From Anaerolineae bacterium (GTDB lineage: Bacteria; Chloroflexota; Anaerolineae; CG2-30-64-16), in contig DAOTZV010000098.1 of assembly GCA_034434235.1 (NCBI GenBank), positions 8,879-72,878 on the forward strand: a stretch of DNA of 64,000 nt, written 5' to 3'. Positions 1-64,000 of this stretch are shown here, piece by piece; positions within the stretch are counted from its first letter, which is position 1, and the number at the start of each line of letters is the position of its first letter. A model generated the notes under the pieces. That model worked only from the letters and a program-made list of their open reading frames with translations, had not been told where the DNA came from and searched no databases. The translations under genes and the position numbers were made by a program.

Positions 1-14
1 GATGACGGATCTAT

Positions 15-51
15 GTGCCAGGCACCCTTTCCGGTGCCTGGCACTTTTTTT
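15..51 (+). terminator. Family-A hairpin (GTGCCAGGCACC/GGTGCCTGGCAC, 12-bp stem) followed by T7 run; intrinsic terminator for an upstream off-window + strand gene
   Basis: Perfect inverted repeat 15-26/33-44, loop CTTTCC, then TTTTTTT 45-51. Confidence 0.55.
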
Positions 52-62
52 GCGCGGGGGTG

Positions 63-107
63 GGCCGTCCACGAATAGGGCCACGAATAAATCATTCGTG
101 GACGGCC
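63..107. repeat. Stem-loop: 14-bp stem GGCCGTCCACGAAT/ATTCGTGGACGGCC with 17-nt loop that itself repeats CCACGAAT; just downstream of cytochrome c stop
   Basis: Perfect reverse complement arms 63-76 and 94-107. Confidence 0.5.
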
Positions 108-114
108 GGCCAAC

Positions 115-855
115 TTACCGCAACCTGCGCAACGCGGCTCCCAGGCCGATGCCCAGGAGGGAGAGGCCGGCAACGAGCAAGGGACTGAGCGCGCCGCCGG
201 TCTTGGGCATGGTGGCCGGCGCCGGCGCTGCCGCGGCCGGCGCCGGCGCGGCGGCCGCCTTGATCGCCGCTACCTGCGTCTTCATGAAATTGGCAATCTC
301 GGCCGCCTGCGCGTCGGTCACCTGCGTCGCGCTGAAGCTCGGCATGTTCTTGGCCGGCGTGCGGAGCTGCTTCAGGACGATTTCCGTCGTCACTTCGCGG
401 TTTTGGTCCACGAAACGCGTCTTGATCATGCCCTGGCCGAAATTGCTGTGGCAGGCCTCGCAACGCTTTTGCGACCACAGTTGCTTGCCGACAGGATCTG
501 TGGCCGATACCGGCACCGAGTAAGGCGTGAAGGAGGCCGGCTTGGGCAACGTCTGCATGTAGGCCCACATGTCGGTGAGGGTGGCGTCGCTGATCTGAGC
601 GGCGCTATAAGAGGGCATGTTGGCGCGCGGGGTGCGCACCTGCTTGATCCAATCGGCCGCGGTCTTGCCGTCGCCGGCGCGCGGGCCGGCAAACTTGCCT
701 TCGCCGTTGGCGCCGTGGCAGGACTTGCAGTTGGCGGCATCCCATGCGGCTTTGCCTTTGACGGGGTCCCCTGTGCCCTGGGCGGTGACGGTGGCGGCCA
801 GCAAGAGGAGCAACAACATGGGGAGAATCGCAATCGCCAGAATTCGCCTGAACAT
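115..855 (-). CDS. Diheme c-type cytochrome, secreted, with C-terminal tripartite sorting signal (MPKTGG + hydrophobic segment + RRLR)
   Basis: Two CxxCH motifs (CKSCH, CEACH). Signal peptide MFRRILAIAILPMLLLLLLAATVTAQG. Start moved to second ATG (855) because GGAGGA lies 7 nt upstream. Ala/Pro-rich linker then MPKTGG-TM-RRLR tail. Confidence 0.8.
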   Translation of the reverse strand: MFRRILAIAILPMLLLLLLAATVTAQGTGDPVKGKAAWDAANCKSCHGANGEGKFAGPRAGDGKTAADWIKQVRTPRANMPSYSAAQISDATLTDMWAYMQTLPKPASFTPYSVPVSATDPVGKQLWSQKRCEACHSNFGQGMIKTRFVDQNREVTTEIVLKQLRTPAKNMPSFSATQVTDAQAAEIANFMKTQVAAIKAAAAPAPAAAAPAPATMPKTGGALSPLLVAGLSLLGIGLGAALRRLR

Positions 856-918
856 CTGATCATCCTCCATAATAAGGTTGATGTGTTGATGGTGTGCTGG
901 CAGCGCGCGACGCAGAGT

Positions 919-1013
919 CTCAGTAGATCACAGATTCAAGCTCAGAGGGGGTCTGTGACCCCCGACCGCCGGTCACAGACCGGCTTGGAGCAGCAAAATT
1001 GTGATCTACTGAG
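919..1013. promoter_or_regulatory. Nested palindrome in cytochrome c upstream region: outer 14-bp arms CTCAGTAGATCACA/TGTGATCTACTGAG, inner 11-bp arms GGTCTGTGACC/GGTCACAGACC
   Basis: Perfect reverse-complement arms read directly from sequence. Lies between proA stop (1082) and cytochrome c start (855). Confidence 0.4.
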
Positions 1014-1081
1014 TCTCTATCCTGACCCGTAGGGTAATCATACTGGAATCAGGGAAATCTTGTCAAATCTCTCCTCACGGT

Positions 1082-2329
<1,248 letters not shown>

Positions 2330-2348
2330 CTGGATCAGGTCGGGATGC

Positions 2349-2393
2349 GGGGGGCTGGGGGCTGGGGGCTGGGGGCTGAGGGCTGGGGGCTGG
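2349..2393. repeat. Heptanucleotide tandem repeat (GGGGCTG) x6, one variant copy, in proB-proA spacer or proA N-terminal extension
   Basis: gggggctgggggctgggggctgggggctgagggctgggggctgg read directly. Confidence 0.85.
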
Positions 2394-2462
2394 AAACTGG
2401 CAGCTGGATGCTGGGAGCTGGATGCTGGTTGGATCGGGTCGTTCATGGATCTGCGTTCCTCG

Positions 2463-3563
2463 TCATACCAGGATCATGTCGTTGCGGTGAACGGCCACCG
2501 GGCCGTGCTCGTAGCCCAGCCGTGCCTCGATCTGGTCGGAGCGGCAGCCGAGGATGCGGGCCAGGTCGGCGCTGTCGTAGCGGGCGATGCCGCGCGCCAG
2601 CAGCGTGCCGTCCGGGCCGAGGATGGCGACCGTGTCCCCGCGCTCGAACTCCCCTTCGACCGCCACGATGCCGGCCGGCAACAAACTGCCGCCGTTCTCG
2701 CGCAACGCCCGCGCCGCGCCGGCATCCACCAGCAGCCGGCCCATCGGCGTCGTGCCGCCGTAGATCCAGCGCTTGCGGTTTTCCAGCGGCGCTTCGAGGG
2801 CCGGGAAACGCGTGCCCACCGGCTCGCCGGCTGCCGCGCGCAGGATCACATCGGGGGCGTGGCCGGCCGCGATCACCACGTCCGCACCGCCGCGCCGGGC
2901 GATATCGGCCGCCTGGAGCTTGGTGGTCATGCCGCCGACCCCCAGGCCGCTCACGCTGCCGCCGGCCAGCCGATAGAGCGCCTCGTCGATGACCTGCACC
3001 TCCGGGATGAGCTGCGCGTCGGGATGGGTGCGCGGATCGGCCGTGAAGAGCCCGGGCTGGTCGGTGAGCAACAGGAGCAGGTCGGCTTCGGCCAACAGCG
3101 CCACCAGCGCCGACAGGTTGTCGTTGTCGCCCACCTTGATCTCGGCCGTGGCCACTGCGTCGTTTTCGTTGATGACCGGGATGATGCGATGCTCCAGGAG
3201 CGCGTGCAATGTATCGCGCGCGTTCAGGTAGCGCGCGCGATCGCGAAAATCGTCGCGCGTCAGGAGCATCTGGCCGATGTGGATGCCGTAGATCTCGAAC
3301 AGGCTCTCCCACGTGAGCATCAGCCGGCTCTGGCCGACCGCGGCGAGCATCTGCTTGTGGGCCACGGTTGCCGGCAGGTCGGGGTAGCCCAGGCGCTCCC
3401 GGCCGGCCGCGATCGCGCCGGAGGTGACGATGATGATCTCGCGGCCCGCGTCGTAGAGCTGCGCGCATTGCCGCACCAGCTCGACCATGCGCGCCCGGTC
3501 GAGCCGACGTGTGCCGCCGGTCAATACGCTGGTGCCGAGCTTGATGACGATCCGTTGATACAT
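2463..3563 (-). CDS. proB: Glutamate 5-kinase with C-terminal PUA domain
   Basis: Amino-acid kinase fold motifs ([24 protein letters not shown]) and PUA tail. Immediately upstream of proA on same strand. Confidence 0.85.
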
Positions 3564-3575
3564 ATGGATCCGTTG

Positions 3576-3633
3576 GTAGGACGAAATTAATTTCGTCCTA
3601 CAGTGGCGTAGGGCGAAATTAATTTCGCCCTAC
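3576..3633. repeat. Family-B palindromic repeats, 2 tandem copies (GTAGGACGAAATTAATTTCGTCCTAC / GTAGGGCGAAATTAATTTCGCCCTAC)
   Basis: Each copy is a perfect 26-nt palindrome. Second copy overlaps the stop codon of the SCP2 gene. Sits between SCP2 and proB on the same strand. Confidence 0.85.
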
Positions 3634-3959
3634 AGGGTTTTGATCAGGTCTTGCAGCTTGAGGGCCAGCATCGGGTCGCCGGTGACGGTGAGCCGGCCGG
3701 AGAAGAAGAGGTTCATGCCGCTGGAGGGGTTGTTCCAGAGCTGCTCGAAGTCGGCCGCGCTGATCTTGATCGTGCAATCGGCCGTGCCCGGATTGCCCTG
3801 CTCGACCTTCGGCCCGGTTGGGGAAACGTCTACGAACCATTCACCGCCCCCCTCGCCGGTGATGATGAACTGGTATTTGACCCCAATGCGCCGCGCCACA
3901 TCAGGCTTGAGTGCGATGGCGTTGGCGAGATCGGTATTGAAGAGCTTTGCGATATCCAT
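3630..3959 (-). CDS. SCP2 sterol-binding domain protein
   Basis: 109 aa. SCP-2 like pattern (ITGEGGGEWFVD, FFSGRLTVTGD). Confidence 0.6.
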   Translation of the reverse strand: MDIAKLFNTDLANAIALKPDVARRIGVKYQFIITGEGGGEWFVDVSPTGPKVEQGNPGTADCTIKISAADFEQLWNNPSSGMNLFFSGRLTVTGDPMLALKLQDLIKTL

Positions 3960-4219
3960 GGGAAGCCTCCGCTTGAGAGAGTGAAGATGGTCGGCGCGTC
4001 GGCCGCGAGCGCCGGGCCTATTTTAGCATACGTTCGCGCGCCGGGCAAACGGGTATATTCGGCATCGGCGATTTCAATTTCAAATGTGTCGGGCGCGTTT
4101 CCGGCGCGCGGTGCGTCCAGCGGGGGCCGCCCGGCTGGCCCATGACCCGCAGCCTGCCTCAACGCGCCTCGGCCTTCGGCGGGTCCACATTTGGAATTGC
4201 TGATTCGATATCGGCGGTT

Positions 4220-4248
4220 TTGACAAGAACGGCCTTTTGGGCTACACT
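4220..4248 (+). promoter_or_regulatory. Sigma-70-like promoter TTGACA-N17-TACACT
   Basis: -35 TTGACA 4220-4225, -10 TACACT 4243-4248, 17-nt spacer. Drives riboswitch leader. Confidence 0.55.
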
Positions 4249-4254
4249 TTTCCC

Positions 4255-4350
4255 TAGATGCAAGGGGAGCCGGGGGAAGCCCGGCTGAGAGGTTGGCCGC
4301 ATCGCCAACGACCCTTTGAACCTGACGGGTAATGCCGGCGTAGGGATGCA
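4255..4350 (+). promoter_or_regulatory. TPP (THI-box) riboswitch aptamer
   Basis: Conserved THI-element strings CTGAGA, ACCCTTTGAACCTGA, GGGTAATGCCGGCGTAGGGA. Placed in 5' leader of thiamine pyrophosphokinase/thiamine ABC operon. Confidence 0.85.
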
Positions 4351-4368
4351 GGGATAATGCAAACTTAA

Positions 4369-4396
4369 GGCGATCCTGTCGGGTCGCCTTTTTTGT
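4369..4396 (+). terminator. Riboswitch expression-platform intrinsic terminator (GGCGA-loop-TCGCC + T6)
   Basis: ggcgatcctgtcgggtcgcc followed by ttttttg, 15 nt before RBS GGAGG and ATG 4412. Confidence 0.6.
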
Positions 4397-4411
4397 TGCC
4401 CGGAGGTAAGC

Positions 4412-5086
4412 ATGCGCGCTTTCGTGGTGGCCGGCAGTCCGGTTGCCCAGAAGCCGATCCGCCTGGCGCCCGGCCCGGCCGATCGGGTGATCGCGGCGGA
4501 TTACGGCGCCCATCACGTGCTGGCGTGGGGTTGGCCGCTCCATCTGCTGATCGGAGACCTGGATTCGCTGCCCGCGGCCGATCTGGAGGCGATTCGGGCC
4601 ATGGGGATTCCCATGGTCACCGCGCCGGCGGCGAAGGACGAGACCGACCTGGAGCTGGCGCTGATGCACGCGCTGGACGGCGGCGCGCGGGAGCTGGTCA
4701 TCTGCGCGGCGTTGGGCGGCCGGGCCGATCACATGCTGGCGAACGTCCTGCTGTTGGCCCGCCCCGAGCTGGCCGACGCCTCGGCTGCGATCGTCGAGGC
4801 CGGGCAAACGGTGCGCCTGTTGCGCGGGGGAGTTTCGGCCGCGGGCGAGACGGCGCACCTGACGGTGGTCGGTGCAGCGGGCGACCTGCTCACGCTGTTG
4901 CCGCTGGCCGGCGACGCGCGCGGGGTGACCACGGCCGGGCTGCTCTATCCGCTGTCCGACGAGCCGCTGCTGTTCGGCCGGGCGCGCGGGATCAGCAATG
5001 TGCTCTCTGCCAGTGTAGCGCAGATCTGGCTGCGCGAGGGTCTGCTGTTGGTGATTCACACATCTCAAGCGCTTGAAGCATCATGA
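4412..5086 (+). CDS. thiN: Thiamine pyrophosphokinase (ThiN/TPK family)
   Basis: GDLDS motif and TPK-like length (224 aa). Downstream of TPP riboswitch, upstream of thiamine ABC transporter. Confidence 0.6.
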   Translation: MRAFVVAGSPVAQKPIRLAPGPADRVIAADYGAHHVLAWGWPLHLLIGDLDSLPAADLEAIRAMGIPMVTAPAAKDETDLELALMHALDGGARELVICAALGGRADHMLANVLLLARPELADASAAIVEAGQTVRLLRGGVSAAGETAHLTVVGAAGDLLTLLPLAGDARGVTTAGLLYPLSDEPLLFGRARGISNVLSASVAQIWLREGLLLVIHTSQALEAS

Positions 5087-5103
5087 TCATATGGAGGTGA
5101 AGC

Positions 5104-6285
5104 ATGTTCCATCGAGTTGTCTTGGTCCTGTTGATGGTTGCGTTCTTGTTGACCGGTTGTACGGTGCCGCCGGCCGCGCCCACGGTTGCGCCCGCGGCCA
5201 CCGCCACGGCCGTCGTCGCGCCCACTCAGACCGCCACGGCCGCGCCGACCGCAACGTCGGCGCCGGCCACCGCCGCGCCGACCGCCACCAAGGCGCCGGC
5301 CGCCGGCCGCACGGTGACCGTCATGACGCACGATAGCTTCAGCGTCAGCCAGCCGGTCGTGGATGCGTTCCAGGCCCGCTGCGGTTGCCAGGTGCGTTTC
5401 CTCAAGTCGGGCGATGCCGGCCTTGCCCTGAACAAGGCAATCCTGGCGAAGGGCAATCCGCTCGCCGATGTGTTCTACGGCGTGGACAACAGCTTCCTCA
5501 GCCGGGCGCTGGCGGCCGACATCTTCGAGCCGTACGAGTCGCCGGCTTTGGCGGGCATCCCGGCCGAGCTGAAGCTCGACCGCAGCAATCGCCTGTTGCC
5601 GGTAGACTTCGGCTACGTGGTGCTCAACTACGATAAGAAGTACTTCGCCGACAACAACATCCCCGTGCCGCAAGACCTGCGGGACCTGACCAAACCGATC
5701 TACAGCGGCCTGGTCGTGGTGGAGAATCCCGCCACCTCTTCGCCGGGCATGGCCTTCCTGTTGACCACGGTGGCGGCCTTCGGCGAGACGGGCAGCTACA
5801 CCTATCTCGACTTCTGGCGCGACATGCGCAAGAACAAGGTCGTGGTGGCCGACGGCTGGGACGATGCCTACTACAACCAGTTCAGCGGCGGCAGCGGCCA
5901 GGGCGATCATCCGCTGGTCGTCAGCTATGCCACCAGCCCCGCGGCCGAGGTCTACTTCGCCGACCCGAAGCCGGCCGAATCGCCCACCGGCAACATCCTG
6001 CCGGCCGGACAGACCTTCCGGCAGATCGAGTTCGTCGGCATTCTGAAGGGCACGCCCAACCGTGACCTGGCGCAACAATGGGTGGACTTCATGCTCGGCG
6101 AGCAGTTCCAGGCCGATATCCCGTTGCAGATGTGGGTCTATCCGGCCCGGACGGGCACGTCGTTGCCCGAGGTCTTCGTGAAGCACGCGCAGGTGCCGGC
6201 CCAACCGGCCGCCATTACGCCGGAACAGATCGAAGCCGGCCGCGAGAACTGGTTGAAGGCCTGGACGGACGTGGTGCTGCGGTAA
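5104..6285 (+). CDS. thiB: Thiamine ABC transporter substrate-binding lipoprotein (ThiB/TbpA family)
   Basis: Lipobox LLTGC. Ala/Pro/Thr linker. ThiB/FbpA-family SBP fold. Riboswitch-regulated operon context. Confidence 0.7.
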   Translation: MFHRVVLVLLMVAFLLTGCTVPPAAPTVAPAATATAVVAPTQTATAAPTATSAPATAAPTATKAPAAGRTVTVMTHDSFSVSQPVVDAFQARCGCQVRFLKSGDAGLALNKAILAKGNPLADVFYGVDNSFLSRALAADIFEPYESPALAGIPAELKLDRSNRLLPVDFGYVVLNYDKKYFADNNIPVPQDLRDLTKPIYSGLVVVENPATSSPGMAFLLTTVAAFGETGSYTYLDFWRDMRKNKVVVADGWDDAYYNQFSGGSGQGDHPLVVSYATSPAAEVYFADPKPAESPTGNILPAGQTFRQIEFVGILKGTPNRDLAQQWVDFMLGEQFQADIPLQMWVYPARTGTSLPEVFVKHAQVPAQPAAITPEQIEAGRENWLKAWTDVVLR

Positions 6286-6301
6286 ACCCGTGGGGGGCGT
6301 T

Positions 6302-6389
6302 ACGTGCCAGGCGCTCTGCAAGGTGCCTGGCACATGGAGAAAATGAGCGACGCTTACGTGCCAGGCATCCTCTCAGGTGCCTGGCACGT
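6302..6389. repeat. Family-A hairpin repeats, 2 copies (ACGTGCCAGGCGCTCTGCAAGGTGCCTGGCACAT; ACGTGCCAGGCATCCTCTCAGGTGCCTGGCACGT)
   Basis: Each 34-nt unit is an inverted repeat CGTGCCAGGC...GCCTGGCACG. Same family at 15-44, 14133-14167, 16556-16588, 49365-49398. Confidence 0.85.
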
Positions 6390-6454
6390 TTGGCGGGCCG
6401 TTTTCAGGTTTATCCGTTGCTGCATACCAAGACGGGAAACGTCGGACGGCAAAC

Positions 6455-8113
6455 ATGAGACGCAACTTCGGCATCGTGCCCTTTTTCTTTCCGATGGCCT
6501 TCCTGGCGGTCTTCTTTTTCTACCCGCTGGCGATGGTGATCGGCAAGAGCTTTGCGGCCGAAGGCCGGCTCGACCTGGCCCCTCTGCTCGCGATCTGGCG
6601 CGAGACCTACTTCCGCCGGGCGCTCTGGTTCACCACCTGGCAGGCGACGGCCTCCACCGCGCTGACGCTGTGCCTGGGCTTGCCGGCGGCGTTCGTCTTC
6701 GCGCGCTATCGGTTTCCGGGCAAGCGCATTCTTCAGGCGCTCACCACCATCCCTTTCGTATTGCCGGCGATGGTGGTGTCGGCGGCGTTCATGGCCCTGG
6801 TGGGCCCGCGCGGCTGGCTGAACGAGCTGCTGATGGCCGCGTTCGGCCTGGGGCGGCCGCCGATCCGCCTGCAACAAACCGTCTGGCTCATCCTGATCGC
6901 GCACGCGTTTTATAACACCTCCGTCGTCATCCGCCTGGTCGGCGGGTTCTGGGCCCATCTGGATCGCAAGTTGATGGACGCCGGCCGCGTGCTCGGCGCG
7001 GGCCGGCTGCGCGTCTTCTGGGAGATCACCCTGCCGCTGCTGCTGCCGGCCATCATCGCGGCGGGGCTGCTGGTGTTTCTGTTTTGCTACACCAGCTTCG
7101 GCATCATCCTGATCCTCGGCGGCCCGTCTTTTGCCACGCTGGAGGTGGAGATCTACCGCCAGTCGGTCACGCTGTTTCGCCTGTCCGACGCGGCCGCGCT
7201 CAGCCTGGTGCAGATGGCCTTCACCTTCATCGTGATGGCCGTCTACAGCCGCGTCCAGGCGCGCGCGGCGGTGCCGCTGAACCTGCGCCCGGCCGAAGAG
7301 ACGGCGCTGCCGGCCATCACGCCGGGCCAGAAGCTCGTGGTCGCCGCGACGGTGGCGGGCCTGTTGATCTTCCTGGTGTTGCCCCTGGCCTCCCTGGCGT
7401 TCAAATCGCTGGCGCCGGCCGATCCGCTGCGCTTCTACCGGGAGCTGTTCGTCAATCGCGCCAGCTCGATCTTCTACGTGCCGCCCGGCGCGGCCATCCG
7501 CAACAGCGTGTTTTTCGCCGGCCTCACCACCGCGCTGGCGCTGGCGTTGGGCACGCTCACGGCGACCGTGCTGGCGCGCGGCCGCGGGCTGATGGCCCGG
7601 CTTCTCGACCCGGTCGTCCTGTTGCCCCTCGGCACCTCCGCGGTGACCCTGGGCTTCGGCTACATCCTGGCGTTCGGCCGGCCGCCGCTCGATCTGCGCG
7701 CGTCGCCGGTGCTCGTGCCGTTCGCCCATACGCTGGTGGCCTTTCCGTTCGTCGTGCGCACATTGCTGCCGGCGCTGCGCGGCATGAATCCGGCCTGGCG
7801 CGACTCGGCGGCCGTGTTGGGCGCGTCGCCGTGGCGGGCCTGGCGCGAAGTGGAGCTGCCGATCATCGGCCGGGCGTTGCTCGTCGCCGCGGTCTTCGCG
7901 TTCACCGTCAGCATGGGCGAATTCGGCGCCACCCTTTTGATCGCCCGGCCCGAATTCCCGACCATGCCGGTGGCCATCTTTCGGCTCCTGGGCCAACCGG
8001 GCGCGCTGAACTACGGCCAGGCGCTGGCGATGAGCACGCTCCTGATGCTGGTGTGCATGGCCGGTTTCGTCTTGATCGAGCGTTTTCGGGCCGGCGCGGT
8101 GGGAGAGTTCTGA
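6455..8113 (+). CDS. thiP: Thiamine ABC transporter permease, fused two-domain (ThiP-like)
   Basis: ~12 TM, two ABC permease EAA-loop regions. Start chosen at ATG 6455, downstream of the hairpin repeats; ORF track start 6377 lies inside repeats. Confidence 0.7.
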   Translation: MRRNFGIVPFFFPMAFLAVFFFYPLAMVIGKSFAAEGRLDLAPLLAIWRETYFRRALWFTTWQATASTALTLCLGLPAAFVFARYRFPGKRILQALTTIPFVLPAMVVSAAFMALVGPRGWLNELLMAAFGLGRPPIRLQQTVWLILIAHAFYNTSVVIRLVGGFWAHLDRKLMDAGRVLGAGRLRVFWEITLPLLLPAIIAAGLLVFLFCYTSFGIILILGGPSFATLEVEIYRQSVTLFRLSDAAALSLVQMAFTFIVMAVYSRVQARAAVPLNLRPAEETALPAITPGQKLVVAATVAGLLIFLVLPLASLAFKSLAPADPLRFYRELFVNRASSIFYVPPGAAIRNSVFFAGLTTALALALGTLTATVLARGRGLMARLLDPVVLLPLGTSAVTLGFGYILAFGRPPLDLRASPVLVPFAHTLVAFPFVVRTLLPALRGMNPAWRDSAAVLGASPWRAWREVELPIIGRALLVAAVFAFTVSMGEFGATLLIARPEFPTMPVAIFRLLGQPGALNYGQALAMSTLLMLVCMAGFVLIERFRAGAVGEF

Positions 8114-8115
8114 GC

Positions 8116-9201
8116 ATGTTGTTACAAGTCGAACACCTTTCCAAGTCCTATCCGGGCCTGCCGGTGCTCCACGACGTGAGCCTGGGGGCCGCCGATGGCG
8201 AGATCGTGTGCATCCTGGGGCCGAGCGGCTGCGGCAAATCCACCTTGCTGCGCATCGTCGCCGGGCTGGAGGTTGCCGATGCCGGCCGGGTGGTGTTCGA
8301 CGGCCAGGACATGGCGAACGTGCCGCCGCATCGCCGGCGCTTCGGGCTGATGTTCCAGGACTACGCGCTCTTTCCCCACAAGGACGTACAGGGGAACGTG
8401 GCGTTCGGCCTGCGCATGGCCGGAGTGCCGGCCGGCGAGATCCGCCGGCGCGTCCAGGAGGCGCTGGAGCTGGTCGGCCTCCAGGGCTACGAGCGCCGCC
8501 GTGTCACCGAGCTTTCGGGCGGCGAGCAGCAACGCGTGGCGCTGGCGCGCAGCCTGGCCCCGCGGCCCCGGCTGCTGATGCTCGACGAGCCGTTGGGCGC
8601 GCTCGATCGCGCGCTGCGCGAACAGTTGATGAACGACCTGCGCGGCATCCTGAAGCGGGTGGGGGTCACGTCCCTCTACGTCACGCACGACCAGGAAGAG
8701 GCGTTCGCCATCGCCGACCGGATCGTGATCATGCGCGCCCGACCGGAGATCGGCGAGGGCGGCCGCGTGGAACAGATCGGCGCGCCGCGCGAGGTGTATC
8801 GCCGGCCGGCCAGCGCCTACGTGGCCCGCTTTCTGGGCTTTCGCAACCTGATCGAGGGGACGGTGGCCGGCCAGGGGGAAGACGGCGGCGTGGTGGTGGA
8901 GACGCCGTTGGGCGCGCTGGTGGCCGCCGACGTGGCCCGGCCCTACGCGGCCGGCGAGCGCGTCACCGTGCTCATCCGACCGGAGGCCGCCAACCCATGC
9001 GCGGCCGATGAGAATGGCCCGAACCTGCTCCGCGGCCGGCTGAGCGAGCGATCGTTTCGCGGCGGCCACGAGCGCATCCAGATCGAGCACGCCAGCGGCA
9101 TTTCCCTCGTGTGCGAGATGCCGATGGTCAACCACGCGGTCCTACAGACGGGCGATACCCTGACGCTGCGCCTGGATCCGCAGGCGATCAGCCTGTTGTA
9201 G
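8116..9201 (+). CDS. thiQ: ABC transporter ATP-binding protein with C-terminal TOBE domain (ThiQ/PotA-like)
   Basis: Walker A GPSGCGKST, signature LSGGEQQRVALAR, Walker B LLMLDEPLGALD. ATG 8116 overlaps thiP stop (TGAGCATG). Confidence 0.8.
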   Translation: MLLQVEHLSKSYPGLPVLHDVSLGAADGEIVCILGPSGCGKSTLLRIVAGLEVADAGRVVFDGQDMANVPPHRRRFGLMFQDYALFPHKDVQGNVAFGLRMAGVPAGEIRRRVQEALELVGLQGYERRRVTELSGGEQQRVALARSLAPRPRLLMLDEPLGALDRALREQLMNDLRGILKRVGVTSLYVTHDQEEAFAIADRIVIMRARPEIGEGGRVEQIGAPREVYRRPASAYVARFLGFRNLIEGTVAGQGEDGGVVVETPLGALVAADVARPYAAGERVTVLIRPEAANPCAADENGPNLLRGRLSERSFRGGHERIQIEHASGISLVCEMPMVNHAVLQTGDTLTLRLDPQAISLL

Positions 9202-9335
9202 GACGCGGCGACACGAACTCTTGTTCTGGTGTTTTTGACAAAATCGTGCATCTGGGATATCCTATTAATCACGGTCCGCTGTACGGATCGCACACGCACC
9301 GATTCGAGCCGCCAAACAAGAAAGGATGCACGCCC

Positions 9336-9740
9336 ATGTACCAGAAAACGATCGTCGTCGGCCACCTCGGCCGGGACCCCGAGATGCGCTACACCCCCAG
9401 CGGCGTCCCCGTCACCAGCTTCAGCATCGCCACCACCCGCAGATGGACCAATGCCAACGGCGAACAACAAGAGAAAACGACCTGGTTCCGCGTTACCTGC
9501 TGGCGCAAGACCGCCGAGCTGGCCGCCCAGTATCTGACCAAGGGCCGATTGGTCCTGGTCGAAGGGGACATTGATGCCTCGGCCTGGATCGACAAGGAAG
9601 GGAGCCCGCGTGCCAGCCTGGAGCTGACAGCGACCGCGGTGCGCTTCCTGGGCGCGCGCGAGGGCGCTGAAGGCGCGGCGGCCGGCGCCGGCGTTCCGGT
9701 CGAGGGCGTGCCGGTTCAAGAAGAAGATATCCCCTTCTGA
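9336..9740 (+). CDS. ssb: Single-stranded DNA-binding protein
   Basis: OB-fold SSB motifs (VVGHLGRDPEMRYTPSG, TWFRVTCW) and acidic C-terminal tail ending DIPF. Confidence 0.85.
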   Translation: MYQKTIVVGHLGRDPEMRYTPSGVPVTSFSIATTRRWTNANGEQQEKTTWFRVTCWRKTAELAAQYLTKGRLVLVEGDIDASAWIDKEGSPRASLELTATAVRFLGAREGAEGAAAGAGVPVEGVPVQEEDIPF

Positions 9741-9741
9741 G

Positions 9742-10053
9742 ATGGCACAACCGAATCCTCCGGCCGCCCAAATCAATATCGAGTTGCCCGTCGATCTCGA
9801 GGCGATCTACAGCAATTTTGCCATCATCAACCATTCGCCCTCGGAGATCGTCGTGGACTTTGCCCGGCTTCTGCCGAACATTCCCAAGGCGAAGGTCTAC
9901 GCGCGCATCGTGATGACTCCGCTCAACGCCAAGTTGCTGTTGCGGGCTTTGCAGGACAACCTGGGGAAGTACGAGGAGAAGTTCGGCGAGATCCGCCTTC
10001 CGGCCGAGGTCGGCTTCGAGGCGCAGGAACGGACGCTCGGCTTCAAGCATTGA
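9742..10053 (+). CDS. DUF3467 family protein
   Basis: 103 aa. Motif [16 protein letters not shown] typical of DUF3467. Confidence 0.55.
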
Positions 10054-10063
10054 GGTGGGGTAT

Positions 10064-10774
10064 ATGGCGGCCGAAACCTCCGTCGTCGAGTATTACCCCA
10101 CGATCAAAGAGCTTCCCGAAGGCGAACGGCCGCGCGAGCGCCTGGAGCATTACGGCGCGGCCGCGCTCAGCACCGCGGAACTGATCGCCATCATCTTGCG
10201 GGTGGGCACCAGGGACGAGAACGTGCTGCGCCTGGCGCAGCGCCTGTTGACCGCGTACGGCGGATTGGCCGGGCTGGCGCAGGCGCCCTTCAGCGAGCTG
10301 GTGGAGATCAAAGGGATGGGCGAGGCGAAGGTCACTCAGCTCAAGGCCGCGTTCGAGCTGGGCCGGCGGCTGCTGGTGGCCGCACCGCACGAGCGGCCCA
10401 CGGTCCGCTCGCCGGCCGATGTCGCCAACCTGCTCTTGCTGGAAATGGGCATGCTGGAGCAGGAACACCTGCGCACCGTGCTGCTCGACAGCAAGAACCA
10501 CGTGCTCAAGGTGCATACCGTCTACATCGGCTCGCTGAACACCACGGCCGTGCGCGTGGCCGAGCTGTTTCGCGAGGCGATCCGCCTGAACTGCGCCGCG
10601 CTGATCGTGGCGCACAACCATCCGAGCGGCGATCCTACCCCCTCGCCCGAAGATGTCCAGGTGACGCGGCAGATCGTGGAGGCCGGCAAGCTGCTGAACA
10701 TTGACGTGCTCGATCACCTGATCATCGGCCAGGCGCGCTGGGTGAGCTTGAAGGAGAGGGGCTTGGGGTTCTGA
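10064..10774 (+). CDS. radC: RadC-family JAB/MPN domain protein
   Basis: HhH motif region plus JAMM motif [17 protein letters not shown] 10064 with GAGGTGG RBS. Confidence 0.8.
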
Positions 10775-10844
10775 ACCCGCCGACGTCGGGCTTGCGACCA
10801 TCAGGTCGTCGGCGCGGCGGTCGGCAGCCGTCCGGCTACAGACA

Positions 10845-10875
10845 GGGGCGCCCGGCCGGGCGCCCTTGCTTTTTC
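10845..10875 (+). terminator. Intrinsic terminator after radC (GGGGCGCCCGG/CCGGGCGCCC palindrome + TTGCTTTTTC)
   Basis: GC-rich perfect palindrome followed by T-run. Confidence 0.6.
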
Positions 10876-10917
10876 ATGTCCGAACGCTTCAGCGTCGGCG
10901 GCTTTTCTGGGCTGGGC

Positions 10918-11625
10918 CTATTTGATGCGCGCGGCGGCCTCGGCGTCGAAGATCTGCTCCAGCGCGCGCAGCTCCGCGGCCTTCAGGGTATCCCCCTTGC
11001 CCGCGCCGCGCAACCACTTCTTGAGGTTCTTGGGCTCCAGTACCGGCACCACCGGTTCGGTGATTTGCAACTTCGCGCGCGGGTCTATGAAGACGATGAC
11101 CGGTTGCACCGCGCCCGAGAAATCCGGCAGTCGGGCCTTGATCCAGGCCAGCAACCGGTTGGCCGCATCTTGCGCTTCGATCGTCGGGTTGCCAAGTCCC
11201 TCCTGAGCAAACGCCAGCAGCAGCTTGCCGATGCTGAACTTGCTCTTCCACTCCGCGCCGCGCACGCTGATCTCCCCCGTCTGATCGCGCACGATGAAAA
11301 GGTGGATCCCCTGCGGCGAGAGCAGCACGTAGGGCCACGGCAACGCCCAGGCGTAGTAGTGATAGCGATCGTCGAAGCCCTTGAGCGCGGTTTCGATCAC
11401 CTGATCGGGCCGGGGCGAGCGCCCCCAGCGGCGCAGGCTATAGTTGCCGAACTGGGCCAGGACGAAGCCGACCACGATGGCGACGAGCGAAACCCAGAGC
11501 AGCTCCTGGTTCTGCTGGAGCGAGACGATGAAGCCCACGACCAGCACGGCCAGGCCGAACAGGCTGGCGTAGACGCCCAGTCGGTTGCGACGGCGGATGA
11601 ACTTTTCGTTTTTGGTGACTTGCAT
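10918..11625 (-). CDS. Membrane-anchored NERD-like (nuclease-related domain) protein, two N-terminal TM helices
   Basis: Two hydrophobic helices then pattern YVLLSPQGIHLFIVRDQTGEI ... PVIVFIDP resembling NERD/PD-(D/E)xK; family assignment tentative. Confidence 0.4.
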   Translation of the reverse strand: MQVTKNEKFIRRRNRLGVYASLFGLAVLVVGFIVSLQQNQELLWVSLVAIVVGFVLAQFGNYSLRRWGRSPRPDQVIETALKGFDDRYHYYAWALPWPYVLLSPQGIHLFIVRDQTGEISVRGAEWKSKFSIGKLLLAFAQEGLGNPTIEAQDAANRLLAWIKARLPDFSGAVQPVIVFIDPRAKLQITEPVVPVLEPKNLKKWLRGAGKGDTLKAAELRALEQIFDAEAAARIK

Positions 11626-11650
11626 GGTGGATTGTTGCCTCTATCTCGTA

Positions 11651-12988
11651 TTACCCGCTGACATGGGCGTCGAGCGGGCCAACATCAGGTGACGGAGTGC
11701 CTTCGGCCTGACGGTCTTGCCATTTCCCGAACACGACGCACGCGTTCTGTCCGCCCAGGCCGAAGGAATTCGAGATCGCCACGTTCACGCGACGGCGCCG
11801 GGCCACATTGGGCGTATAGTCCAGATCGCAGGCCGGATCGGGGGTCTCGTAGTTGATCGTCGGATGGATGGTGTCGGTGTGGACGGCCATGACGGTGGCC
11901 AGCGCTTCGACCGCGCCCGCCGCACCGAAGAGATGGCCGATCATGCTCTTCGTGCTGCTGATCGCCAGCCGATACGCGTGCGGGCCGAAGACCTGTTTGA
12001 TCGCGGCGGTCTCCGCGGCGTCGTTCGGTTGCGTGGCGCTGCCGTGCGCGTTGATGTAGTCCACCTGTTCCGCCGCGATCCCGGCGTCGGCCAGCGCCAG
12101 CCGCATCGTGCGGGCCGGGCCGGCGCCCGTCGGATCGGGCGCGGCGATGTGGAACGCGTCGGCCGTGGCCGCTTCGCCCAGCACCTCGGCATAGACGCGC
12201 GCGCCGCGGCGCCGGGCATGTTCCAGCTCCTCCAACACCAGGATCACCGCGCCCTCGCCGATCACGAAGCCGTCGCGGTTCAGGTCGAACGGCCGGCTCG
12301 CCCTGGTCGGGTCGCCGGCATAGGTGGAGAGCACCTTCATCGAGGTAAAGCCGATGTAGAAGAGGGGCGTGATCTGCGCCTCGGCGCCGCCGGCCAACAC
12401 CACATCGCACGCGCCGCGGCGGATCCACTCCAGCCCCTCGCCGATGGCCTGCGTGCCGGCCGCGCACGCCGTGCCGAGGGTCGAGAGGGGCCCGCGGAAG
12501 CCGTGCTCGAGGCCGATGTGAAACGCGGGCATGTTGATCAGCGTCTCCAGCGGCACGTGCGGCGTGACGCGCGTGACCCCTTCGCCGAGGAAGCGATGGA
12601 TCGGCTCCATCAGGATGTCTATGCCGCCGAACGCCACCCCCAACACCACGCCGATGCGCTCCCGGTCTTCGTGCGCCACATCCAGGCCGGCATCCGCGAC
12701 GGCCTGGCGGCCGGCGACGATGGCCAGTTGCGAACAGCGCGCCATGCGCCGGGCCTCTTTCGGCGCGATGTGCGCCTCGGGGTTGAAGTCCTTCACCTCG
12801 GCCGCCAGCCGCGTCGGAAAGACGCTCGCGTCGCACAGGGTCGCCTCGGCGACCCCCGAACGCCCCTGCACGAAAGCTTCCCACGTCTCGCGGGCCGTGT
12901 GCCCCACGGGCGTGATCGCGCCCAGGCCCGTGACCACCACACGGCGGCGGCCGGCCGGCCGTTCCGCTCCCTCTACCACATCCATCAT
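11651..12988 (-). CDS. fabF: Beta-ketoacyl-ACP synthase II
   Basis: KAS II active-site context (Cys in LSTLGTACAAGTQAIG; His-His motifs). Confidence 0.85.
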   Translation of the reverse strand: MMDVVEGAERPAGRRRVVVTGLGAITPVGHTARETWEAFVQGRSGVAEATLCDASVFPTRLAAEVKDFNPEAHIAPKEARRMARCSQLAIVAGRQAVADAGLDVAHEDRERIGVVLGVAFGGIDILMEPIHRFLGEGVTRVTPHVPLETLINMPAFHIGLEHGFRGPLSTLGTACAAGTQAIGEGLEWIRRGACDVVLAGGAEAQITPLFYIGFTSMKVLSTYAGDPTRASRPFDLNRDGFVIGEGAVILVLEELEHARRRGARVYAEVLGEAATADAFHIAAPDPTGAGPARTMRLALADAGIAAEQVDYINAHGSATQPNDAAETAAIKQVFGPHAYRLAISSTKSMIGHLFGAAGAVEALATVMAVHTDTIHPTINYETPDPACDLDYTPNVARRRRVNVAISNSFGLGGQNACVVFGKWQDRQAEGTPSPDVGPLDAHVSG

Positions 12989-14031
12989 CCCTGAACGTTC
13001 TTTCGTTGTGCGATCTCCGCCTGAATCACGCCGACCAGGTTCTGCTGCGCGCTCTTCTCGGCCATGCGGATCATGCTGACGATGGCCCGCGCGTCGCTGC
13101 GGCCATGGCCGATGACGACGACCCCGTTGACGCCCAACAGCGGCGCGCCGCCGATCTCCCGCCAGTCCACGCGTCGCTTCAAGCCGCGGAGGCTCGGATA
13201 GAGCAGCGCCGCTCCGGGCAGGGCGAGGATCAGACCGGGTATCATCAGCATTAACCCCAGCTTGTTGCGAAAGCCGCGGGTGAATTCGCGCTTCAACGTC
13301 TTGCCCAGGAACGATACCACCCCTTCCGTCAGCTTGATGATGACGTTGCCGGTCAGCCCATCGGTGACGACCACGTTGGCGATGCCGCGGCCGATGTCCT
13401 TGCCCTCCACGTTGCCGACGAAGTTCAGGCCCGAAGCCTTGAGGAGCGGATACGTCTCGCGGATCAACATGCTCCCCTTGTCTTCCTCTTCGCCGTTAGA
13501 GATGATGCCGATCTTCGGGTTGTCCAGGCCGAAGATGAGCCGGGCATAGGCGTTGCCCATGATGGCGAATTGCACCAGGTATTCCGGCTTGCAGTCGGCG
13601 TTGGCGCCGATGTCTATGATCAGGCACGGTTCGGGCGCGGCCGGGTAGACGCTGCCGATGGCCGGCCGCTCGATCCCCGGGATGCGGCCCAGGCCGAAGA
13701 GCGCGGCCGCCATCACCGCGCCCGAATTGCCCGCCGACGCGAACGCATCGGCCTTGCCCTCTTTGACCAGGCGCATGCCCACCATCATGGACGAGTCGCG
13801 CTTGGTCTTCACGGCCATCGTGTGCTCGGCCATCTCCACGACCTCGGACGCGTGGACGACCTCGATCGGCAATCCGCCGATGTCGCCGTGTTTGGCCAGC
13901 TCGGCCCGCACGCGCTCCTCCTGGCCGACGAGGATGATCTGCGTGCCGTGGCGACGGGCTGCTTCGACCGCGCCGGCTACCACGACCGCGGGCGCATGAT
14001 CGCCCCCCATGGCGTCTACAACGATCTTCAT
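12985..14031 (-). CDS. plsX: Phosphate acyltransferase PlsX
   Basis: MKIVVDAMGGDHAP N-terminus typical of PlsX; 4-nt overlap with fabF. Confidence 0.85.
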   Translation of the reverse strand: MKIVVDAMGGDHAPAVVVAGAVEAARRHGTQIILVGQEERVRAELAKHGDIGGLPIEVVHASEVVEMAEHTMAVKTKRDSSMMVGMRLVKEGKADAFASAGNSGAVMAAALFGLGRIPGIERPAIGSVYPAAPEPCLIIDIGANADCKPEYLVQFAIMGNAYARLIFGLDNPKIGIISNGEEEDKGSMLIRETYPLLKASGLNFVGNVEGKDIGRGIANVVVTDGLTGNVIIKLTEGVVSFLGKTLKREFTRGFRNKLGLMLMIPGLILALPGAALLYPSLRGLKRRVDWREIGGAPLLGVNGVVVIGHGRSDARAIVSMIRMAEKSAQQNLVGVIQAEIAQRKNVQG

Positions 14032-14092
14032 GAGTCCTCCCCTTTGACGATGATCGGATCGCAGATCATGAGTATACGACAGGATGCGGCGG

Positions 14093-14121
14093 TTGACAAA
14101 GAAAAGAGTACGGGCTACACT
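14093..14121 (+). promoter_or_regulatory. Sigma-70-like promoter TTGACA-N17-TACACT
   Basis: Same -35/-10 hexamers and spacing as promoter at 4220. Confidence 0.5.
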
Positions 14122-14132
14122 AGCGAGGCCTC

Positions 14133-14167
14133 ACGTGCCGGGCACCCGAGAGGGCGCCCGGCACGTG
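14133..14167. repeat. Family-A hairpin repeat (ACGTGCCGGGCACCCGAGAGGGCGCCCGGCACGTG) in 5' leader of epimerase gene
   Basis: Inverted repeat read directly; variant of CGTGCCAGGC...GCCTGGCACG family. Confidence 0.8.
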
Positions 14168-14203
14168 AGGCAAGTCTCGGCTATCCAGGAGGAGGATCAT
14201 CCT

Positions 14204-15175
14204 ATGCGGGCGCTTATCACGGGCGGCGCCGGTTTCATCGGCAGCCATCTGGCCGAGGCCCTCTTGGCCCAGGGCCATCGGGTCGTGGCCATTGACGACC
14301 TTTCCACAGGGTCGGAAGCGAACATCGAGCACCTCTACGACCGGCCCGACTTCCAGTTCGTCCTGGAGACCATCACCAACGAGGCGGTGATGGATCGCCT
14401 GGTGAGCGAGTGCGATATCGTCTTTCATCTGGCGGCCGCGGTGGGGGTCGAGCTGATCGTGCGCGATCCGATCCACACGATCGAGACCAACGTCCTGGGC
14501 ACCAGCATCGTGCTGCGCATCGCCAATCGCTACCGGCGCAAGGTGATCCTGGCGTCCACGTCGGAGATCTACGGCAAGAGCACCGATGTGCCGTTCCGCG
14601 AGGACGGCGACCGGGTGATGGGGCCGACGACGCACTCCCGTTGGGCCTACGCCAATTCCAAGGCCATGGACGAGTTTCTGGCGCTGGCCTATCACAAGCA
14701 GCGCGGCCTTCCCATCGTCATCTGTCGCTTCTTCAACACCATCGGCCCGCGGCAGACGGGGCGCTACGGCATGGTCGTGCCGCGTTTCGTGCGCCAGGCG
14801 CTCGAGGGCGAGCCGCTCACCGTCTACGGCGACGGCCAGCAATCCCGTTGCTTCGCCGACGTGTTGGACGTGACCGATGCGGTGATCAAGCTGGCCGCGC
14901 ACCCCGGCGCGGTGGGGAAGGTGTTCAATCTGGGGAGCACCGAGGAGATCACCATCCTGGAGCTGGCGCAGCGCGTGCTGCGGCTCACCGGCAGCGCCTC
15001 GCCGATCGTCATGGTGCCCTACGATCAGGCGTATGAGCCCGGGTTCGAGGACATGCGCCGCCGTGTGCCCGACATCAGCCGCGCGGCCGGCCTGATCGGC
15101 TATCGGCCCCGGCACTCGCTCGACGATACCCTGCAGCGCATCATCGCGTATTATCGCCAACACGGCCGCGCCTGA
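14204..15175 (+). CDS. NAD-dependent epimerase/dehydratase (UDP-glucuronate decarboxylase/UXS-like)
   Basis: [10 protein letters not shown] Rossmann motif, YANSK catalytic motif. RBS GGAGGAGG upstream of ATG 14204. Confidence 0.65.
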
Positions 15176-15290
15176 GCGCGTGAAAATCCTGTCCGGTTTT
15201 GGTGGCTTCAAGCGACTCATGTATAATGAGGTCAGGCTTCTTTGCGAGCCTGATCCGGCAAGTACATCACAAAACACAAAGGAGTGTCCG

Positions 15291-16544
15291 ATGTCTGCAA
15301 CTCTTAATCCCTTCGAGATCGCGCAGCGCCAGCTCGATGACGCGGCGGCCATCCTCGGCCTTTCGCCGGCAATGCATGCCTTCTTGCGGCAGCCGATGCG
15401 CGAAATGCATTTCACCATCCCTGTCTTGATGGACGACGGCAGCTACCAGACCTTCCAGGGCTTTCGCGTCCAATATAACGATGCGCGCGGGCCGGCCAAA
15501 GGCGGCATCCGCTTCCACCCCGACGAGACGATTGACACGGTGCGGGCTCTGGCGGCCTGGATGACCTGGAAGACGGCGGTCGTGGATATTCCCCTGGGCG
15601 GGGGCAAGGGCGGCGTGATCTGCAACCCCAAGACCCTTTCCGCCGGAGAACTGGAGCGTCTCAGTCGCGGCTTCATTCGTCAGGTGGCGTATTTCATCGG
15701 CCCGGACAAAGACGTGCCCGCGCCCGATGTTTACACCACGCCGCAGATTATGGCGTGGATGATGGACGAATACGAGGTCATTCGGGGCCAACACTTGCCC
15801 GGCGTCATCACGGGCAAGCCGGTGCCACTCTTCGGATCGCTGGGCCGCGGAGATGCGACTGCGCGTGGAGGGATCTATGTGACGCGCGAGGCGGCCAAAG
15901 CATTGGGCATCAATCTGCAAGGCGCGACCGCGGCGATCCAGGGCTACGGCAATGCCGGGCAATTCGCCCATCAGTTGGGCCACGATCTGCTGGGGCTGAA
16001 AGTCGTGGCCATCAGCGATTCCAAGGGCGGCATCTATAACCCCCAGGGCATTGACTATGCCAGCGCGCTCGCATGGAAAGAACAAACCGGCAGCGTCGTC
16101 AATCTGCCCGGCGCTGAGAACATCACCAATGCCGAGCTATTGGAGCTGCCGGTGACGGTGCTCTTCCCGGCCGCGCTGGAGAACGTGATCACTCAGGCCA
16201 ACGCGGACAAGATCAAGGCGAAGATCGTGGCCGAGCTGGCGAACGGCCCCACCACGCCCGAAGCCGATCAGATCCTGTTCCAGAACGGCGTGTATGTCTT
16301 GCCCGACTTTCTGTGCAATGCCGGCGGGGTGACGGTGAGCTATTTCGAGCAGGTCCAAAATGCCTATAACTTCTATTGGACGGTGGACGAAGTCGTACGG
16401 CGGCTGGACGAGAAGATGACGACCGCGTTCCATGCGGTGCACGAGATGGCGCAGAAGCGCAAGGTGCATAACCGGCTGGCGGCCTATCTGGTGGCCGTCC
16501 AGCGCGTGGCCGAGGCCGTGGCGCTGCGCGGCTGGGTGAAGTAA
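15291..16544 (+). CDS. gdhA: NAD(P)-specific glutamate dehydrogenase
   Basis: GDH signature (GGGKGGV, KAL...) over full length. RBS AAAGGAG upstream of ATG 15291. Confidence 0.85.
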
Positions 16545-16555
16545 GATCCCCGTGG

Positions 16556-16588
16556 ACGTGCCGGGGGCTCCTGAGGCCCCCGGCACAT
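16556..16588. terminator. Family-A hairpin between convergent gdhA and queG
   Basis: ACGTGCCGGGGGCTCCTGAGGCCCCCGGCACAT inverted repeat. Confidence 0.6.
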
Positions 16589-16590
16589 TT

Positions 16591-17985
16591 CTATAGTGCG
16601 GCCGCTATTTCCTCGCGTACCCACGCCTCGGGCTCCACCGCGAGCCGTTCTATCAGCGCCTGCATGCCCTCGCGTTCGCCGATCTGCCCCAGGGCCCACG
16701 CCGCGTGCCCGCGGATCAGCGGCTCGGCATCGGCCAGCAGGCTCACGAGCGCCGGCACCAGGGTCCGATCGCCGGCGTTGCCCGCCGCGACGCATGCATT
16801 GCGCACCAGTCCGCGACGTCTGGCGCGCCAGATCGCCGTGCCCCGAAAGCGTCGTCTGAATGCCTCTTCGTCGAGCATCAATAGCTCCCGCAGCGGCATG
16901 GTCGCCCGCCCTGGATCGGCCGGCCAGCGCTCGCGGGGAGCCGGCGTCGCGCGCCGGTTGTATGGGCACACTTCCTGACACACATCGCATCCGAACACCC
17001 AGTTGCCCATGAGCGGCCGCAGATCGCGAGGGATCGGCCCGCGCAGCTCGATGGTCAGATAAGCGATGCAGCGCCGCGCGTCCAGCACGTGCGGCCCGAC
17101 AAACGCGCGCGTCGGGCACGCATCTAGGCAACGCGTGCATCGGCCACATCCACCCCCCTGACGGGAGGCCCCCCCAACCCCCCAATTCTGGGGGGCGCCA
17201 CCTTCCCCCCGCGATCGGGATGCCTGCGAGGCCCCCCCAACCCCCCAATTCTGGGGGGCGCCACCTTCCCTCCGCGATCGGGATGCCTGCGAGGCCCCCC
17301 CAACCCCCCAATTCTGGGGGGCGCCACCTTCCCCCCAGGGTTGGGGGGCCGGGGGGCCGTTCCCTTCCCCCCAGGGTTGGGGGGCCGGGGGGCCGTTCCC
17401 TTCCCCCCAGGGTTGGGGGGCCAGGGGGGCCGTTCCCAACTCGACGGCGTGATCGCGGGCGAGATCCTCCGGCACCGCCAGCGCCGCCAGGAACGTCCAC
17501 GAGCCCATCCCCGGCGCGATCAAGCAGGTGTTGCGGCCGATGAAGCCGAGACCGGCCTGGGCCGCGAAGTCGCGTTCCAGCAGCGGCGCGGTGTCCACGC
17601 ACGCCTTGCCCAGGCCCGTCCGGCCGGTGCGCGCCCGGATGAACGCGTCGAGCGCGAAAAGCCGCGCCTTGAGGAGGTCGTGGTAGTCGGCCGCCCACGC
17701 GTAGCGCGCAAAGCGACCGTGCGCCGGATCGTACCAGGTCGAGGGCGGTGGGCCAGAGAAGTAGTTGGCCGCCACCACGATCAGGCTGGTCATACCCGTC
17801 AGCCACGAGGCGGGATCGAGCCGTTCGGCCGCGCGGTTGGCCAGATAGGCCATCTCGCCGGCATAGCCGGCCGCCAGCCAGTCGGCGAACGCCGCGGCAT
17901 GGGCCGGCCGGCCGATGGGGATGATGCCGCCGCGGTCGAAGCCGAGCGCTTGCGCGTGGACCAGGATATCTTCAACCAGGGTCAT
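16591..17985 (-). CDS. queG: Epoxyqueuosine reductase QueG with ~100-aa in-frame tandem repeat insertion
   Basis: N-terminal cobalamin-binding region, 4Fe-4S motifs CGRCTRCLDACP / CDVCQEVCP, C-terminal HEAT repeats. Inserted (PQPWGEGNGPPA)x3 and (GGAPQNWGVGGASQASRSRREG)x3. Confidence 0.75.
   Translation of the reverse strand: MTLVEDILVHAQALGFDRGGIIPIGRPAHAAAFADWLAAGYAGEMAYLANRAAERLDPASWLTGMTSLIVVAANYFSGPPPSTWYDPAHGRFARYAWAADYHDLLKARLFALDAFIRARTGRTGLGKACVDTAPLLERDFAAQAGLGFIGRNTCLIAPGMGSWTFLAALAVPEDLARDHAVELGTAPLAPQPWGEGNGPPAPQPWGEGNGPPAPQPWGEGGAPQNWGVGGASQASRSRREGGAPQNWGVGGASQASRSRGEGGAPQNWGVGGASRQGGGCGRCTRCLDACPTRAFVGPHVLDARRCIAYLTIELRGPIPRDLRPLMGNWVFGCDVCQEVCPYNRRATPAPRERWPADPGRATMPLRELLMLDEEAFRRRFRGTAIWRARRRGLVRNACVAAGNAGDRTLVPALVSLLADAEPLIRGHAAWALGQIGEREGMQALIERLAVEPEAWVREEIAAAL
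17150..17450. repeat. Tandem repeats inside queG coding sequence: 63-bp unit x3 and 36-bp unit x3, both in frame
   Basis: Direct DNA repeats gaggcccccccaaccccccaattctggggggcgccaccttccccccgcgatcgggatgcctgc and agggttggggggccggggggccgttcccttcccccc. Confidence 0.85.
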
Positions 17986-18026
17986 GCCGGTATTATACTA
18001 TACTCTACTTGCGGCTGCGGTATAAT

Positions 18027-20726
18027 ATGCGCATGTCCGTCGAGTCCGCGTTGCAGGCGCTTCGGTTCGATCCGCGCTTCATGCGCCATGTCGGTCGCTG
18101 GGTGCATGTGCCGGCTCGCGCGGCGCGCTTCGCGGCCTTCCCGGCCGGGTTGGATCATCGCCTGGTCGAGGCGCTGGCGGCGCGCGGGGTGCACCAGCTC
18201 TACGCACACCAGGCCGAGGCGGTGGCCGCCGGCCTGCGGGGCGAGCATGTCGCCGTCGTGACGCCGGCCGCCAGCGGCAAGACGCTGTGCTACAACCTGC
18301 CCGTCCTTCAGCGCCTCCTGGCCGATCCCGCCGCGCGCGCCCTCTATCTCTATCCCACGAAGGCGCTGGCGCACGATCAGTTGGCCGGATTGCGCGAGCT
18401 GGCCGATCTGACCGTGGCGCACGCGGGCAACTTGCGCCGCAGATCCGAGCTGATCTGCGCGACCTATGACGGCGACACCCCTTCCGCGCAGCGGAGCAAG
18501 ATACGCGATACGGCCCGGATCCTCCTCTCGAATCCCGACATGCTCCACGCCGGCATCCTGCCGCAGCATCCGCGCTGGGCCGCCTTCTTCGCCAACCTGA
18601 CCGCGGTCGTGATTGACGAGATGCACGTCTATCGCGGGGTGTTCGGCTCGCACGTGGCGAACGTGTTGCGCCGCCTGCGCCGCATCTGTCGCTTCTACGG
18701 CAGCGACCCGCGCTTCTACCTGGCATCGGCCACCATTGCCAATCCCCAGGAGCTGGCCGAGCGCCTGGTCGAAGCGCCGGTCACCGTGATCGGCCCGGAA
18801 CGCGACGCCGCGCCGCAGGGCGAAAGGACGATCCTCTTCTACAACCCGCCCCTGCTCGACCCGGCGCTGGGGATCCGCCGCAGCGCCGGCCTGGAGGCCG
18901 CCGAGCTGGCCGCGCACTTCGTGCGGCACGACGCGCAGACCATCGTCTTCGGCCGCGCCCGTCTGACGGCCGAGCTGATCCTGACGTACCTGCGCCAGCA
19001 GCTCGCCGGCCGCGACGCCGCCCCACAGGAGTTCGGCGGTCTCGCGGCCACCGACGTGCAGCGCGCGATCCGTGGCTATCGCAGCGGCTACCTGCCGGCC
19101 GAACGCCGCGCCATCGAGGCGGGATTGCGCGATGGCACGGTGCGCGCGGTCGTGGCCACCAACGCCCTGGAACTGGGGATTGACATCGGCCAGATGGCCG
19201 CGGCGCTCCTGGCCGGCTATCCGGGCACGATTGCCGCCGCGCGGCAGCAGATGGGCCGCGCCGGCCGACGCCAGGGGGCGGCCGCGGCCGTGCTCGTCGC
19301 GGCGGCCGATCCGCTCGATCAATACCTGATCGCCCATCCGGAATACCTGCTCGAGCGGACGCCCGAACACGCCCGCCTCAATCCCGACAACGCGGTGATC
19401 CTGGCCGGCCATCTGGCGTGCGCCGCGGCCGAGCTGCCGTTCGAAGCCGGCGAGGAGTTCGGCCGGGCCGGCGTCGGGTTGGGGCCCGATGGCCTGGCGC
19501 GGCTGCTGGACGAGCTGGTGGAGGCGGGCAAGCTCTACCGCGCAGGCGGCCGCTACTTTTGGGCCGGGCCCGGTGCGCCCGCGGCTGCCATCAGCCTGCG
19601 CAGCAGTGCGGCCGAACGGGTCATCATCCAGGCGCCGGATCCCGCGGGCAAGCCCCAGGTGCTCGGCGAGATCGAACGCACCGCGGCCCCTCTGTTCGTC
19701 TACGAGGGGGCCATCTACTTGCACGAAGGGACGAGCTACCTGGTCGAGCGCCTGGATTGGCCGGCCGGCATCGCGTACGTCCGGCCCCTCGAGGCCGATT
19801 TCTACACCCGCCCTGTGGTCGGCGAAGGGGTCGAGGTGTTGGCCGTCCACGCGACGATGCACTTCGGCGCTCCGGCGGCCGATGAAGACAACGAGGCTTT
19901 CCGATGTTCGTGGGGCCGCGTTCGCGTCGCGCGGCAGGTGACCGGCTACCGGATCATGCGCCGGGGAACCAACGAGGTGTTGGGCTTCGGCGCCGTGGAC
20001 CTGCCCGAACATGCCTTCGAGACGGAAGGGTGTTGGCTGGAGCTTGCGGCCGATCTGGTGGAACAGCTTCGGCTGGAAGGGCGGTGGCTCTCGGATCCCA
20101 ACGATTACGGCCCGAACTGGGCCCAGCAGCGCGCGGCCGCTCGCGCCCGCGATGGCTTTCGATGCCAGGGTTGCGGCGCGCTGGAAGTCCCCGGTCGCCA
20201 GCACGATGTCCATCATCGCATCCCGTTGCGTGCGTTCGTCGCCGATCCCCACCTGCGCGGCGGCCTGCCGCCGGAACGCGCCTGGGAAGCGGCCAACGTG
20301 CTGGAGAACCTGGTGACGTTGTGTCCGGCGTGCCATCGCCGGGCCGAGACGGCCGTGCGCCTGCGCTCGGGGTTGGGCGCTGCGGCTGCGGCGCTCCTCG
20401 GCGTCGCGCCGATCTTCCTGATGTGCGATCCGGCCGATCTGGGCATGGTTGTCGAGCCGCAGGCGCCCGCGAGCGGCTTGCCCGCCATCACGATCTTCGA
20501 GCAGACGGCCGGCGGCATCGGCTATGCCGAACAGTTGTATCGCCTGATGCCCCAGGCGCTGGCGGCCGCGCTCGACCTGGTGCGCGGTTGTCCTTGCGAG
20601 CACGGTTGTCCGGGGTGCGTGGGCCCGACGCCGGAGCACGACTACATGCCGGACGCCAAAGCCCTGGCCCGCGCGCTTCTGGAAAGAATCGCTTCGGTTT
20701 CACCTTGCCAATCGTCGCAGCCGTGA
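18027..20726 (+). CDS. MrfA-like ATP-dependent helicase (DEXH helicase + DUF1998 Zn-binding domain) with inserted HNH endonuclease domain
   Basis: Helicase motifs (AASGKTL, DEMH, SAT). C-terminal 4-Cys DUF1998. ~94-aa insert carries HNH signature CQGCG...HDVHHRIP...N...CPACHRR and is absent from the paralog at 41912. Confidence 0.75.
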   Translation: MRMSVESALQALRFDPRFMRHVGRWVHVPARAARFAAFPAGLDHRLVEALAARGVHQLYAHQAEAVAAGLRGEHVAVVTPAASGKTLCYNLPVLQRLLADPAARALYLYPTKALAHDQLAGLRELADLTVAHAGNLRRRSELICATYDGDTPSAQRSKIRDTARILLSNPDMLHAGILPQHPRWAAFFANLTAVVIDEMHVYRGVFGSHVANVLRRLRRICRFYGSDPRFYLASATIANPQELAERLVEAPVTVIGPERDAAPQGERTILFYNPPLLDPALGIRRSAGLEAAELAAHFVRHDAQTIVFGRARLTAELILTYLRQQLAGRDAAPQEFGGLAATDVQRAIRGYRSGYLPAERRAIEAGLRDGTVRAVVATNALELGIDIGQMAAALLAGYPGTIAAARQQMGRAGRRQGAAAAVLVAAADPLDQYLIAHPEYLLERTPEHARLNPDNAVILAGHLACAAAELPFEAGEEFGRAGVGLGPDGLARLLDELVEAGKLYRAGGRYFWAGPGAPAAAISLRSSAAERVIIQAPDPAGKPQVLGEIERTAAPLFVYEGAIYLHEGTSYLVERLDWPAGIAYVRPLEADFYTRPVVGEGVEVLAVHATMHFGAPAADEDNEAFRCSWGRVRVARQVTGYRIMRRGTNEVLGFGAVDLPEHAFETEGCWLELAADLVEQLRLEGRWLSDPNDYGPNWAQQRAAARARDGFRCQGCGALEVPGRQHDVHHRIPLRAFVADPHLRGGLPPERAWEAANVLENLVTLCPACHRRAETAVRLRSGLGAAAAALLGVAPIFLMCDPADLGMVVEPQAPASGLPAITIFEQTAGGIGYAEQLYRLMPQALAAALDLVRGCPCEHGCPGCVGPTPEHDYMPDAKALARALLERIASVSPCQSSQP

Positions 20727-20861
20727 TATAATGGTTATGTGTGTCTGCACACAACCTCCTGTCGCGTTCACAATCGGTGGCTTTGCGGAGGGGCGCCTGG
20801 CCGGGCACCCCTGCTCCGCCCCGAAAGCCGACGGTGGCATCCCAATCGCAGCAAGAGGGTC

Positions 20862-21701
20862 ATGGATTTTCACCAACAGGTCGCGCTGGTGACCGGCGGA
20901 TCGAGCGGCATCGGCCTGGCAACGGCCAGGCTGCTGGCGGCGCGCGGGGCCAGGGTGTGGCTGGTGGCTCGCAACCCGGAGCGGCTGCGGGCCGCGCTGG
21001 CCGAGGTCGAGGCGGCAACCGGCGATGATGCCGGCCGACACGGCGCCATCCCGGCCGACGTCGCCGATCCCGCGCAGGCGGCCGGTGCCGTGCGGGCAGT
21101 GGCGGCCGCGGCCGGCGCGCCGACCATCATCGTTAACTCGGCCGGGATCGTCCTCCCCGGTTACGTTGAAGCGTTGACGCCTGACGCCTTTCGGGCCCAG
21201 ATCGAGGTCAACTACCTGGGAGCGGTTTACGTCATCCAGGCGGCTTTGCCCGCGCTGCTCGAGCGCGGGGCCGGCCACATCGTCAACGTGTGCTCGGCGG
21301 CCGGGTTCCTGGGCATGTTCGGCTACGCGGCCTATGCCGGCTCGAAGTTCGCCCTGCGCGGCTATTCCGATGTGTTGCGCGCCGAGCTGAAGCCGCGCGG
21401 GATCCATGTGGCCATCGCCTTCCCGCCCGATACCGATACCCCGCAACTGGCCTATGACCGACAGGTTCGGCCTGCCGAAATAGACCGGATCATCGGCGGC
21501 CGGGCGCAGGTGCTGTCGGCCGAGGCGGTGGCGCGGGCCATTGTGGACGGCATCGAGCGCCGACGCTACATCATCACCCCAGGATTGGACACGACTTTGG
21601 CTTTTTGGTTGAGCTGTGTCTTGGGGCCGCTGCAATATCCGATCATGGACCTTCTCGTTGCGCGCGCCTTGCGCCAGACGGGACGGTTGAAAGCGCGATA
21701 A
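20862..21701 (+). CDS. 3-ketodihydrosphingosine reductase-like short-chain dehydrogenase
   Basis: SDR motifs TGGSSGIG, NSAG, YxxxK (YAGSK). Extended similarity to KDSR segment SAAGFLGMFGYAAYAGSKFALRGYSDVLRAELKPRGIHVAIAFPPDTDTP. Confidence 0.65.
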   Translation: MDFHQQVALVTGGSSGIGLATARLLAARGARVWLVARNPERLRAALAEVEAATGDDAGRHGAIPADVADPAQAAGAVRAVAAAAGAPTIIVNSAGIVLPGYVEALTPDAFRAQIEVNYLGAVYVIQAALPALLERGAGHIVNVCSAAGFLGMFGYAAYAGSKFALRGYSDVLRAELKPRGIHVAIAFPPDTDTPQLAYDRQVRPAEIDRIIGGRAQVLSAEAVARAIVDGIERRRYIITPGLDTTLAFWLSCVLGPLQYPIMDLLVARALRQTGRLKAR

Positions 21702-21714
21702 GGAGGCAGAGATC

Positions 21715-22854
21715 ATGAGCGCGGGGATCGTCATCGAACCGGTGACCGATGCCAGAGGTATTTTGACCTTCGTGAAGTTCCCCTTCAAGCTGTACAGGGG
21801 CGATCCCAACTGGGTGCCGCCCTTCATCGAGGAACGCCGCGACTTTTTCGATCCCAAGAAGAACCCGTTCTATCAGCACGCCCGCTATCAGCTTTTCCTG
21901 GCGCGGCGGGGCGGCGAGCTGGTCGGCACGATCGGCGCGGTCATCAACGATAACCACAACGCCTTTCACAACGAACAGGTGGGCGCGTTCGGCTTCTTCG
22001 AGTGCATCAACGATCAGGCCGTGGCCGATGCCCTGTTCGAGGCGGCCGAAGATTGGGTGCGCGGCCAGGGGATGAAGGCGATCCGCGGGCCGCTCAACTT
22101 CTCGACCAACGACGAATGCGGCACCCTGATCGAGGGCTTTCACGAGCCGCCGATGGTCATGATGACCTACAACCCGCGCTACTATCCGGCCCTGATCGAG
22201 GGACACGGCTACACCAAGGCCATGGACCTGTTCGCCTGGATCATCGAGGATATCCCCGAGCGGTTGCCCTATGCACCGCAAAAGCTGGTGCATGTGGCAG
22301 AGAAAGCGGCCCAGAAGGAAGGGATCCGGCTGCGCGAGATAGATCGCAAGCACCTGGATCGGGACATTGACCTCATCAAGCAGATCTACAATCAGGCCTG
22401 GGAGAGGAACTGGGGCTTCGTGCCGCTGACCGACGCGGAGATAGACCATCTGGTGAAGGCCTTGTTGCCGGTGGCCGACATGCGCCTGGTGCTCCTGGCC
22501 GAGACGGAGGACGGTCGGCCCGTCGGCGTCTCGCTCACCTTGCCCGATCTGCATCAGGCGTTGAAGCGCGCCGGCGGCGGCCACATGTACCCGTTCGGCC
22601 TCCTGAAGTTCCTCTGGTATCGGCGCAAGATCAACCAGGCGCGGCTGCTCATCATGGGCGTCATCGAACAGTACCGGGGCCGCGGGGTGGATGCCTATTT
22701 TTACCTCACCACGGCGCGCAAGGCGGCCGAGTGCGGCTACAGGCGGCTCGAAGGCTCGTGGATCCTGGAGACCAACACGATGATGAACCGCATCATCGAG
22801 CGCCTGGGCGGCGTGAAGTATAAGACCTATCGCATCTACGAGAAGCCGCTATGA
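21715..22854 (+). CDS. GNAT/FemAB-fold N-acyltransferase (BioF2-like); candidate sphingoid-base N-acyltransferase
   Basis: 379 aa two-lobed acyltransferase-like protein. Strong RBS AAGGAGG. Translationally coupled within the operon. Confidence 0.45.
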   Translation: MSAGIVIEPVTDARGILTFVKFPFKLYRGDPNWVPPFIEERRDFFDPKKNPFYQHARYQLFLARRGGELVGTIGAVINDNHNAFHNEQVGAFGFFECINDQAVADALFEAAEDWVRGQGMKAIRGPLNFSTNDECGTLIEGFHEPPMVMMTYNPRYYPALIEGHGYTKAMDLFAWIIEDIPERLPYAPQKLVHVAEKAAQKEGIRLREIDRKHLDRDIDLIKQIYNQAWERNWGFVPLTDAEIDHLVKALLPVADMRLVLLAETEDGRPVGVSLTLPDLHQALKRAGGGHMYPFGLLKFLWYRRKINQARLLIMGVIEQYRGRGVDAYFYLTTARKAAECGYRRLEGSWILETNTMMNRIIERLGGVKYKTYRIYEKPL

Positions 22855-23834
22855 AAGTACTGGTCACCGGCGGAACCGGATTCGTCGGCTCGCAACTGGT
22901 CGCGGCGCTCGTGTGCCGGGGCGATCGGGTGCGGGTGTTGCGCCGCGCCAGCTCCGACCTGATCGCGCTCCAGGAGATCCCCGACGTCGAACACGTCATC
23001 GGCGATATCCTGGATCCGGCCGCGGTGGCCCGCGCCGTGGCCGGCTGCGATCTGGTCTTCCACGTGGCCGCGCTCTCCTCCTACTGGCGGGCCCAGCGCG
23101 AGGCGGTGTACCGGATCAACGTGGAAGGCACGCGCATCGTGATGGAGGCTTGCCTGGCGGCGCGCGTGCCGCGGGTGGTGTTCACGTCGTCCGTGGCGGC
23201 CATCGGCATGCGTCCCGACGGCCGGCCCGCGGACGAGACCACGGCGTTCGATCCCATCAGCGCGCGGCTGGCCTATGGCGACAGCAAGCACCGGGCCGAG
23301 GCCGTGGTGGCCGGCCTGGTCCGCCAGGGATTGGACGCGGTGATCGTCAACCCGGCCGCGGTGTTCGGCCCCGGGGATCATCATCTGATCTCGGGAAGCA
23401 TGATCGTGGAATACGCCCGACGTTCGCTGCCGGCCGTGCCGCCCGGCGGATTGTGCGTGGCCGATGTGGATGCGGTCGTGGCCGGGCACCTGGCAGCCGC
23501 CGAACGCGGTCGCACCGGCGAGCGTTACATCCTGGGCGGCGAGAACCTGTCTTTGCGCCAGATCGCGGAGATCATCTGCGGGGTGGTGGGCCGGCGGCCG
23601 CCGCGCTGGACGATCCCTCGCTGGGTGTTGCCGGTCGCGGCGCGCGGGGTGGATGCTTTCAACCGGATCAACCCGCGGCCGCCGCTCGTCAGCGGCGATC
23701 AGATCCGGTTGAGCGCGTACCGGCTCTTCTTCGATTCCGGCAAGGCCGTGCGCGAGCTGGGCTATCCCCTGTTGCCGTTCCGCGGCGCGGTGGAACGGGC
23801 TTATGCCTGGTACAAGGAACACGGCTATATCTAG
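22851..23834 (+). CDS. NAD-dependent epimerase/dehydratase family reductase (CerR/HpnA-like)
   Basis: GGTGFVGS Rossmann motif, YxxxK (YGDSK). ATGA overlap with upstream gene. Confidence 0.6.
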   Translation: MKVLVTGGTGFVGSQLVAALVCRGDRVRVLRRASSDLIALQEIPDVEHVIGDILDPAAVARAVAGCDLVFHVAALSSYWRAQREAVYRINVEGTRIVMEACLAARVPRVVFTSSVAAIGMRPDGRPADETTAFDPISARLAYGDSKHRAEAVVAGLVRQGLDAVIVNPAAVFGPGDHHLISGSMIVEYARRSLPAVPPGGLCVADVDAVVAGHLAAAERGRTGERYILGGENLSLRQIAEIICGVVGRRPPRWTIPRWVLPVAARGVDAFNRINPRPPLVSGDQIRLSAYRLFFDSGKAVRELGYPLLPFRGAVERAYAWYKEHGYI

Positions 23835-23839
23835 AAATC

Positions 23840-25033
23840 ATGGAGGGTTTTCCTGTGGATCTTTTCGATAAATGCTATCAGTTCACCGAGGCCAAAGCCG
23901 CTATCGCGGCCGGCATCTACCCCTACTTCCTGCCGTTGACCGGCAACGAGGGGACCGAGGCCATCTTCGGCAACAAGCGGCTCATCATGTGCGGCTCGAA
24001 CAATTATCTGGGGTTGACGGTGGACCCGCGCGTGCGCCAGGCCGCCATAGAGGCGATCGAGAAGTTCGGCACCAGTTGCACCGGCTCGCGCTTCCTCAAC
24101 GGCAACCTGGAGTTCCACGAACAGCTCGAGCGCGAGCTGGCCGAGTTCGTCGGCAAGGAGGCCGCGCTGGTCTTTTCCACCGGCATGCAGGTCAACCTGG
24201 GCACGATCAGCGCGCTGGTCGGCCGCGGGGATTACGTCATCCTGGACAAGGAGGACCACGCCAGCATCGTGGACGGCGCGCTGCTCAGCCTCGGCGAGGT
24301 CAAACGCTTTGCGCACAACGACCTGGACGACCTGGAGCGCCTCCTCAAGCGCCTGCCGGCCGACAAGGGCAAGCTGGTGGTGGTAGATGGCGTCTTTTCG
24401 ATGGGCGGCGACCTGGCCCCGCTCGACGAGCTGGTGCCGCTCTGCAAGAAGTACGGCGCGCGGCTGATGGTGGACGACGCGCACGGCATCGGCGTGACGG
24501 GCGGCGGTCGCGGCACGGCCTGGCAGTTCGGCGTGACCGAAGGGGTGGATCTGATCATGTCCACCTTCTCGAAGTCGTTTGCGTCGCTGGGCGGCTTCGT
24601 GGCCGGCGACGAGCCGGTCATCCACTACATCAAGCATCACGCCCGCTCGCTCCTCTTCAGCGCCAGCATCCCGCCTTCTAACGCGGCCGCGGCCCTGGCC
24701 GCGCTCAAGATCATGCGCGAGGAACCGGAACGGGTGAAGCGGCTGAACGAGATCGGGGATTACATGCGCGCCGGCTTCAAGCGCCTGGGCTTCAACATCG
24801 GCAATTCGGTCACGCCGATCATTCCGATCATCATCGGCGACCGGATGCGCACGGTGATGGTGTGGCACGCGCTGTTCCAGGCGGGCGTGTTCGTCAATCC
24901 GGTCTTGACGCCGGCCGTGCCCCCCGGCATGGATCTGTTGCGCACCAGCTACATGGCAACCCACACCGACGAGCAACTGGACAGGGTCCTGGCCGTCTTC
25001 GAGCAGGTGGGGAAGCAGATGGGGTTGATCTAG
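23840..25033 (+). CDS. Alpha-oxoamine synthase, serine palmitoyltransferase-like (PLP-dependent)
   Basis: PLP lysine in STFSKSFASLGGFVAG. Blocks GSNNYLGLTVDP, FSTGMQVNLGTISAL, DHASIVDG, LLFSASIPPS closely mirror bacterial SPT over the full length. Confidence 0.65.
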   Translation: MEGFPVDLFDKCYQFTEAKAAIAAGIYPYFLPLTGNEGTEAIFGNKRLIMCGSNNYLGLTVDPRVRQAAIEAIEKFGTSCTGSRFLNGNLEFHEQLERELAEFVGKEAALVFSTGMQVNLGTISALVGRGDYVILDKEDHASIVDGALLSLGEVKRFAHNDLDDLERLLKRLPADKGKLVVVDGVFSMGGDLAPLDELVPLCKKYGARLMVDDAHGIGVTGGGRGTAWQFGVTEGVDLIMSTFSKSFASLGGFVAGDEPVIHYIKHHARSLLFSASIPPSNAAAALAALKIMREEPERVKRLNEIGDYMRAGFKRLGFNIGNSVTPIIPIIIGDRMRTVMVWHALFQAGVFVNPVLTPAVPPGMDLLRTSYMATHTDEQLDRVLAVFEQVGKQMGLI

Positions 25034-25109
25034 GCTGAGGTTAAGGCTAAGGGGGAGGTTGGAAGATTATCTCTTCCTCTCCCTCAACCTTAACCTCAAC
25101 CCTCGTGGT

Positions 25110-25165
25110 CGCCAGCCCGCTTCAGCGGGCGTTGCCCGGGTAGCACGGGCACTTTATGCCCGTGC
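25110..25165. repeat. Family-C double-hairpin repeat (CGCCAGCCCGCTTCAGCGGGCGTTGCCCGGGTAGCACGGGCACTTTATGCCCGTGC), copy 1
   Basis: Near-identical 56-nt copy at 32210-32265. Contains hairpins GCCCGC-TTCA-GCGGGC and GCACGGGCA-CTTTA-TGCCCGTGC. Confidence 0.8.
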
Positions 25166-25229
25166 GGCGTTCGATCGCGCAGCCAGGCATCGGAGGGTTT
25201 CCTGTCGCCGCGCGGCGCATGCTCAGCTC

Positions 25230-25940
25230 TTATCGCGTCGTCTTGTTGCGTCGGAAGTCCACGAATCGGTAGCCGACCCCGCGCTCGGTGAGAATATAAC
25301 GCGGGTTGTCTGCATCCGGCTCGATCTTCTTGCGCAGATAGTTGATGTAGGTGCGCAAGAGCTGCATGTCGTCTCGATATTCGGGCCCCCACACTTTCGT
25401 GAGCAGGCTCTCCTGCGGCACGATCCAGCCGGCGTTCTCCACCAGGTAGAGCAACAGGCGATGTTCGGTCGGCCGCAGCTTGATGCGCTCTCCGCGCACG
25501 ATCACCTCGCGGCGCGGGAAGTCTATCGCCAGGTCCTCGTCGATCACCAGCGGCTCGTCGGCCTGAGCTTTGGTCGGCTCCATCCGCCGGAGCACCGCGC
25601 GGATGCGGCTGACCAGCTCGCGCGGACTGAACGGCTTGGTGACGTAATCGTCCGCGCCCAGGTCGAGGCCGCGGATGCGATCCTCTTCGTCCCCCTTCAC
25701 GGTGAGCATGATCACCGGCACCGACGACGTCCGGCGAATGCGTTCCAACGTCTCGAACCCGTCCAGGTCGGGCATCATTACGTCGAGCAGCACCAGGTCG
25801 GGCATGTCTTCGCGCACGCGCTCCAGGGCCACCAGCCCGTTCTCGGCCTCCAGCACGTCGAACCCCTCCAGCTCGAGGTTCATGCGCACGAAGCGGCGCA
25901 TGCGCGCTTCGTCGTCCACCACCAGGATGCGTTTTCTCAT
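25230..25940 (-). CDS. OmpR-family two-component response regulator
   Basis: Receiver domain with phosphoacceptor Asp ([11 protein letters not shown]) and winged-helix C-terminus (YRFVDF). Confidence 0.8.
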
Positions 25941-25971
25941 ACTTCACCTTCGTCGTGCATATCGGCTGCTG

Positions 25972-27603
25972 TCACTGAAGCGGCAAGGTGAAAAAGACGG
26001 TCGTCCCTTTGCCCGGTTCGCTGCGCAACCAGATCTGGCCGCCATGCGCCTCGACGATGGACTTGCAGAGATAAAGCCCCAGCCCGGCACCCTGGGTGCT
26101 GCGGCGCAGGCTCGAATCCACCCGATAGAAGCGCTGGAACAGCTTGCCTTGTTCTTCAAGCGGGATGCCGATCCCCTGGTCGGCCACGTAGACGGTGACC
26201 CGCGTCCGGTCGGCCCAGCCGCCGATGCGGATCTCGCCGCCGGCCGGCGAATACTTGATGGCATTGCTCACCAGGTTGTTCAAGACCTGGCGCAATCGCT
26301 CTTCGTCGCCCGACACGCACGGGAAGTCGGCGGGAAAATCGAGCACGAAGCGATGGTTCGTCGTCTGCACCCGAAAGCCTTCCACCACGCGCGCGGCCAG
26401 TTGCGGGAGCATCACGTCGCCGATCTCCAGCCTGAACGCGCCGGCCTGGATGCGCGAGGCGTCCAGCAGGTTGTTGATCAGCGCGTTCAGCCGGTCGCTC
26501 TCCTCGCTGATGATCTGGAGGCCCTCCCGCAGGGTGGCGCTATCCCAATGCGCGTCTTCGCGCGCCAGGGTATTGGCATACCCCTTGATGAGCGCCACCG
26601 GCGTCTTCAGCTCATGCGAAATGATCGAGATGAAGGTGGACTTCATCTCCTCGGCCTCGCGAAAACGGGTGATGTCCACCACGTTGGCGATCACCTGCGC
26701 CAGCCGGTCCTCTTCGTCGTAGAGGGGCGAGTAGGTGACGCTGACGGCGATGCGCGAGCCGCCCGGCCTGGAGAGCAACCCTTCCACGGTCAGCGGCTGG
26801 CCATCGGGAAAGCGCGCTTCGGCCGGATCGGCCCCGCACAGATTGGGGCCCGAGGCCTGTTCCAGCGCCAACACCTCGTAGCATGGCCGGCCGATGGCGG
26901 CCTCGGCCGGCCAGCCGGTCATCTGGCTCAGCGCCCGGTTGAAGACCTGGATGCGCAGGTCGGGATCGAGGATCATGATCCCGTCGGCGCTGTGCTGGAT
27001 GATCGCGTCCAGTTGCTGCTTCTCGGCGATCACCTGCTGGTAGAGCTGTGCGTTGCGCACCGCGATCGCGGCCTGGTCGGCGAAGCTGGTGAGCACCGCG
27101 CGATCGTTGGCGGTGAACGCGACGCTGCCGCTGCGGAAAAGGTAGATCACCCCGAGCAACCGCTCCTCGAACGTCAGCGGCAGCGCGATGACCTGGTGGA
27201 GGGGAAGCAGGATCGCGTGCGCCACCATCTCCAGCCGCAGCTCCAGGTCGGGAAAGATGAACTGATCGGCGCGCAGGGGCACGTCGTCGAGCAGCGGCGC
27301 GAAGCGCGGCAACAGGCTGCTCGGGATGTTGTAGCTGGCGCGGATCACCAGCGAATTCGTATGCCCGCGGCGCAACGCGATCAAGCCGGCCTCGGCTCGC
27401 ACGATCTCCGCGGCGTTCGTCAGGATCAGCCGCAAAAGGGACGGCAGATCGAGCCGCGAGGTCATCGCCCGGCTGATCTGCAACAGGTATTCGCGCTGGC
27501 GCAACTGATAGCTGATCACGGTCCCTCGATGGAAGTGGATTGCGGGCAACGGTTTACGGCCCCATTGTACCCCAGAACCCCCGACTCCGCCAACTCCGCC
27601 CAT
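25972..27603 (-). CDS. Sensor histidine kinase, cytoplasmic, tandem GAF domains + HisKA + HATPase_c
   Basis: H-box SHELKTP, N/G boxes (NLVSNAIKYS, GAGLGLYLCKS). Start uncertain: ORF track start is TTG at 27657 through Gly-rich low complexity; first in-frame ATG is 27603. Confidence 0.7.
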   Translation of the reverse strand: MGGVGGVGGSGVQWGRKPLPAIHFHRGTVISYQLRQREYLLQISRAMTSRLDLPSLLRLILTNAAEIVRAEAGLIALRRGHTNSLVIRASYNIPSSLLPRFAPLLDDVPLRADQFIFPDLELRLEMVAHAILLPLHQVIALPLTFEERLLGVIYLFRSGSVAFTANDRAVLTSFADQAAIAVRNAQLYQQVIAEKQQLDAIIQHSADGIMILDPDLRIQVFNRALSQMTGWPAEAAIGRPCYEVLALEQASGPNLCGADPAEARFPDGQPLTVEGLLSRPGGSRIAVSVTYSPLYDEEDRLAQVIANVVDITRFREAEEMKSTFISIISHELKTPVALIKGYANTLAREDAHWDSATLREGLQIISEESDRLNALINNLLDASRIQAGAFRLEIGDVMLPQLAARVVEGFRVQTTNHRFVLDFPADFPCVSGDEERLRQVLNNLVSNAIKYSPAGGEIRIGGWADRTRVTVYVADQGIGIPLEEQGKLFQRFYRVDSSLRRSTQGAGLGLYLCKSIVEAHGGQIWLRSEPGKGTTVFFTLPLQ

Positions 27604-27722
27604 TCCCCAACCCCCAGCCCCTGGTCTCCCTCCCCCATTCCCTCGCCCCTCATCCAATCACTTGCCCCGACTTCCACCCCGTGCTATAATTGCGCCAGCG
27701 TTTCACATTGAAAGGCGATCCT

Positions 27723-28559
27723 ATGACCCCAGCCAATCGTATTCGCAGAACCATCGGTAACGTCCTGGTCGTGGCCGGCGTGCTTCTCTTGCTCGTCGGC
27801 TGTTCGATCTTCGCGCGTCAACAACTGGAGGGCGAGCAGTTGCGGGCCGAGCTGCAATCCACGCCGACCGCGGTTGCCGCGCCGGCGACCCCCACGGCCG
27901 CGCCGGCTCCGACCATCGCCCCGCCGACGCCGACCACGGCGCCGACCGTCCCGACGACCCTGCCGCCCACCGCCACGTCTGTTCCGGCCAGTCCCACGCC
28001 GACCGCCACGGAGCCGATCGCCCATGCGGCCGCGGCCAACGCCACGCCCGATCTGCCCGTGCGGATCGTCATCCCCGATCTCAAGCTCGATGCGCCGGTG
28101 GTCGAGATGGGGTGGACCATTGTCAACACGGCCGCCGGACCCCAATCCGATTGGGTCATCCCGAAGAACGCGGCCGGCCACCACATCAACAGTGCAGCGC
28201 TGAACGAAGAAGGCAACATCGTCATCTCCGGGCACAACAACATCGAGGGCAAGGTGTTCGAGGCGATCAGCCTGGCGTGGGACGAGAAGACCAAAGTCCG
28301 CGTAGATGACGTGACCGACCGGTCGGACATCCTGAAGGGGCGCAAGATCGTGCTCTACAACGCGGCCGGCAAGGCTTTCAACTACACGATCAGCGATTTC
28401 CTGCGCCTGAAGGATGCGGGCGTTTCCGCGGAACAGCGGCTGAAGAACGCCCGCTTCATGGATCCAACCCCCGAGCGTCGTCTGACCCTGGTCACATGTT
28501 GGCCACCATGGAGCAACACGCATCGCCTGATCGTCATCGCGACGCCGGCGCAGCCGTGA
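27723..28559 (+). CDS. Sortase-family transpeptidase, N-terminal membrane anchor and Pro/Thr-rich linker
   Basis: Catalytic TLVTC motif (RLTLVTCWP) and conserved His region (ISGHNN). TATAAT at 27685. Confidence 0.75.
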   Translation: MTPANRIRRTIGNVLVVAGVLLLLVGCSIFARQQLEGEQLRAELQSTPTAVAAPATPTAAPAPTIAPPTPTTAPTVPTTLPPTATSVPASPTPTATEPIAHAAAANATPDLPVRIVIPDLKLDAPVVEMGWTIVNTAAGPQSDWVIPKNAAGHHINSAALNEEGNIVISGHNNIEGKVFEAISLAWDEKTKVRVDDVTDRSDILKGRKIVLYNAAGKAFNYTISDFLRLKDAGVSAEQRLKNARFMDPTPERRLTLVTCWPPWSNTHRLIVIATPAQP

Positions 28560-28576
28560 GCGGGTCGCCGGCCGGC

Positions 28577-29611
28577 ATGGCTGTGGCGCGCCGGGGATGG
28601 GGCGTCCGGTTGCAGATCTGGCTGGGCGCGGCCATCGCGCTGGGCACGATCTACCTGGCGGCGCGGGCCGTGGACTTCGGCCAGCTTTTCCGGGCCTTGC
28701 AGGAGGTGCGCCTGCCGTTCGTCCTGGTGGCTTTGGGCACGGCCCTGGGGACCAATGTCCTGAAGGCCGCTCGCTGGCGGGCGTTGTTCCATCCGCGGCC
28801 GGCCCGACTGAGCCTGCTGCAGTTGACCAACCTGATCGTCGTCGGCCAGGCCGTCAACTTCTATATCCCTGCGCGGCTCGGCGAACTCGTGCGGGCCTAT
28901 CTGACGGGCGAAGAGGCGGGCGTCAGCAAAGTCTATGCGCTGGGCACCATCGCCGCGGAAAAGCTCATTGACATCATCGTGTTGGCGCTGTTGATCGCGG
29001 CCATGTTGCCCTTCCTGGCTTTGCCCGATTGGTTGGCCGGCCGGATCGGGCCCCTTTTTTTGACCGCATTGGCCGTGTGCATCGTGATCGCCGGCCTGGT
29101 CGGCGGCCGGCGGCTGATCTGGCGGCCGATCGAGTGGGGCTTGGGCTTGCTGCCGGCCGCCTGGGGCGAACGCTGGCGAACGCGGCTGCGCGCCGGCCTG
29201 GATGGGTTGAGCGCGTTGGGTTCGCCGCGAGCCGCCGCGGCGGTGTGGGGATGGACGATTGCCTTTTGGCTGGTCGCAGCGTTCACCAATTACCTGCTGC
29301 TGTTGGCTTTCGATCTGCCGGCCTCGGCCTTGATGGCCTTCTTCCTGTTGGCCGTCCTTCAGGCGGGAGTGGCCGTGCCGTCTACGCCGGGCAAGATCGG
29401 GGTGTTTCACTACCTGTGCATCCTGGGCCTGGGTGTGTTCAATGTGTCGGCGACGACCGGCCTGGCGTATGGCCTGGTGCTCCATGCGCTGGTGGTCGGG
29501 GGCGTGAGCTTGTGGGCGGCCGCGGCGTTGTGGCGACGGAGCTGGAACCTGCGTCGCCTGGCCGAGGCATCCCGAGATGGATCGGATCAGCTTGAAGGGA
29601 GACAGATATGA
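28577..29611 (+). CDS. Lysylphosphatidylglycerol-synthase-TM-like / flippase-like integral membrane protein
   Basis: ~8 TM helices. Pattern resembles the LPG_synthase_TM (UPF0104) family; no C-terminal synthase domain. Confidence 0.5.
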   Translation: MAVARRGWGVRLQIWLGAAIALGTIYLAARAVDFGQLFRALQEVRLPFVLVALGTALGTNVLKAARWRALFHPRPARLSLLQLTNLIVVGQAVNFYIPARLGELVRAYLTGEEAGVSKVYALGTIAAEKLIDIIVLALLIAAMLPFLALPDWLAGRIGPLFLTALAVCIVIAGLVGGRRLIWRPIEWGLGLLPAAWGERWRTRLRAGLDGLSALGSPRAAAAVWGWTIAFWLVAAFTNYLLLLAFDLPASALMAFFLLAVLQAGVAVPSTPGKIGVFHYLCILGLGVFNVSATTGLAYGLVLHALVVGGVSLWAAAALWRRSWNLRRLAEASRDGSDQLEGRQI

Positions 29612-30282
29612 AGCGCGAATTCCGCCTGGCGGGCTATCTTCTGCTGCTGGCGATCTTGCTGGGATCGCTGGCCGCCGGCCCGCAGGTTTGGGCTACGCCA
29701 GATCAAACCGCGAGCAACCAGACGGTGCCCACGCGGACACCGAAGCCGCCCGCGCCGACCGTTGCGCCCACGGCCGCGCCGCGGCCCACGTCTGAGCCGC
29801 AGCCGACCGCGCCGCAACCCACTGCCACAGCGCCCGTCGCGGCCACGCCGTCGCCCACGGCCGTCGCGCCGGCGGGTCGCGTCGACTTGAGCCTGGCGCT
29901 GAGCGTCGCTCCGGTGCAGGTCTGGTCGGGCGTGACGGTGGTCTACACATTGACGGTGACGAACCTTTCGATGAGCGCCCTGCGCGATGTCGTGTTGCTC
30001 GATCCGTTGCCCGCCGACCTGGAGCCCGGCGCGATCCTGGTCGGCCGCGACGTCGGCTGGCAATCCGGCGCCCTGCGCGCCACCTTCGCGGAGCTGGCGG
30101 CCGGCGCACAGGCCGAGGTGATCTTCACGGCGAAGGTGGCGGCCGGGGTGCCGGCCGGCAAGGTGATCGTCAACCGGGCTACGGCCACGGCCGGCGCGGC
30201 GTCGGCCAGCGCGAGCGCGGCCATCGCCATGCCGCCGGCCGAGCTGCCCGCCGTCGGGAGCGGTGCCGTCTGCATTCGTTGA
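29608..30282 (+). CDS. Secreted DUF11 (conserved repeat domain) protein
   Basis: Signal peptide, Pro/Thr/Ala linker, DUF11-like block VVYTLTVTNLSMSALRDVVLLDPLP. Stop codon lies inside a 23-bp tandem repeat. Confidence 0.55.
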   Translation: MKREFRLAGYLLLLAILLGSLAAGPQVWATPDQTASNQTVPTRTPKPPAPTVAPTAAPRPTSEPQPTAPQPTATAPVAATPSPTAVAPAGRVDLSLALSVAPVQVWSGVTVVYTLTVTNLSMSALRDVVLLDPLPADLEPGAILVGRDVGWQSGALRATFAELAAGAQAEVIFTAKVAAGVPAGKVIVNRATATAGAASASASAAIAMPPAELPAVGSGAVCIR

Positions 30283-30330
30283 CGTATTTTGTCTACATTC
30301 GTTAACGTATTTTGTCTACATTCGTTGACG
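30273..30330. repeat. 23-bp direct tandem repeat x2.5 (CATTCGTTGACGTATTTTGTCTA)
   Basis: Units at 30273-30295 and 30296-30318 plus a partial copy. Spans DUF11 stop and the region immediately upstream of the DUF2723 ATG. Confidence 0.8.
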
Positions 30331-30338
30331 TTTCCTGG

Positions 30339-31934
30339 ATGAAGCTCGCCCGTTCCCGGCTGTTGGAGGACGCCTGGCCGGCGCTCTGCGCCGGGGCCGG
30401 CGCGCTGGCGCTCTATCTCTGCACGGCCGCGTCGGGCCTCACCTGGGCGCACCACGGCGCCGACGGCGGCGACCTGCTGGCTGCCGCGCTGACGCACGGG
30501 GTCCCTCACCCCACGGGCTATCCCACCTATCAGTTGCTGCTGAGCGCGGCCGTCGGGCTTTGGCCCCAGGCGCCGGCGCGCGCGGGCAATCTGCTCTCCG
30601 CGGTCGCTGCCGCGTTGGCCGTCGCGTTCCTGGCCGATCTGACCCGGCGCACGCTGAGCGGCCGTCCGGCCGGCGCGGCGGCCGCGGCCGGCGTGGCCGC
30701 GGGCTGGATCTGGGCCACCTCGCCCGGTTTGTGGAGCCAGGCGGTCATCACCGAGGTCTACGCGCTCAACGCGCTGGCCGTGATCGCGCTCCTGTGGCTG
30801 GCGTGGCGCGGGCGAGAGGCGGCGTTGGCCGGCCGTCGCGTCGGTCCCTGGCTGGCGGCGGCCGGCCTGATCTTCGGCCTGGGATTGGGCAATCATCTGA
30901 CCCTGGCGCTTTTGTTTCCGGCCCTGGTGATCTGGTGGGCGGATCTTGCGGGCCCGCCGCGGGCCGACGCACGCGGCCACGCCCGGCCGCGGCTCGCGAG
31001 GAGCGCCTGGGCGCCGGCCCTGATCGCGTGCGCGCTCGGGCTGGCGGTCTACGCCTATCTGCCGTGGGCGGCGCGCCGCGGGCCGCCGATCAACTGGGGC
31101 GATCCCGCCACGGCCGATGGCTTCTGGTGGCTCGTTTCGGGAAGCATCTACCGGCGGATGGTCTTCGGGATCGGCCTGGCCGATTGGCCCCATCGCCTGG
31201 TGGCCTGGGCCGCGGAGGCCGGTCGGCAGCTTGGTGGGGGGCCGTGGGGCGCGGGGCTGGCGCTGCTGGGCGCCTGGCGACTGGGGCAGGAACACCCCTC
31301 CTGGCAACGGGCCGTGGCCCTCGCGGCCGCGCTCTTCACCCTGTACGGGATCGGCTACGACGCGGCCGATTCCTACGTCTATTTGATCCCGGCCTGGGCG
31401 GTCGCCGGCCTCTGGTTCGGCTGGGGCGCGGCGCGGTTGGCCGCACAGCTTGCCGCGCGGAGCACCGCCCGATGGGGCACGGCGCTGCTGATCGCGCTGA
31501 CGATCGGCCTGCCGACGCTCGCCGCGGCGCGCTGGTGGCCGCAGATGGACCTGAGCCGCGATCGGGCCGCGGCCGATTACCTGGCAGAGGTCGAACGGAC
31601 GGCCGACCGCGGCGCGATCATCCTGGTCGGCGGCGATCAGGCCACCTTTGCGCTGTGGTACGACCGCTATGGGCTGCGCCGTCGGCCCGATCTGATTCCG
31701 GTCAACGTGCACCTGTACGACTTCCCGTGGTATCAGGCCGCACTGATGCGTTACCATCCGGCCCTGGCCGATCTGGCCGCGGCGTCGGGCAAGCTGCCGA
31801 CGGTGGAGGAGTTCGTACGCGTAGCCGCCGCGCGCGGGCCGCTCTACCGCGGGGATGCGCTCGCCGGCTTCGAGACCGGCCTGCGCGAGACGGCCGCCGG
31901 CGTCCTGGTGCGTTTGTCGTTGCCGGAGAGATGA
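30339..31934 (+). CDS. DUF2723 (TMEM260-like, GT-C fold) putative protein O-glycosyltransferase
   Basis: Multi-TM protein with hallmark HGADGGDLLAAALTHGVPHPTGYP block characteristic of DUF2723. Confidence 0.55.
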   Translation: MKLARSRLLEDAWPALCAGAGALALYLCTAASGLTWAHHGADGGDLLAAALTHGVPHPTGYPTYQLLLSAAVGLWPQAPARAGNLLSAVAAALAVAFLADLTRRTLSGRPAGAAAAAGVAAGWIWATSPGLWSQAVITEVYALNALAVIALLWLAWRGREAALAGRRVGPWLAAAGLIFGLGLGNHLTLALLFPALVIWWADLAGPPRADARGHARPRLARSAWAPALIACALGLAVYAYLPWAARRGPPINWGDPATADGFWWLVSGSIYRRMVFGIGLADWPHRLVAWAAEAGRQLGGGPWGAGLALLGAWRLGQEHPSWQRAVALAAALFTLYGIGYDAADSYVYLIPAWAVAGLWFGWGAARLAAQLAARSTARWGTALLIALTIGLPTLAAARWWPQMDLSRDRAAADYLAEVERTADRGAIILVGGDQATFALWYDRYGLRRRPDLIPVNVHLYDFPWYQAALMRYHPALADLAAASGKLPTVEEFVRVAAARGPLYRGDALAGFETGLRETAAGVLVRLSLPER

Positions 31935-32209
31935 GGCGGATGATCGGGCTTCCCGCCACAGACGCTTTTTCTCGGCGCGCCCGGCGCGATTCTCAAGCGA
32001 GAGAAGTTGCGAAGTAGGGGCTTCCAGCCGGTCTGCCCGCCCTGGCTACGCCACGCGGGCCAGGGCGACCGGCGTCGTCGGCGTTGCAAGCGTCGTCTTG
32101 GGTGGCCAGACGGGAGACTCGCCCGCCGATCAAGTCGGCGGGCTACCGAACGGCGCCCCCTGCCTGGGGCTATAACGGCTGGCGGCCAAGGCTCGCGGCC
32201 GCCAGCCCG

Positions 32210-32265
32210 CTTCAGCGGGCGTTGCCTGGGTAGCACGGGCACTTCATGCCCGTGCAGCGTCCGAG
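32210..32265. repeat. Family-C double-hairpin repeat, copy 2
   Basis: CGCCAGCCCGCTTCAGCGGGCGTTGCCTGGGTAGCACGGGCACTTCATGCCCGTGC; 2 mismatches vs copy 1. Confidence 0.8.
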
Positions 32266-32296
32266 GGCACAGCAATCCTATTCACGTGAGAGGTTC

Positions 32297-34132
32297 ATGA
32301 CGCGCAAGGCAATCCTCATCCTTTTGTGCGCCCTGCTCGTGGTGGCCGCCGGCTGGTTGGGCTGGACGGCCTATCGCGCGGCCGCCTCTGCCCGGCTCGC
32401 GCTGGCCGACCTGCGCCAGCTCCAGGCATTGGCCGCCGACCCGCAGCCGCAGGCGTTGCCGGCGTTGCGTCAGTCCCTCGCCGGGCTGGAGGAACACCTG
32501 ATCGCCACGCGGGCCGCGGCGCGGCCGTTTCTGTGGCTTGCGCCGGGCCTGGGCTGGATACCCGAATACGGGCCGACCCTGCGCGACGCGCCCGCCTTGT
32601 TGGATATGGCCATCGAGCTGGCCGGTGCCGGCCGACAGGCGCTCGACGTGGTGGCGCCGCTCGCCGATTTGCCCGGCCGATCGGGCCAGGGCGAATGGAT
32701 CGGCCAGATGCTGACGGCCATCTCGGCAGCCGGGCCGCAGCTCGAGGCGGCCGACGCACGTCTGGCCCGCGCCGAAGCGCTGCGGCAGCGGGTGCAGGGG
32801 CCGTTGCATCCCCGACTGGTGCCGCAGGTCGAACGGCTGGACCGCTATCTGCCGCTCCTGCGCGCCGGATTGCAGGCCGTGCGGGCCGCGCCGGTCCTGA
32901 TGGGCATGGATAGGCCGCGCACCTATCTGGTGCTGGCGCAAAACAACGACGAGATCCGGCCCACCGGCGGCTTCATCAGCGGCGCGGGGCACGTGCGGCT
33001 CGACCGCGGCCGCATCGTCGAGATCCGGCTCAGCGACAGCTATGCGGTGGATAACTTCAAGCAGCCGCATCCCGACCCGCCCCCGGCCCTGCGCGAACAT
33101 ATGGGCGCCGACCTGCTGGTATTCCGCGATAGCAACTGGTCGCCCGATTTTCCGACCAGCGCGCAGGTGGCCCAGGCGCTCTACGCCCAGGATCAGGGGA
33201 TCGCCACCGACGGCGCCATCGCGCTCGACATGGAGGCGGTGCGGCTGCTGGTGGCCGCGCTCGGTCCGTTGGAAGTGCCCGGCCGGCCCGGTCAGATCAC
33301 GGCCGCGAACGTCATTGCCGAGATCAAGCGCGCGTGGGAAGCGCCGACCGCCAGCGCCGATACGGTCGAGAAGCCGACGGCCGACTGGTTCAAGAAGCGC
33401 AAAGACTTCATGAGCGAGATCGCGGCCGCAGCGCTGGCCAGGCTGCTGGATGGCCGCCAGCTCGACCTGTTGGCGCTCGGCCAGGCCGTGCTCGCCATGC
33501 TCGACGAGCGCCATCTCCAGATCGCGGTGGCCGATGAGACGGTGGCCGCGCTGCTGGCCGAACGTCGCTGGGACGGCGCGCTGGCGTTGCCCCGGCAGGG
33601 CGACTTCCTGGCCGTGGTTGATGCCAACGTCGGCTTCAACAAGGCGAACGCCGCGGTCAAACAAGAGATCGGCTATCGCGTGGCGCCGGAGGGGGACGGC
33701 TTGACGGCCACCCTCGTCGTGACCTATACCCATACGGCCCGGCCGTTGCCCGCCAACGCCGCGTGCGAACGCTCGCTCAAGTACGGCGATTCCTACCAGG
33801 CGCTCGCGGAACGCTGCTATTGGGACTATCTGCGCGTCTACGCGCCCGCCGGCAGCGAGCTCCTCGCGGTCGAGGGATTGAACCGCAGCCAGGCGGCACG
33901 CGGGGAAGGCGGCGCGACCGTGTTCAGCGGCGACTTCGTCTTGCGGCCCGGCGCGCAGACGGCGATCACCTTGCGCTACCGGCTCCCGCCGGCCGTTTCC
34001 CCCGCGGACTACACCCTGACCGTCCGCAAGCAGGCCGGCACACTGGCCGTGCCCCTGCGGGTACAGGTCGGCGCGTGCTTGTGGCAAACAGATTTGAAAC
34101 AGGACCGCATGTTTGCGTGTCGAAAGATGTAA
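32297..34132 (+). CDS. DUF4012 domain protein (N-terminal TM anchor), polysaccharide-locus associated
   Basis: Motif YLVLAQNNDEIRPTGGFIS typical of DUF4012. RBS GAGAGG before ATG 32297. Confidence 0.55.
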   Translation: MTRKAILILLCALLVVAAGWLGWTAYRAAASARLALADLRQLQALAADPQPQALPALRQSLAGLEEHLIATRAAARPFLWLAPGLGWIPEYGPTLRDAPALLDMAIELAGAGRQALDVVAPLADLPGRSGQGEWIGQMLTAISAAGPQLEAADARLARAEALRQRVQGPLHPRLVPQVERLDRYLPLLRAGLQAVRAAPVLMGMDRPRTYLVLAQNNDEIRPTGGFISGAGHVRLDRGRIVEIRLSDSYAVDNFKQPHPDPPPALREHMGADLLVFRDSNWSPDFPTSAQVAQALYAQDQGIATDGAIALDMEAVRLLVAALGPLEVPGRPGQITAANVIAEIKRAWEAPTASADTVEKPTADWFKKRKDFMSEIAAAALARLLDGRQLDLLALGQAVLAMLDERHLQIAVADETVAALLAERRWDGALALPRQGDFLAVVDANVGFNKANAAVKQEIGYRVAPEGDGLTATLVVTYTHTARPLPANAACERSLKYGDSYQALAERCYWDYLRVYAPAGSELLAVEGLNRSQAARGEGGATVFSGDFVLRPGAQTAITLRYRLPPAVSPADYTLTVRKQAGTLAVPLRVQVGACLWQTDLKQDRMFACRKM

Positions 34133-34238
34133 GGCGAAATTTATTTCGCCTTTTTCGTTTCGTGAGATGTAAGGCGAAATTTATTTCGCCTTCTTTCGCT
34201 TCGTGAGCTGTAAGACGAAATGAATTTCGTCTTACAGC
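34128..34238. repeat. Family-B palindromic repeats, 3 tandem copies (TGTAAGGCGAAATTTATTTCGCCTT x2, CTGTAAGACGAAATGAATTTCGTCTTACAG)
   Basis: Hairpin units with ~40-bp periodicity starting at the DUF4012 stop codon. Confidence 0.85.
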
Positions 34239-34259
34239 ACTTTGAACGGGAGACTGATC

Positions 34260-34709
34260 GTGAAGATCGAACGGGTCAACGCAGTGACGGATGAGCTGAT
34301 GGCGGCCTTCGAGCAGCTCATCCCGCAGCTCTCATCGTCCAACCCGCCGCCCACGCGGGCCGAGCTCGTCGAGATCGTGAACTCGCCGGCGACCGTGCTC
34401 TTCATTGCGCGCGATGAGGATCGGGGCAACGCGATCGTCGGCGCGCTGACGCTGGCGCTGTTCCGCATTCCCACCGGCCTGCGCGCCTGGATCGAAGATG
34501 TGATCGTGGACGTCGGGAGCCGCGGCAAGGGGATCGGCGAGGCGCTCTGCCGGGCGGCGCTGCAACACGCCCGCGATGCCGGCGCCACGACGGTGGATCT
34601 GACGTCGCGGCCATCGCGCGAAGCCGCCAACCGCCTCTATCAACGGCTGGGCTTCGAGCGCCGCGACACGAACGTCTATCGCTACAAGCTGGGTCGCGGC
34701 TCCGGGTGA
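34260..34709 (+). CDS. GNAT family N-acetyltransferase
   Basis: Acetyl-CoA binding motif RGKGIGEAL. Start set at GTG 34260 with GGGAGA RBS (track TTG 34242 lies in repeat); start uncertain. Confidence 0.6.
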   Translation: MKIERVNAVTDELMAAFEQLIPQLSSSNPPPTRAELVEIVNSPATVLFIARDEDRGNAIVGALTLALFRIPTGLRAWIEDVIVDVGSRGKGIGEALCRAALQHARDAGATTVDLTSRPSREAANRLYQRLGFERRDTNVYRYKLGRGSG

Positions 34710-35647
34710 ACCAGGAGCCGCTCGATCTCCGCGAGGGACGCGACCCGCGTTCGTTGCACTTCTCGCCGCCAGCCGAGCACCTTCGGCAGGCCGAGCAGGC
34801 CCGCGATCTGGCCCCGCAAACGGGCGCGGGCGGCCGCGCCGCGCCATGCGGCCAGCGCGTCGCGCGCGATCTTGAGCTGGGCCGCGACGATGGAACCGAA
34901 GTGCCGGCGGATGAGCGGGCCGGGCATGTCCTTGGCGATCACCCATAGCGTGTTGCGGCCCACGTAGAAGCTGGCCAGCGTGCCGCCGCCGGTGGCGCTC
35001 AGGTGATGATAGAGCCGGGCTTGCGGCGCAAAGACGGCGCGCCATCCCAAGAGTTGCAGCCGCCACGCCAGATCCACGTCCTCCAGGTACATGAAGAGCC
35101 GCTCGTCGAATCCGCCGGCCTGCTCCCACGCCGTCCGCCGGTAGGCCACCCCGCCGCCGCACCCGCCGAAGATCTCCAGGTCGGCGTCGTATTGGCCCGT
35201 ATCCCGCTCCCACACCCCGCGGTTGCGCGGGATGCCGTCCGCGGCCATGATGTCGCCCGCGTTGTGGAGGGTGTCTCGGCGATCGAAGAGGAGCATCTTG
35301 CTGGCGATCGCGGCCGCCTGCGGATGCGCCCGTGCGGCCTCGACGAGCGCGGCCAACCAGCCCGGCTCGACCTCGGTGTCGTTGTTCAGCATCACCAGCA
35401 GGTCGCCCCGCGCGGCCCGCGCACCGGCATTGCAGGCCGCGGCCAATCCGCTATTGCGCGGCATCTGGACGACGCGGACATCGGGGTAGTGCTGGCGCAC
35501 GAAGGCCACCGAATCATCCGAGGAAGCATCGTCCACCAGGATGACCTCGGTCTTCTCCCGGCCATACGTCTGGCCGGCCACGGCGTCCAGGCAGGTCGTC
35601 AGGAAGCGCCGGCCGTTGTAGTTGGGGATGATGATGCTCACGTTCAT
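34682..35647 (-). CDS. Family 2 glycosyltransferase
   Basis: MNVSIIIPNYNG ... DD ... DxD-like ED motif (GT-A fold). Long ORF-track extension to 36346 is out-of-frame overlap with rmlD. Confidence 0.75.
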   Translation of the reverse strand: MNVSIIIPNYNGRRFLTTCLDAVAGQTYGREKTEVILVDDASSDDSVAFVRQHYPDVRVVQMPRNSGLAAACNAGARAARGDLLVMLNNDTEVEPGWLAALVEAARAHPQAAAIASKMLLFDRRDTLHNAGDIMAADGIPRNRGVWERDTGQYDADLEIFGGCGGGVAYRRTAWEQAGGFDERLFMYLEDVDLAWRLQLLGWRAVFAPQARLYHHLSATGGGTLASFYVGRNTLWVIAKDMPGPLIRRHFGSIVAAQLKIARDALAAWRGAAARARLRGQIAGLLGLPKVLGWRREVQRTRVASLAEIERLLVHPEPRPSL

Positions 35648-36483
35648 GGGGTGAGGGTCGCCATGTAGTCGGCCAAAGCCTCTTGCCACGGCCGCAACGC
35701 GATGCCCAGGCCGGCCGCGGCGGTGTTCGCCAGCACCGCGTGCAACGGCGGCCGCGAGGGCCGCGGCCAGTCGGCGGCCAGGATCGGCGCGATGGGCATG
35801 TCGGGCCGGCCGGCCAGGCGCATGATCTCGCGCGCCCACTCGTAGCGCGAGCAGAAGCCGGCGTTCGTCAGGTGATAGATGCCGTGGTGGCCGGTCGCCG
35901 TCAGCCGGACGATGGCCGCGGCCAGGTCGGGCGCATAGGTCGGATTGCCGAACTCGTCGGCCGCCACGCGCAGCGCGGGGGACTGCGCGGCCGCGGCCAG
36001 GATCTTGGTGACGAAGTTGGTGCCGCCCGGGCCGAAGAGCCAGGCGATGCGCACGATGTAGAAGCGGCCTCCCAACAGGTCGCGCACGATCTGTTCGCCG
36101 GCGGCCTTGCTGCGCGCGTACACGCTCATCGGATTGGGCAGGTCCCACTCGCGATAGAGGTCGCGGCGGGTGCCGTCGAACACCTCGTTCGTGCTGATGT
36201 GCAACAGGGTCGCGGCGGCCCGTTGTGCGGCCAGCGCGACGTTCTGCGTGCCGAACGCGTTGACGCGGAAGGCCCGCTCCGGATCCTTCTCGCAGCCGTC
36301 CACGTCGGTGTAAGCGGCGGCATGGATCACCAGGTCGGGCCGCCACGCGGCCAGGCGATCGCTCATCTCGGCTTGCGTGATGTCTTCCTCGGGCAGATCA
36401 ATGCCCCACAGTTCGTGGCCGGCAAAAGCGGCCATCAACTGACGGCCGAGTTGCCCCTTTGCTCCCGTAATTGCAATTCGCAT
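35644..36483 (-). CDS. rmlD: dTDP-4-dehydrorhamnose reductase
   Basis: MRIAITGAKGQLG Rossmann motif, YARSK catalytic motif, RmlD length (279 aa). ATGA overlap with pcm. Confidence 0.8.
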   Translation of the reverse strand: MRIAITGAKGQLGRQLMAAFAGHELWGIDLPEEDITQAEMSDRLAAWRPDLVIHAAAYTDVDGCEKDPERAFRVNAFGTQNVALAAQRAAATLLHISTNEVFDGTRRDLYREWDLPNPMSVYARSKAAGEQIVRDLLGGRFYIVRIAWLFGPGGTNFVTKILAAAAQSPALRVAADEFGNPTYAPDLAAAIVRLTATGHHGIYHLTNAGFCSRYEWAREIMRLAGRPDMPIAPILAADWPRPSRPPLHAVLANTAAAGLGIALRPWQEALADYMATLTP

Positions 36484-37211
36484 CAATAGTAGTCTCCGTT
36501 GTAGACCGAAGCGCGATTGTCCTGGGGGAAGAGCATCTGCAGTTCCTTCCGGATGGCCTCCAGGGCCGGATCGGCCTCTTCCTGCCTGCGCGATGCGGTG
36601 GCCACCAGCGGCACGAAGCGCACCTCGGCCAGGAACTCGCGGCGAAAATGCCCCCCTTCCTTGTGGATGCACCACAAGATCTGGTCCCAGCTCGTTTCCC
36701 CGATCGGGATCACCATGCGGCCGCCCTCGGCGAGCTGGGCGGCCAGGGCCGGCGGCACATCGGCCGAGGCCGCGGTGACGATGATCGCGTCGTAGGGCGC
36801 ATGTTCCGGCCACCCCAGCCGGCCGTCGCCCATTTTGACCTGCACCGGATAGCCCAGGGCCTTCAGGCGTTGCCGGGCGCTTTCGGCCAGCTCGGGCACG
36901 GTCTCCACGCTCCACACGTGCGGCGTGATGTGGGCCAGGACCGCGGCCTGGTAGCCGGAGCCGGTGCCGATCTCCAGGACGCGACTGGTGGGGGTGAGGC
37001 GCAACGCCTGCGTCATCAGCGCGACGATGTAGGGCTGGGAGATCGTCTGGTTGTGGCCGATGGGCAACGGGACATCGTCGTAGGCGTGGTCGCGGTAGTG
37101 GGCCGGCACAAACAGGTGGCGCGGCACGGCAATCATGGCCGCGCGCACGGCCGGATCGGTGATGTCCGGCCAACGCGCGAGCCACTCGGTAGCCCGTGTC
37201 TGCTCGCTCAT
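36483..37211 (-). CDS. pcm: Protein-L-isoaspartate O-methyltransferase
   Basis: SAM motif VLEIGTGSGY and PIMT signature TISQPYIVALM. Confidence 0.8.
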   Translation of the reverse strand: MSEQTRATEWLARWPDITDPAVRAAMIAVPRHLFVPAHYRDHAYDDVPLPIGHNQTISQPYIVALMTQALRLTPTSRVLEIGTGSGYQAAVLAHITPHVWSVETVPELAESARQRLKALGYPVQVKMGDGRLGWPEHAPYDAIIVTAASADVPPALAAQLAEGGRMVIPIGETSWDQILWCIHKEGGHFRREFLAEVRFVPLVATASRRQEEADPALEAIRKELQMLFPQDNRASVYNGDYY

Positions 37212-37227
37212 GGCAGGGCCTCCAGAT

Positions 37228-37421
37228 GTAGGGCGAGCTCAAGCTCGCCTTACGCCGTAGGGCGAGATCGCTCTTCCATGTTGTAGGGCGAGCTTAAGCT
37301 CGCCTTACGCCGTAGGGCGAGATCGCTCTTCCATGTTGTAGGGCGAGCTTAAGCTCGCCTTACGCCGTAGGGCGAGATCGCTCTTCCATGTTGTAGGGCG
37401 AGCTCAAGCTCGCCTTACGCC
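37228..37421. repeat. 55-bp tandem repeat x3.5 built from Family-B-like palindromes (GTAGGGCGAGCTYAAGCTCGCCTTAC + GCCGTAGGGCGAGATCGCTCTTCCATGTT)
   Basis: Units start 37228, 37283, 37338, 37393. Directly upstream of pcm RBS; overlaps last 18 nt of the geranylgeranyl reductase ORF. Confidence 0.85.
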
Positions 37422-38651
37422 ACATAAGATGTCGCGCCATGTGCGCGGGGAGAACGCCAGCCAGGGGGAAGCGACCCCCAGGTTGATGCCGGCGATGGTG
37501 CGCGCCAGATAGGGCCGGTGCTGTGCCTGGCGAATCAGGACGTTCAAGGCGCGCGGGCCGGTGGCCAGGCGCAACAGCACGCGAATGCCGCGGAAGAAGC
37601 CCGCGTACCGGCCGCGCAGGTCACGGTCGTAACGCCGCAAACCGCCGGCCGTCAGGTCGCCGGCCGCCAGGACCGTGTGGATGGCTTCGGCGGCCAGTTC
37701 CGCGCTCTCCATCGCCAGGTCTATTCCTTCGCCGGTCACCGGATTGACCAGCCCCGCGGCCTCGCCGATCACGAGAAAGCCATCGCCGCTTGTCCGGCAG
37801 CGCGGGAAGTCTATGCGGATCGGATAGCCCTTGATCGGTCCGGCCGGCACGGCCGCGGCCAGCCGCCGGTGACGACGGAGGAACTCGTCCAATCGGCTGC
37901 GCAGGTTGATCGCGGGCCCGGTCCCGTCGCGGGCCAGGACGCCGAGTCCGATGTTGGCGCGATCCTCTCCCACCGGAAAGACCCATCCGTAGCCCGGCGC
38001 CAGGTCGGCGTCGAAGTAGAACTCGAACGCATCGGTCAGATCGGGCACGCGCGCGAAGTAGCCGCGCACGGCGTTGATCCCCGGCGGCATGGCCCGCAAC
38101 ACGCCGAACGCGCGCAACAGACCGATGGCCGCGCCCGTCGCCAGCACGGTGATCCGGGCGTGCACCCGCAGCGGCCCATCGGCCGTCCGGGCCTCGACGC
38201 CGATCACGGTCCGGCGGCCTGCGCCGGTCGGCGCTCCGTAGAGCGGCCGTTCCGCGTCCACGCCGCCCCGGAAGCGTGCGCCCTGGCTCACGGCGTGGCG
38301 GCGCAGGTAATCATCGAGCTCGAACCGCGGCACCACCAGCCCGAAGGTCGGCAGGCCCAGGTCGTAGTCGGCGAAGCGCATCAGCCACCGGTCGCCGTTC
38401 GGCGCATGCAACAGCGCCGCGTGGATGCGGCGATAGCCGTTCGCCGCCAGGCCATCCAGCAGGCCCAATCGCGCCAGCGCCCCGACCGCACGCGGGGTAA
38501 GGCCGTCGCCGCACGTCTTGTCGCGGGGAAAGATCGCGCGATCCAGCAACAGCACATCGTGGCCCCGGCCGGCCAGCAACGCCGCCAGCGTACTGCCGGC
38601 CGGTCCCGCGCCCACGATCACGATCTCGGCCGTATCCTCTCGGTATGCCAT
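37404..38651 (-). CDS. Geranylgeranyl reductase family FAD-dependent oxidoreductase
   Basis: FAD motif IVIVGAGPAGS, GDG motif. Family length ~400 aa. Confidence 0.6.
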   Translation of the reverse strand: MAYREDTAEIVIVGAGPAGSTLAALLAGRGHDVLLLDRAIFPRDKTCGDGLTPRAVGALARLGLLDGLAANGYRRIHAALLHAPNGDRWLMRFADYDLGLPTFGLVVPRFELDDYLRRHAVSQGARFRGGVDAERPLYGAPTGAGRRTVIGVEARTADGPLRVHARITVLATGAAIGLLRAFGVLRAMPPGINAVRGYFARVPDLTDAFEFYFDADLAPGYGWVFPVGEDRANIGLGVLARDGTGPAINLRSRLDEFLRRHRRLAAAVPAGPIKGYPIRIDFPRCRTSGDGFLVIGEAAGLVNPVTGEGIDLAMESAELAAEAIHTVLAAGDLTAGGLRRYDRDLRGRYAGFFRGIRVLLRLATGPRALNVLIRQAQHRPYLARTIAGINLGVASPWLAFSPRTWRDILCGVRRA

Positions 38652-38667
38652 GTTGGTTTTAATGAAA

Positions 38668-38694
38668 TAGGGAGGGGTCCATCCCCCTCCCTAG
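38668..38694. terminator. GC-rich perfect hairpin AGGGAGGGGG-TCCAT-CCCCCTCCCT downstream of ABC ATPase gene
   Basis: 10-bp perfect stem; A/T-rich flank (TTTAATGAAAT) on one side. Confidence 0.45.
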
Positions 38695-38734
38695 CCCGAC
38701 CTCAAAAGGTCAATCTTCGTCCGTCATGAGGCGA

Positions 38735-39841
38735 TCAAGGCAGATCCAGCGTCTTCTCGCTCTGCGGATCGAACAGGTGCATGTTGTCCATGTTGAACAA
38801 CACGTCTATCATCTCGCCGGCGTGCGTGCGGGTGCGCGGGTCGACGCGGGCGATGAACTGCTTCTTGCCGGAAAGCAGGTACAGGAAGATCTCGTTGCCC
38901 ATCAACTCGGTCACGTCCACCTCGGCGGTCACCTTCGCGGGGGTGATGCCGGGCGCCGCGTACTCGGCCGCGTAGATGTCCTCGGGCCGGATGCCGAAGA
39001 TCACCTTCTGGCCCTTGTAGGGCAGATAGAGGGGCCGCCGCTTATCGGGCACCTGCACCTTGAACGTGCCGCTGTCCACGAACAGCTTGCCGTCCTGCTC
39101 CACCAGGGTCGCGTCGAAGAAGTTCATGGACGGGCTGCCGATGAAGCCGGCCACGAACACGTTGCCGGGATGGTCGTAGAGGTTCTGCGGCGTGTCAATC
39201 TGCTGCAGGATGCCGTCCTTCATCACCGCGATGCGGGTGGCCATGGTCATGGCCTCCACCTGGTCGTGCGTCACGTAGATGAAGGTGGTGCCCAGCCGCT
39301 GATGCAGCTTGCTCAGTTCGGCGCGGGTTTGCACGCGCAGCTTGGCGTCCAGGTTAGAGAGCGGCTCGTCGAAGAGGAAGACGGCCGGATCGCGCACGAT
39401 GGCGCGGCCCACGGCCACGCGCTGGCGCTGGCCGCCGGAGAGCTGCTTGGGCTTGCGGTCGAGCAACTGGCTGATCCCCAGGATCTCGGCGGCTTCCTTG
39501 ACCTTGCGATCGATCTCGGCCTTGGGCACCTTGCGCAGCTTCAAGCCGAATGCCATGTTGTCGTACACGCTCATATGCGGGTAGAGCGCGTAGCTTTGGA
39601 ACACCATGGCGATATCGCGATCCTTGGGGGGTACATCGTTGACCAGCCGATCGCCGATGTAGATGCGGCCGTCGGTGATCTCCTCCAGCCCGGCGAGGAG
39701 GCGCAGGCTGGTGGTCTTGCCGCAGCCGGACGGACCGACGAAGACGAGGAATTCCTTATCGGCGATGGCGACGCTCAGGTCGTTGACGGCAATGACATCG
39801 CCGAATCGCTTGGTCACATGATCGTAAGTTACACTGGCCAT
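38735..39841 (-). CDS. Sugar ABC transporter ATP-binding protein (MalK/UgpC/MsiK-like), orphan
   Basis: Walker A GPSGCGKTT, signature LSGGQRQRVAVGRA. C-terminal MalK-type regulatory domain. No adjacent permease. Confidence 0.75.
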   Translation of the reverse strand: MASVTYDHVTKRFGDVIAVNDLSVAIADKEFLVFVGPSGCGKTTSLRLLAGLEEITDGRIYIGDRLVNDVPPKDRDIAMVFQSYALYPHMSVYDNMAFGLKLRKVPKAEIDRKVKEAAEILGISQLLDRKPKQLSGGQRQRVAVGRAIVRDPAVFLFDEPLSNLDAKLRVQTRAELSKLHQRLGTTFIYVTHDQVEAMTMATRIAVMKDGILQQIDTPQNLYDHPGNVFVAGFIGSPSMNFFDATLVEQDGKLFVDSGTFKVQVPDKRRPLYLPYKGQKVIFGIRPEDIYAAEYAAPGITPAKVTAEVDVTELMGNEIFLYLLSGKKQFIARVDPRTRTHAGEMIDVLFNMDNMHLFDPQSEKTLDLP

Positions 39842-40256
39842 CTGGTGTCTTTGCTCCTGATGTAGGATGAAATACGCCGGCGTTGCCGGCAAAGGGGCCG
39901 GACAAACAGAACTCTTCGGTTGGGAGCTTCAGCTTTGCCGATTGGAAGGCTGGGCCGCGCCCTCGCGCATCCAATGACCAAGATCGGCGCCGGTGAAAGT
40001 CCCAGGCACACTGCCAAAACCGCTTTGCCACGGCCTCGGAAACGAGCAGGCGAGATCAGGCAATCGGTCGGTCGCGAACGTTGCACCTCCTGGCGATGGA
40101 TTCAAGGAGCTTCTCTCGGCTCATGCGCAACGCCTGGTCCACATCGCGCGCCCCAAGAAGCTGGCGTGATTCTACCACAACCTGATACAAAGTGGCAAGT
40201 TCGCGCAAGATGAGATACAATCGTCACACAGACACTTCTTACAGGACGGTTCCATC

Positions 40257-40709
40257 ATGGATGATCAGCCCCTGCACTCGCTCTACAACTATCGCCGCGT
40301 TTCCGAACGCATCGCTACATCGGGGATGCCGACCGCCGAACAGTTGGCCGCCATTGCGCGCGCCGGCTTCGATGTGGTGATCAACCTGGATCAGCTCGAC
40401 TCTCGCCATGCCTTGCCCGACGAACGGCAGATGGTCACGGCGCTGGGGCTGATCTATGAGCAGATCCCGGTGGTCTGGGACAATCCCGGCCATGCCCAGG
40501 TCGTCCAGTTTCTGGACGCGCTCGATCGTCACGCCGATAAACGCGTCTTCGTGCATTGCGTCGCCAACTACCGGGCGTCCGTGTTCATTGCGCTCTACCG
40601 CATCCTTCGACTGGGCTGGCCGCCGGCCGAGGCGCTGGCCGACATGATGACCGTCTGGCAGCCGAACCCAACCTGGCAGGCGTTCATCGAAAGCGAGCTG
40701 GCGCAATGA
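40257..40709 (+). CDS. Protein-tyrosine-phosphatase-like (DUF442/CX4R-type) family protein
   Basis: 150 aa with HCVANYRAS P-loop-like motif. Confidence 0.45.
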   Translation: MDDQPLHSLYNYRRVSERIATSGMPTAEQLAAIARAGFDVVINLDQLDSRHALPDERQMVTALGLIYEQIPVVWDNPGHAQVVQFLDALDRHADKRVFVHCVANYRASVFIALYRILRLGWPPAEALADMMTVWQPNPTWQAFIESELAQ

Positions 40710-41902
40710 GCACAATTGCAAGCAAACTCCCGACCTTTGCCCGCAGCAGACAATTCAGCTATGCCGCCGCCTACTACATCGGCTTCGTTGCCCTCGGGCT
40801 GGCCGCGGCCGTGATGGGGCCAACTTTGCTTGGCCTGGCCAGGCACACCGGATCCACGATCGGCCAGGTCAGCTTCCTGTTCACGGCGCGCGCGTTGGGC
40901 TACTTGATCGGCTCGCTGATCAGCGGCCGACTGTATGACCGGCTGCCGGGCCATCGGGTGATGATGAGCGTGCTGCTCCTGATCGCCGGGATGCTGCTGT
41001 TGACGCCGATGATCCCGTTGCTGTGGCTGTTGGCCGCCGTCATGCTCGTGTGGGGCGTGGGCGAAGGCGCGCTGGATGTGGGCGGCAACACGCTCCTGGT
41101 CTGGGTCTATCGCGAGCAGGTCGCGCCGTACATGAACGCGCTGCACTTCTTCTTCGGCGTGGGCGCGTTCATCTCGCCGATCATCGTGGCGCAGGCGATC
41201 CAGGCGACCGGCGACATCGTGTTGGCCTATTGGGCGCTGGCCGCACTGATGTTGCCGGCCCTGGTGTGGCTGAGCCGGCTGCCCAGTCCGCCGCGCCAGG
41301 TCGTCACCGAGGCGCATCGTTCGGGCCGCACGAACTGGAAGATGCTGCTCCTGCTGGTGCTTTCGTTCTATGTGTACGTCGGCGCGGAGCTGAGCCTGGG
41401 GAACTGGCTTTCTACCTATGCCGTCAAGCTCCGCCTGGCCAACGCCGCGGGCGCGGCGTATCTCACTTCGGCGTTTTGGGGCGCGTTCACGGCCGGCCGG
41501 CTGATCTCGATTCCGCTCGCCACGCGCTTTGCCGAGCGCACCGTCCTCCTGGCCGACTTGGTCGGCGCGCTGGCCTTCATCGTGCTCATGTTGATCTTCC
41601 CGCATTCGACGGTCGCCTTGTGGATCGGCGCGTGCGGCGCGGGCTTTGCCATGGCCTCGATCTTCCCCACGATGATCTCGTTCGCCCAACACCACATGAC
41701 GATCACCGGCCAGGTCACCAGTTTCTTCCTGGCGGGTTCGAGCCTGGGCAGCATGACGCTGCCGTTGCTGATCGGCCAGTTGTTCGACTCGGTCGGGCCA
41801 TCCGTCATGGTCATGTTTGTCGCAGCCGCCCTGCTGATCGAACTGGCGCTCTACGGGCTGCTGCTGATGCTTGTCGCGAGGAAAAGGGAAAAATCGGAGT
41901 AA
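40706..41902 (+). CDS. MFS transporter
   Basis: 12 predicted TM helices, MFS pattern GRLYDRLPGHR between TM2 and TM3. ATGA overlap with upstream gene. Confidence 0.75.
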   Translation: MSTIASKLPTFARSRQFSYAAAYYIGFVALGLAAAVMGPTLLGLARHTGSTIGQVSFLFTARALGYLIGSLISGRLYDRLPGHRVMMSVLLLIAGMLLLTPMIPLLWLLAAVMLVWGVGEGALDVGGNTLLVWVYREQVAPYMNALHFFFGVGAFISPIIVAQAIQATGDIVLAYWALAALMLPALVWLSRLPSPPRQVVTEAHRSGRTNWKMLLLLVLSFYVYVGAELSLGNWLSTYAVKLRLANAAGAAYLTSAFWGAFTAGRLISIPLATRFAERTVLLADLVGALAFIVLMLIFPHSTVALWIGACGAGFAMASIFPTMISFAQHHMTITGQVTSFFLAGSSLGSMTLPLLIGQLFDSVGPSVMVMFVAAALLIELALYGLLLMLVARKREKSE

Positions 41903-41911
41903 AACACGCCC

Positions 41912-44365
41912 ATGGCTTTCGATCCGGCCGTTTTCCTGAACGAACTGCGCCGCCGCCGGGATTACGCCGGGCAACTGGTGCATGTGCAGACGATCCCGGC
42001 CCGCGCGCCGCGCTACGGCGAGCTGCAGGTTCAGCTCAGTCCGCCGGTGCGGCGGGCGTTGGCCGCGGCCGGCGCGGAGCGGCTCTACACCCATCAGGCC
42101 GCCGCGATCAATGCCGCGCTGTCGGGCCAACATGTCGTCGTCGCCACCTCCACGGCCAGCGGCAAGACCCTCTGCTTCAACGTGCCGGTGTTGGAGGCGC
42201 TGGCGCGCGATCCGCTGGCGCGTGCGCTCTATCTCTACCCCACCAAGGCGCTGGCGCAGGATCAGCTCGGCAAGTGGAAGGCGCTGGTCGAGGGCGCCGG
42301 CGAGGGGATCATCAATCCCCTCGCCGCGACCTATGACGGCGACACGCCCCAGGCCGCGCGCGCCCGCGTGCGCAAGACCGCGCGCGTCCTGCTGACCAAC
42401 CCCGACATGCTCCATACCGGCATCCTGCCCAATCATCCGTTGTGGGCCGAGTTTTTCCGCCATCTGAAATATGTGGTCATAGACGAGGCGCACACCTATC
42501 GGGGCGTGTTCGGCTCGCAGGTGGCGTGCGTGTTGCGTCGGCTGCGCCGGGTGTGCGCGCTGTATCAGGGCGCAGAAGGCCGGTGGCCCGAGGCCGAGGC
42601 CCGGAAGCGCGCGAGCAGCGGCGGCGCCGGGCCTCTCGGCCGGGGGCCCCTCTTCATCGCCACCTCGGCGACCATCGCCAATCCGGCCGAGCACTTCGCG
42701 CTGTTGACCGGCCTGTCCGCGACGGTCATCGCCGACGACGGCTCGCCGCACGGCCCGCGCACGTTCGCGCTGTGGAACCCGCCCTTCCTGGATCGCAGCC
42801 ACACGGCCCGGCGCAGCGCCAATCACGAGGCGAGCGACCTGTTCGCGGCGCTGGTGAGCGCCGGCGTGCGCACCATCGCGTTTACGCGGGCGCGCGTCAT
42901 CGCGGAGCTGCTCCTGCGCTATGCGCGCGCCGCGCTCGGCCGCAACCGCGCCACGGCCGGCCTGGCCGACCGCATCGCGGCCTATCGGGCCGGCTACCTG
43001 CCCGAAGAGCGCCGGCGCATCGAGCGAGAGCTGTTCGGCGGCCGGCTGTTGGGCGTGACGGCCACCAGCGCGCTGGAGCTGGGGATAGATGTCGGCGGCC
43101 TGGACGCGGCGATCCTGGTCGGCTATCCGGGCACCATCGCCAGCTTGTGGCAACAGGCCGGCCGCGCCGGCCGCGGGGACGCGGCTTCGCTGACGATCCT
43201 GATCGGCCTGGACGACCCGCTCGATCAATACTATATGCGCCATCCCGCCGAGCTGCTCGGCCGGCCGCACGAGAACGCGCTGCTCGACCCCGATAACTTC
43301 TACATCCTCCAACGCCACCTGCCGTGCGCCGCGCACGAGATCCCGCTGCGCGTGGCGGCCGAAGAGCAGCCCCAGGCGGCCGATCAGGCCGGCATGGACG
43401 ATGAGTCGCTTTTCGGGCCCGGCTTCGTGGACGCGATGGTGGCGCTGGAAGAGAGCGGCGTCTTGCGCTTCACCGGCGAGCGGTGGGTCTACGCGCGGGC
43501 CGACTACCCGGCGCAGGACGTCAGCCTGCGCGATGCGGAGGGCGAGCGCTTCGCCATCCTGAACGAAGCCAACGGCTACCGCATGTTGGAGGAGATCAGC
43601 AGCACGACCGCGCCGTTCCGCGTCCATCCGGGCGCCATCTACCTGCACCAGGGCGAGTCGTACCTGGTGACGGAGTACAACGCCGCGCTGCGCCATGCGA
43701 TCGTGAAGCCGGTCAACGCGGACTACTATACCCAGCCGCGCGAGGTCAACGATGTGCGCATCGTGCGCTCGCTGCGGCATCGGCCGCTTGCGGCCGGCGC
43801 GGCCTATCTGGGCAAGGTGCGGGTGCGGGGCCAGGTGATCGGCTATCGCCGGCTCCAACAGTTCACCGAGGCGGTGCTCGGCGAAGAGCCGCTGGACATG
43901 CCGGTCACGGAGTACGAGACGATCGGCCTGTGGTGGGACCTGCCGCCGGAGCTGCCGGCCGAACTGGCCCTGCGCGGGCTCGACTTCCTGGGCGGCCTTC
44001 ACGCGGTCGAGCACGCGGCCATCGGCATCCTGCCGCTCTTCGCCATGTGTGACCGCTGGGACATCGGCGGGTTGAGCACCCCGCGCCACCCCGACACCGA
44101 CGCCGCGCAGATCTTCATCTACGACGGCTTTCCGGGCGGGGTGGGCATCGCGGAGAAGGGCTTCGAGCTGTTGCCCGAGCTCTGGTCGGCCACGCTGGAC
44201 GTGATCCGAGGTTGTCCGTGCGAGGGCGGGTGTCCGAGCTGCGTACAAAGCCCCAAGTGCGGCAACTTCAACCAGCCGCTGGACAAACAGGCCGCCGTGG
44301 CGATCCTCCAGCGGCTGCTGGCCGGACAACGTTCCGCTACGGCCGGATCTCGAAGTCGTGGGTGA
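41912..44365 (+). CDS. MrfA-like ATP-dependent helicase (DEXH helicase + DUF1998), paralog without HNH insert
   Basis: [16 protein letters not shown] motifs. C-terminal [18 protein letters not shown] zinc cluster. ~45% identical in conserved blocks to the gene at 18027. Confidence 0.75.
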
Positions 44366-44771
44366 TCTGGGTCACCCCGCGGATCGTGGCGGCCACCGAA
44401 CAGTACTTCTCTTCCGAAAGCTTGATCGCGCGCTCCACTTTCTGGGGATCGAGATCGGCGCCGGAGACGACGTAGTGCAGGTGGATGCGCACGAAGGCCC
44501 ACGGCGGCTCGGCCGCCTGTTCGGCGTCCGCGATGACGGTCAATCCGGTCAGTTGCACCCGTTGCTTGAGCAGGATGTCTACCACGTCGTATCCCGAACA
44601 CGCGCAGAGCGCGATCACGAGCAGGTCCGACGCCTTGGTCGCGCGCCATTCGACCCAGCCCGGCTCATCGCCTTTTTGCCAGTAGCCGACCGTGATGGTA
44701 CGGCCGCCGCTGTCGCGGCCCACGAACAACCGGCTGTCATCGCCGGTCCACTTTACTGCGATCTGTCCCAT
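44337..44771 (-). CDS. OsmC/Ohr family peroxiredoxin-like protein
   Basis: Paired Cys (LCACSG and KYCSVAAT). 144 aa. Start set at ATG 44771, not ORF-track 45260. Confidence 0.65.
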
Positions 44772-44797
44772 AAAAATAGCTCCCTTTGCAGGCCGGA

Positions 44798-45751
44798 TTA
44801 GTTCGACTCCATCCCGCGCCATGGCCCGGGCGTTTCCTGTTTGAGCGAGGTGACGATCCCCGCCCAGCGACATGCTTCCTCCGGCGAGGAGGTCATGCGT
44901 TTGGCCAGGTACGTGGCGAAGCAGGTATCGCCGCGGCCGGTGCGACCGGCCAATGAACGCGGCGTAAATGCCGCGAAATAGATCCGGCCGTCCGCATAGA
45001 CCGTCACCCCGGCCGATTGGGTGAGCACGATCTCGCGCGGCCCATAGGCGGCCAGCCGGGCCGCCGCGCGCGCCAGCGCCGGTGAGCCGGGCGCCAGTTC
45101 GCTCTCGCCGGTGAGGGCCTCGGCCTCGGCGCGATCCACCTTGAGGTAGGTGACATGCGCCAGCCCTTCGGCCATCTCCTCCCACGGCCGAAAGAGCAGC
45201 TCGTTGCCCACCCGTACGCGCACGAAGCCCTGTACATCGAGCGCGACGCCCGGCGGACATGCGCGCTCGGAGCCGGCGGCCGCACAGGACGCCTCACGCG
45301 CCCGCGTGGCCAGACGCTTCAGCAGCGCCAGATCTATCTCGCCGGCCATGATCGGCACGGCCGCGTAGATGTGCGCCGATACGGCCGGGATGTCGGCCGG
45401 CTCGAACGGCCCGGCAAAGCCCAGCGGCACGCAGATCCGGCGTTCCATGTCCGCGGAGCGGTAGGTGTTCTCGATGCCGGAAGTCTCGGCCGCGGGGGCC
45501 GCGAAGACCTCGATGCCCGCGGCGCGCAGCTCGTCCAGCCGGCCGAAATCCGCGCGGCTCAGCCGCGTCACCACGCCTACCCGCGCGCCCAGCCGCGCCG
45601 CGGCGATCCCGCCGTAGTATACGGCTCCGCCCGAGGCGATCTCGGCCACGCCGTCTACCACATTGCGATCCACTGCGAAGTGGCCGATGAAGAGGAGATC
45701 AAAACACGAAGTCGTCTGGCTCATGGCTGTTTCGGCAATGCGTACAGGCAA
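44798..45751 (-). CDS. PfkB-family carbohydrate/ribokinase-like kinase
   Basis: N-terminal GG motif ([10 protein letters not shown]) and C-terminal anion-hole GRTGRGDT. Substrate unknown. Confidence 0.65.
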
Positions 45752-46800
45752 TCTTCCAACAACCGTATCTGAACCGTCTGGCCTTCCGCGTAGATCTCCG
45801 TGTGCCGCGGATCGCGCTCGACCAGCGACAGGAGCTGGCCGGCCACCTCCACATCGTACTCGACGACGCTTCCCAGATAAGAAGTGCGCCGAACGATGCC
45901 CGTGATCTGCGCCTGGGCCGCGTTGATCTCCATCATTTCCGGCCGCACGACCAGGGTCATCGAATCGCCCGGCCGCAACATCTCTTCGGTCGCCGGCACC
46001 CGCAGGAGGGCGCCGAACGCTTCCGCCACCACGACGCCGTTCTCCCGCCCGCGCACGATGGCCTCGACGAAATTCGCCCGGCCGATGAAGTCCGCAACGA
46101 AACGGGTACGCGGCCGGCGATACACCTCGGTCGGCGAGCCGATCTGTTCGATCCTGCCTTGGTTCATCACCACGATCCGGTCGGAGAGGGTCATCGCCTC
46201 CGTTTGATCGTGCGTCACGTAGACGCTGGTGATGCCGAGCCGGCGCTGGATGCGTCGGATCTCGGTGCGCATCTGTTCGCGCAGCTTGGCGTCCAGATTC
46301 GAGAGCGGCTCGTCCATGAGCAGCACTTTGGGTTCCATGACGAGCGCGCGCGCCAGCGCCACGCGCTGCTGCTGGCCGCCCGAAAGCTGATTCGGCGCGC
46401 GATTCTCCAGGCCGGTGAGTTCGACCAGTTCCAACACCTGCGCCACCCGGCGCTTGATCTCGCTTTGGGGCCGGTGCTGGACGTTCAGGCCGTAGGCGAT
46501 GTTCTCGAAGACGTTCAGGTGCGGGAAGATCGCGTAGGATTGGAAGACCATGGACATATCGCGCTTGTGGGGCGGCAGGTCGTTGATCGGCCGGCCGTCC
46601 AGCACGATCTGGCCGGCGGTCGGGAACTCGAAGCCGGCGATCAGACGCAGGGTGGTCGTCTTGCCGCAGCCCGAGGGGCCGAGCAGCGTCACCAGTTCGC
46701 CCCGCTCGATGCTGAGCGACACGCCGTCCACGGCGGTCACCTCGCCCGATCCGCCCCGGCCGACAAACTTCTTCACGATCTTATCGAGTACAAGATACAT
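45721..46800 (-). CDS. ABC transporter ATP-binding protein (FbpC/PotA type, with TOBE domain)
   Basis: Walker A GPSGCGKTT, signature LSGGQQQRVALARAL. Confidence 0.8.
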   Translation of the reverse strand: MYLVLDKIVKKFVGRGGSGEVTAVDGVSLSIERGELVTLLGPSGCGKTTTLRLIAGFEFPTAGQIVLDGRPINDLPPHKRDMSMVFQSYAIFPHLNVFENIAYGLNVQHRPQSEIKRRVAQVLELVELTGLENRAPNQLSGGQQQRVALARALVMEPKVLLMDEPLSNLDAKLREQMRTEIRRIQRRLGITSVYVTHDQTEAMTLSDRIVVMNQGRIEQIGSPTEVYRRPRTRFVADFIGRANFVEAIVRGRENGVVVAEAFGALLRVPATEEMLRPGDSMTLVVRPEMMEINAAQAQITGIVRRTSYLGSVVEYDVEVAGQLLSLVERDPRHTEIYAEGQTVQIRLLEDCLYALPKQP

Positions 46801-46836
46801 CCTTCTCTCCGTCAGTGACAGTGTCCGATGCGCCTC

Positions 46837-49278
46837 TCACGCCCCCAGGGTCAGATCCACCTCGCCCCGGCCGCCCAATAGCTTGCGCGTGACGAAGTAG
46901 AGCACACCGATGGCGATCAGCACCACGACGATGATGACCGTCGAATAGCCGGCCGCGATGCTCACCCCGCCTTGTTCCCATTCGCTGAGGATCGAGGCGG
47001 TGACGATGCGCCAGCGCGCGCTGACCAGGAAGATGATCGCGGAAAGGCTGGTCATATGGCGGGTAAAGCTGAAGATCAGGCCGGCCAACAGCGCGGGCAA
47101 GATCAACGGCAGGGTGACGTGGCGGAAGGTATATTGCGCGTCGCCGCCCAGGATGCCGGAGGCCTCTTCGATGCTGGGATCGATCTGTTGCAGGGCCGCG
47201 ATCCCGGCGCGCACCGAGGCCGGCAGGCTGCGCACCACGAAGGCCGCGATGATGATGAACGGCGTGCCGACCAGGGCGAGCGGTTGGCCCACGAAGCAGA
47301 GCACGGCGATCAGGGCCAACAACGCGGCGGTCAATGCCGTCTTGAGGTTGACCGGCCGTCGGCCGGCCGCGTTGCGGCCCACGCCCTGCCAGATCGGATC
47401 GGCGATCACCAGCACCGACAGGAAGGTGTAGATGATCGCGGTCAACGGCGGCGGCGTCTGGAAAAAGACCGCGATGTGATCGGAGAGCTGGAACAGCGCG
47501 TTGCTCCAGAACCCGCGCTCGATGCTCCGGCTGAGGATGGCGATCGGCTGGGCGATGAACTCGATCCAATTGTACATCATCAGGTAAAAGCCCATGCCGA
47601 ACAACAGCCACGCCGACCTGGGCACGCGGGGCAAGCCGGCCGCCGCGCCTCTCCGCAGCAGGCGCCGGATCAGCGCGAAGAGCGCCAGCAACCAGTACAG
47701 GAGGGCCACCAGGTACAGCGCCAGGGCTTCGCCGAATTGGTTGAACAACACGGTCAAGCCGACGCCCACCGCCGTGCCCCCCACGAGCGCACCGATCCTG
47801 ATCAGCGCCTGTTGGCGCCTGGTGGCGGGCGCTGGGACCGGATCGCGGGCGACCTCCGGCCCCAGGTCGGCCTGCGGTTCCGTCCATTCGGATATCGGCA
47901 AAGCCGTTGCCGCCAGATAAAACGCCAGGAAGCCGTAAAGGAGGGCCACCACGAACCAGGGCACCGTATTGAAGGCCAGGACGAAGCCGATGCCCAGGAT
48001 GGTGCCGGGCACCGCGCCGCCCAGGTTGGAGACGAAATCCACCGCATCCTTGCCGCTAAAACGCTTGCGCACCACCAGGAAGGCGATCACCATGCCGGTG
48101 AGGCCGGCGAGCGGCGTGGCGAACGCGCTCAAGAAGGTGGTGTCGAGCATGGACTCGACCCCGCGCGTGAGCAGCAACCCCCACCAGCGCAACGTGGGCC
48201 TGAAGTCCACGCCCCACGCTTCGGCAAAAGAGCCGTAGACGATCGCCAGGTACAGGATCACGATCAGCGCGCAGGTCAGGGCGGTGATGGTGATGAAGAT
48301 CGCGCGGATCACCGGCTCGCGCACCACGATGTGGCCGCCGGTCGGCTTGCCCGTGACCGAGACATAAGAGCGTCGGGTCACGTAGTAACGTTGCACCAGG
48401 AAGATGGCCAGGGTGGGCAGGAGCAGGACGAACGCCAGCGCGGACGCCTTTTGATAATCGTATTCGCCGGCCACCGCCAGAAAGATCTGCGCCGAAAGCA
48501 CCGTGACGTTGCCGGAAATGAAGAGCGGATTGCCCAGGTCGGCCAGCGATTCGACGAAGAGCAGCAGGAACGATCCGGCGATGCCCGGGATCAGCAGCGG
48601 CAGGGTGACGGTGCGGAAGATGTGGAACTTGCCCGCGCCCAGGCTATGCGCGGCCTCCTCCATGCTCGGGTCCAGGCGCTCCAACATGGCGCGGATGATC
48701 AGATAGGCGACCGAGAAGAACGTGATGACCTGGACGAAGACCAGGCCGTCCATGCCGTAGATGTCGTTGGAGCCCGGCGGAAACTGCATCCCGAGCAGCT
48801 TGTGCGAGATCAGGCCGTTGCGGCCGAAAAGGAGGATCGTGCTCAGCGCCAGCGCGAAGGGCGGCGATACGGTGGGCACGAGCGCCAGGAGATGGATGAG
48901 CCGGCTTGCCGGCGGGTTGCAGCGCACCATGGTGTAGGCGAAAACGAAGCCCAACACGGTGCCGCCGATGGCCGTCAACAGGCCCATCTCGATGGTGTTC
49001 AGGAACACCTGGCGCGAATAGGGGCCGTAGTACGAGTCGAAGTAGCGCAGAAAGTACTTCAGGCTCAGCCGCGTGTACCAGGGGCCCGTGGCATTGGCTT
49101 CCACGAAGCCGTTGGCGGTGCCGCGATAGAGGGGGAAGACCACGAAGATGAAAAGGAACAGCCCGCAATAGAGCAGACTGATCATCAATACGGGGTCGCG
49201 GCCGATCAGGGCGAATTCGCGGTAGCGGCGGCGGAGGCCGGCGATCAAGGATCGCCCAGGGGTAGTAGCATCGTTCAC
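46837..49278 (-). CDS. ABC transporter permease, fused two-domain (FbpB/ThiP-like) with large inter-domain insertion
   Basis: 813 aa vs ~550 typical; two permease cores separated by ~250 aa of extra TM segments. Confidence 0.7.
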   Translation of the reverse strand: MNDATTPGRSLIAGLRRRYREFALIGRDPVLMISLLYCGLFLFIFVVFPLYRGTANGFVEANATGPWYTRLSLKYFLRYFDSYYGPYSRQVFLNTIEMGLLTAIGGTVLGFVFAYTMVRCNPPASRLIHLLALVPTVSPPFALALSTILLFGRNGLISHKLLGMQFPPGSNDIYGMDGLVFVQVITFFSVAYLIIRAMLERLDPSMEEAAHSLGAGKFHIFRTVTLPLLIPGIAGSFLLLFVESLADLGNPLFISGNVTVLSAQIFLAVAGEYDYQKASALAFVLLLPTLAIFLVQRYYVTRRSYVSVTGKPTGGHIVVREPVIRAIFITITALTCALIVILYLAIVYGSFAEAWGVDFRPTLRWWGLLLTRGVESMLDTTFLSAFATPLAGLTGMVIAFLVVRKRFSGKDAVDFVSNLGGAVPGTILGIGFVLAFNTVPWFVVALLYGFLAFYLAATALPISEWTEPQADLGPEVARDPVPAPATRRQQALIRIGALVGGTAVGVGLTVLFNQFGEALALYLVALLYWLLALFALIRRLLRRGAAAGLPRVPRSAWLLFGMGFYLMMYNWIEFIAQPIAILSRSIERGFWSNALFQLSDHIAVFFQTPPPLTAIIYTFLSVLVIADPIWQGVGRNAAGRRPVNLKTALTAALLALIAVLCFVGQPLALVGTPFIIIAAFVVRSLPASVRAGIAALQQIDPSIEEASGILGGDAQYTFRHVTLPLILPALLAGLIFSFTRHMTSLSAIIFLVSARWRIVTASILSEWEQGGVSIAAGYSTVIIVVVLIAIGVLYFVTRKLLGGRGEVDLTLGA

Positions 49279-49364
49279 GCCGATCCTCTTCTTGGGGTTG
49301 GAATGCGATCCGGGGCGTGCCCGGCATCCGTCAGTGGATCATTTCTCGTCCATGGGGATCGTTC

Positions 49365-49398
49365 ATGTGCCAGGCGCTAGAGAGGGCGCCTGGCACGT
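49365..49398. repeat. Family-A hairpin repeat (ATGTGCCAGGCGCTAGAGAGGGCGCCTGGCACGT)
   Basis: Inverted repeat between permease start and SBP stop. Confidence 0.8.
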
Positions 49399-49438
49399 CT
49401 GCGGCGATCTGCGAGACGGCCGCCAGGCCAGGATCTGG

Positions 49439-50479
49439 CTACTTCAGGTCCTTGGCTGCGGCGATCTCGTTGGTGAACTTATCAACGAATGCCTTCTTGT
49501 TCTCGCCGGCCCACTGGAAATTGTAGTCAATCAGCTTGACCTGGAGCAGTTCGGGATGGGAGAGCTGCACGCCCTGGACGGTGGGCGCCTGGTAAGCCTT
49601 GTACTTCGGGCCGAGCGCCTGCGCTTCGGCGGTCAGCGCCCAATCGAACCACAGCCGGGCCGCGTTCGGATGTTTGGCGCCCTTCAGGATCGCCTGGCCG
49701 CCGATCTCGTAGCCGGTGCCCTCCTGGGGGAAGGTCAGCTCGAGCGGCAGCTTGTTGTTTTCGATCTCGTTCACGATGTCGTGCGAGAAGACGATGCCGA
49801 CGGCGGCCTCGCCCTGGCCGACGAACTTGGCCGGCGCCGCACCGCTCTTGGTGAACTGGCGCACCTGCGCCGCGTACTTCTTGATGTATTCCCAGCCGGC
49901 CTGCTCGCCGCGCAGTTGCAAGATGGTGGCCAGCGCGGTGTAGGACGTGCCCGAGGTGGACGGATGCGCCACCATGATCTGGCCCTTGAACTCCGGCTTC
50001 AGCAGATCGTCCCACGAGGTGGGCGCCTTAACGCCCGGATGAGCGGCCAACCAGTTCTTGTTGGTGGCAAAGCCCAGGCTGCCGACGTAGATGCCGGCCC
50101 AGGTATTGTCCTTGTCCTTGAACTTGTTTTGATCGAGGAGGTTCTTGAAGTTGGGGGAGTTGTAGGCCTCCAGCAGGCCTTCCTTCTTGGCCGCGATGAA
50201 GCTGTCGATCGGGCCGCCCCACCAGATGTCGAATTGCGGATTCGCCTTTTCGGCCTGGATACGGGCCAGCGCCTCGCCGCTGGACATGCGGACGTAGTTC
50301 ACGGTGATACCGTACTTCTTCTCGAACTCCTGCTTCATGCCCTGACACCACTCTTCCTGCGGCGTACAGAGCACGTTGAGCTCCTTGTCCTTCGGCGCAA
50401 CGGGCGTGCAACCGATCAGGCCGACCAACATGCTGGCGACGACTACGAGGGCCAGCGCCATCCAGGTCCTTTGCTTCAT
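49439..50479 (-). CDS. ABC transporter substrate-binding lipoprotein (FbpA/ThiB/AfuA family)
   Basis: Lipobox LIGC. RBS GGAGGA 5 nt before ATG 50479. Iron(III)/thiamine-type SBP fold similarity. Confidence 0.7.
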   Translation of the reverse strand: MKQRTWMALALVVVASMLVGLIGCTPVAPKDKELNVLCTPQEEWCQGMKQEFEKKYGITVNYVRMSSGEALARIQAEKANPQFDIWWGGPIDSFIAAKKEGLLEAYNSPNFKNLLDQNKFKDKDNTWAGIYVGSLGFATNKNWLAAHPGVKAPTSWDDLLKPEFKGQIMVAHPSTSGTSYTALATILQLRGEQAGWEYIKKYAAQVRQFTKSGAAPAKFVGQGEAAVGIVFSHDIVNEIENNKLPLELTFPQEGTGYEIGGQAILKGAKHPNAARLWFDWALTAEAQALGPKYKAYQAPTVQGVQLSHPELLQVKLIDYNFQWAGENKKAFVDKFTNEIAAAKDLK

Positions 50480-50652
50480 ATGGTTCCTCCTTGAAAGTTG
50501 TGAATGGATGAGATGTGAGGACTGGGTAACGACCTTGTGATCATAAGATAGCACATCCTGGAAGGCGTGTCAACTGCGTCGAGGGCGAATCAACCGTTCA
50601 ATCTTCTTTCCTTCCATGGGAACCCCTATTTCAACTTTCAACTTCCAACAAG

Positions 50653-50680
50653 TTGACAAGCTTTCCAAAACGGCTATAAT
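50653..50680 (+). promoter_or_regulatory. Consensus sigma-70 promoter TTGACA-N16-TATAAT for tRNA-Leu
   Basis: -35 50653-50658, -10 50675-50680, 12 nt before tRNA 5' end. Confidence 0.7.
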
Positions 50681-50692
50681 AAGTTTTGTAAT

Positions 50693-50778
50693 GCCCCCGT
50701 GGTGGAATTGGTATACACAGTAGGTTGAGGGCCTATGCCCGTTCGGGCGTGCCCGTTCGAGTCGGGCCGGGGGCACCA
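50693..50778 (+). tRNA. tRNA-Leu (anticodon GAG), type II with long variable arm, CCA encoded
   Basis: Acceptor GCCCCCG/CGGGGGC. D-arm with G18G19. Anticodon loop TTGAGGG (U33, GAG, purine 37). Variable hairpin GCCCG-TT-CGGGC. T-arm GCCCG-TTCGAGT-CGGGC. Discriminator A + CCA. Confidence 0.9.
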
Positions 50779-50814
50779 CAAAGCAAAGGGTGGCGGCCTG
50801 GTCGGTTGCGCAAA

Positions 50815-50839
50815 GCTTCGGCCGGCCGCATTTTTGTTT
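50815..50839 (+). terminator. Intrinsic terminator after tRNA-Leu (CGGCCGGCCG palindrome + TTTTTGTTT)
   Basis: Palindrome 50819-50828 followed by T-run. Confidence 0.6.
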
Positions 50840-50861
50840 ATCCGCCGTGAGTCATTCTCTC

Positions 50862-51884
50862 GTGAGCGATTTGCCTTCGACAAACCTTGTTGCCCATCAC
50901 ACCGTCCTCGTGGCCGGCTGCGCGGGGTTCATCGGCTGGCAGGTGTGCGAGCAGTTGCTGGCCGAAGGCCGGCGCGTCTTCGGCGTGGACAACCTCAACG
51001 ACGCCTACGATGTGCGGCTCAAGACCTGGCGCCTGGAGCGCCTCCGTCGGGCCGCTGCCTTCCGCTTCTACCCGCTCGACATTACCGACCGCGCCGGCCT
51101 GGAGTCGTTGCGCGCGGAGATCGGCCAGGCCGGCTGCTCGGCGGTGATCAATCTGGCGGCCAGGGCCGGCGTGCGTTACTCGGTCGAAAACCCGTGGGTC
51201 TACGTGGATGCCAACGTCACCGGCACCCTGAATCTGCTCGATCTGTGCCGCAAGGCCGGCATCTCCAAGTTCGTCCTGGCTTCCAGCTCCAGCCTGTACG
51301 GCCAACACAACCCGCTCCCCTATCGCGAGGATCAGCCGACCGACCGGCCGGTCTCGCCGTATGCCGCGTCGAAAAAGGCGGCCGAGGCGCTTTCCTACAC
51401 TTATCATCACCTTTACGGCCTGGATGTCACGATCTTCCGTTATTTCACCGTGTACGGCCCGGCCGGCCGGCCCGATATGTTGCCCTTCCGTCTCGTGCAA
51501 TGGATCAGCGAAGGCCGGCCGGTGACCCTCTACGGCGACGGCACGCAATCGCGCGATTTCACTTACGTGGAGGACATCGCGCGCGGCACCGTCGCCGGGC
51601 TGAAGCCCCTCGGCTTCAGCGTGATCAATCTCGGATCGGATCGGCCGATCGGCCTCCTGCGGGCGATTGCGCTCGTCGAAGAACTGACCGGCCGGAAGGC
51701 ACAGATCGTCCACAGGCCGGCTCAGGCGGCCGATGTGGCTGCTACGTGGGCCGACATCTCGCGCGCACGCGAGCTTTTGGGCTGGCAACCCGTCGTGCCG
51801 TTCGAGGAAGGCATGGCCCGACTGGTGGCCTGGTATCGGGCGGAACGCGCGTGGGCCAGAGACGTGCCCACCGCGGCCGGCTGA
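50862..51884 (+). CDS. NAD-dependent nucleotide-sugar epimerase (UDP-glucuronate/UDP-GlcNAc 4-epimerase-like)
   Basis: GCAGFIG Rossmann motif, YAASK catalytic motif. Start uncertain: GTG 50862 chosen because earlier in-frame start 50790 would overlap tRNA terminator. Confidence 0.65.
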   Translation: MSDLPSTNLVAHHTVLVAGCAGFIGWQVCEQLLAEGRRVFGVDNLNDAYDVRLKTWRLERLRRAAAFRFYPLDITDRAGLESLRAEIGQAGCSAVINLAARAGVRYSVENPWVYVDANVTGTLNLLDLCRKAGISKFVLASSSSLYGQHNPLPYREDQPTDRPVSPYAASKKAAEALSYTYHHLYGLDVTIFRYFTVYGPAGRPDMLPFRLVQWISEGRPVTLYGDGTQSRDFTYVEDIARGTVAGLKPLGFSVINLGSDRPIGLLRAIALVEELTGRKAQIVHRPAQAADVAATWADISRARELLGWQPVVPFEEGMARLVAWYRAERAWARDVPTAAG

Positions 51885-51892
51885 GGTGCACG

Positions 51893-52981
51893 ATGCGCGT
51901 GGCCCTGGTCCACGACTGGCTGAACCAGCTCGGCGGCGCGGAGGGCGTGCTGGAGACGCTGGTCGAGATGTTTCCCGCCGCGCCGGTGTATACCAGCATG
52001 TATGCCCCCCATCTCATGCCCCCGCGCTATCGCGGCTGGGACATCCGCACCACGTTCATGCAACGGTTGCCCGGCATTTTCACGCACCATCAGGTCTATT
52101 TGCCCATCTACCCGCTCGCCTTCGACCGGCTGCGCCTGGATGGCTACGACCTGATCCTGAGCAATAAGAGCGGCTTCTGCCACGGCGTGCGCGCGGGGGA
52201 AGGGGCCACGCACATCTGTTATTGCTTGACGCCGACCCGCTTCCTGTGGCAATATGATCTGTATCGGGCCCGCGAGGCCATCGGCCCGGGCTTGAGCCTG
52301 GCGTTGCGACCGGTGATCGCCGCGCTGCGCCGCTGGGACCATGCTGCCGCGCAGCGCGTGGACCATTTCATCGCTATCTCGACGGAGATCCGGGAGCGCA
52401 TTCGCCGCTTCTATGGCCGGGAGAGCACGATCATCTATCCGCCGGTAGATGTGGAACGTTTTCAGCCGGCGACCGGGGCGGCCGACGATTATTTTCTGGC
52501 CGGCGGCCGGCTCATCCCCTACAAGCGGACCGACCTGGCCGTGCGCGCGTGCACCGCGCTGGGGCTGAAACTGTTGGTCTTCGGCGAGGGTCGCGACCGG
52601 CCCGCGCTGGAAAGGATGGCCGGCCCCACCGTGACCTTCCTCGGCCGGGTGTCGGCCGGGGAGCTGGCGCGACTGTATGCCGGCGCCAAAGCTTTCATCT
52701 TCCCCGGCCTGGAGGATTTCGGCATCGCGCCGGTGGAAGCGCAGGCGGCCGGCCGGCCGGTGATCGCGTTTCGCGGGGGCGGCGCGCTGGACACGGTCAT
52801 TCCCGGCCGCACGGGCGAATTCTTCGCCGAAGCGAGCGTTGAGGCGCTTCAGGAGGTGCTGCAACGCTTCGATCCGGCCGCTTACGATCCGGCCGCGTGT
52901 CGGGCCAACGCGGAGCGGTTCGGTCGCGCACGGTTCAAACAGGAGCTCGGCGATTTCATCCGCCGCCGGCTGGCGGCCTGA
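51893..52981 (+). CDS. Family 4 (GT-B) glycosyltransferase
   Basis: C-terminal GT4 EX7E-like region (GLEDFGIAPVEAQAAGRPVIA). Start overlaps upstream stop. Confidence 0.7.
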   Translation: MRVALVHDWLNQLGGAEGVLETLVEMFPAAPVYTSMYAPHLMPPRYRGWDIRTTFMQRLPGIFTHHQVYLPIYPLAFDRLRLDGYDLILSNKSGFCHGVRAGEGATHICYCLTPTRFLWQYDLYRAREAIGPGLSLALRPVIAALRRWDHAAAQRVDHFIAISTEIRERIRRFYGRESTIIYPPVDVERFQPATGAADDYFLAGGRLIPYKRTDLAVRACTALGLKLLVFGEGRDRPALERMAGPTVTFLGRVSAGELARLYAGAKAFIFPGLEDFGIAPVEAQAAGRPVIAFRGGGALDTVIPGRTGEFFAEASVEALQEVLQRFDPAAYDPAACRANAERFGRARFKQELGDFIRRRLAA

Positions 52982-52993
52982 AAGGATGGGCGC

Positions 52994-53680
52994 ATGGAAC
53001 TCAAGATGTACTGGCGCATCGTGCGACGCCGGTGGTGGCTGCCGATCGGCCTGGCGGCGGCCGTGTTGCTGTTCAGCCTGGCGAGCAACCGGCCGTGGGC
53101 GCCGCGGCCGGCCGTCTATCGCGCGACGATGCGCTTCAACGTGGGCGTGCAACCCGAACGCATCCCGGGCGTCTACACCTACGACCGCTACTACGCCATG
53201 ATGGCCTCGGAATTCCTGGTGGATGACCTGGGCGAAGTGGTGCGCAGCAGCGCGTTCGCCGAGGCGGTCAGCCGCAAGCTGGCCGAGCGAGGGATCGCCG
53301 TGCCGGCCGGCGCCATCGGCGCGAGCACGCAACCGGGCAAGCTGCACCGCATCTTCACCGTGTACATCACCTGGTCGGACGAGGCGCAGTTGCGCGCCAT
53401 TGCGGACGCGGTCGCGGCCACCCTCACGACGGGCAGCGCGGAGTTCTTTGCCCAGTTCACGCCGGCCGAAGCGGACATCCGGCTGATCGATGCGCCGACC
53501 ATCGGCCGCGTGGGCCGGTCGGCGCGCGAGCAGCTCGACCTGCCGTTGCGCGTCCTTCTGGCCTTGACAGCCGGCGTTGCGCTGGCGTTTCTGTTGGACT
53601 ATCTGGACGATTCGGTGCGGGCGGCCGACGACCTGGAGCGCCTGGGGCTGGGGGTGATCGGCGAGATCCCGCGGCGATAG
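52994..53680 (+). CDS. Wzz/polysaccharide co-polymerase (chain-length determinant) family protein
   Basis: N-terminal and C-terminal TM helices flanking a periplasmic domain. YWRIVRRRWW opening typical of Wzz. Confidence 0.55.
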   Translation: MELKMYWRIVRRRWWLPIGLAAAVLLFSLASNRPWAPRPAVYRATMRFNVGVQPERIPGVYTYDRYYAMMASEFLVDDLGEVVRSSAFAEAVSRKLAERGIAVPAGAIGASTQPGKLHRIFTVYITWSDEAQLRAIADAVAATLTTGSAEFFAQFTPAEADIRLIDAPTIGRVGRSAREQLDLPLRVLLALTAGVALAFLLDYLDDSVRAADDLERLGLGVIGEIPRR

Positions 53681-53731
53681 GCCGGATCGGCGCGGACGCG
53701 ACCTCGTTCTGTAAACAACCCTGCCCCGTTT

Positions 53732-53760
53732 TTGACAAGCACATCTGCTTCGGCTATACT
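53732..53760 (+). promoter_or_regulatory. Promoter TTGACA-N17-TATACT upstream of long rpsU leader
   Basis: -35 53732-53737, -10 53755-53760. Confidence 0.5.
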
Positions 53761-54009
53761 GTCCTCTGGCCTGAGATCCGTACACGTGTCCATGACAGGA
53801 GCACCTATGGCCTGAACGGAGCAACCTGTAGTTCTTGCACGCCCGAGAGGGATCGGGGACGAACAAGAGCGGCTTCCGTGCGGGTCGGGAGCCGGTTGAG
53901 TTGGTGGAAGCACAGGCATGATCGAAGGCCTCACCGGTGGGTGAGGCTTCGTGCTGTTAAGTTGGGACGTGATCGGATTGACTGTGGGCGAGGAAGGAGG
54001 TGAACACAC

Positions 54010-54222
54010 ATGGCTACTGTGGTGCTACGTCCCGGAGAGTCTCAGGAGTCGCTGTTGAAGCGCTTCCGTAAAGAGGTGATGAAGGAACGCATCCTGCCGA
54101 CCGTGCGCAAGAAGCGCTGGTTCACGCCGCCCAGCGAGCTGCGCCGGCTCAAGAAGCAGAAGGCGATCCGCAAGGCGCGGCAGGCGCAGCGACGCCGCGA
54201 GAGCCGGGAAGGCATCCGTTGA
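54010..54222 (+). CDS. rpsU: 30S ribosomal protein S21
   Basis: Basic 70-aa protein, LLKRFRKEV...KKRWFT pattern. RBS GGAGG. Confidence 0.85.
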   Translation: MATVVLRPGESQESLLKRFRKEVMKERILPTVRKKRWFTPPSELRRLKKQKAIRKARQAQRRRESREGIR

Positions 54223-54285
54223 GATGTCTGCCGGGCGTGGCTTCGGCCGCCGGATCTGTGGCCCCTATTCTGGAAGGGGAGAGTT

Positions 54286-54525
54286 ATGGCGAAGCAAGAA
54301 GACAAGCTGATCCTTGAGGGAAAAATCGTCGAGGCGTTGCCCAACACGACTTTCCGCGTCCAGTTGGAGAACGGCTATGAGGTGTTGGCCTATCTCTCCG
54401 GCAAGATGCGGAAGTATTACATCCGGGTCCTGCTCGGAGATCGCGTGCGGGTCGAGCTTTCGCCGTACGATCTGACGCGCGGGCGCATCATCTATCGTCA
54501 TCGCGGCCCGACCGGACCCGCGTGA
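54286..54525 (+). CDS. infA: Translation initiation factor IF-1
   Basis: S1-like OB fold ([32 protein letters not shown]). Confidence 0.9.
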
Positions 54526-54834
54526 GACGGTTGGGCGGTTGACCCCCGAGAGGCAGCGCCAGGTTGGGGCATCCTTGCGGCGGTGAGCTTTGCGCTGCGA
54601 TGGGCCAAAGGCGGGCTGCGATCTCCATCGGCCGGAGGAGCAAGCGGGCTTTGTCGTCGGGCCCGAATCTGGACCAAAGAAAAAATGCTTCTGTGATAAA
54701 AAAACGCGTCCGGGTATTGACAAGACGTGTTATAATAATTACGCACAAGCGCAAGCCGTAATGGGCGGTGGGTAGCCACCGCCCATTCGCTTATATCTCT
54801 ATGAAATGTTTCACGTGAAACACGGGGAGCCTGA

Positions 54835-55767
54835 TTGGCCGAGCAGGTTTCACAGTTGACTCACGCGATCTGTGATTACGAAGGCACCAGCTACCGGGCC
54901 CGTTTTTGGGCCGGTCAGGGCCGCGAATACGAAGATCTGGCCGAGCGCATCGCTTTGCGCCGGCTGTTGCCGCCACGGGGGCGGCGCCTCCTGGAACTGG
55001 GCGCGGGCTTTGGCCGCCTGGTCGACCTCTACGCCGGCTATGACCAGGTGATCCTCCTGGATTATGCCAAATCGGGCCTGCGCGAGGCGCAGGAGCGGCT
55101 TGGCCGATCCGACCGCTACCTCTATGTCGCCGCCGACCTGTACCACCTGCCCTTTGCACCGGAGATCTGCGATACGGTCGTCACCGTGCGCGTCCTGCAC
55201 CATCTCGTGGACGTGCCGGCGGCGTTCCGACAGATCGGCGGCGTGTTGCGTCGGGGCGGCGTGTATGTGTTGGAATATGCCAACAAGCGCAATCTGAAGG
55301 CCATCTTGCGCTATCTGGCGAGACGACAATCGTGGTCGCCGTTCGACCGGGCGCCCTATGAGTTTGTTCCTTTGAACTTCGATTTCCATCCGCAGTGGAT
55401 GAGGGACCAGCTTCAGAGCGCCGGATTTGCTGTCGTCGAAGAACTGGCGGTGTCGCATTTCCGCCACGCGTTCTTCAAGCGCCTGATCCCTCACCGGCAA
55501 CTGGCCAGGATGGACGCCGCACTTCAGGGGATCGGCGGCCGCTGGAAGCTCTCGCCCAGCGTCTTCGTGCGCGCCCAGACCGCCGGCACCGGCGAGATCG
55601 CACCGGGCGCCATCTTTCGCTGCCCCCGGTGCGCCGTCGGGCCGTTGACGGCGCGTGCCGATGCGTTGATCTGCGAGAACTGTGGAACACGATGGCGGAT
55701 GGATGACGGCATCTTCGACTTCAAATCGCCGATCGGCAATGCCGTCCACCCTGTGCGCCAACCGTAA
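54835..55767 (+). CDS. Class I SAM-dependent methyltransferase with C-terminal Trm112-like zinc ribbon
   Basis: SAM motif LLELGAGFGRL. C-terminal CPRC...CENCG. Sits between infA and rpoD. Confidence 0.6.
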   Translation: MAEQVSQLTHAICDYEGTSYRARFWAGQGREYEDLAERIALRRLLPPRGRRLLELGAGFGRLVDLYAGYDQVILLDYAKSGLREAQERLGRSDRYLYVAADLYHLPFAPEICDTVVTVRVLHHLVDVPAAFRQIGGVLRRGGVYVLEYANKRNLKAILRYLARRQSWSPFDRAPYEFVPLNFDFHPQWMRDQLQSAGFAVVEELAVSHFRHAFFKRLIPHRQLARMDAALQGIGGRWKLSPSVFVRAQTAGTGEIAPGAIFRCPRCAVGPLTARADALICENCGTRWRMDDGIFDFKSPIGNAVHPVRQP

Positions 55768-55845
55768 CTTGGGCCACCGCATGTTCGTAATGCGGGACGT
55801 TATACTGATTTGCCAGAATGAAGAAAAAGTCGAAGGAGAATGCCT

Positions 55846-57063
<1,218 letters not shown>

Positions 57064-57109
57064 CAAGAAGCCCGTAACGCAAGCCTCCGGCTTGCGCCCT
57101 GCGCAGCTA

Positions 57110-57154
57110 AAGCAAGAGCCCATCCCTTCACGGGATGGGCTCTTGCTTCTTCTG
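57110..57154. terminator. Intrinsic terminator between convergent rpoD and gyrB (17-bp stem AAGCAAGAGCCCATCCC/GGGATGGGCTCTTGCTT + TCTTCTG)
   Basis: Perfect long hairpin read from sequence. Confidence 0.6.
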
Positions 57155-57201
57155 CGCCGCTTCGACGCGGCCGCGCTTCGGCTTCGCGTCGGCGTATCCG
57201 C

Positions 57202-62024
<4,823 letters not shown>

Positions 62025-62094
62025 TCTTTTATTTTACCATAAATCCGATAATTCGCGAAAAAGATCACCCGTTATCGTTCACTTATCGCCTCGG

Positions 62095-62123
62095 TTGACG
62101 CGCCCGCGCCGATCCGCTACAAT
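62095..62123 (+). promoter_or_regulatory. Promoter TTGACG-N17-TACAAT; -10 ends 8 nt before GTG 62131 (leaderless candidate)
   Basis: -35 62095-62100, -10 62118-62123. Confidence 0.45.
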
Positions 62124-62130
62124 AAGCACC

Positions 62131-62907
62131 GTGACTGCTATCATCACCCTGACCACCGATTTCGGCCTGCGCGACGGCTATGTCGGCGCCATGAAGGGCG
62201 TGATCCTCAGCATCGCGGCCGACGCCCGCATCGTGGACCTGACGCACGACATCGAGCCGCAGAACATCCGCCAGGCGCTCTTCGTGCTGGCGCAGGCGAC
62301 GCCGTATTTCCCCGCCGGCACGATCCATGTGGCCGTGGTCGACCCGGGGGTCGGCACCGACCGTCGGCCGCTGCTGGTGACCACGCCGCGGGCGTGCTAC
62401 GTCGGCCCGGATAACGGCATCTTCAGCGCGGCGCTGAGCGAAGAGGGGGCCCAGGCGTGGGAGCTCGATCGGCCCGCGTATTGGCTCCCCCGGCTCAGCC
62501 GGACATTCCACGGCCGCGACCTGTTCGCGCCGGTTGCCGCGCACCTGGCCCGCGGGATTCCGCCGGAACAACTGGGACATCCCATCGCCGATCCCGTCCG
62601 CCTGGCCTGGCCCCAACCGGTGCGCCACGCCGACGGCCATCTGAGCGGAGAGATCATCTACGTGGATCGCTTCGGCAACCTGATCAGCAACATTCCGGCG
62701 GCATGGCTCGCAGGCCACCGCTGGCGCGGGCACATCGCCGGCCATGCCGCGCCGATCGTTGCCGCCTACGGCGAAGGGGCCGTCGCCGCGTTGATCGGCC
62801 TGATCGGCAGCAACGACACGGTGGAAATCGCCGTGCGCAACGGGAACGCCGCACGGCATCTCGGCGTCGGAATAGGGGAAACGCTCGATCTCTGGCCGAT
62901 TTCATAG
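62131..62907 (+). CDS. SAM hydrolase / SAM-dependent halogenase family protein (DUF62, SAM hydroxide adenosyltransferase-like)
   Basis: TDFG N-terminal motif, DxHDIEP, VDPGVGT, FHGRDLFAPVAAHL blocks typical of the family. GTG start. Confidence 0.6.
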   Translation: MTAIITLTTDFGLRDGYVGAMKGVILSIAADARIVDLTHDIEPQNIRQALFVLAQATPYFPAGTIHVAVVDPGVGTDRRPLLVTTPRACYVGPDNGIFSAALSEEGAQAWELDRPAYWLPRLSRTFHGRDLFAPVAAHLARGIPPEQLGHPIADPVRLAWPQPVRHADGHLSGEIIYVDRFGNLISNIPAAWLAGHRWRGHIAGHAAPIVAAYGEGAVAALIGLIGSNDTVEIAVRNGNAARHLGVGIGETLDLWPIS

Positions 62908-62977
62908 CGTTGTTGATCACCCATTGCATCGAATTGCGAAATAAAACTCGCGTTACGCAATCCCAGGAGACATTTCA

Positions 62978-64000
62978 ATGGAGAAATTCGTCATAGAAGG
63001 CAAACACCCCTTGAGCGGCGACGTTACGCCGGCCGGCAACAAGAACGCGGCGTTGCCGCTCCTGGCCGCCACGCTGTTGACCGACGGCGAAGTGACGCTG
63101 CACAACGTGCCCCGCATCGGCGATGTAGGCACGATGCTGCAATTGCTCGCCGGGCTGGGGGTCGCGATCCGCGATGAGGGGAGCACGTTGCACCTTTGCG
63201 CGAAGGATGCCCGCTTTGCCGTCCCCCGGCCCGAGCTCTTCCAGATGGTGCGCGGGGGGATGCTCCTGGCCGGGCCGATGTTGAGCCGCTTCGGCCAGGC
63301 GATCCTGCCGTTGCCGGGCGGCGATCGCATCGGCCGGCGCCGCGTGGACACGCACCTGTTGGCCCTGGAGGCGCTGGGCGCGCAGATCGAGTTCGATCAC
63401 TACGACTTCACGATGCGTTCGACCGGGCTGCGCGGGGCCGACATCCTCCTGGACGAGGCCAGCGTCACCGCCACCGAAAACGCCGTGATGGCCGCGGTGC
63501 TGGCGCGCGGGACGACGATCATCCGCAACGCCGCGTGTGAGCCGCACGTGCAAGACCTGTGCTCCATGTTGAACTGTCTGGGCGCCAAGATCTCCGGCAT
63601 CGGCAGCAACACCCTGATCATCGAGGGGACCGATCATCTGGCCGCGGGCGAGTTCACCATCTCGCCCGACTATCTGGAGGTGGGGAGCTGGCTGGGGTTG
63701 GGGGCCGTGACGCGCGGGGAGATCCGCATCCACGGCGTGGTGCCCGACCATATGCGGATGATCAACTTCGTCTTCGGCGAGCGCCTGGGGGTGCGGATGC
63801 GCATGGAAGGGGATACCCTGATCGTGGCCGACGAGCAGGACCTGCGCATCCGCGAGGATGTCGGCGGCGCGGTGCCGAAGATAGATGACGCGCCGTGGCC
63901 CCAGTTTCCCGCCGATCTGATGAGCATCGCGTTGGTGGTCGCCACGCAAGCCAGGGGCACCGTCCTCATCCACGAGAAGATGTTCGAGAGCCGCCTCTAC
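62978..64000 (+). CDS. murA: UDP-N-acetylglucosamine 1-carboxyvinyltransferase (partial, 3' end beyond window)
   Basis: N-terminal [20 protein letters not shown] and catalytic-loop region consistent with MurA. RBS CAGGAGA. Confidence 0.8.

Follow-up and report, generated by a model that had tools for sequence, protein, structure and literature searches.

The principal finding in the 64,000-nucleotide stretch of DNA that was analyzed (the window) was a small diheme cytochrome c that ends in a C-terminal sorting signal of the sortase type. The protein is probably a sortase substrate, that is, a carrier resembling cytochrome c4 and QcrC that would be tethered to the cell wall or to lipid II in a monoderm bacterium. 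Monoderms cannot retain soluble periplasmic cytochromes and are known to keep them in place by lipid anchors, membrane helices, or fusion to a complex. A sortase tail on a cytochrome c would be a new retention route for an extracellular electron carrier in a single-membrane bacterium. If the assignment is true, sortase delivery represents a further anchoring mode beside the known ones, and the question of how Gram-positive-type walls hold cytochromes would, for one lineage, have an explicit answer that can be tested. The features concerned are collected in Table 1.

Table 1. Positions of the cytochrome gene, its parts, and the other envelope-related genes in the window
Feature	Position	Strand	Basis or remark
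Sigma-70-like promoter TTGACA-18-TATGAT, upstream of the cytochrome gene	1037..1066	-	Consensus match only
Palindromic structured element, 5' leader/intergenic, between promoter and start codon	919..1013	-	Inverted repeat and RNA fold
Cytochrome CDS, 246 aa, diheme, with predicted C-terminal sorting signal	115..855	-	ORF and translation
Sec-type signal peptide MFRRILAIAILPMLLLLLLAATVTAQ, aa 1-26	778..855	-	Direct reading; conserved by homologues
Heme site 1, CKSCH	715..729	-	Axial Met80 at 616-618
Heme site 2, CEACH	448..462	-	Axial Met171 at 343-345
Ala/Pro-rich linker AIKAAAAPAPAAAAPAPAT	211..267	-	Hypervariable among homologues
Sortase-type pentapeptide MPKTG	196..210	-	Coordinates verified; 26 residues from the C terminus
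Hydrophobic segment GALSPLLVAGLSLLGIGLGAAL, 22 residues	130-195	-	Direct reading
Basic tail RRLR	118-129	-	Direct reading
Membrane-anchored sortase	27723..28559	+	Pfam Sortase, 68.7 bits versus cut-off of 26.6
DUF11 protein in the sortase gene cluster, ends ELPAVGSGAVCIR	29608..30282	+	Pfam DUF11
murA, cut by the window end	62975..64000	+	NCBIfam PRK09369, 365 bits versus cut-off of 297

A preliminary description, made from the letters of the sequence, had given the cytochrome a signal peptide, two CxxCH sites, a linker, and a tripartite tail, and all of these were found at verified coordinates. The signal peptide is followed by G and comprises a basic n-region, a hydrophobic core, and an A-x-A-like cleavage site; it contains no lipobox cysteine and was modeled by AlphaFold2 as a helix spanning residues 2 to 27. 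c-type apocytochromes are exported by the Sec pathway in the unfolded state. A Tat signal was rejected on FRRIL. Residues C43, C46, H47, M80, C132, C135, H136, and M171 were invariant in an alignment of 39 sequences (alignment A2), and Pfam recognized two Cytochrome_CBB3/Cytochrom_C domains (74 bits versus a cut-off of 27). The AlphaFold2 model of the cytochrome had a mean pLDDT of 90.4, and its best Foldseek matches were QcrC and cytochrome c4, with weak E-values of approximately 0.02 that were attributed to the presence of the signal peptide and tail in the model. The two CxxCH motifs, each with a Met ligand, and the two tandem domains are those of class I diheme (c4-like) cytochromes, and by homology the protein is assigned as a small diheme cytochrome c of class I that has His/Met ligation and is similar to c4 and QcrC. 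With only two hemes it does not belong to the multiheme cytochromes of extracellular electron transfer (MtrC/OmcA and OcwA types), and matches to the MtrC, DmsE, and OmcA models covered the CxxCH site only and fell far below the cut-offs. In total, 147 homologues were retrieved at E ≤ 1e-3, namely P0001, which is 100% identical, and 146 others.

The major data supporting the sorting signal were obtained from these relatives. The pattern [L/M]-P-x-[T/S/A]-G followed by a membrane helix and a basic tail was present in 110 of 120 homologues, down to approximately 46% identity, all 120 being from Anaerolineae or Thermoflexales metagenomes. Every metagenomic relative of at least 45% identity bore [L/M/V]Px[T/S/A]G together with the helix and the basic tail. 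The P and G of the motif were present in all 110 tailed homologues. Position 1 was L in 85 and M in 25 (a single V was seen in locus L089), and, judging by these counts, M is a conservative replacement for L at this position in the cytochrome family. Position 4 was T in 55, S in 37, and A in 18, such that Thr occupies the scissile position in about half of the family and Ser or Ala in the rest; as read from the alignment, this variability is looser than the classical specificity of sortase A. The extended tail logo was A-P-[AT]-[TA]-[LM]-P-x-[TSA]-G-G. Between 24 and 35 residues follow the motif G across the family despite the hypervariable linker, which ranges in length from 0 to over 100 residues across homologues and had low pLDDT in the window model, and at least two Arg or Lys residues were found among the last eight residues in 108 of the 110 tails. 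In alignment A2, P217 and G220 were the sole invariant residues outside the cytochrome domains, and G230 and G237 in the tail helix were nearly invariant. On this comparative evidence, strong purifying selection acts on the tail motif throughout the orthologue family, whereas the neighboring linker is free to vary.

Among the best 150 cluster representatives the tail was carried by 36, corresponding to the high-scoring full-length orthologues, and the more distant cytochromes were anchored by a lipobox or by a plain C-terminal membrane helix, or lacked an anchor. Since these distant cytochromes use other anchors without the motif, the motif was deduced not to be a by-product of membrane-helix anchoring. 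Other tail-anchored proteins of the same lineage also have no motif, and a tetraheme relative (P0302) bears the same tail as the window cytochrome. The TIGR01167 model (LPXTG_anchor) matched 17 of 39 family members at E ≤ 1; the window cytochrome, in which position 1 is M and not L, gave no match at this threshold. Several homologues carry the JGI label "LPXTG-motif cell wall-anchored protein." Scrambled-motif controls yielded 0 to 1 matches in 1.08 Mb of related genomes. The signals of PEP-CTERM/exosortase, PGF-CTERM/archaeosortase, and GlyGly-CTERM/rhombosortase were each considered for the tail and rejected, as the conserved motif fits none of them.

The sortase gene that the preliminary description had pointed out at position 27723 proved to be real, scoring well above the Pfam cut-off. 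Its product begins with a membrane helix, continues through a Pro/Thr/Ala linker of approximately 70 residues, and ends in a catalytic domain that spans approximately residues 105 to 278 and contains the catalytic residues His171 (SGHNN), Cys259 (TCWP), and Arg268 (THR), and this His-Cys-Arg triad was invariant in 24 sortase homologues. The AlphaFold2 model of the sortase matched solved sortases of classes A, C, D, and E with a Foldseek probability of 1.00, equally well for all four, so that none was singled out. The closest solved structures by sequence were class E sortases of Streptomyces. The score against the class E family (NF033747) was 46 bits versus a cut-off of 160, and the protein was below the NCBIfam cut-off of every defined sortase class. 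Furthermore, the candidate substrates have Pro rather than Ala at position 2, compared to LAXTG for class E. The candidate recognition peptides predicted for this sortase are APATMPKTGGAL, APAPATMPKTGGALS, MPPAELPAVGSGAV, and PPAELPAVGSG. The cytochrome and sortase genes co-occur in the window, and a cytochrome (P0016) and a sortase (P0187) were likewise found on two long contigs of sample ERZ25039459. With regard to the envelope, the window encodes, as murA, the first committed step in making peptidoglycan. A peptidoglycan layer is present in Chloroflexota of a sister class, which are considered to be monoderm (PMC13319060).

Further tailed proteins had also been suggested as a check on the motif. 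Within the 64-kb window, a search by regular expression and hydropathy in six frames revealed no second tail of the cytochrome type; a few further cases were present in related genomes. In the window, the DUF11 protein of the sortase gene cluster contains LPAVG at 30244-30258 and has no membrane anchor. In about 22 related loci/genomes, the homologues that adjoin the sortase all end in PPxELPx[T/V]G followed by 3 to 20 polar residues, and from this shared ending the protein is a probable second sortase substrate without a membrane anchor. The search in relatives covered about 1.1 Mb around sortase genes and yielded three further cases of LPxTGG followed by a membrane helix and a basic tail, namely RskA_C proteins ending in EFLPVTGG plus a membrane helix in loci L061 and L066, and a low-complexity protein ending in RLPSTGG plus a membrane helix directly upstream of a sortase in L083. 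The sortase-type reading of the tail given in the preliminary description is thus backed by the family-wide conservation of the motif, by a triad-bearing sortase, and by LPxTG-type neighbors of sortases. The cytochrome may belong to a very small set of sortase substrates in Anaerolineae and is therefore probably of physiological importance. Taken with the substrates, the sequences appear to define a Chloroflexota sortase clade with a relaxed specificity of (L/M)Px(T/S/A/V)G and an anchor-less companion substrate.

The window cytochrome gene is monocistronic and is flanked by proA and by a convergent dnaK-grpE-hrcA cluster. No redox partner gene was linked to it in the window, no respiratory or metal-reduction gene was linked in the window or the loci examined, and no qcrA/qcrB-type neighbor (Rieske, cytochrome b) was present at the window gene or at approximately 40 related loci. 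The only recurrent neighbors in the loci of relatives were a divergent lipoprotein cytochrome (PSCyt1) or a DUF2231 membrane protein, both of which are absent from the window. In the close relatives L001, L090, L091, L096, and L108, the divergent neighbor adjoining the gene is a monoheme cytochrome c with a lipobox. Since no redox partner is linked to the gene, the physiological role was assigned from homology. A link to extracellular electron transfer, as had been proposed at the outset, received no positive support from the two hemes, the His/Met ligation, the relationship to respiratory carriers (QcrC, c4), or the gene neighborhood.

On the preferred reading, the cytochrome would be exported by Sec, the signal peptide removed, and heme attached outside the cytoplasmic membrane. 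The C-terminal tripartite signal would be its only means of retention, with the hydrophobic stretch and RRLR holding the precursor in the membrane. The sortase would then cut after Thr219 (MPKT|G) to form a thioacyl intermediate and move the cytochrome onto the amino group of a cell-wall precursor (lipid II/peptidoglycan). The flexible Ala/Pro linker would tether the protein in the part of the wall immediately beyond the membrane of the monoderm Anaerolineae cell, where it would work as an extracytoplasmic electron carrier. It would probably exchange electrons with a quinol:cytochrome c oxidoreductase and with a terminal oxidase or reductase. As a counterpoint, a wall-fixed carrier would drift away from partners in the membrane during wall maturation.

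The tail could instead be a permanent membrane anchor, as in actinobacterial QcrC or Bacillus c550, with [L/M]PxxG serving as a hinge or an interaction motif or being only rarely processed. This is in keeping with the closest characterized relatives, since the QcrC diheme subunits bear a C-terminal membrane-helix anchor, and with the need for respiratory carriers to remain near the membrane; the failure of the window cytochrome to match TIGR01167 and the variation of position 4 between T, S, and A point the same way, and the near invariance of G230 and G237 could reflect helix packing. Constancy of L/M-P-x-T/S/A-G and of its spacing to the helix in 110 of 110 sequences, next to a drifting linker, is however not what a hinge would be expected to show, and the membrane-helix-anchored cytochromes and other tail-anchored proteins of the lineage manage without the motif. 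The presence of a sortase and of a sortase-adjacent LPxTG-type protein, and the lack of a linked qcrA/qcrB-type partner, also argue against a permanent anchor, which we regard as unlikely. Chance or an annotation artifact in an Ala/Pro/Gly-rich, high-GC tail was also considered, as such tails are common in genomes of this kind (66% GC here) and as the window holds a single example. This interpretation is very improbable and already refuted by the comparative data, namely a motif retained by 110 of 120 homologues, to as low as approximately 46% identity, and the near-empty scrambled controls; in addition, the ORF shows a coding-type GC3 bias and has a Shine-Dalgarno sequence.

A further possibility is a conduit that takes electrons through the wall or from cell to cell, formed by many sortase-fixed copies of the cytochrome in the wall or filament sheath. 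Such a conduit would be directed to minerals, electrodes, shuttles, or neighboring cells and be fed by membrane-proximal cytochromes such as the lipoprotein PSCyt1. Filamentous Anaerolineae would on this proposal build cytochromes c covalently into the wall or sheath via sortase, forming a fixed redox relay, possibly fed by a lipoprotein cytochrome, to external acceptors or donors or between the cells of a filament. How cytochromes of monoderm walls are anchored is an open question (PMC7720022), and covalent wall fixation fits a static relay better than a diffusing carrier. The wide range of linker lengths, the tail of the tetraheme P0302, and the lipobox monoheme cytochrome c adjoining the gene in five loci are also consistent with a conduit. 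His/Met heme ligation usually accompanies a high redox potential, and this ligation, the limit of two hemes, the lack of any multiheme partner or metal-reduction or oxidation gene in the window or loci examined, and the absence of the PSCyt1 neighbor from the window all weigh against it. Both the conduit and the filament-wide relay were judged improbable. If a wall redox relay were true, it would be a new and genetically tractable way of wiring a Gram-positive-type envelope.

The proposed wall-tethered carrier was compared to known systems. Like the LPXTG substrates of Firmicutes and Actinobacteria (TIGR01167 type), it has a signal peptide, a Pro/Ala-rich spacer ahead of a pentapeptide, approximately 20 hydrophobic residues, and a basic tail, and its genome also encodes a Cys transpeptidase that is membrane-anchored and has a His-Cys-Arg triad. 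It differs in that the cargo is a c-type cytochrome and the host a member of the Chloroflexota, in that the motif is degenerate at positions 1 (L/M) and 4 (T/S/A), and in that the sortase is under the cut-off of every defined class. Actinobacterial QcrC of the bcc-aa3 supercomplex was the best NCBIfam, PDB-sequence, and Foldseek match; it shares the two tandem class I domains, the His/Met ligation, and a C-terminal hydrophobic segment, and it answers the same problem of a monoderm without soluble cytochrome c. The window cytochrome nevertheless scored 54.6 bits against the QcrC family (NF050122) versus a cut-off of 200, the best cytochrome family member reaching E = 9e-21. Whereas QcrC is encoded in a qcrCAB operon, has no LPXTG motif, and stays as a complex subunit through a permanent C-terminal membrane-helix anchor, the window gene lies outside any such operon. 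Bacillus c551 and c550 and the small cytochromes c of heliobacteria are anchored as lipoproteins or by membrane helices. They follow the same logic of tethering a small high-potential cytochrome c outside a single membrane but employ an N-terminal lipid or membrane helix instead of a C-terminal sortase signal, and anchors of their type occur in the more distant relatives of the present family.

The closest published analogue is found in ANME archaea, where small multiheme cytochromes with PGF-CTERM archaeosortase signals were predicted from genomes (PMC9012536). These are also c-type cytochromes with a C-terminal signal for a sorting transpeptidase but differ in being archaeal and multiheme and in having an unrelated enzyme family, another motif, and a predicted lipid-linked product. 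OcwA of the Gram-positive metal reducer Thermincola potens is likewise a c-type cytochrome in or on a monoderm wall; it is a multiheme terminal reductase, in contrast to two hemes and an explicit sorting signal here, and its anchoring mode was stated to be unknown (PMC7720022). In the literature, no report was found of LPXTG/sortase cytochromes c, of MPXTG, of Anaerolineae sortases, or of a function for DUF2231, and in the papers of Cavalier-Smith sortases appear in an evolutionary context only. Tailed cytochromes of this family occur widely among the Anaerolineae, a group abundant in sludge, sediments, and soils.

The cytochrome reading frame ends at a stop codon at 115-117 (minus strand), and an alternative longer ORF begins at 870. 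The ATG at 855 was favored as the start because a GGAGGA Shine-Dalgarno sequence is located 7 nt ahead of it (863-868) and because homologue N termini (MFKQIL.., MLKRIL..) line up with it. The candidate promoter upstream agrees with 11 of 12 consensus positions, 0.3 such sites being expected by chance. An Rfam search of the leader gave no family, with sub-threshold chance matches only. The structured element in the leader contains a perfect 14-nt inverted repeat and has a predicted RNA fold of −73 kcal/mol (z = −4.3).

The cytochrome gene was read from the ATG at window position 855 because of the spacing of a GGAGGA Shine-Dalgarno sequence, 7 nt ahead of it, and the N termini of the homologues, in preference to an alternative upstream ATG at 870. 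The anatomy given in the preliminary description (signal peptide, two heme sites, Ala/Pro linker, MPKTG, hydrophobic stretch and charged tail) was verified element by element at its coordinates (table), and two class-I cytochrome c domains were identified (Pfam Cytochrome_CBB3, 74 bits). The gene, in a window of 66% GC, is monocistronic, with proA and proB upstream on the same strand, and dnaK-grpE-hrcA converge on it from downstream, as seen on L085 and L086, two contigs of this organism from metagenomes. The fold of the leader was calculated at -73 kcal/mol (z = -4.3). Between promoter and start codon lies a 95-nt palindromic element, in which a perfect outer stem of 14 bp surrounds two small hairpins. 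It matched no Rfam family, and no further copies were found in the window or 164 related loci except on L085 and L086. Its role may be that of a terminator for proA or of a regulator in the leader.

Features of the window and of related loci (L-numbers, genome or metagenome contig loci)
Feature	Location	Strand	Remarks
Cytochrome ORF	115-855	-	246 aa
Signal peptide	aa 1-26		
Heme sites			CKSCH and CEACH
Ala/Pro linker			19 residues
MPKTG pentapeptide	196-210		
Hydrophobic stretch			22 residues, then RRLR tail
Palindromic element	919-1013	-	
Sigma-70-like promoter	1066-1037	-	Strong sequence match, upstream of cytochrome gene
Helicase, MrfA/HRQ1-like	18009-20726	+	
Helicase, MrfA/HRQ1-like	41912-44365	+	
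Conserved sortase cluster	25230-31934		Also L165 7436-11987
Response regulator	25230-25940	-	
Histidine kinase	25972-27657	-	
Sortase	27723-28559	+	
LPG_synthase_TM-family membrane protein	28496-29611		Beside sortase
DUF11 protein	29608-30282	+	Motif 30244-30258; C terminus ELPAVGSGAVCIR
TMEM260-like glycosyltransferase	30312-31934		Last gene of cluster
gyrB with intein	57202-61947	-	ORF 1581 aa
RskA_C-domain proteins (two)	L061, L066		C terminus EFLPVTGG..
Low-complexity protein	L083		Directly upstream of sortase; C terminus RLPSTGG..
YYYQLQEVE-type protein	L007 16736-17404; L016 16010-16699; L021 16240-16692; L024 14963-15508; L029 7499-7951		
PSCyt1 neighbor	L001 9184-9765; L003 8951-9517	-	Also L090, L091, L096, L108
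DUF2231 neighbor	L101, L103, L111, L112, L115, L117		

Among 5.8 billion proteins, 147 homologues were found, the named ones all belonging to Anaerolineae or Thermoflexales metagenome-assembled genomes. In 110 of the best 120, the C terminus consists of [L/M]Px[T/S/A]G, a hydrophobic helix and a basic tail; the remaining 10 either are truncated, have additional domains fused to them or differ at position 4 (P0020, MPKIG). The consensus of the 110 was A-P-[AT]-[TA]-[L 85 / M 25]-P(110)-[K/V/T]-[T 55 / S 37 / A 18]-G(110)-G(90)-[E/Q], with 24 to 35 residues after the motif G. In a 39-sequence alignment, P217 and G220 of the motif were the sole invariant positions beyond the two heme domains, where both CxxCH sites and the axial Met80 and Met171 were invariant, and the linker directly before the motif varied from 0 to >100 residues across homologues. 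An independent scan of metagenome contigs found the tail on all complete relatives of at least 45% identity, one of them with VPKTG; the exceptions were L092 and L106, in which further C-terminal domains are fused to the protein. By these comparisons, the tail is under selection, and M at position 1 is a conservative variant of L within the family.

Soil relatives of 30 to 37% identity (L121-L164) have another C-terminal domain and no anchor. This conserved domain, about 150 aa long and with the ending ..DLKGTIRWAKPAPKTGPNLDVVNF..., appears soluble and contains PKTG with no hydrophobic segment behind it, so the tetrapeptide by itself carries no meaning. When 1.84 billion cluster representatives were searched with a profile, the tail was present on 36 of the best 150, namely high-scoring full-length orthologues and a tetraheme relative, P0302, while more distant cytochromes had lipoboxes, plain C-terminal membrane helices or no anchor. 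P0302 (455 aa, four CxxCH) ends in LPRTG, a membrane helix and RARARKL, so the sorting signal extends beyond the diheme architecture. The motif was also absent from other tail-anchored ORFs in related genomes. Together with the distant cytochromes, this indicates that the pentapeptide is no by-product of a hydrophobic tail.

The sortase gene claimed at 27723 was confirmed by its domain (Pfam, 68.7 bits). The protein begins with a membrane helix, which a Pro/Thr/Ala linker some 70 residues long joins to the sortase domain, in which His171, Cys259 and Arg268 are invariant across 24 homologues. An AlphaFold2 model of the catalytic domain matched solved class A, C, D and E sortases with a probability of 1.00. 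The nearest solved structures by sequence were Streptomyces class E sortases, and the protein fell under the NCBIfam cut-off for every class (46 bits against 160 for class E). When each GTDB species was represented by one genome, 253 relatives were found; the best 80 came without exception from metagenome-assembled genomes of Anaerolineae, Caldilineae or unclassified Chloroflexota. The sortase belongs to a conserved cluster with a response regulator, a histidine kinase, an LPG_synthase_TM protein and a DUF11 protein, which, together with a TMEM260-like glycosyltransferase, resembles a small module for envelope modification controlled by a two-component system.

The preliminary description had named a search for other proteins with the cytochrome's type of tail as a check, and a few were found: in 1.08 Mb around the related sortase genes, three further ORFs, and only three, carry [L/M]Px[T/S/A]G with a membrane helix and basic tail (table). 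Four scrambled motifs gave 0, 0, 1 and 0 matches in the same 1.08 Mb. The C terminus of the DUF11 protein at some 22 related loci is PPxELPx[T/V]G with only 3 to 20 polar residues behind it. This motif lacks a membrane helix and charged tail, has Thr replaced by Val in the window's own clade, and always adjoins the sortase, with homologues in L005-L032 lying about 1 to 2 kb downstream of it. The DUF11 protein is probably a dedicated sortase substrate with an unusual signal, and such close pairing is an argument that sortases of this clade recognize LPxTG-like motifs in which position 2 is Pro and position 4 is allowed some latitude. A recurrent protein 5 to 7 kb from the sortase ends in ..YYYQLQEVExNGxxNxHGPIxVxAGGL, a membrane helix and a basic tail; this conserved signal, without LPXTG, may represent another sorting class.

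The top NCBIfam match of the cytochrome was QcrC, the diheme subunit of the actinobacterial bcc-aa3 supercomplex, but with 54.6 bits, where the family cut-off is 200, the protein is not a member of that family. The top PDB sequence matches were mycobacterial and corynebacterial QcrC (E ~2e-6). The AlphaFold2 model was confident (pLDDT 90.4), and its top Foldseek matches, with weak E-values, were QcrC and Pseudomonas cytochrome c4. The two hemes and invariant Met ligands point to a respiratory-type class-I carrier rather than a multiheme conduit. Genomic context in the window yielded no redox partner. In close relatives (64 to 83% identity), the gene is divergently paired with a PSCyt1-type monoheme cytochrome c of about 190 aa, absent from the window, whose sequence includes a lipobox (..LAMAGC) and an extended Ala/Pro/Thr linker; a lipid-anchored cytochrome thus adjoins the sortase-tagged one. 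In the 45 to 55% identity subclade, the gene immediately upstream, in divergent orientation, encodes a membrane protein with DUF2231 (about 150 aa, motif HPxHxMVVHFPIG), a possible membrane redox partner; no literature was found on its function. Both pairings are regarded as leads rather than proof.

Cytochrome and sortase occur together in the window, and homologues of the two (P0016 and P0187, respectively) lie on two long contigs of one sample, ERZ25039459. MurA at the window end encodes the first committed step of peptidoglycan synthesis, and Chloroflexota are treated in recent work as monoderm, with a peptidoglycan layer and further non-lipid layers (PMC13319060). With motif conservation, the sortase, the co-substrates and the MurA step as observations, we infer cleavage, linkage and partners, and consider it fairly probable that the cytochrome is a sortase substrate. 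It would leave the cell via Sec and mature outside the membrane, where the C-terminal helix and RRLR would transiently hold the precursor. The sortase would then cut MPKT|G and pass the protein to lipid II or peptidoglycan, giving a diheme carrier in the wall zone tethered by its flexible linker.

A permanent tail anchor of the QcrC kind would suit the need for closeness to the membrane and the lack of a match between the window protein and TIGR01167 (the LPXTG_anchor model), but it leaves the invariance of the motif unexplained and is deemed unlikely. Chance occurrence of the motif is excluded by the comparative data and has a negligible probability. The preliminary description also suggested relevance to extracellular electron transfer. 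A wall-embedded relay for extracellular or intercellular transfer would be consistent with covalent fixation, which suits a static relay, with the tetraheme relative and with the lipoprotein cytochrome neighbor. The two Met-ligated hemes point to a respiratory-type carrier. We hold the relay to be quite improbable; if true, it would make the finding far more significant.

The LPXTG-type layout suggests that sortase anchoring of the cytochrome would work as in Firmicutes and Actinobacteria, from which it differs in its c-type cytochrome cargo, degenerate motif, host and sortase clade. Full-text literature searches found no paper on sortase- or LPXTG-linked cytochrome c, an MPXTG motif or Anaerolineae sortases. 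The nearest published idea is the prediction of PGF-CTERM archaeosortase signals on small multiheme cytochromes of ANME archaea (PMC9012536), and how cytochromes are anchored in the wall is described as unknown in a review on electroactive Gram-positive bacteria (PMC7720022). In automated JGI annotation, some members of the family bear the name "LPXTG-motif cell wall-anchored protein", so the feature is already visible in databases, though without interpretation. As a prediction, the sortase-tagged cytochrome is clear, well conserved and cheap to test, and its surprise value is moderate.

Elsewhere in the window, gyrB is interrupted by an intein with LAGLIDADG homing-endonuclease and HTH domains, and two paralogous MrfA/HRQ1-like DEAD-box helicases carry MZB zinc-binding domains. 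A similar helicase lies near the cytochrome gene in L001.

Follow-up and report, generated by a model that had tools for sequence, protein, structure and literature searches.

Inverted 36- and 63-bp repeat arrays in the inter-domain hinge of a queG gene from Chloroflexota

Classic coding VNTRs are found in surface or secreted proteins and their length variation goes with phenotype; the STRR heptamer and small dispersed repeats of cyanobacteria are short G/C-run or heptamer sequences that form hairpins and can nest. REP, REPIN and BIME sequences are GTAG- or CGTC-tagged imperfect palindromes of 20–40 nt that are mobilised by RAYT; inverted pairs of REPs form larger hairpins, tandem clusters are sometimes formed, intragenic copies occur occasionally, and different REPs were described at approximately the same recB site in two Xanthomonas species (PMC3733652). 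Rickettsia palindromic elements (RPEs) are known from tRNA-modification genes, among other hosts, and are short palindromic repeats that stand in frame in housekeeping genes and add a peptide compatible with the fold (PMC10969869; PMC3733652).

The queG locus studied here lies in a window of 64 kb (the whole stretch of DNA that was analysed) and is similar to RPEs in that a C6/G6 core is carried in frame, in queG and also in CobN, two polyketide synthase, DUF2079, S8 peptidase and BNR genes. It differs from them in sequence family, in hosts (Chloroflexota, Cyanobacteriota and Armatimonadota, not Rickettsia), in the length of the bare element (~60–90 nt vs ~100–150 nt for RPEs), in the tandem amplification and strain variability of the queG arms and in that no dispersed copies were seen in the host sequence sampled (64-kb window and same-species flanks); we know of no RPE description with tandem arm amplification and strain variation. 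By this comparison (host phylum, G/C-run sequence) membership of the RPE family by sequence appears implausible, the likeness being one of behaviour only. The QueG hinge is a parallel to the Xanthomonas recB site with its different REPs, but the C6/G6 arms, unlike REP/REPIN, are without a GTAG or CGTC head; neither head was found in the arm consensus sequences. As in coding-region VNTRs, units of 36 and 63 nt are arranged head-to-tail and vary in number and order in near-identical strains (short-read assemblies); unlike the classic cases, the host protein is a cytoplasmic enzyme of tRNA modification, in which the array occupies the hinge between two domains, each unit being an arm of a palindromic element. 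Terminal inverted repeats (present in the queG arms and in dispersed copies with the same arms) and many copies per genome in other hosts are shared with MITEs, from which the locus differs in having no further copy in the 64-kb window or the same-species flanks.

The reading frame was identified from its sequence and structure matches as that of epoxyqueuosine reductase QueG, with all three domains and two CxxCxxCxxxCP-type motifs:

16591..17985, minus strand: queG (predicted epoxyqueuosine reductase), 464 aa, intact frame (ORF list, Pfam, PDB 5d08/5d6s matches).
17590..17823, minus strand: cobalamin-binding domain core (QueG_DUF1730, residues 55–132; Pfam).
17152..17436, minus strand: in-frame insert, residues 184–278, ~95 aa, Gly/Pro/Trp-rich (gap vs 5d6s, AlphaFold2).
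17113..17148, minus strand: first [4Fe-4S] motif CGRCTRCLDACP, residues 280–291, directly 3' of the insert (translation, 5d08 alignment).
16957..17148, minus strand: ferredoxin-like domain, two [4Fe-4S] clusters (Fer4_16, residues 280–343; Pfam).
16594..16803, minus strand: C-terminal HEAT-like domain, residues 395–464 (Pfam).

Comparison with the B. subtilis and S. thermophilus QueG structures gave E 2.7e-49 and 5e-37; Pfam gave QueG_DUF1730 (PF08331, E 1.5e-17; also aligned to 5d08 and 5d6s), Fer4_16 (PF13484, E 1.3e-23) and HEAT_2 (E 1.8e-12), the last corresponding to the C-terminal domain by which QueG binds tRNA (PMC5175355). The counterpart of CGRCTRCLDACP in 5d08 is CGSCTKCLDACP (structure alignment). 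The cysteines C280, C283, C286, C290, C333, C336 and C340, invariant among 66 orthologs, are all kept; the NCBI-derived protein P0123 is identical to the window QueG (established via cluster membership; exact-protein look-up gave no match). Three other readings were dropped: an intein (QueG has no Hint or endonuclease domain in Pfam), a CRISPR array (the repeats are without unique spacers; TRF) and a pseudogene (the frame is intact and the invariant residues are retained).

The insert was delimited by structure alignment: residues 209/210 of 5d6s, adjacent in the chain, are paired with query residues 183/279, thus ~95 aa (residues 184–278) are additional. It ends directly upstream of the first CxxCxxCxxxCP motif, at the cobalamin/ferredoxin domain junction, and the point of insertion coincides with the Cbl/Fd domain boundary of B. 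subtilis QueG (structure alignment; PMC5175355). The initial annotation had put the repeats inside the queG frame between the cobalamin-binding and 4Fe-4S parts and had estimated ~100 added Gly/Pro/Trp-rich residues; the position was confirmed by Pfam and the 5d6s alignment, and the estimate is close to the length found. AlphaFold2 (66 sequences) gave a mean pLDDT of 78.5 and pTM of 0.77, values of pLDDT <50 being confined to residues 184–278; the insert is thus predicted to be a disordered loop. The usual hinge, measured from the GSW motif to the first Fe-S cysteine, has 18–19 aa. In the ortholog L003 (85% nt identity, same gene order) there is no insert and the hinge by the same measure is 21 aa. 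No convincing target-site duplication was found against this empty site; CGTC flanks the insert left and right and is present once at the L003 site, possibly by chance, the boundaries being blurred at 85% identity.

On the coding strand the insert consists of three 36-nt left-arm units followed by about three 63-nt right-arm units; the 36-bp and 63-bp units are mutually inverted copies, the arms being 26–33 nt long and 79–85% complementary (repeat-pair search):

17327..17437, minus strand: left-arm array, 36-bp unit ×3.1, coding unit GGCCCCCCGGCCCCCCAACCCTGGGGGGAAGGGAAC, peptide PQPWGEGNGPPA (TRF, translation).
17165..17336, minus strand: right-arm array, 63-bp unit ×2.7, peptide GGAPQNWGVGGASQASRSRRE (TRF, translation).
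17296..17356, no strand: central junction of a left and a right arm (26 nt each, inverted, 85% complementary, spacing 9 nt; repeat-pair search).
17178..17195, no strand: C6-N6-G6 mini-palindrome, right-arm copy 3 in coding order, + strand CCCCCCAATTCTGGGGGG (0 mismatches).
17241..17258, no strand: C6-N6-G6 mini-palindrome, right-arm copy 2 (DNA pattern search, 0 mismatches).
17304..17321, no strand: C6-N6-G6 mini-palindrome, right-arm copy 1 (DNA pattern search, 0 mismatches).
17331..17348, no strand: C6-N6-G6 mini-palindrome, left-arm copy 3, + strand CCCCCCAGGGTTGGGGGG (DNA pattern search).
17367..17384, no strand: C6-N6-G6 mini-palindrome, left-arm copy 2 (DNA pattern search).
17403..17420, no strand: C6-N6-G6 mini-palindrome, left-arm copy 1 (DNA pattern search).

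Tandem Repeats Finder scores were 213 (36 bp) and 337 (63 bp), with 98% matches in either array. Of the earlier description as perfect repeats (63 bp ×3 and 36 bp ×3), the two arrays stand, the perfection does not, and the copies of the 63-bp unit number ~2.7; the peptide of this unit, given there as 22 aa, has 21 aa (GGAPQNWGVGGASQASRSRRE). The 63-bp coding-strand unit is composed of the right arm CCCCCCAGAATTGGGGGGTTGGGGGGGCC and a 34-nt tail, and its core fits the dispersed pattern CCCCCCAGRRTTGGGGGGYYGGGGGG; the left-arm array is similar to the corresponding arm of dispersed copies, e.g., TCGGCCCCCCCGGCCCCCCAATCCTGGGGGG of Thermomicrobiales. The peptide motif PQxWG is present in both arrays. 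Six 18-nt cores were counted in the window vs 0.11 expected from shuffles. The central junction corresponds to one element in its canonical form, with the arrays extending from it. The minisatellite proposed initially is tandem and tolerated in the linker, but not made of two independent blocks, since the blocks are arms of one palindromic element. The whole array folds with nested stems at −206.8 kcal/mol (z −3.4; 0/200 shuffles as stable). Rfam search of window positions 16900–17700 at E up to 10 gave no family, only sub-threshold miRNA-hairpin look-alikes centred on 17296..17356.

At least six array structures were observed in seven assemblies of strains >98% identical, all short-read assemblies, so that copy numbers are uncertain (L, left-arm unit; R, right-arm unit; L*, R' and R'', sequence variants):

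Window: LLL-RRR', 464 aa.
L001: LL-RR', 431 aa, 99.8% nt identity.
L002: LL-R'', 411 aa, 99.1% nt identity.
L124: LL-R-L-R'', 98.5% nt identity.
L132: at least LLLLL*-R-LLL*, then a scaffold gap (N-gap).
L133: ..R-L-L*-R', the contig starting within the array.

All complete alleles (4/4) are in frame; L124 has a short left unit of 27 nt, likewise a multiple of 3. Different arrays at 98.5–99.8% nt identity, and none in the 85% ortholog, bear out the suggestion that the expansion is recent and strain-variable. The array is a breaking point of assemblies: contigs L133 and L134 start inside it and scaffold L132 has its N-gap there; the concern about an assembly artefact in the initial annotation is partly borne out for copy number (two contigs broken, one N-gap), but not for the presence of the insert. 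A metagenome scan with the 36-bp unit found a single locus, L124; L002, which has the pattern, was missed, and the scanned collection is therefore incomplete for this lineage.

The core CCCCCCAGRRTTGGGGGGYYGGGGGG (26 nt, 4 degenerate positions) was matched exactly at at least 120 loci, the phyla among the matches listed being Cyanobacteriota, Chloroflexota and Armatimonadota; some hosts, e.g., Thermomicrobiales SMAG_U3822 and Altericista CCNU0014, have many copies per genome. Dispersed copies are mostly arranged as left arm, spacer of ~20–70 nt and right arm. In-frame copies were found in CobN/Mg-chelatase, two polyketide synthase ORFs, DUF2079, an S8 peptidase and a BNR protein; Pfam matches flank the element on both sides in CobN/Mg-chelatase, DUF2079 and one polyketide synthase (inside the dehydratase domain). 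In L035 the insert within the S8 peptidase is translated in the same frame as the queG array (SPQNWGAGGA), and elsewhere the element is read in other frames (PPELGG, PPRIGG, PPILGG). Tandem amplification of the core was also found in L083 (period 42, ×4) and L084 (period 36, ×4). In L131, a more distant QueG, one unamplified left-spacer-right element of the same family is located at the same site in a different frame (PPSPPILGG). Neither a further core nor a loose C5+-N4-8-G5+ site was found in the 64-kb window or in the flanks of the same-species L001, L002, L124 and L132; dispersal or past mobility of the element in this organism is therefore hypothetical. Rfam gave no family match for 14 loci with dispersed copies, and literature text search for the DNA core and the peptides (PQNWG, PPELGG and others) yielded nothing beyond noise or primers without relation to the element. 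GTAG-headed REP-like palindromes, unrelated in sequence to the queG insert, are also present in the window (3576–3633 and 37227–37421).

Comparison with related queG orthologs, proposed in the initial annotation, gave the empty site of L003 and, in the hinges of most related QueGs, other hairpin-encoding sequences. Of the 114 closest orthologs, 94% have a lengthened hinge (median 33 aa), compared with a median of 19 aa for diverse QueGs, 75% of which have 21 aa or less. Hinge lengths range from 19 to 105 aa, with sequences unrelated between orthologs; regex typing of the hinge peptides is crude (47/114 unclassified) and supports just the existence of several unrelated types. Hinge DNA was more stable than shuffles for every expanded hinge whose DNA was obtained: L125, z −8; L130, −6; L128, −5; L129, −4; L131, −3.6; L126, −2.8; L127, −2.5. 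A 27-pair stem that includes 3 compensatory pairs is conserved among three orthologs sharing one hinge type; the hinges of L125, L129 and L130 are (GACGAYG)n-plus-complement hairpins that resemble STRR heptamer arrays. L003 (fold z +0.6), P0037 and P0044 have canonical short hinges without hairpin. When the hinge DNA of each ortholog was searched for by 14-mers in its flanks (±10 kb), no further copies turned up. Judged by these sequences, the hinge expansions of related QueGs are unrelated hairpin-encoding sequences.

The queG array is probably the product of in-frame insertion of a palindromic element in the QueG hinge and subsequent separate amplification of each arm. A small element of two inverted ~29-nt arms, each a C6-N6-G6 mini-hairpin beside a second C or G run, would have landed, with the reading frame preserved, in the surface hinge that joins the cobalamin domain to the ferredoxin domain; the arms would then have been multiplied separately via replication slippage or unequal recombination. 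Since all unit lengths (27, 36 and 63 nt) are multiples of 3, gain, loss or re-ordering of units never breaks the frame; for the 36- and 63-bp units, with the ORF intact, this agrees with the initial annotation. The encoded Gly/Pro/Trp-rich peptide would be a disordered loop that the enzyme tolerates, and the array would therefore drift fast between strains, queG staying intact. Arrival was presumably by transposition or templated insertion rather than by origin in place; slippage is a plausible means of the amplification, and the insert-bearing QueG is presumably still active. The hinge would be a permissive, possibly a preferred, site of insertion.

It is unlikely that the hairpin itself is selected as an mRNA or single-stranded DNA structure useful at the QueG domain boundary, different palindromic sequences having replaced one another with the structure kept; such a hairpin might pause the ribosome for cobalamin-domain folding or cofactor loading before the Fe-S domain emerges, or might control mRNA stability. 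The frequency of expanded hinges in the closest orthologs as compared with diverse QueGs, the better-than-shuffle folding of all seven expanded hinges with DNA, the 27-pair stem with its compensatory pairs and the stability of the window array argue for selection; however, L003 (the closest insert-free relative), P0037 and P0044 are without hairpin, so the hinge structure is dispensable, hinges are of widely different length and unrelated sequence, the array varies freely in near-identical strains, unlike a tuned regulatory element, and the covariation comes from three sequences and could also reflect templated repair, which can keep palindromes without selection. Formation in place, by duplication within the hinge as a purely local minisatellite whose likeness to C6/G6 cores is convergence in GC-rich DNA, is quite unlikely: the 26-nt core occurs exactly at at least 120 loci in three phyla with the same left-arm/spacer/right-arm architecture, in L131 this site holds a single unamplified element from the same family, and the closest empty site, L003, contains no precursor of either arm, although no other core was found in the 64-kb window or same-species flanks, there is no clear target-site duplication and the native hinge, even without the insert, is rich in G just ahead of the Fe-S motif, as in L003 (GGGGGCGGG).

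Adaptive value of the loop as protein, where the Gly/Pro/Trp-rich peptide or its variable length would tune QueG (it might act as tether, interaction surface or phase-variable modulator of tRNA binding), is very improbable. All complete alleles are in frame, but with units that are multiples of 3 the frame is kept automatically; PQxWG is common to both arrays and the L035 insert is read in the same frame, but elsewhere the same DNA element is read in others; the segment is predicted to be disordered, and the hinge peptides of orthologs are unrelated. It is hardly credible that the insert or its repeat structure was made by mis-assembly: tandem units that are nearly identical are prone to collapse or expansion during assembly, and the L133 and L134 contigs and the L132 N-gap break in the array, but seven independent assemblies (NCBI, ENA and JGI samples) have the same units at the same queG codon, and the unit variants (L*, R', R'') and new junctions go beyond what simple collapse yields. 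Doubtful, finally, is a true hot spot, in which the QueG hinge of this Chloroflexota clade repeatedly captures or retains hairpin-forming DNA. One possible cause is a hairpin-recognising machinery, e.g., an enzyme that binds the cross-phylum C6-N6-G6 core, with hairpins already present or the G-rich stretch that precedes the Fe-S motif as possible targets; another is a selected mRNA/DNA structure, e.g., a co-translational pause for cobalamin loading, renewed by palindrome turnover.

Insertion of a palindromic repeat with subsequent amplification of its arms would make queG a natural case, outside Rickettsia and proteobacteria, of such a repeat in an enzyme gene with the frame kept. With both arms expanded to an array that differs between strains, the queG hinge could be used to tell strains of these uncultured Chloroflexota apart; in short-read assemblies the array is a predictable break point. 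For protein engineering, the cobalamin/ferredoxin junction of QueG appears to tolerate ~100 extra residues. The wider pattern may matter more, i.e., the hairpin-filled hinges in 94% of related QueGs and the 26-nt core in three phyla; it poses the testable question whether the accumulation of insertions needs no more than a permissive site, or reflects an attraction of hairpins for further hairpins or a use of the hairpins themselves. If the hinge were a true hot spot, the 26-nt core across three phyla would mark an undescribed mobilisation or recognition system.

The queG reading frame and the two repeat arrays that it contains were placed as follows:

16591..17985, - strand: queG ORF, 464-aa product
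Residues 55-132 of the product: QueG_DUF1730 (Pfam)
Residues 280-343: Fer4_16 (Pfam)
Residues 395-464: HEAT_2 (Pfam)
17165-17336: 63-bp unit × 2.7, 98% matches (Tandem Repeats Finder)
17327-17437: 36-bp unit × 3.1, 98% matches (Tandem Repeats Finder)

Among solved structures, the product matches QueG of B. subtilis (PDB 5d08, E 2.7e-49) and of S. thermophilus (PDB 5d6s, E 5e-37). Chain residues 209/210 of 5d6s are contiguous and the aligned window QueG skips from 183 to 279; an insert of ~95 residues built of repeats (184-278; 17152-17436) is therefore present, immediately N-terminal to the first CxxCxxCxxxCP motif, and the in-frame position between the cobalamin and 4Fe-4S domains given in the initial annotation is borne out. 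The insertion point is the cobalamin/ferredoxin-like domain boundary described for B. subtilis QueG (PMC5175355). AlphaFold2 (66-sequence alignment; mean pLDDT 78.5, pTM 0.77) folded the three domains confidently, residues 184-278 being the sole segment with pLDDT <50; in this model the insert looks like a disordered surface loop. All ortholog-invariant residues of the same alignment, Fe-S cysteines included, are retained; the gene looks functional, and we infer an active enzyme.

The repeats are confirmed, with more structure than the initial annotation reported. They had been called perfect, which 98% identity does not allow; the 63-bp block, reported as three copies, has ~2.7, and its unit encodes 21 aa, not 22. 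Two 18-nt cores occur 6 times in the window (0.11 expected from shuffles), and a C6-N6-G6 mini-palindrome is present in every unit of both arrays. The 36-bp unit (+ strand) resembles the 63-bp unit (- strand); repeat search gave inverted arms of 26-33 nt between the arrays, 79-85% complementary, innermost pair 17296-17321 / 17331-17356, 9 nt between arms. The coding strand carries 3 left arms (GGCCCCCCGGCCCCCCAACCCTGGGGGG..), then ~3 right arms (CCCCCCAGAATTGGGGGGTTGGGGGGGCC + 34-nt tail). The arrays are one palindromic element, both arms of which have been amplified. Sense-strand RNA of the array: nested stems, -206.8 kcal/mol; z -3.4 vs dinucleotide shuffles, 0 of 200 shuffles equally stable; no matching family in Rfam.

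Array in queG of the window and related strains (L, left-arm unit; R, right-arm unit; L*, R', R'', unit sequence variants; nt identity to the window)
Window (identical NCBI protein P0123): reference; LLL-RRR'; 464 aa
L001 (ENA): 99.8%; LL-RR'; 431 aa
L002 (JGI): 99.1%; LL-R''; 411 aa
L124 (JGI): 98.5%; LL-R-L-R'', new junctions; in frame
L132: scaffold N-gap after at least LLLLL*-R-LLL*; incomplete
L133: ..R-L-L*-R', contig starts within array; incomplete
L134: ..L-L*-R', contig starts within array; incomplete
L003 (NCBI), relative: 85%; hinge of 21 aa without insert, gene order as in the window; 378 aa

The suspected variability between strains was thus found, with different arrays at 98.5-99.8% nt identity, and the proposed comparison with related orthologs gave an insert-free relative (L003). 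The reading frame is intact in 4/4 complete alleles, so insert presence and unit-order variation are taken as real; exact unit counts come from short reads and are not reliable. Since unit lengths are multiples of 3, the array varies freely and the gene stays intact. Short-read assembly breaks reproducibly at the array: the metagenome contigs L133 (1-240) and L134 (1-153) begin in it, and scaffold L132 (2776-2929) has an N-gap there.

The core CCCCCCAGRRTTGGGGGGYYGGGGGG was scanned against one genome per species and matched at least 120 loci. Among the matches listed, hosts were many cyanobacterial genera, Chloroflexota (Anaerolineales, Ardenticatenales, Thermomicrobiales) and Armatimonadota, often with copies on many contigs per genome. 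Oriented extraction gave the usual layout of this C6/G6 element: left arm, ~20-70 nt spacer, right arm. The Thermomicrobiales version is two arms alone; in Anaerolineales, Ardenticatenales and cyanobacteria the core is nested in longer palindromic elements, particular to each lineage, that also have outer inverted repeats (e.g. CAGGAGTTACGCAG / CTGCGTAACTCCTG). Long stop-free frames held 21 of 137 copies among the matches listed; Pfam-confirmed host genes: CobN/Mg-chelatase (match extending across the element), 2 polyketide synthase ORFs, DUF2079, S8 peptidase (insert SPQNWGAGGA, frame identical to window QueG) and BNR protein. In-frame copies in L046 (Altericista sp. CCNU0014, NZ_CP137338.1 2,032,001-2,040,000) and L048 (Aphanocapsa MAG) lie in a polyketide synthase dehydratase domain, between acyltransferase and FabA-like domains, and in CobN/Mg-chelatase. 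Tandem arrays of the core were also found in L083 (period 42 × 4) and L084 (period 36 × 4). The dispersed element had no Rfam match, and a literature text search gave no identification.

Hinge length, GSWxxL motif to first Fe-S cysteine
Closest orthologs (114 parsed): min 19, median 33, max 105 aa; >25 aa in 94%
Diverse QueG, representatives of 50% identity clusters (92 parsed): min 18, median 19, max 82 aa; >25 aa in 20%, <=21 aa in 75%

Expanded hinges share no sequence relation (TTDDGRRTT..VVGRRSSVV; DEGRRTKDE..SSFVLRPSSFV; GSWKLEAGNWKLE or SSFQLP; SPSPARGGE..SPFPRREGGWGV), and in orthologs with DNA obtained they encode hairpins: L125, near-perfect, ~70 nt, z -8; L130, z -6; L128, z -5; L129, z -4; L126 and L127, long and imperfect, z -2.8 and -2.5. 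The L003 hinge has no hairpin (z +0.6). A 27-pair stem is kept in L125, L129 and L130, with 3 compensatory pairs; ortholog hinge sequences did not recur within ±10 kb of their own gene. The more distant L131 carries one unamplified C6/G6-family element at the hinge in another frame (PPSPPILGG). In P0144 and P0165, two of the diverse QueG representatives and from distant lineages, the long hinges likewise resemble repeat elements read as protein (..LPSPFHGEGPGVGAG.., ..FDKVYPEPFD..LRAGFAQGKLRRGAQGRQSSGQA..). Use of the permissive site may extend outside this clade.

Most probably, a C6/G6-family palindromic element became embedded, in frame, in the permissive inter-domain hinge; slippage or unequal recombination would then have amplified each arm, always by a unit length divisible by 3. 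Selection on a hairpin at the hinge position itself is the main rival and is unlikely: 94% occupancy of the hinge and the compensatory pairs speak for it, but insert-free relatives exist and length varies freely. A purely local minisatellite, with no part for a dispersed element, is slightly less likely again; an adaptive peptide is improbable, and an assembly artefact hardly credible.

In its behaviour the insert resembles the palindromic elements of Rickettsia and REPs that lie within genes (PMC10969869); for REPs, different elements at about the same gene site have been reported once, in recB of two Xanthomonas species (PMC3733652). The C6/G6 arms, however, are without the GTAG or CGTC head, so the element is not a member of the REPs; in this genome it is at most a candidate MITE, since neither the 64-kb window nor the flanks of same-species loci contain another copy of element or core. 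As to a target-site duplication, CGTC is present on either side of the insert and once at the empty site of L003, which may be chance. Other repeats and elements of the window:

57202-61947, - strand: gyrB with large intein (Toprim and the C-terminal GyrB domain are separated by Pfam matches to Intein_splicing, LAGLIDADG_3 and HTH_3; insertion motif ..YHRVLIM|S...CCHN|TDADVDG..)
60848-60902: AT-rich 8-bp tandem repeat (AAATCGGT) × 6.9, a short way upstream of where gyrB probably starts (MAPEQ..)
37227-37421: GTAG-headed REP-like palindrome GTAGGGCGAGCT(C/T)AAGCTCGCCTTAC, 55-bp × 3.5 array
3576-3633: GTAG-headed REP-like palindrome GTAGGACGAAATTAATTTCGTCCTAC, paired
34125-34233: 41-bp × 2.7 tandem repeat with hairpin AAGGCGAAATTTATTTCGCCTT; GC 39% vs 66% for the window
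2350-2428: (GGGGGCT)n heptamer repeats at the proB/proA junction; Pro/Ser-rich ProA N-terminal extension if the upstream ATG is used, else intergenic
30268-30331: AT-rich 23-bp × 2.8 tandem repeat (GTCTACATTCGTTGACGTATTTT), GC 38%

No stop-free frame spans 37227-37421 or 3576-3633, so both palindromes look intergenic; having a GTAG head and no sequence relation to the queG insert, they indicate that the genome also has classical REP-type repeats.

In-frame palindromic insertion is known behaviour; new in queG are the tandem amplification of both arms and its variation between strains, the host being a tRNA-modification enzyme of an uncultured Chloroflexota. The finding would gain weight if the hinge is a real hot spot or a structure with a function, or if an undescribed mobilisation system lies behind the 26-nt core shared between phyla.

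Follow-up and report, generated by a model that had tools for sequence, protein, structure and literature searches.

Gene 1, the first of two related helicase genes in the 64-kb window (the whole stretch of DNA analysed here), encodes an SF2 helicase of the MrfA/YprA family that carries a predicted HNH endonuclease domain inside its MZB/DUF1998 region. The reading favoured here, to which a probability of roughly 60% is given, is that this protein is an MrfA-lineage DNA-repair helicase into which a phage-type HNH domain was inserted long ago, and that it acts as a helicase-nickase in excision-type repair of bulky adducts. This reading is drawn from the intact helicase motifs, the MZB zinc site, the conservation of the HNH domain, its co-divergence with the helicase, the housekeeping context of the gene and the recurrent link to MrfB in sister lineages.

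Architecture of gene 1 and its HNH insert

The first-pass annotation had described two helicase-DUF1998 paralogs in this DNA, and both open reading frames, together with their shared Pfam domains, were found as described (Table 1). The true start of gene 1 is probably the ATG at position 18033, since the homolog consensus opens with MSVES and a TATAAT box lies before the gene at 18021-18026. No LexA-type box was found before gene 1, and the sole match to the LexA/Cheo-type GAAC-N4-GTTC pattern in the window, at position 9215, was far off and at chance level.

Table 1. Position and basis of the two helicase genes and of the domains of gene 1.
Feature	Position	Strand	Residues	Basis
Gene 1, MrfA/YprA-family SF2 helicase with internal HNH	18027-20726	+	899 aa	ORF, Pfam, AF2, Foldseek
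RecA1 and RecA2 motor core	18153-19376	+	~43-450	PF00270/PF00271; limits approximate
WH, OB and CON canopy	19377-20045	+	WH ~451-524, OB ~525-590, CON ~591-673	PF22982 WHD_HRQ1; limits approximate
First short helix of MZB, directly before the insertion point	20046-20084	+	674-686	AF2 helix 675-683; MrfA alignment
Inserted HNH (His-Me finger) domain	20085-20357; core motif 20163-20336	+	687-777 (91 aa)	PF01844
Rest of MZB/DUF1998	20358-20696	+	778-890	PF09369 MZB, E 8.8e-21, aa 787-865
Gene 2, HNH-less YprA/SftH-type helicase (comparator)	41912-44365	+	817 aa	ORF, Pfam, TIGR03817

The gene 1 protein matched the Pfam series DEAD (PF00270, 4.4e-29), Helicase_C (PF00271, 5.3e-10), WHD_HRQ1, HNH and MZB/DUF1998, and sequence comparison with B. 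subtilis MrfA (PDB 6ZNP) gave an E value of 1e-193. The full-length AF2 model (pLDDT 89.6, pTM 0.90) had 6znp_A as its best Foldseek match (E 3.7e-75, ~38% identity over the alignment). The limits of the motor core were set by alignment to MrfA and from the published MrfA domain limits (PMC7797055), and for those of the canopy the beta-rich secondary structure of the model was used in addition. Motif I (GKT, residues 84-86), motif II (DEMH, 197-200, where MrfA has DELH) and motif VI (QQMGRAGRR, 407-415) were located, and GKT, DEMH and QxxGRxGR (407-414) were invariant across 82 sequences.

In the MZB region, MrfA residues up to ~633 align with the first-helix stretch of gene 1 and MrfA residues 653-733 with the stretch that follows the insert; MrfA thus has ~20 residues (633-653) in place of the 91-aa insert, and no nuclease domain. 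The MZB zinc site of gene 1 (C855, C857, C861 and C864) is invariant among homologs, the LMCD motif at 798-801 is conserved, and the polypeptide stops after MZB, with no C-terminal Vsr or PLD nuclease detected by Pfam. With its dual-RecA core, WH-OB-CON canopy and four-cysteine MZB, gene 1 belongs to the YprA/MrfA (DUF1998) family, and it shares with MrfA (YprA; 6ZNP/6ZNQ/6ZNS) both the zinc site and the domain order NTR-RecA1-RecA2-WH-OB-CON-MZB. By homology to MrfA and SftH it is probably a 3'-to-5' ATP-dependent translocase/helicase (PMC7797055, PMC3424565).

The limits of the insert were taken from a 65-sequence MAFFT alignment, in which the gap in the paralog corresponds to exactly residues 687-777; in a BLASTP comparison of genes 1 and 2 (45% identity) the extra residues of gene 1 fell between ~686 and 772. 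The extra segment that the first-pass annotation had seen inside DUF1998 is therefore real and absent from the paralog, while its size and limits, given there as ~94 aa at 20088-20372, are replaced by those in Table 1. The complete HNH signature claimed for it is also present (CQGCG...HDVHHRIP...N...CPACHRR), and PF01844 scored 28.1 bits in the whole protein and 35.3 bits when the insert was taken by itself (cut-off 21.4), the same profile matching 35/35 family members. The predicted functional residues are the zinc ligands C713, C716, C766 and C769, the catalytic H730, which aligns with the catalytic histidine of GVE2 HNH, N761 and the metal ligand H770. In the AlphaFold model the insert (pLDDT 88-90) forms a discrete folded domain within a continuous polypeptide and has the beta-beta-alpha-metal arrangement, so that the His-Me finger fold, on which the claim of a nuclease domain hung, was recovered. 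Sequence and model agree that this is a true HNH domain, with a discrete predicted fold and all catalytic and zinc residues in place, and the idea of a helicase with an internal nuclease domain gains support at the level of prediction.

Gene 2 served as the comparator. Its Pfam domains are DEAD, Helicase_C, WHD_HRQ1 and MZB/DUF1998, with PF01844 in gene 1 only, and it matches MrfA with 531 bits. Gene 2 reaches the cut-off of TIGR03817, the SftH-type 'DECH helicase' family of the helicase/secretion neighbourhood (878.3 against 874.1 bits), whereas gene 1 stays below it at 641.9 bits, in a match that is split into two stretches by the insert.

Distribution, descent and gene neighbourhood

A search for other DUF1998 proteins with an HNH insert verified the layout in 80 species-representative genomes, a lower bound (at least 80 species), whose labels are almost entirely Chloroflexota and nearly all Anaerolineae or relatives. 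The HNH motif was intact in 80/80 of these genomes and present in 120/120 matches and 81/81 loci, and the insertion point was identical in every homolog examined. Across 64 genomes (46-68% identity), H730, N761, H770, C713/C716 and C766/C769 were kept in at least 95%, and one homolog, P0052, carries the HNH with an extended loop separating CxxC from HH. None of the 120 closest relatives of gene 2 carries an HNH domain. The insert is not universal among MrfA orthologs, being absent from MrfA itself and from gene 2; the HNH-MrfA architecture is thus neither unique to gene 1 nor universal in the family.

The HNH-bearing helicases form one monophyletic clade. The segment between HH and CxxCH has a lineage-specific length of 22-51 residues, and this length follows the helicase tree (the comparison being with the helicase tree, not the species tree), which argues for a single ancient insertion. 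In a compositional test for recent acquisition, the GC content of the insert was equal to that of its flanks. Taken as sequence evidence, these data indicate that the HNH domain was inserted once, long ago, in the loop after the first MZB helix, and has been under purifying selection since. Among viral contigs no HNH-MrfA was found, and two contigs encode weakly similar HNH-only domains.

The gene neighbourhood was examined for MrfB. The first-pass annotation had seen no MrfB-like exonuclease beside either helicase, and a tblastn search with 12 MrfB orthologs (E<=1e-3) gave no match in the whole window; adjacent MrfB is likewise absent in the closest clade of gene 1. A gene for MrfB, a 3'-5' exonuclease, does lie downstream on the same strand in 12/81 HNH-MrfA loci, and in a protein fragment, P0273, HNH-MZB is fused to MrfB, so that the HNH domain is no simple replacement for MrfB. 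An MrfAB module, that is, an adjacent or fused MrfB with DEDDh exonuclease and TPR, is accordingly found in those 12 loci and in P0273 and not in the window. The neighbours of gene 1 are queG and genes for an SDR, a GNAT, an epimerase and an aminotransferase, a housekeeping context. All-against-all BLASTP clustering of the neighbours at 82 loci revealed no universal partner gene and no defence-type cluster, and the only functionally telling recurrent neighbour was MrfB (12 loci). Neighbour clusters common to many of the 82 loci proved to be antisense shadow ORFs and not partners.

Alternative roles for the inserted domain

Defence effectors with a fused nuclease are numerous among YprA-family helicases (PMC12458937), and gene 1 could be a single-gene anti-phage or anti-plasmid enzyme whose motor loads on foreign DNA and whose HNH shreds it, in the manner of the helicase-nucleases of Druantia, ARMADA and DISARM. 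Such a role is considered unlikely, though it is the strongest of the alternatives. Druantia DruE, ARMADA and TALON do share with gene 1 the helicase family, a covalent nuclease and small zinc modules in OB-CON-DUF1998, inserts that are typical of the defensive branch; their nucleases, however, lie at the C-terminus and are of the Vsr, PLD or RNase H-like type, unlike the internal HNH (PMC12458937), and they carry inserts of BrxA-like and beta-barrel type as well as conserved partners. Gene 1 has none of these partner genes. No DrmB/C, methyltransferase, BrxHII or DruH partner and no C-terminal Vsr or PLD nuclease of the DISARM, Dpd, Druantia, ARMADA, BRIGADE or TALON kind was found for gene 1. 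Among HNH enzymes, the insert most resembles those of the phage and restriction types (GVE2, McrA, TagI and Cap5), which would suit defence. GVE2 HNH endonuclease (5H0M/5H0O) is a small free-standing phage protein, whereas the HNH of gene 1 lies within a helicase encoded on the chromosome, and the gene 1 clade differs from the related phage families phrog_8446 and phrog_144 by its HH-CxxCH segment. PADLOC was tried for a defence-system assignment and matched BrxHI, SngC, DruE and DrmA, but over the generic RecA core only, with nothing over the C-terminal module. Gene 1 is also far closer to MrfA than to any defence helicase, its neighbours are housekeeping genes with MrfB as the only recurrent functional partner, and the co-variation of loop length with the helicase tree, with the motif intact throughout, is more readily explained by one ancient insertion than by gains that were repeated and recent.

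Less probable still is that the HNH no longer cuts DNA and has been retained for a structural or DNA-binding role of its zinc module, such as the sensing of lesions or forks. YprA-family proteins have repeatedly gained non-catalytic zinc-binding modules in the same region (PMC12458937), Burby and Simmons speculated that the MrfA zinc domain recognises lesions (bioRxiv 10.1101/426304), and a nuclease is already available to those lineages in which MrfB is adjacent or fused. Against this stands the conservation, at the level given above, of the residues needed for catalysis alone, namely H730 (the general base), N761 and H770; these are usually lost once an HNH domain has been inactivated.

That the insert is the remnant of a selfish element without host function, be it an intein or a homing HNH endonuclease inserted in frame, is effectively refuted. 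Small HNH proteins of phage type are its nearest free-standing relatives and the two viral contigs encode weakly similar domains, but the insertion point is fixed, conservation is strong, the insert co-diverges with the host protein, its GC is ameliorated, the domain is folded within an uninterrupted chain in the AF2 model, and no Hint/intein Pfam domain was found. As an intein the insert, which begins ...GRWLSDPN and ends ...RLRSGLG, lacks the Hint splicing blocks (Cys or Ser at the N-terminus, and a C-terminal His-Asn before Cys, Ser or Thr) and is too short (91 aa against a minimum of ~130 aa).

A putative helicase-nickase in DNA repair

The repair helicase-nickase reading can be set beside known helicase-nuclease pairings. 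The MrfAB system consists of a helicase and an exonuclease, and its published model is silent on the origin of the strand end or nick (bioRxiv 10.1101/426304); some HNH-MrfA orthologs retain the MrfB partner of MrfA, while the gene 1 locus differs from that of MrfA in having no adjacent mrfB in the window. SftH of Mycobacterium smegmatis, a DUF1998 SF2 helicase that is monomeric, works 3'-5' and has no conserved partner, showed no nuclease activity when purified (PMC3424565). Yeast Hrq1 is cited as a eukaryotic relative because gene 1 matches Pfam WHD_HRQ1; it is described in a preprint as stimulating the separate Pso2 nuclease in crosslink repair (bioRxiv 10.1101/773267). Hrq1-Pso2 thus shares the logic of pairing a helicase of the family with a nuclease to deal with adducts or crosslinks, although Pso2 is a separate metallo-beta-lactamase protein and not an inserted HNH. 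Human ZRANB3 combines an SNF2 dsDNA translocase with a C-terminal HNH, whereas gene 1 combines a YprA ssDNA helicase with an inserted one, and the two combinations are not homologous.

In MrfA, MZB forms the lining of the DNA-entry funnel and borders the route by which the displaced strand is proposed to leave (Roske et al. 2020), so the HNH domain, placed here from its insertion point alone, would probably lie in front of the motor, at the fork, and nick one strand. Such a nick would provide what the MrfAB model leaves unspecified, an endonucleolytic incision or entry point. The helicase would then peel the damaged strand off, for degradation by MrfB where there is one; some lineages have it adjacent or fused, and in this genome it may be encoded elsewhere or be missing. 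The whole would work as an ATP-driven machine for the excision of bulky adducts. As neither the window nor the closest clade has an adjacent MrfB, the pathway may differ from that of B. subtilis MrfAB. The MrfAB module helps cells to survive mitomycin C. What MrfA does is, however, reported to differ between species (bioRxiv 10.1101/426304), and a mitomycin-type substrate for gene 1 is therefore speculative.

No description of an HNH domain within the MrfA/DUF1998 architecture was found in the searchable literature, which covers few subscription journals, so that this absence is not proof. The nucleases reported in the main text of a 2025 family-wide survey are confined to Vsr, PLD and RNase H types at the C-terminus and to MrfB, either separate or fused, with no HNH mentioned there (PMC12458937). 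Helicase-nuclease fusions are common in general and automated annotation already flags the domains, which limits the importance of the finding. Internal HNH insertion adds to the known nuclease attachments of the YprA family. Here a natural MrfA lineage has retained, where DNA would enter the motor, an endonuclease predicted to be catalytically complete, in some cases alongside MrfB; whether incision is coupled to helicase action could be tested directly with it, and the compact putative helicase-nickase is amenable to biochemistry. More tentatively, HNH-MrfA may be a self-priming excision-repair enzyme, in which the HNH incises and the same polypeptide unwinds the damaged strand, and in which, with adjacent or fused MrfB, one operon or protein would carry out incision, unwinding and degradation. 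If this were true, it would give these bacteria a UvrC-independent route of excision.

Two helicase paralogs and the inserted domain

The first-pass annotation had proposed two paralogous helicase-DUF1998 proteins, and both proved to be real. The ORFs are listed in the table below, and the proteins share Pfam matches to DEAD, Helicase_C, WHD_HRQ1 and MZB/DUF1998, while PF01844 (HNH) was matched by gene 1 only (28.1 bits against a cut-off of 21.4) and not by paralog 2. Gene 1 and paralog 2 share 45% identity, and their alignment is broken between gene 1 residues 685 and 773. A MAFFT alignment of 65 sequences placed the paralog 2 gap at exactly amino acids 687-777 (91 aa, nt 20085-20357), confirming the extra segment and HNH motif that had been put at ~94 aa and 20088-20372.

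Coordinates of the ORFs and tandem arrays in the window
Feature	Position	Strand	Detail
queG-like ORF	16591-17985	-	Pfam QueG_DUF1730 + Fer4_16 + HEAT
Two in-frame tandem arrays in queG-like ORF	17165-17437		63 bp x 2.7 and 36 bp x 3.1, 98% matches each
Gene 1 ORF	18027-20726	+	899 aa
Tandem array	30268-30331		23 bp x 2.8
Tandem array	34125-34233		41 bp x 2.7
Tandem array	37227-37421		55 bp x 3.5, 98%
Paralog 2 ORF	41912-44365	+	817 aa

The sequence of gene 1 places it close to Bacillus subtilis MrfA/YprA (PDB 6ZNP; E 1e-193, 649 bits), which it matched in two pieces around the insert, MrfA residues to ~633 aligning ahead of it and those from 653 onward behind it. A full-length AlphaFold2 model built with 82 sequences (pLDDT 89.6, pTM 0.90) likewise had MrfA as its top Foldseek match in the PDB (E 3.7e-75, target-normalised TM 0.77). 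The gene 1 family shows no variation in helicase motifs I, II (DEMH) and VI or in the four cysteines of MZB. Paralog 2 is further from MrfA (531 bits versus 649) and just reached the cut-off of 874.1 for TIGR03817, the SftH-type 'DECH helicase' model, with 878.3, gene 1 scoring below it at 641.9. The two genes have separate large sets of relatives, in which the organism-named matches were Chloroflexota, and the 120 nearest relatives of paralog 2 all lack an HNH. The RecA1 domain of paralog 2 contains an extra low-complexity segment of ~24 aa that is missing from gene 1, and its gene neighbours are an MFS transporter and an OsmC-like gene.

The true start of gene 1 is likely to be the ATG at 18033 rather than 18027, because the homolog consensus N terminus, MSVES, agrees with the former and a perfect TATAAT box (18021-18026) abuts the annotated ATG. 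The consensus promoter scan made no call at this box. With a start at 18033, the mRNA would possibly be leaderless or have a very short leader.

The insert is a His-Me finger domain of the phage/McrA type, as PF01844 was matched by 35/35 isolated insert sequences, the insert profile retrieved the phage GVE2 HNH endonuclease from the PDB (3.8e-5) with H730 aligned to its catalytic histidine, and phage HNH PHROG families matched the insert (best 7e-16). The AlphaFold2 model of the insert alone was also confident (pLDDT 87.6). An intein was ruled out, the insert being only 91 aa and devoid of Hint blocks.

Conservation and source of the HNH domain

The insert was present in all 120 best database matches of gene 1 (60-100% identity). 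A species-level scan, with one genome per species, gave at least 585 candidate loci, and in each of the best 80, and in the window contig, the HNH motif lay within a long helicase ORF. By label, 78 of these 80 are Chloroflexota, mostly Anaerolineae, Anaerolineales or Caldilineales, and the other two are Chloroflexus sp. (L031) and Gemmatimonas sp. (L059, contig CAYRZX010000117.1). A further copy came from a bin labelled Nitrososphaerales archaeon (P0076), nearly all others being Chloroflexota; the L059 and P0076 labels are more likely due to contamination of the bins than to transfer.

In 64 full-length orthologs from genomes, 46-68% identical to the gene 1 protein, 26/97 insert columns were at least 95% conserved, a proportion near those of RecA2 (50/183) and MZB (25/108) and above those of OB (8/63) and CON (8/95). 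These well-conserved insert positions include C713, C716, H729, H730, N761, C766, C769 and H770; a non-catalytic zinc or DNA-binding module is a less well supported reading of the domain. In a neighbour-joining tree made from columns outside the insert, with paralog 2 as the outgroup, the HNH-bearing helicases grouped apart from paralog 2. Between HH and CxxCH lies a variable segment (22, 27-29 or 35 residues, at times longer), the length of which follows the helicase tree, and the GC content of the insert equals that of its flanks. Taken together, shared presence, column conservation, the helicase tree, segment length and GC content indicate a single old insertion that later evolved with its host helicase, with purifying selection on the catalytic residues.

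Searching 1.84 billion cluster representatives with the insert profile returned 772 proteins at E<=1e-10. The top 150 included ~57 helicase-embedded copies, many of them fragments, and ~84 proteins sorted as free-standing, some probably being mis-sorted fragments. Most of the free-standing relatives are 100-400 aa long and carry multiple CxxC/HFC zinc-ribbon repeats, their HNH lying at the very C terminus; the free-standing proteins match phage HNH PHROGs, and share a YGPNW..QR..AR.RD.Y.C..CG leader and a PFRTFGY loop with the Caldilineales-type helicase inserts. The nearest free-standing kin form one family (P0299, P0303, P0307, P0314, P0333 and P0326; 100-340 aa, two to six CxxC...HFC repeats, C-terminal HNH) that matches PHROGs 1271 and 8446. 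That the insert is the remnant of a selfish element is, again, less well supported.

Gene neighbourhood and MrfB

Gene 1 is flanked by a divergent queG and, on the other side, by SDR, GNAT-like, epimerase and aminotransferase genes. A strong sigma-70-like promoter match at 20705-20732 (TTGCCA, 16-nt spacer, TG-TATAAT, 11/12) overlaps the gene 1 stop codon; it presumably serves the downstream SDR gene and suggests independent transcription of that gene. The arrays in the queG-like gene insert repeated peptides (APQPWGEGNGPP x3 and GGAPQNWGVGGASQASRSR x3) between the DUF1730 and 4Fe-4S domains, and the repeats of this housekeeping enzyme seem to have expanded recently. Elsewhere in the window, a short palindrome able to form a hairpin occurs in both the 55-bp and the 41-bp array unit (GGCGAGCT..AGCTCGCC and GGCGAAAT..ATTTCGCC, respectively).

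Clustering of all ORFs in 82 loci revealed no universal neighbour of these HNH-bearing MrfA helicases (HNH-MrfA). A gene of the MrfB type was found downstream on the same strand in 12/81 loci, encoding 408-477 aa (195 aa in L067, cut by the contig end), and in eight of the 12 it overlaps the helicase gene or sits within ~100 nt. In its product, Pfam RNase_H_2 is accompanied by TPR repeats, and the structure of the MrfB exonuclease (8UN9) is matched at 1.5e-31. All full-length MrfB-linked loci on the tree belong to one major clade, in which segments of 22 residues predominate; L024, with 35 residues, is the exception. No adjacent MrfB was seen among tree loci in the window's long-loop clade. 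The earlier statement that no MrfB-like exonuclease lies beside either helicase holds for the entire 64-kb window. One library protein, P0273, is a 775-aa fragment, missing its N terminus, that joins OB-CON-HNH-MZB-MrfB in one polypeptide; it shows one or more weak TPR matches and would by inference unite helicase, endonuclease and exonuclease. Since MrfB adjoins the helicase in 12/81 loci and is fused to it in P0273, the HNH co-exists with MrfB and is not a simple replacement for it.

Proposed role at the fork

In MrfA, much of the DNA-entry funnel is built by the MZB domain, a residue from the conserved MCD(R)N segment contacts the 5'-terminal nucleotide, and the displaced strand probably leaves between MZB and RecA2 (Roske et al., PMC7797055). 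The HNH is inserted behind the first short MZB helix, ~25 residues ahead of the MCD(R)N segment, and from this position and the MrfA structure we infer that it plausibly lies in front of the 3'-5' motor, at the fork. In the published MrfAB model, MrfA recognises the lesion, and unwinding and then degradation by MrfB follow, without an incision step (bioRxiv 10.1101/426304), and MrfB prefers linear DNA, acting only slightly on nicked DNA. The best reading of these data is that the HNH would supply a nick, in the tracking or the displaced strand, making the enzyme a putative helicase-nickase for excision-type repair.

Nuclease attachments described for the YprA family are MrfB, separate or fused, and, in defence systems, C-terminal Vsr, PLD or RNase H-like domains; the survey mentions HNH in one reference only (PMC12458937). 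The HNH-MrfA family belongs to the MrfAB (repair) branch of Bell et al. (PMC12458937). PADLOC matches of gene 1 were to the generic helicase core only, and HNH-MrfA was absent from 2.9 million viral contigs; a stand-alone defence nuclease-helicase is less well supported than the helicase-nickase. Automated pipelines already tag the domains of gene 1-type proteins, which are named merely 'DEAD/DEAH box helicase', and within the searchable literature, the coverage of which is incomplete, an HNH in MrfA, DUF1998 or SftH helicases is an undescribed architecture. The nearest functional analogy is ZRANB3, which also combines a motor with an HNH, although both its motor and its layout are unrelated. 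The fusion of helicase and nuclease is already familiar as a principle; HNH-MrfA, in its observed architecture and conservation, is real, conserved and testable.

What the first reader, a model, noticed from the sequence alone, without database searches (positions are those of the whole stretch)
20862..25033. Four-gene sphingolipid-type biosynthesis operon (KDSR homolog, N-acyltransferase, NAD-epimerase-type reductase, SPT-like alpha-oxoamine synthase)
Four tightly coupled genes encode the enzyme set needed to make a ceramide-like lipid, unexpected in this lineage. The genes overlap or sit within 6-14 nt of each other. The SDR has long identical blocks with eukaryotic 3-ketodihydrosphingosine reductase (CSAAGFLGMFGYAAYAGSKFALRGYSDVLRAELKPRGIHVAIAFPPDTDTP). 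The PLP enzyme follows serine palmitoyltransferase block by block (STFSKSFASLGGFVAG, LLFSASIPPS). These flank a FemAB/GNAT-fold N-acyltransferase and an NAD-dependent epimerase-family reductase, the two activities used for bacterial ceramide synthesis in Caulobacter (bCerS-type acyltransferase, CerR-type reductase). Having a KDSR-like enzyme and a CerR-like reductase together suggests a hybrid or novel route, or a related amino-lipid product. No ACP or acyl-ACP synthetase gene is adjacent.
Basis: partly seen in the sequence, partly recalled or inferred. Interest (0 to 1): 0.8.

Follow-up and report, generated by a model that had tools for sequence, protein, structure and literature searches.

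The report
Chloroflexota ceramide operon with extra KDSR
Four co-oriented genes in a Chloroflexota genome look like a ceramide-type (sphingolipid) pathway: the known bacterial trio of enzymes plus an extra reductase resembling the animal enzyme, which could help settle the order of steps in bacterial ceramide synthesis.

Summary
Four tightly packed + strand genes lie at 20862-25033.

- **g4:** a PLP alpha-oxoamine synthase. It groups with characterised serine palmitoyltransferases (SPT), not with KBL or BioF.
- **g2:** a tandem-GNAT protein. It is a full-length homologue (35-38% identity) of the sphingomonad orthologue of Caulobacter ceramide synthase bCerS.
- **g3:** an extended SDR in the position that the ceramide reductase CerR holds in such clusters. 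In sequence it sits at the HpnA/Gox2253 end of that group.
- **g1:** a classical SDR, 39% identical over 250 residues to vertebrate 3-ketodihydrosphingosine reductase (KDSR). That is closer than fungal TSC10 is to vertebrate KDSR.

The g2-g3-g4 trio is the known bacterial ceramide set. It recurs next to g2 homologues in about half of 80 metagenome loci, and AOS-bCerS fusion proteins exist. Chloroflexota were already predicted to make sphingolipids (Ding et al. 2024), so "unexpected in this lineage" is out of date.

The KDSR-like gene appears to be the undescribed part. In 9 of 9 Chloroflexota contigs examined it sits beside the SPT-like gene, either as a KDSR-SPT pair or in the four-gene form. 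Close relatives carry the trio without it.

No lipid product has been demonstrated. I rate this a new variant of a known kind, of moderate interest.

The parts
20705..20732 (+). Sigma-70-like promoter candidate (TTGCCA, 16 nt, TG-TATAAT) at the 3' end of the upstream helicase gene, about 130 nt before g1
   Evidence: 11 of 12 consensus positions with an extended -10 TG. Two such sites were found in the region against 0.8 expected from shuffles. This is a consensus match only; function is not shown.
20862..21701 (+). g1: classical SDR of the KDSR (3-ketodihydrosphingosine reductase)-like subfamily, 279 aa. Motifs: TGGSSGIG (aa 11-18), ARN (36-38), NSAG (92-95), Ser145, YAGSK (158-162), PPDTDTP (188-194). 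No transmembrane segment.
   Evidence: Pfam adh_short 159.8 bits. 39% identity over 250 aa and 158-172 bits to vertebrate KDSR. A vertebrate KDSR HMM gives 169.3 bits, and g1 is the only ORF of 150 aa or more in the window that it hits. The best solved SDR reaches only 114 bits. Homologues are named '3-dehydrosphinganine reductase' by JGI. Motif positions and hydropathy.
21715..22854 (+). g2: tandem-GNAT N-acyltransferase of the bacterial ceramide synthase (bCerS) family, 379 aa
22851..23834 (+). g3: extended SDR (NAD(P)-dependent epimerase/3-beta-HSD type), 327 aa, in the CerR position of the cluster. Motifs: TGGTGFVG (aa 6-13), TSS (112-114), YGDSK (142-146). No signal peptide.
   Evidence: Pfam Epimerase 119 bits and 3Beta_HSD 104.9 bits. 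TIGR03466 HpnA 328.4 bits, below its cutoff of 367.65. PDB 3wj7 Gox2253 228 bits. 29-33% identity (94-95 bits for the best hits) to sphingomonad CerR-position ORFs. NJ tree.
23840..25033 (+). g4: PLP-dependent alpha-oxoamine synthase of the serine palmitoyltransferase-like clade, 397 aa (392 aa if it starts at GTG 23855). PLP lysine in TFSKS (Lys245), His140 in DHASI, Asp213/His215 in DDAH, Arg368 in LLRTS.
   Evidence: NCBIfam SPT-CFB 517.9 bits, SPT-beta 406.4, bioF 382.9, KBL 341.8; all are below their equivalog cutoffs. PDB: Sphingobacterium multivorum SPT 410.6 bits, S. wittichii SPT 328.6, Thermus AOS 272.5, KBL 244.7, BioF 224.5. NJ tree. Motif positions.

Best explanation
This is an operon for a ceramide-type (dihydroceramide or closely related N-acyl long-chain amino-alcohol) membrane lipid in a Chloroflexota bacterium. 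The lineage is probably Anaerolineae, judging by the names on the closest MAG proteins.

Proposed mechanism (inferred from homology and gene context, not demonstrated):
1. g4 condenses an amino acid, most likely L-serine, with a long-chain acyl thioester to give a 3-keto long-chain base.
2. g2, a bCerS-family tandem GNAT, N-acylates the amino group.
3. The C3 keto group is reduced by two different reductases acting at two stages. g1 (KDSR-like, with an NADPH-type ARN motif) acts on the free 3-keto base, as in eukaryotes. g3 (the extended SDR in the CerR position) acts on the N-acylated 3-oxo intermediate, as proposed for Caulobacter.

The four genes are probably transcribed together from a promoter just upstream of g1. 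All four proteins lack transmembrane segments, so they are expected to be soluble or peripheral, like bacterial Spt, bCerS and CerR.
For: **Shown by tool results**
- g4 ranks with characterised SPTs in HMM and PDB searches. It lies in a clade with S. multivorum SPT and bCerS-adjacent AOS genes (145/200 bootstraps), inside a clade with all SPTs that excludes E. coli Kbl and BioF (126/200).
- g2 is a full-length homologue of the ORF at the cerS position in sphingomonad sphingolipid loci.
- Among 80 metagenome loci picked only for a g2 relative, about 45 carry a g4-like AOS (51-60% identity) next to it and about as many carry a g3-like extended SDR. Natural AOS-g2 fusions exist: P0141 (780 aa) and P0265.
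- g1 matches vertebrate KDSR better than any solved SDR does, and the match includes the PPDTDTP motif.
- g1 homologues lie directly beside the SPT-like gene in 9 of 9 Chloroflexota contigs examined: window, L087, L170-L173, L178-L180.
- Catalytic motifs are intact in g1, g3 and g4.
- Gene spacing is -4 to 13 nt and there is a strong promoter-like site upstream.

**From the literature**
- Spt, bCerS and CerR form the bacterial ceramide pathway and are often clustered (PMC11334938; PMC11087976).

**Inferred**
- The substrates, the order of steps and the division of labour between g1 and g3.
Against: - No lipid data exist for this organism or for any cultured relative.
- g4 is below every NCBIfam SPT equivalog cutoff (518 against 640), and the bioF model scores higher than the alpha-proteobacterial SPT model. 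Tree support for the SPT clade is only moderate (63-72%).
- The amino-acid substrate cannot be read from the sequence with these tools.
- g3 scores 328 bits on the HpnA model but only 81-95 bits against sphingomonad CerR.
- g1 scores equally on a generic uncharacterised SDR model, PRK06181, at 169.6 bits. It is far below the Bacteroides KDSR equivalog (110 against 400).
- Two reductases for a single keto group is redundant. One of them may do something else.
- I did not obtain the Caulobacter bCerS and CerR sequences themselves. Orthology runs through sphingomonad loci and a published orthologue table.
Confidence: 0.7

Rival explanations
1. KDSR-first route with g3 doing a different job. g1 is the only C3 keto reductase (Spt, then KDSR, then bCerS, as in eukaryotes). 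g3, an HpnA/3-beta-HSD-like enzyme, modifies something else: a sugar nucleotide for a glycosyl head group, or another carbonyl or hydroxyl on the lipid.
For: g3 is far closer to the 'hopanoid-associated sugar epimerase' model HpnA (328 bits) and to Gox2253 (228 bits) than to sphingomonad CerR (81-95 bits). KDSR-SPT pairs exist without g2 or g3 (L171, L173, L180), so g1 can serve the SPT on its own.
Against: Close relatives have g2-g3-g4 with no g1 in the cluster (L088, L089, L090). There the g3 type would have to be the reductase. Every cluster-associated reductase, including the sphingomonad CerR orthologues, has HpnA as its best NCBIfam model. g3 joins them in the NJ tree, though weakly (118/200). 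No glycosyltransferase lies in the operon.
Confidence: 0.2
2. The product is a related amino lipid rather than a serine-derived sphingolipid. g4 may use alanine, glycine or another amino acid, giving 1-deoxy-ceramide-like or other N-acyl amino-ketone or amino-alcohol lipids.
For: g4 is below all SPT equivalog cutoffs. Related AOS enzymes accept other substrates, for example the cysteate-C-fatty acyltransferase at 246.5 bits. The supplement of PMC11334938 cites work showing that 1-deoxyceramides are made by the same enzyme set when alanine replaces serine.
Against: The nearest characterised enzymes are genuine serine palmitoyltransferases at 410 and 329 bits, well above the cysteate enzyme, KBL and BioF. 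The partner genes are those of ceramide synthesis.
Confidence: 0.15
3. g1 is only a neighbour: a generic SDR inserted between the helicase gene and a three-gene ceramide cluster, with no role in the pathway.
For: g1 is missing from the cluster in L088, L089 and L090, and from all 80 g2-centred metagenome loci. A generic SDR model scores it as well as the KDSR profile does.
Against: In 9 of 9 contigs its homologues sit immediately upstream of the cluster or of the SPT-like gene itself, including three contigs where it is the SPT's only partner. It lies 13 nt from g2 on the same strand. It resembles KDSR more than any other characterised SDR tested.
Confidence: 0.05
4. Housekeeping KBL or BioF chemistry: g4 is a glycine C-acetyltransferase or an 8-amino-7-oxononanoate synthase, and the neighbouring genes are unrelated.
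For: The bioF and KBL models give high scores (383 and 342 bits), as expected within one superfamily.
Against: SPT models and structures score higher. g4 is separated from E. coli BioF and Kbl in the tree. No tdh or bio genes are nearby. The linkage to bCerS homologues is conserved and fusion proteins exist.
Confidence: 0.02

Closest known systems
Bacterial ceramide synthesis genes spt, bcerS and cerR of Caulobacter crescentus (CC_1162, CC_1154, CC_1164) and their sphingomonad orthologues
   Same: The same three enzyme classes occur together: an SPT-like AOS, a tandem-GNAT bCerS homologue (35-38% identity, full length) and an extended SDR reductase. All are predicted to be soluble.
   Different: Here the three genes are contiguous and translationally coupled. 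There is no dedicated ACP or acyl-ACP synthetase (acpR, aasR) within 10 kb. g3 is only about 30% identical to sphingomonad CerR and is nearer to HpnA. An extra KDSR-like gene is present. Chloroflexota are generally regarded as lacking an outer membrane (my own knowledge, not tested), so the periplasmic CerR model (PMC11087976) may not carry over.
Eukaryotic 3-ketodihydrosphingosine reductase (KDSR/FVT1; fungal Tsc10)
   Same: g1 shares 39% identity over about 250 residues with vertebrate KDSR. The match includes the cofactor motif, the ARN motif, the Ser-Tyr-Lys catalytic residues and the PPDTDTP block, and runs on into the C-terminal region.
   Different: g1 lacks the N- and C-terminal membrane anchors of the eukaryotic enzyme (279 aa, no hydrophobic segment). 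It is encoded in an operon with its presumed pathway partners.
Bacteroides thetaiotaomicron KDSR BT_0972 (NCBIfam NF049977)
   Same: A classical SDR proposed to reduce 3-ketosphinganine in a bacterium (PMC9278070).
   Different: g1 scores only 110 bits against this equivalog (cutoff 400), and only over the generic N-terminal core. PMC9278070 reports 'no full homologs' of yeast or human KDSR in B. thetaiotaomicron, with candidates at about 16-30% identity. g1 is 39% identical to vertebrate KDSR and sits next to the SPT-like gene.
HpnA (TIGR03466, hopanoid-associated sugar epimerase) and Gox2253 (PDB 3wj7)
   Same: These are the best family model and the best solved structure for g3, matched over the full length (328 and 228 bits).
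   Different: g3 is below the HpnA cutoff (367.65). It sits between a bCerS homologue and an SPT homologue rather than in a hopanoid cluster. No hopanoid genes are called within 10 kb.
Spt-like genes predicted in Chloroflexota MAGs from the Black Sea (Ding et al. 2024, ISME J, PMC11334938)
   Same: Same phylum and same inference: Anaerolineae carry Spt-like genes and are candidate sphingolipid producers.
   Different: In the passages I read, that work looked for Spt, bCerS and CerR only. It does not mention the KDSR-like gene or the two-, three- and four-gene architectures.

Membership tests
Serine palmitoyltransferase (bacterial Spt, alpha-oxoamine synthase family) | Fold-type I PLP enzyme with the AOS catalytic residues (Schiff-base Lys, PLP-stacking His, Asp/His pair, C-terminal Arg) | tested here: met
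   Aminotran_1_2 193 bits. Lys245 (TFSKS), His140 (DHASI), Asp213/His215 (DDAH) and Arg368 (LLRTS) align with the same residues of solved SPTs.
Serine palmitoyltransferase (bacterial Spt, alpha-oxoamine synthase family) | Reaches a curated SPT equivalog score | tested here: not met
   NF047600 517.9 against 640; NF047599 406.4 against 500; NF047603 353.6 against 670. SPT models still rank first and second.
Serine palmitoyltransferase (bacterial Spt, alpha-oxoamine synthase family) | Groups with characterised SPTs rather than KBL or BioF | tested here: met
   PDB ranking: SPT 410.6 and 328.6 bits, ahead of 272.5, 244.7 and 224.5 for other AOS enzymes. NJ tree: the SPT clade excluding Kbl and BioF has 126/200 support, and the subclade with S. 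multivorum SPT has 145/200. Support is moderate.
Serine palmitoyltransferase (bacterial Spt, alpha-oxoamine synthase family) | Uses L-serine and a long-chain acyl thioester | not testable with these tools
   Needs an enzyme assay or lipid analysis.
Bacterial ceramide synthase bCerS (CC_1154 family) | Full-length sequence homology to CC_1154 orthologues | tested here: met
   35-38% identity over residues 1-379, E 1e-70 to 1e-81, to ORFs in 31 sphingomonad loci. In L034 the matching ORF lies downstream of spt after an LptF/LptG-type gene, consistent with Swit_3908. CC_1154 itself was not available.
Bacterial ceramide synthase bCerS (CC_1154 family) | GNAT-superfamily acyltransferase fold | tested here: met
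Bacterial ceramide synthase bCerS (CC_1154 family) | Genomic linkage to spt | tested here: met
   Adjacent genes in the window. A g4-like AOS lies next to g2 relatives in about 45 of 80 loci. Fusion proteins P0141 and P0265 exist.
Bacterial ceramide synthase bCerS (CC_1154 family) | N-acylates a long-chain base | not testable with these tools
   Needs biochemistry.
Ceramide reductase CerR (CC_1164 family) | Extended SDR with a Rossmann GxxGxxG motif and a catalytic S...YxxxK | tested here: met
   TGGTGFVG (aa 6-13), TSS (112-114), YGDSK (142-146). Pfam Epimerase and 3Beta_HSD.
Ceramide reductase CerR (CC_1164 family) | Closer to CerR orthologues than to other extended-SDR subfamilies | tested here: inconclusive
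   81-95 bits to sphingomonad CerR, against 328 bits on the HpnA model and 228 bits to Gox2253. However, all cluster reductases have HpnA as their best model. In the NJ tree g3 joins them, with Gox2253 outside, at 118/200.
Ceramide reductase CerR (CC_1164 family) | Encoded next to spt and bcerS | tested here: met
   It lies between g2 and g4. The same arrangement occurs in L087-L090, L172, L178 and L179.
Ceramide reductase CerR (CC_1164 family) | Periplasmic location, as reported for Caulobacter CerR | tested here: not met
   The cofactor motif starts at residue 6, leaving no room for a signal peptide. This feature may not apply to Chloroflexota.
3-ketodihydrosphingosine reductase (KDSR/FVT1-like classical SDR) | Classical SDR motifs (TGxxxGxG, NNAG-like, Ser-Tyr-Lys) | tested here: met
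   TGGSSGIG, NSAG, Ser145, YAGSK. adh_short 159.8 bits.
3-ketodihydrosphingosine reductase (KDSR/FVT1-like classical SDR) | Specific similarity to authentic KDSR beyond the generic SDR core | tested here: met
   39% identity over 250 aa, including PPDTDTP and the region after it. phmmer scores to the listed KDSR hits are 157-166 bits, against 114 for the best solved SDR and 105.6 for vertebrate KDSR against TSC10. JGI names homologues '3-dehydrosphinganine reductase'. Caveat: the generic model PRK06181 scores the same as the KDSR profile (169.6 against 169.3).
3-ketodihydrosphingosine reductase (KDSR/FVT1-like classical SDR) | Reaches the curated bacterial KDSR equivalog (NF049977, Bacteroides type) | tested here: not met
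   110.2 bits against a cutoff of 400, and only over the N-terminal 200 residues.
3-ketodihydrosphingosine reductase (KDSR/FVT1-like classical SDR) | Membrane anchors of the eukaryotic enzyme | tested here: not met
   The highest 19-residue hydropathy window (1.75) lies in the Rossmann core. There is no terminal hydrophobic segment.
3-ketodihydrosphingosine reductase (KDSR/FVT1-like classical SDR) | Reduces 3-ketosphinganine with NADPH | not testable with these tools
   Needs an enzyme assay.

The most novel reading that the evidence does not exclude
Chloroflexota carry a stand-alone, eukaryote-like two-step module for making free sphinganine: an SPT plus a KDSR that is 39% identical to the animal enzyme. 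This module is combined in some genomes with the bacterial bCerS/CerR-type module. The four-gene operon would then hold both solutions to the keto-reduction step. That would mean the first two steps of sphingolipid synthesis share ancestry, or were exchanged, between bacteria and eukaryotes. It would also mean that the KDSR-first and bCerS-first orders both operate in bacteria, even within one cell.
Probability: 0.3. Interest if true: 0.7.

Novelty: new variant of a known kind. Interest (0 to 1): 0.55.

Why it matters
Two groups currently disagree on how bacteria order the steps of ceramide synthesis: reduction before N-acylation, as in eukaryotes, or N-acylation first (PMC11087976, PMC9278070). 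The only bacterial KDSR candidate so far, BT_0972, resembles the eukaryotic enzyme only weakly. Its role in vivo is not clear, because it appears to be essential and no loss-of-function mutant was available.

This operon and its relatives offer a natural experiment. The same SPT orthologue occurs with a KDSR-like gene only, with bCerS plus a CerR-type gene only, or with all three. Expressing these sets in a host that makes no sphingolipids would show directly which reductase acts on which intermediate.

The operon also gives a concrete gene set for the proposal that abundant sedimentary and hot-spring Chloroflexota contribute environmental ceramides. It further raises the question of what sphingolipids do in a bacterium that probably has no outer membrane.

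Tried and rejected
- **Reference paper not held.** The paper that defined bCerS and CerR (Stankeviciute et al. 2022) could not be opened by DOI or PMC id. The supplements of PMC11334938 held no sequences. I therefore used the one genome-collection scan to fetch sphingomonad spt loci with the S. wittichii SPT sequence rebuilt from PDB 2x8u. I identified cerS and cerR by position, using the orthologue table in PMC11324152. Caulobacter proteins themselves were never compared.
- **Alignment too diverse.** An 11-sequence alignment worked.
- **Bootstrap timeout.** A Biopython bootstrap run timed out. It was replaced by a faster NJ with Kimura distances. These are simple distance trees, not maximum likelihood.
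- **Human KDSR from memory.** It was used only after the database returned 99%-identical proteins named KDSR, and all comparisons used the returned sequences.
- **Rejected readings.** The KBL/BioF reading was rejected on scores, tree and context. The reading of g1 as a random neighbour was rejected on 9/9 synteny.
- **Not attempted.** I did not predict the amino-acid substrate of g4 from active-site residues, because I had no tested rule to apply.

Full report
**Observation**

- g1: 20862-21701, 279 aa
- g2: 21715-22854, 379 aa
- g3: 22851-23834, 327 aa
- g4: 23840-25033, 397 aa

The gaps are 13 nt, a 4-nt overlap, and 5 nt. g4 may instead begin at GTG 23855, seven bases after a GGAGGG Shine-Dalgarno sequence. 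That is the 392-aa call made on some identical contigs.

A strong sigma-70-like site (TTGCCA, 16 nt, TG-TATAAT; 11 of 12 positions) lies at 20705-20732, just upstream of g1. No terminator-like site separates the genes. An identical g2 in the same gene context occurs on 15 public metagenome contigs. The closest named relatives are MAG proteins labelled Anaerolineae or Chloroflexi bacterium. The window is 61-73% G+C throughout, with no compositional break at the cluster.

**g4, the alpha-oxoamine synthase**

Pfam gives Aminotran_1_2 at 193 bits. Among NCBIfam models the two best are serine palmitoyltransferase models: CFB type at 517.9 bits and beta-proteobacterial type at 406.4. They are followed by bioF at 382.9, a BioF/Kbl subfamily at 365.6, alpha-proteobacterial SPT at 353.6 and KBL at 341.8. 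None reaches its equivalog cutoff.

Against solved structures the order is clearer:
- Sphingobacterium multivorum SPT: 410.6 bits
- Sphingomonas wittichii SPT: 328.6
- S. paucimobilis SPT: about 307
- Thermus BioF/KBL-like AOS: 272.5
- cysteate acyltransferase: 246.5
- KBL: 244.7
- BioF: 224.5

The PLP lysine (TFSKS), the stacking histidine (DHASI), the DDAH pair and the C-terminal arginine (LLRTS) align with those of the SPTs.

In an NJ tree g4 sits in a Chloroflexota clade with 200/200 support. That clade lies inside a group with S. multivorum SPT, AOS genes found next to bCerS homologues, and the AOS half of a fusion protein (145/200). This group in turn lies inside a clade with the sphingomonad SPTs that excludes E. 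coli Kbl and BioF (126/200). Support is moderate, and the amino-acid substrate remains an inference.

**g2, the acyltransferase**

For a direct test of the bCerS claim I fetched 80 sphingomonad loci around spt. A published table places cerR (Swit_3897) three genes before spt (Swit_3900) and cerS (Swit_3908) eight genes after it in S. wittichii. g2 matches an ORF 6-9 kb downstream of spt in 31 of these loci. The match is 35-38% identical over essentially its whole length, with E values of 1e-70 to 1e-81. In L034 that ORF follows an LptF/LptG-type gene and one further ORF, consistent with the order CC_1156, CC_1155, CC_1154 in Caulobacter.

The family is large: 1727 50%-identity clusters at E<=1e-30. 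Some members are fused to an AOS domain, namely P0141 (780 aa) and P0265. g2 is therefore a member of the bCerS family by homology and by linkage. Its activity is inferred.

**g3, the extended SDR**

g3 has an N-terminal TGGTGFVG motif, a TSS motif and a YGDSK motif. Its best family is TIGR03466 HpnA at 328.4 bits, below the cutoff of 367.65. The sterol demethylase protein SdmB (213.8 bits) and OleD (112.3 bits) follow. The best solved structure is Gox2253 at 228 bits.

The ORF at the cerR position of the sphingomonad loci matches g3 at only 29-33% identity (best hits 94-95 bits). Reductases found next to g2 and g4 relatives in other metagenomic lineages are generally closer to sphingomonad CerR (107-177 bits) than to g3 (75-139 bits).

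Even so, every one of these cluster reductases, the sphingomonad ones included, has HpnA as its best NCBIfam model, at 78-180 bits. In an NJ tree the Chloroflexota g3 group joins them as the first, short branch, with Gox2253 outside, at 118/200. I read g3 as the least diverged, HpnA-like end of the CerR-type group. CerR orthology is plausible but not established.

**g1, the classical SDR**

Generic SDR models dominate the NCBIfam list. The Bacteroides KDSR equivalog gives only 110 bits against a cutoff of 400. The database returned 120 proteins, nearly all of those carrying a source name labelled 3-ketodihydrosphingosine or 3-dehydrosphinganine reductase, and the best was 99% identical to the query.

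Against these returned sequences:
- g1 is 39% identical over 250 residues, at 157-166 bits by phmmer for the listed hits and 170-172 by BLASTP. The alignment covers the cofactor motif, an ARN motif, the catalytic YxxxK, the PPDTDTP block and the region beyond it.
- The best solved SDR reaches only 114 bits against g1.
- Vertebrate KDSR reaches only 105.6 bits against fungal TSC10.
- A profile of the vertebrate enzymes scores g1 at 169.3 bits and hits no other ORF of 150 aa or more in the window.
- JGI annotation names many g1 homologues 3-dehydrosphinganine reductase.

g1 has no hydrophobic anchor.

**Comparative context, the main new result**

In Chloroflexota relatives the g2-g3-g4 trio is conserved with 68-80% identity between corresponding proteins. 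It lies in the same neighbourhood: QueG, an Hrq1-like DEAD helicase, then the cluster, then a response regulator and a GAF-PAS histidine kinase.

g1 is variable, giving three architectures:
- **Four genes, with g1:** window, L087, L170, L172, L178, L179
- **Trio without g1:** L088, L089, L090
- **g1 followed directly by the SPT-like gene, without g2 or g3:** L171, L173, L180

Every g1 homologue whose context I examined (9 of 9) touches the cluster or the SPT-like gene. The SPT-like genes of all three architectures form one clade. None of the 80 metagenome loci centred on more distant g2 relatives has a g1-like gene within 7 kb. The KDSR-like gene is therefore a Chloroflexota-specific partner of SPT in this sample.

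**Mechanism**

The best-supported reading is a ceramide-type lipid operon:
1. g4 makes a 3-keto long-chain base.
2. g2 N-acylates it.
3. The keto group is reduced by g1 at the free-base stage, by g3 at the N-acyl stage, or by both.

The existence of KDSR-SPT pairs argues that g1 can serve SPT alone. The existence of trios without g1 argues that g3 can as well. All of this is inference from homology and linkage. No lipid has been measured.

The main rival keeps the pathway but gives g3 a different job. A second rival changes the amino-acid substrate. Readings in which g1 is a bystander, or g4 is KBL or BioF, are poorly supported.

**Comparison with what is known, and novelty**

The trio is the known bacterial ceramide gene set. 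Spt-like genes have already been reported in 218 Chloroflexota MAGs and correlated with ceramides in the Black Sea, so the lineage is not a surprise any more.

I could not find the following described in the searchable literature:
- a KDSR homologue this close to the eukaryotic enzyme encoded beside a bacterial SPT;
- its occurrence as a two-gene module;
- its coexistence with a CerR-type reductase in a single operon.

This bears on an open disagreement about the order of steps in bacterial ceramide synthesis. I rate it a new variant of a known kind, with moderate interest.

Noticed in passing
window 17165-17437 (inside the queG-like gene, 16591-17985, minus strand): Two adjacent in-frame tandem repeat arrays (63 nt x 2.7 copies and 36 nt x 3.1 copies, both 98% matches) insert Gly/Pro/Trp-rich repeats into the epoxyqueuosine reductase-like protein. 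The gene encodes 464 aa here but 431 aa on contig L001, and it is split on L003, so copy number seems to vary between populations.
   Followed up: partly
P0141 (780 aa), P0265 (648 aa), P0121 (784 aa); In other lineages the bCerS-like domain is fused to an N-terminal alpha-oxoamine synthase domain (P0141; P0265 is a fragment). P0121 appears to carry two bCerS-like units in tandem (two matched stretches, GNAT hits in both halves).
   Followed up: partly
window about 16591-31000; loci L087-L089, L170-L172, L179: The gene order is conserved across Chloroflexota contigs at 68-80% protein identity: QueG, then an Hrq1-like DEAD helicase with an MZB/HNH tail, then the lipid cluster, then a response regulator and a GAF-PAS histidine kinase on the opposite strand, then a sortase, an LPG_synthase_TM protein and a TMEM260-like protein. 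I did not examine whether the two-component system regulates the cluster.
   Followed up: no
window 11651-15175: A fabF-like ketoacyl synthase (11651-12988, minus strand) and plsX (12985-14031, minus strand) lie about 7-9 kb upstream. Beside them is a second NAD-dependent epimerase/3-beta-HSD-type gene (about 14204-15175, plus strand; 323 aa on L001). A plsX-fabF pair also lies near the KDSR-SPT pair in L173.
   Followed up: no
L089, L171, L178, L179 (downstream of the SPT-like gene): In several relatives a large Peptidase_C1 (papain-family) gene of about 620-640 aa follows the SPT-like gene on the same strand. It is absent from the window.
   Followed up: no
L170 (9267-9974) and L172 (7864-9001): In these contigs (named contig_NNNNN) the g3 homologue is truncated (235 aa) and the g2 homologue is split into two ORFs (240 + 144 aa). 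These could be assembly frameshifts or real pseudogenes.
   Followed up: no
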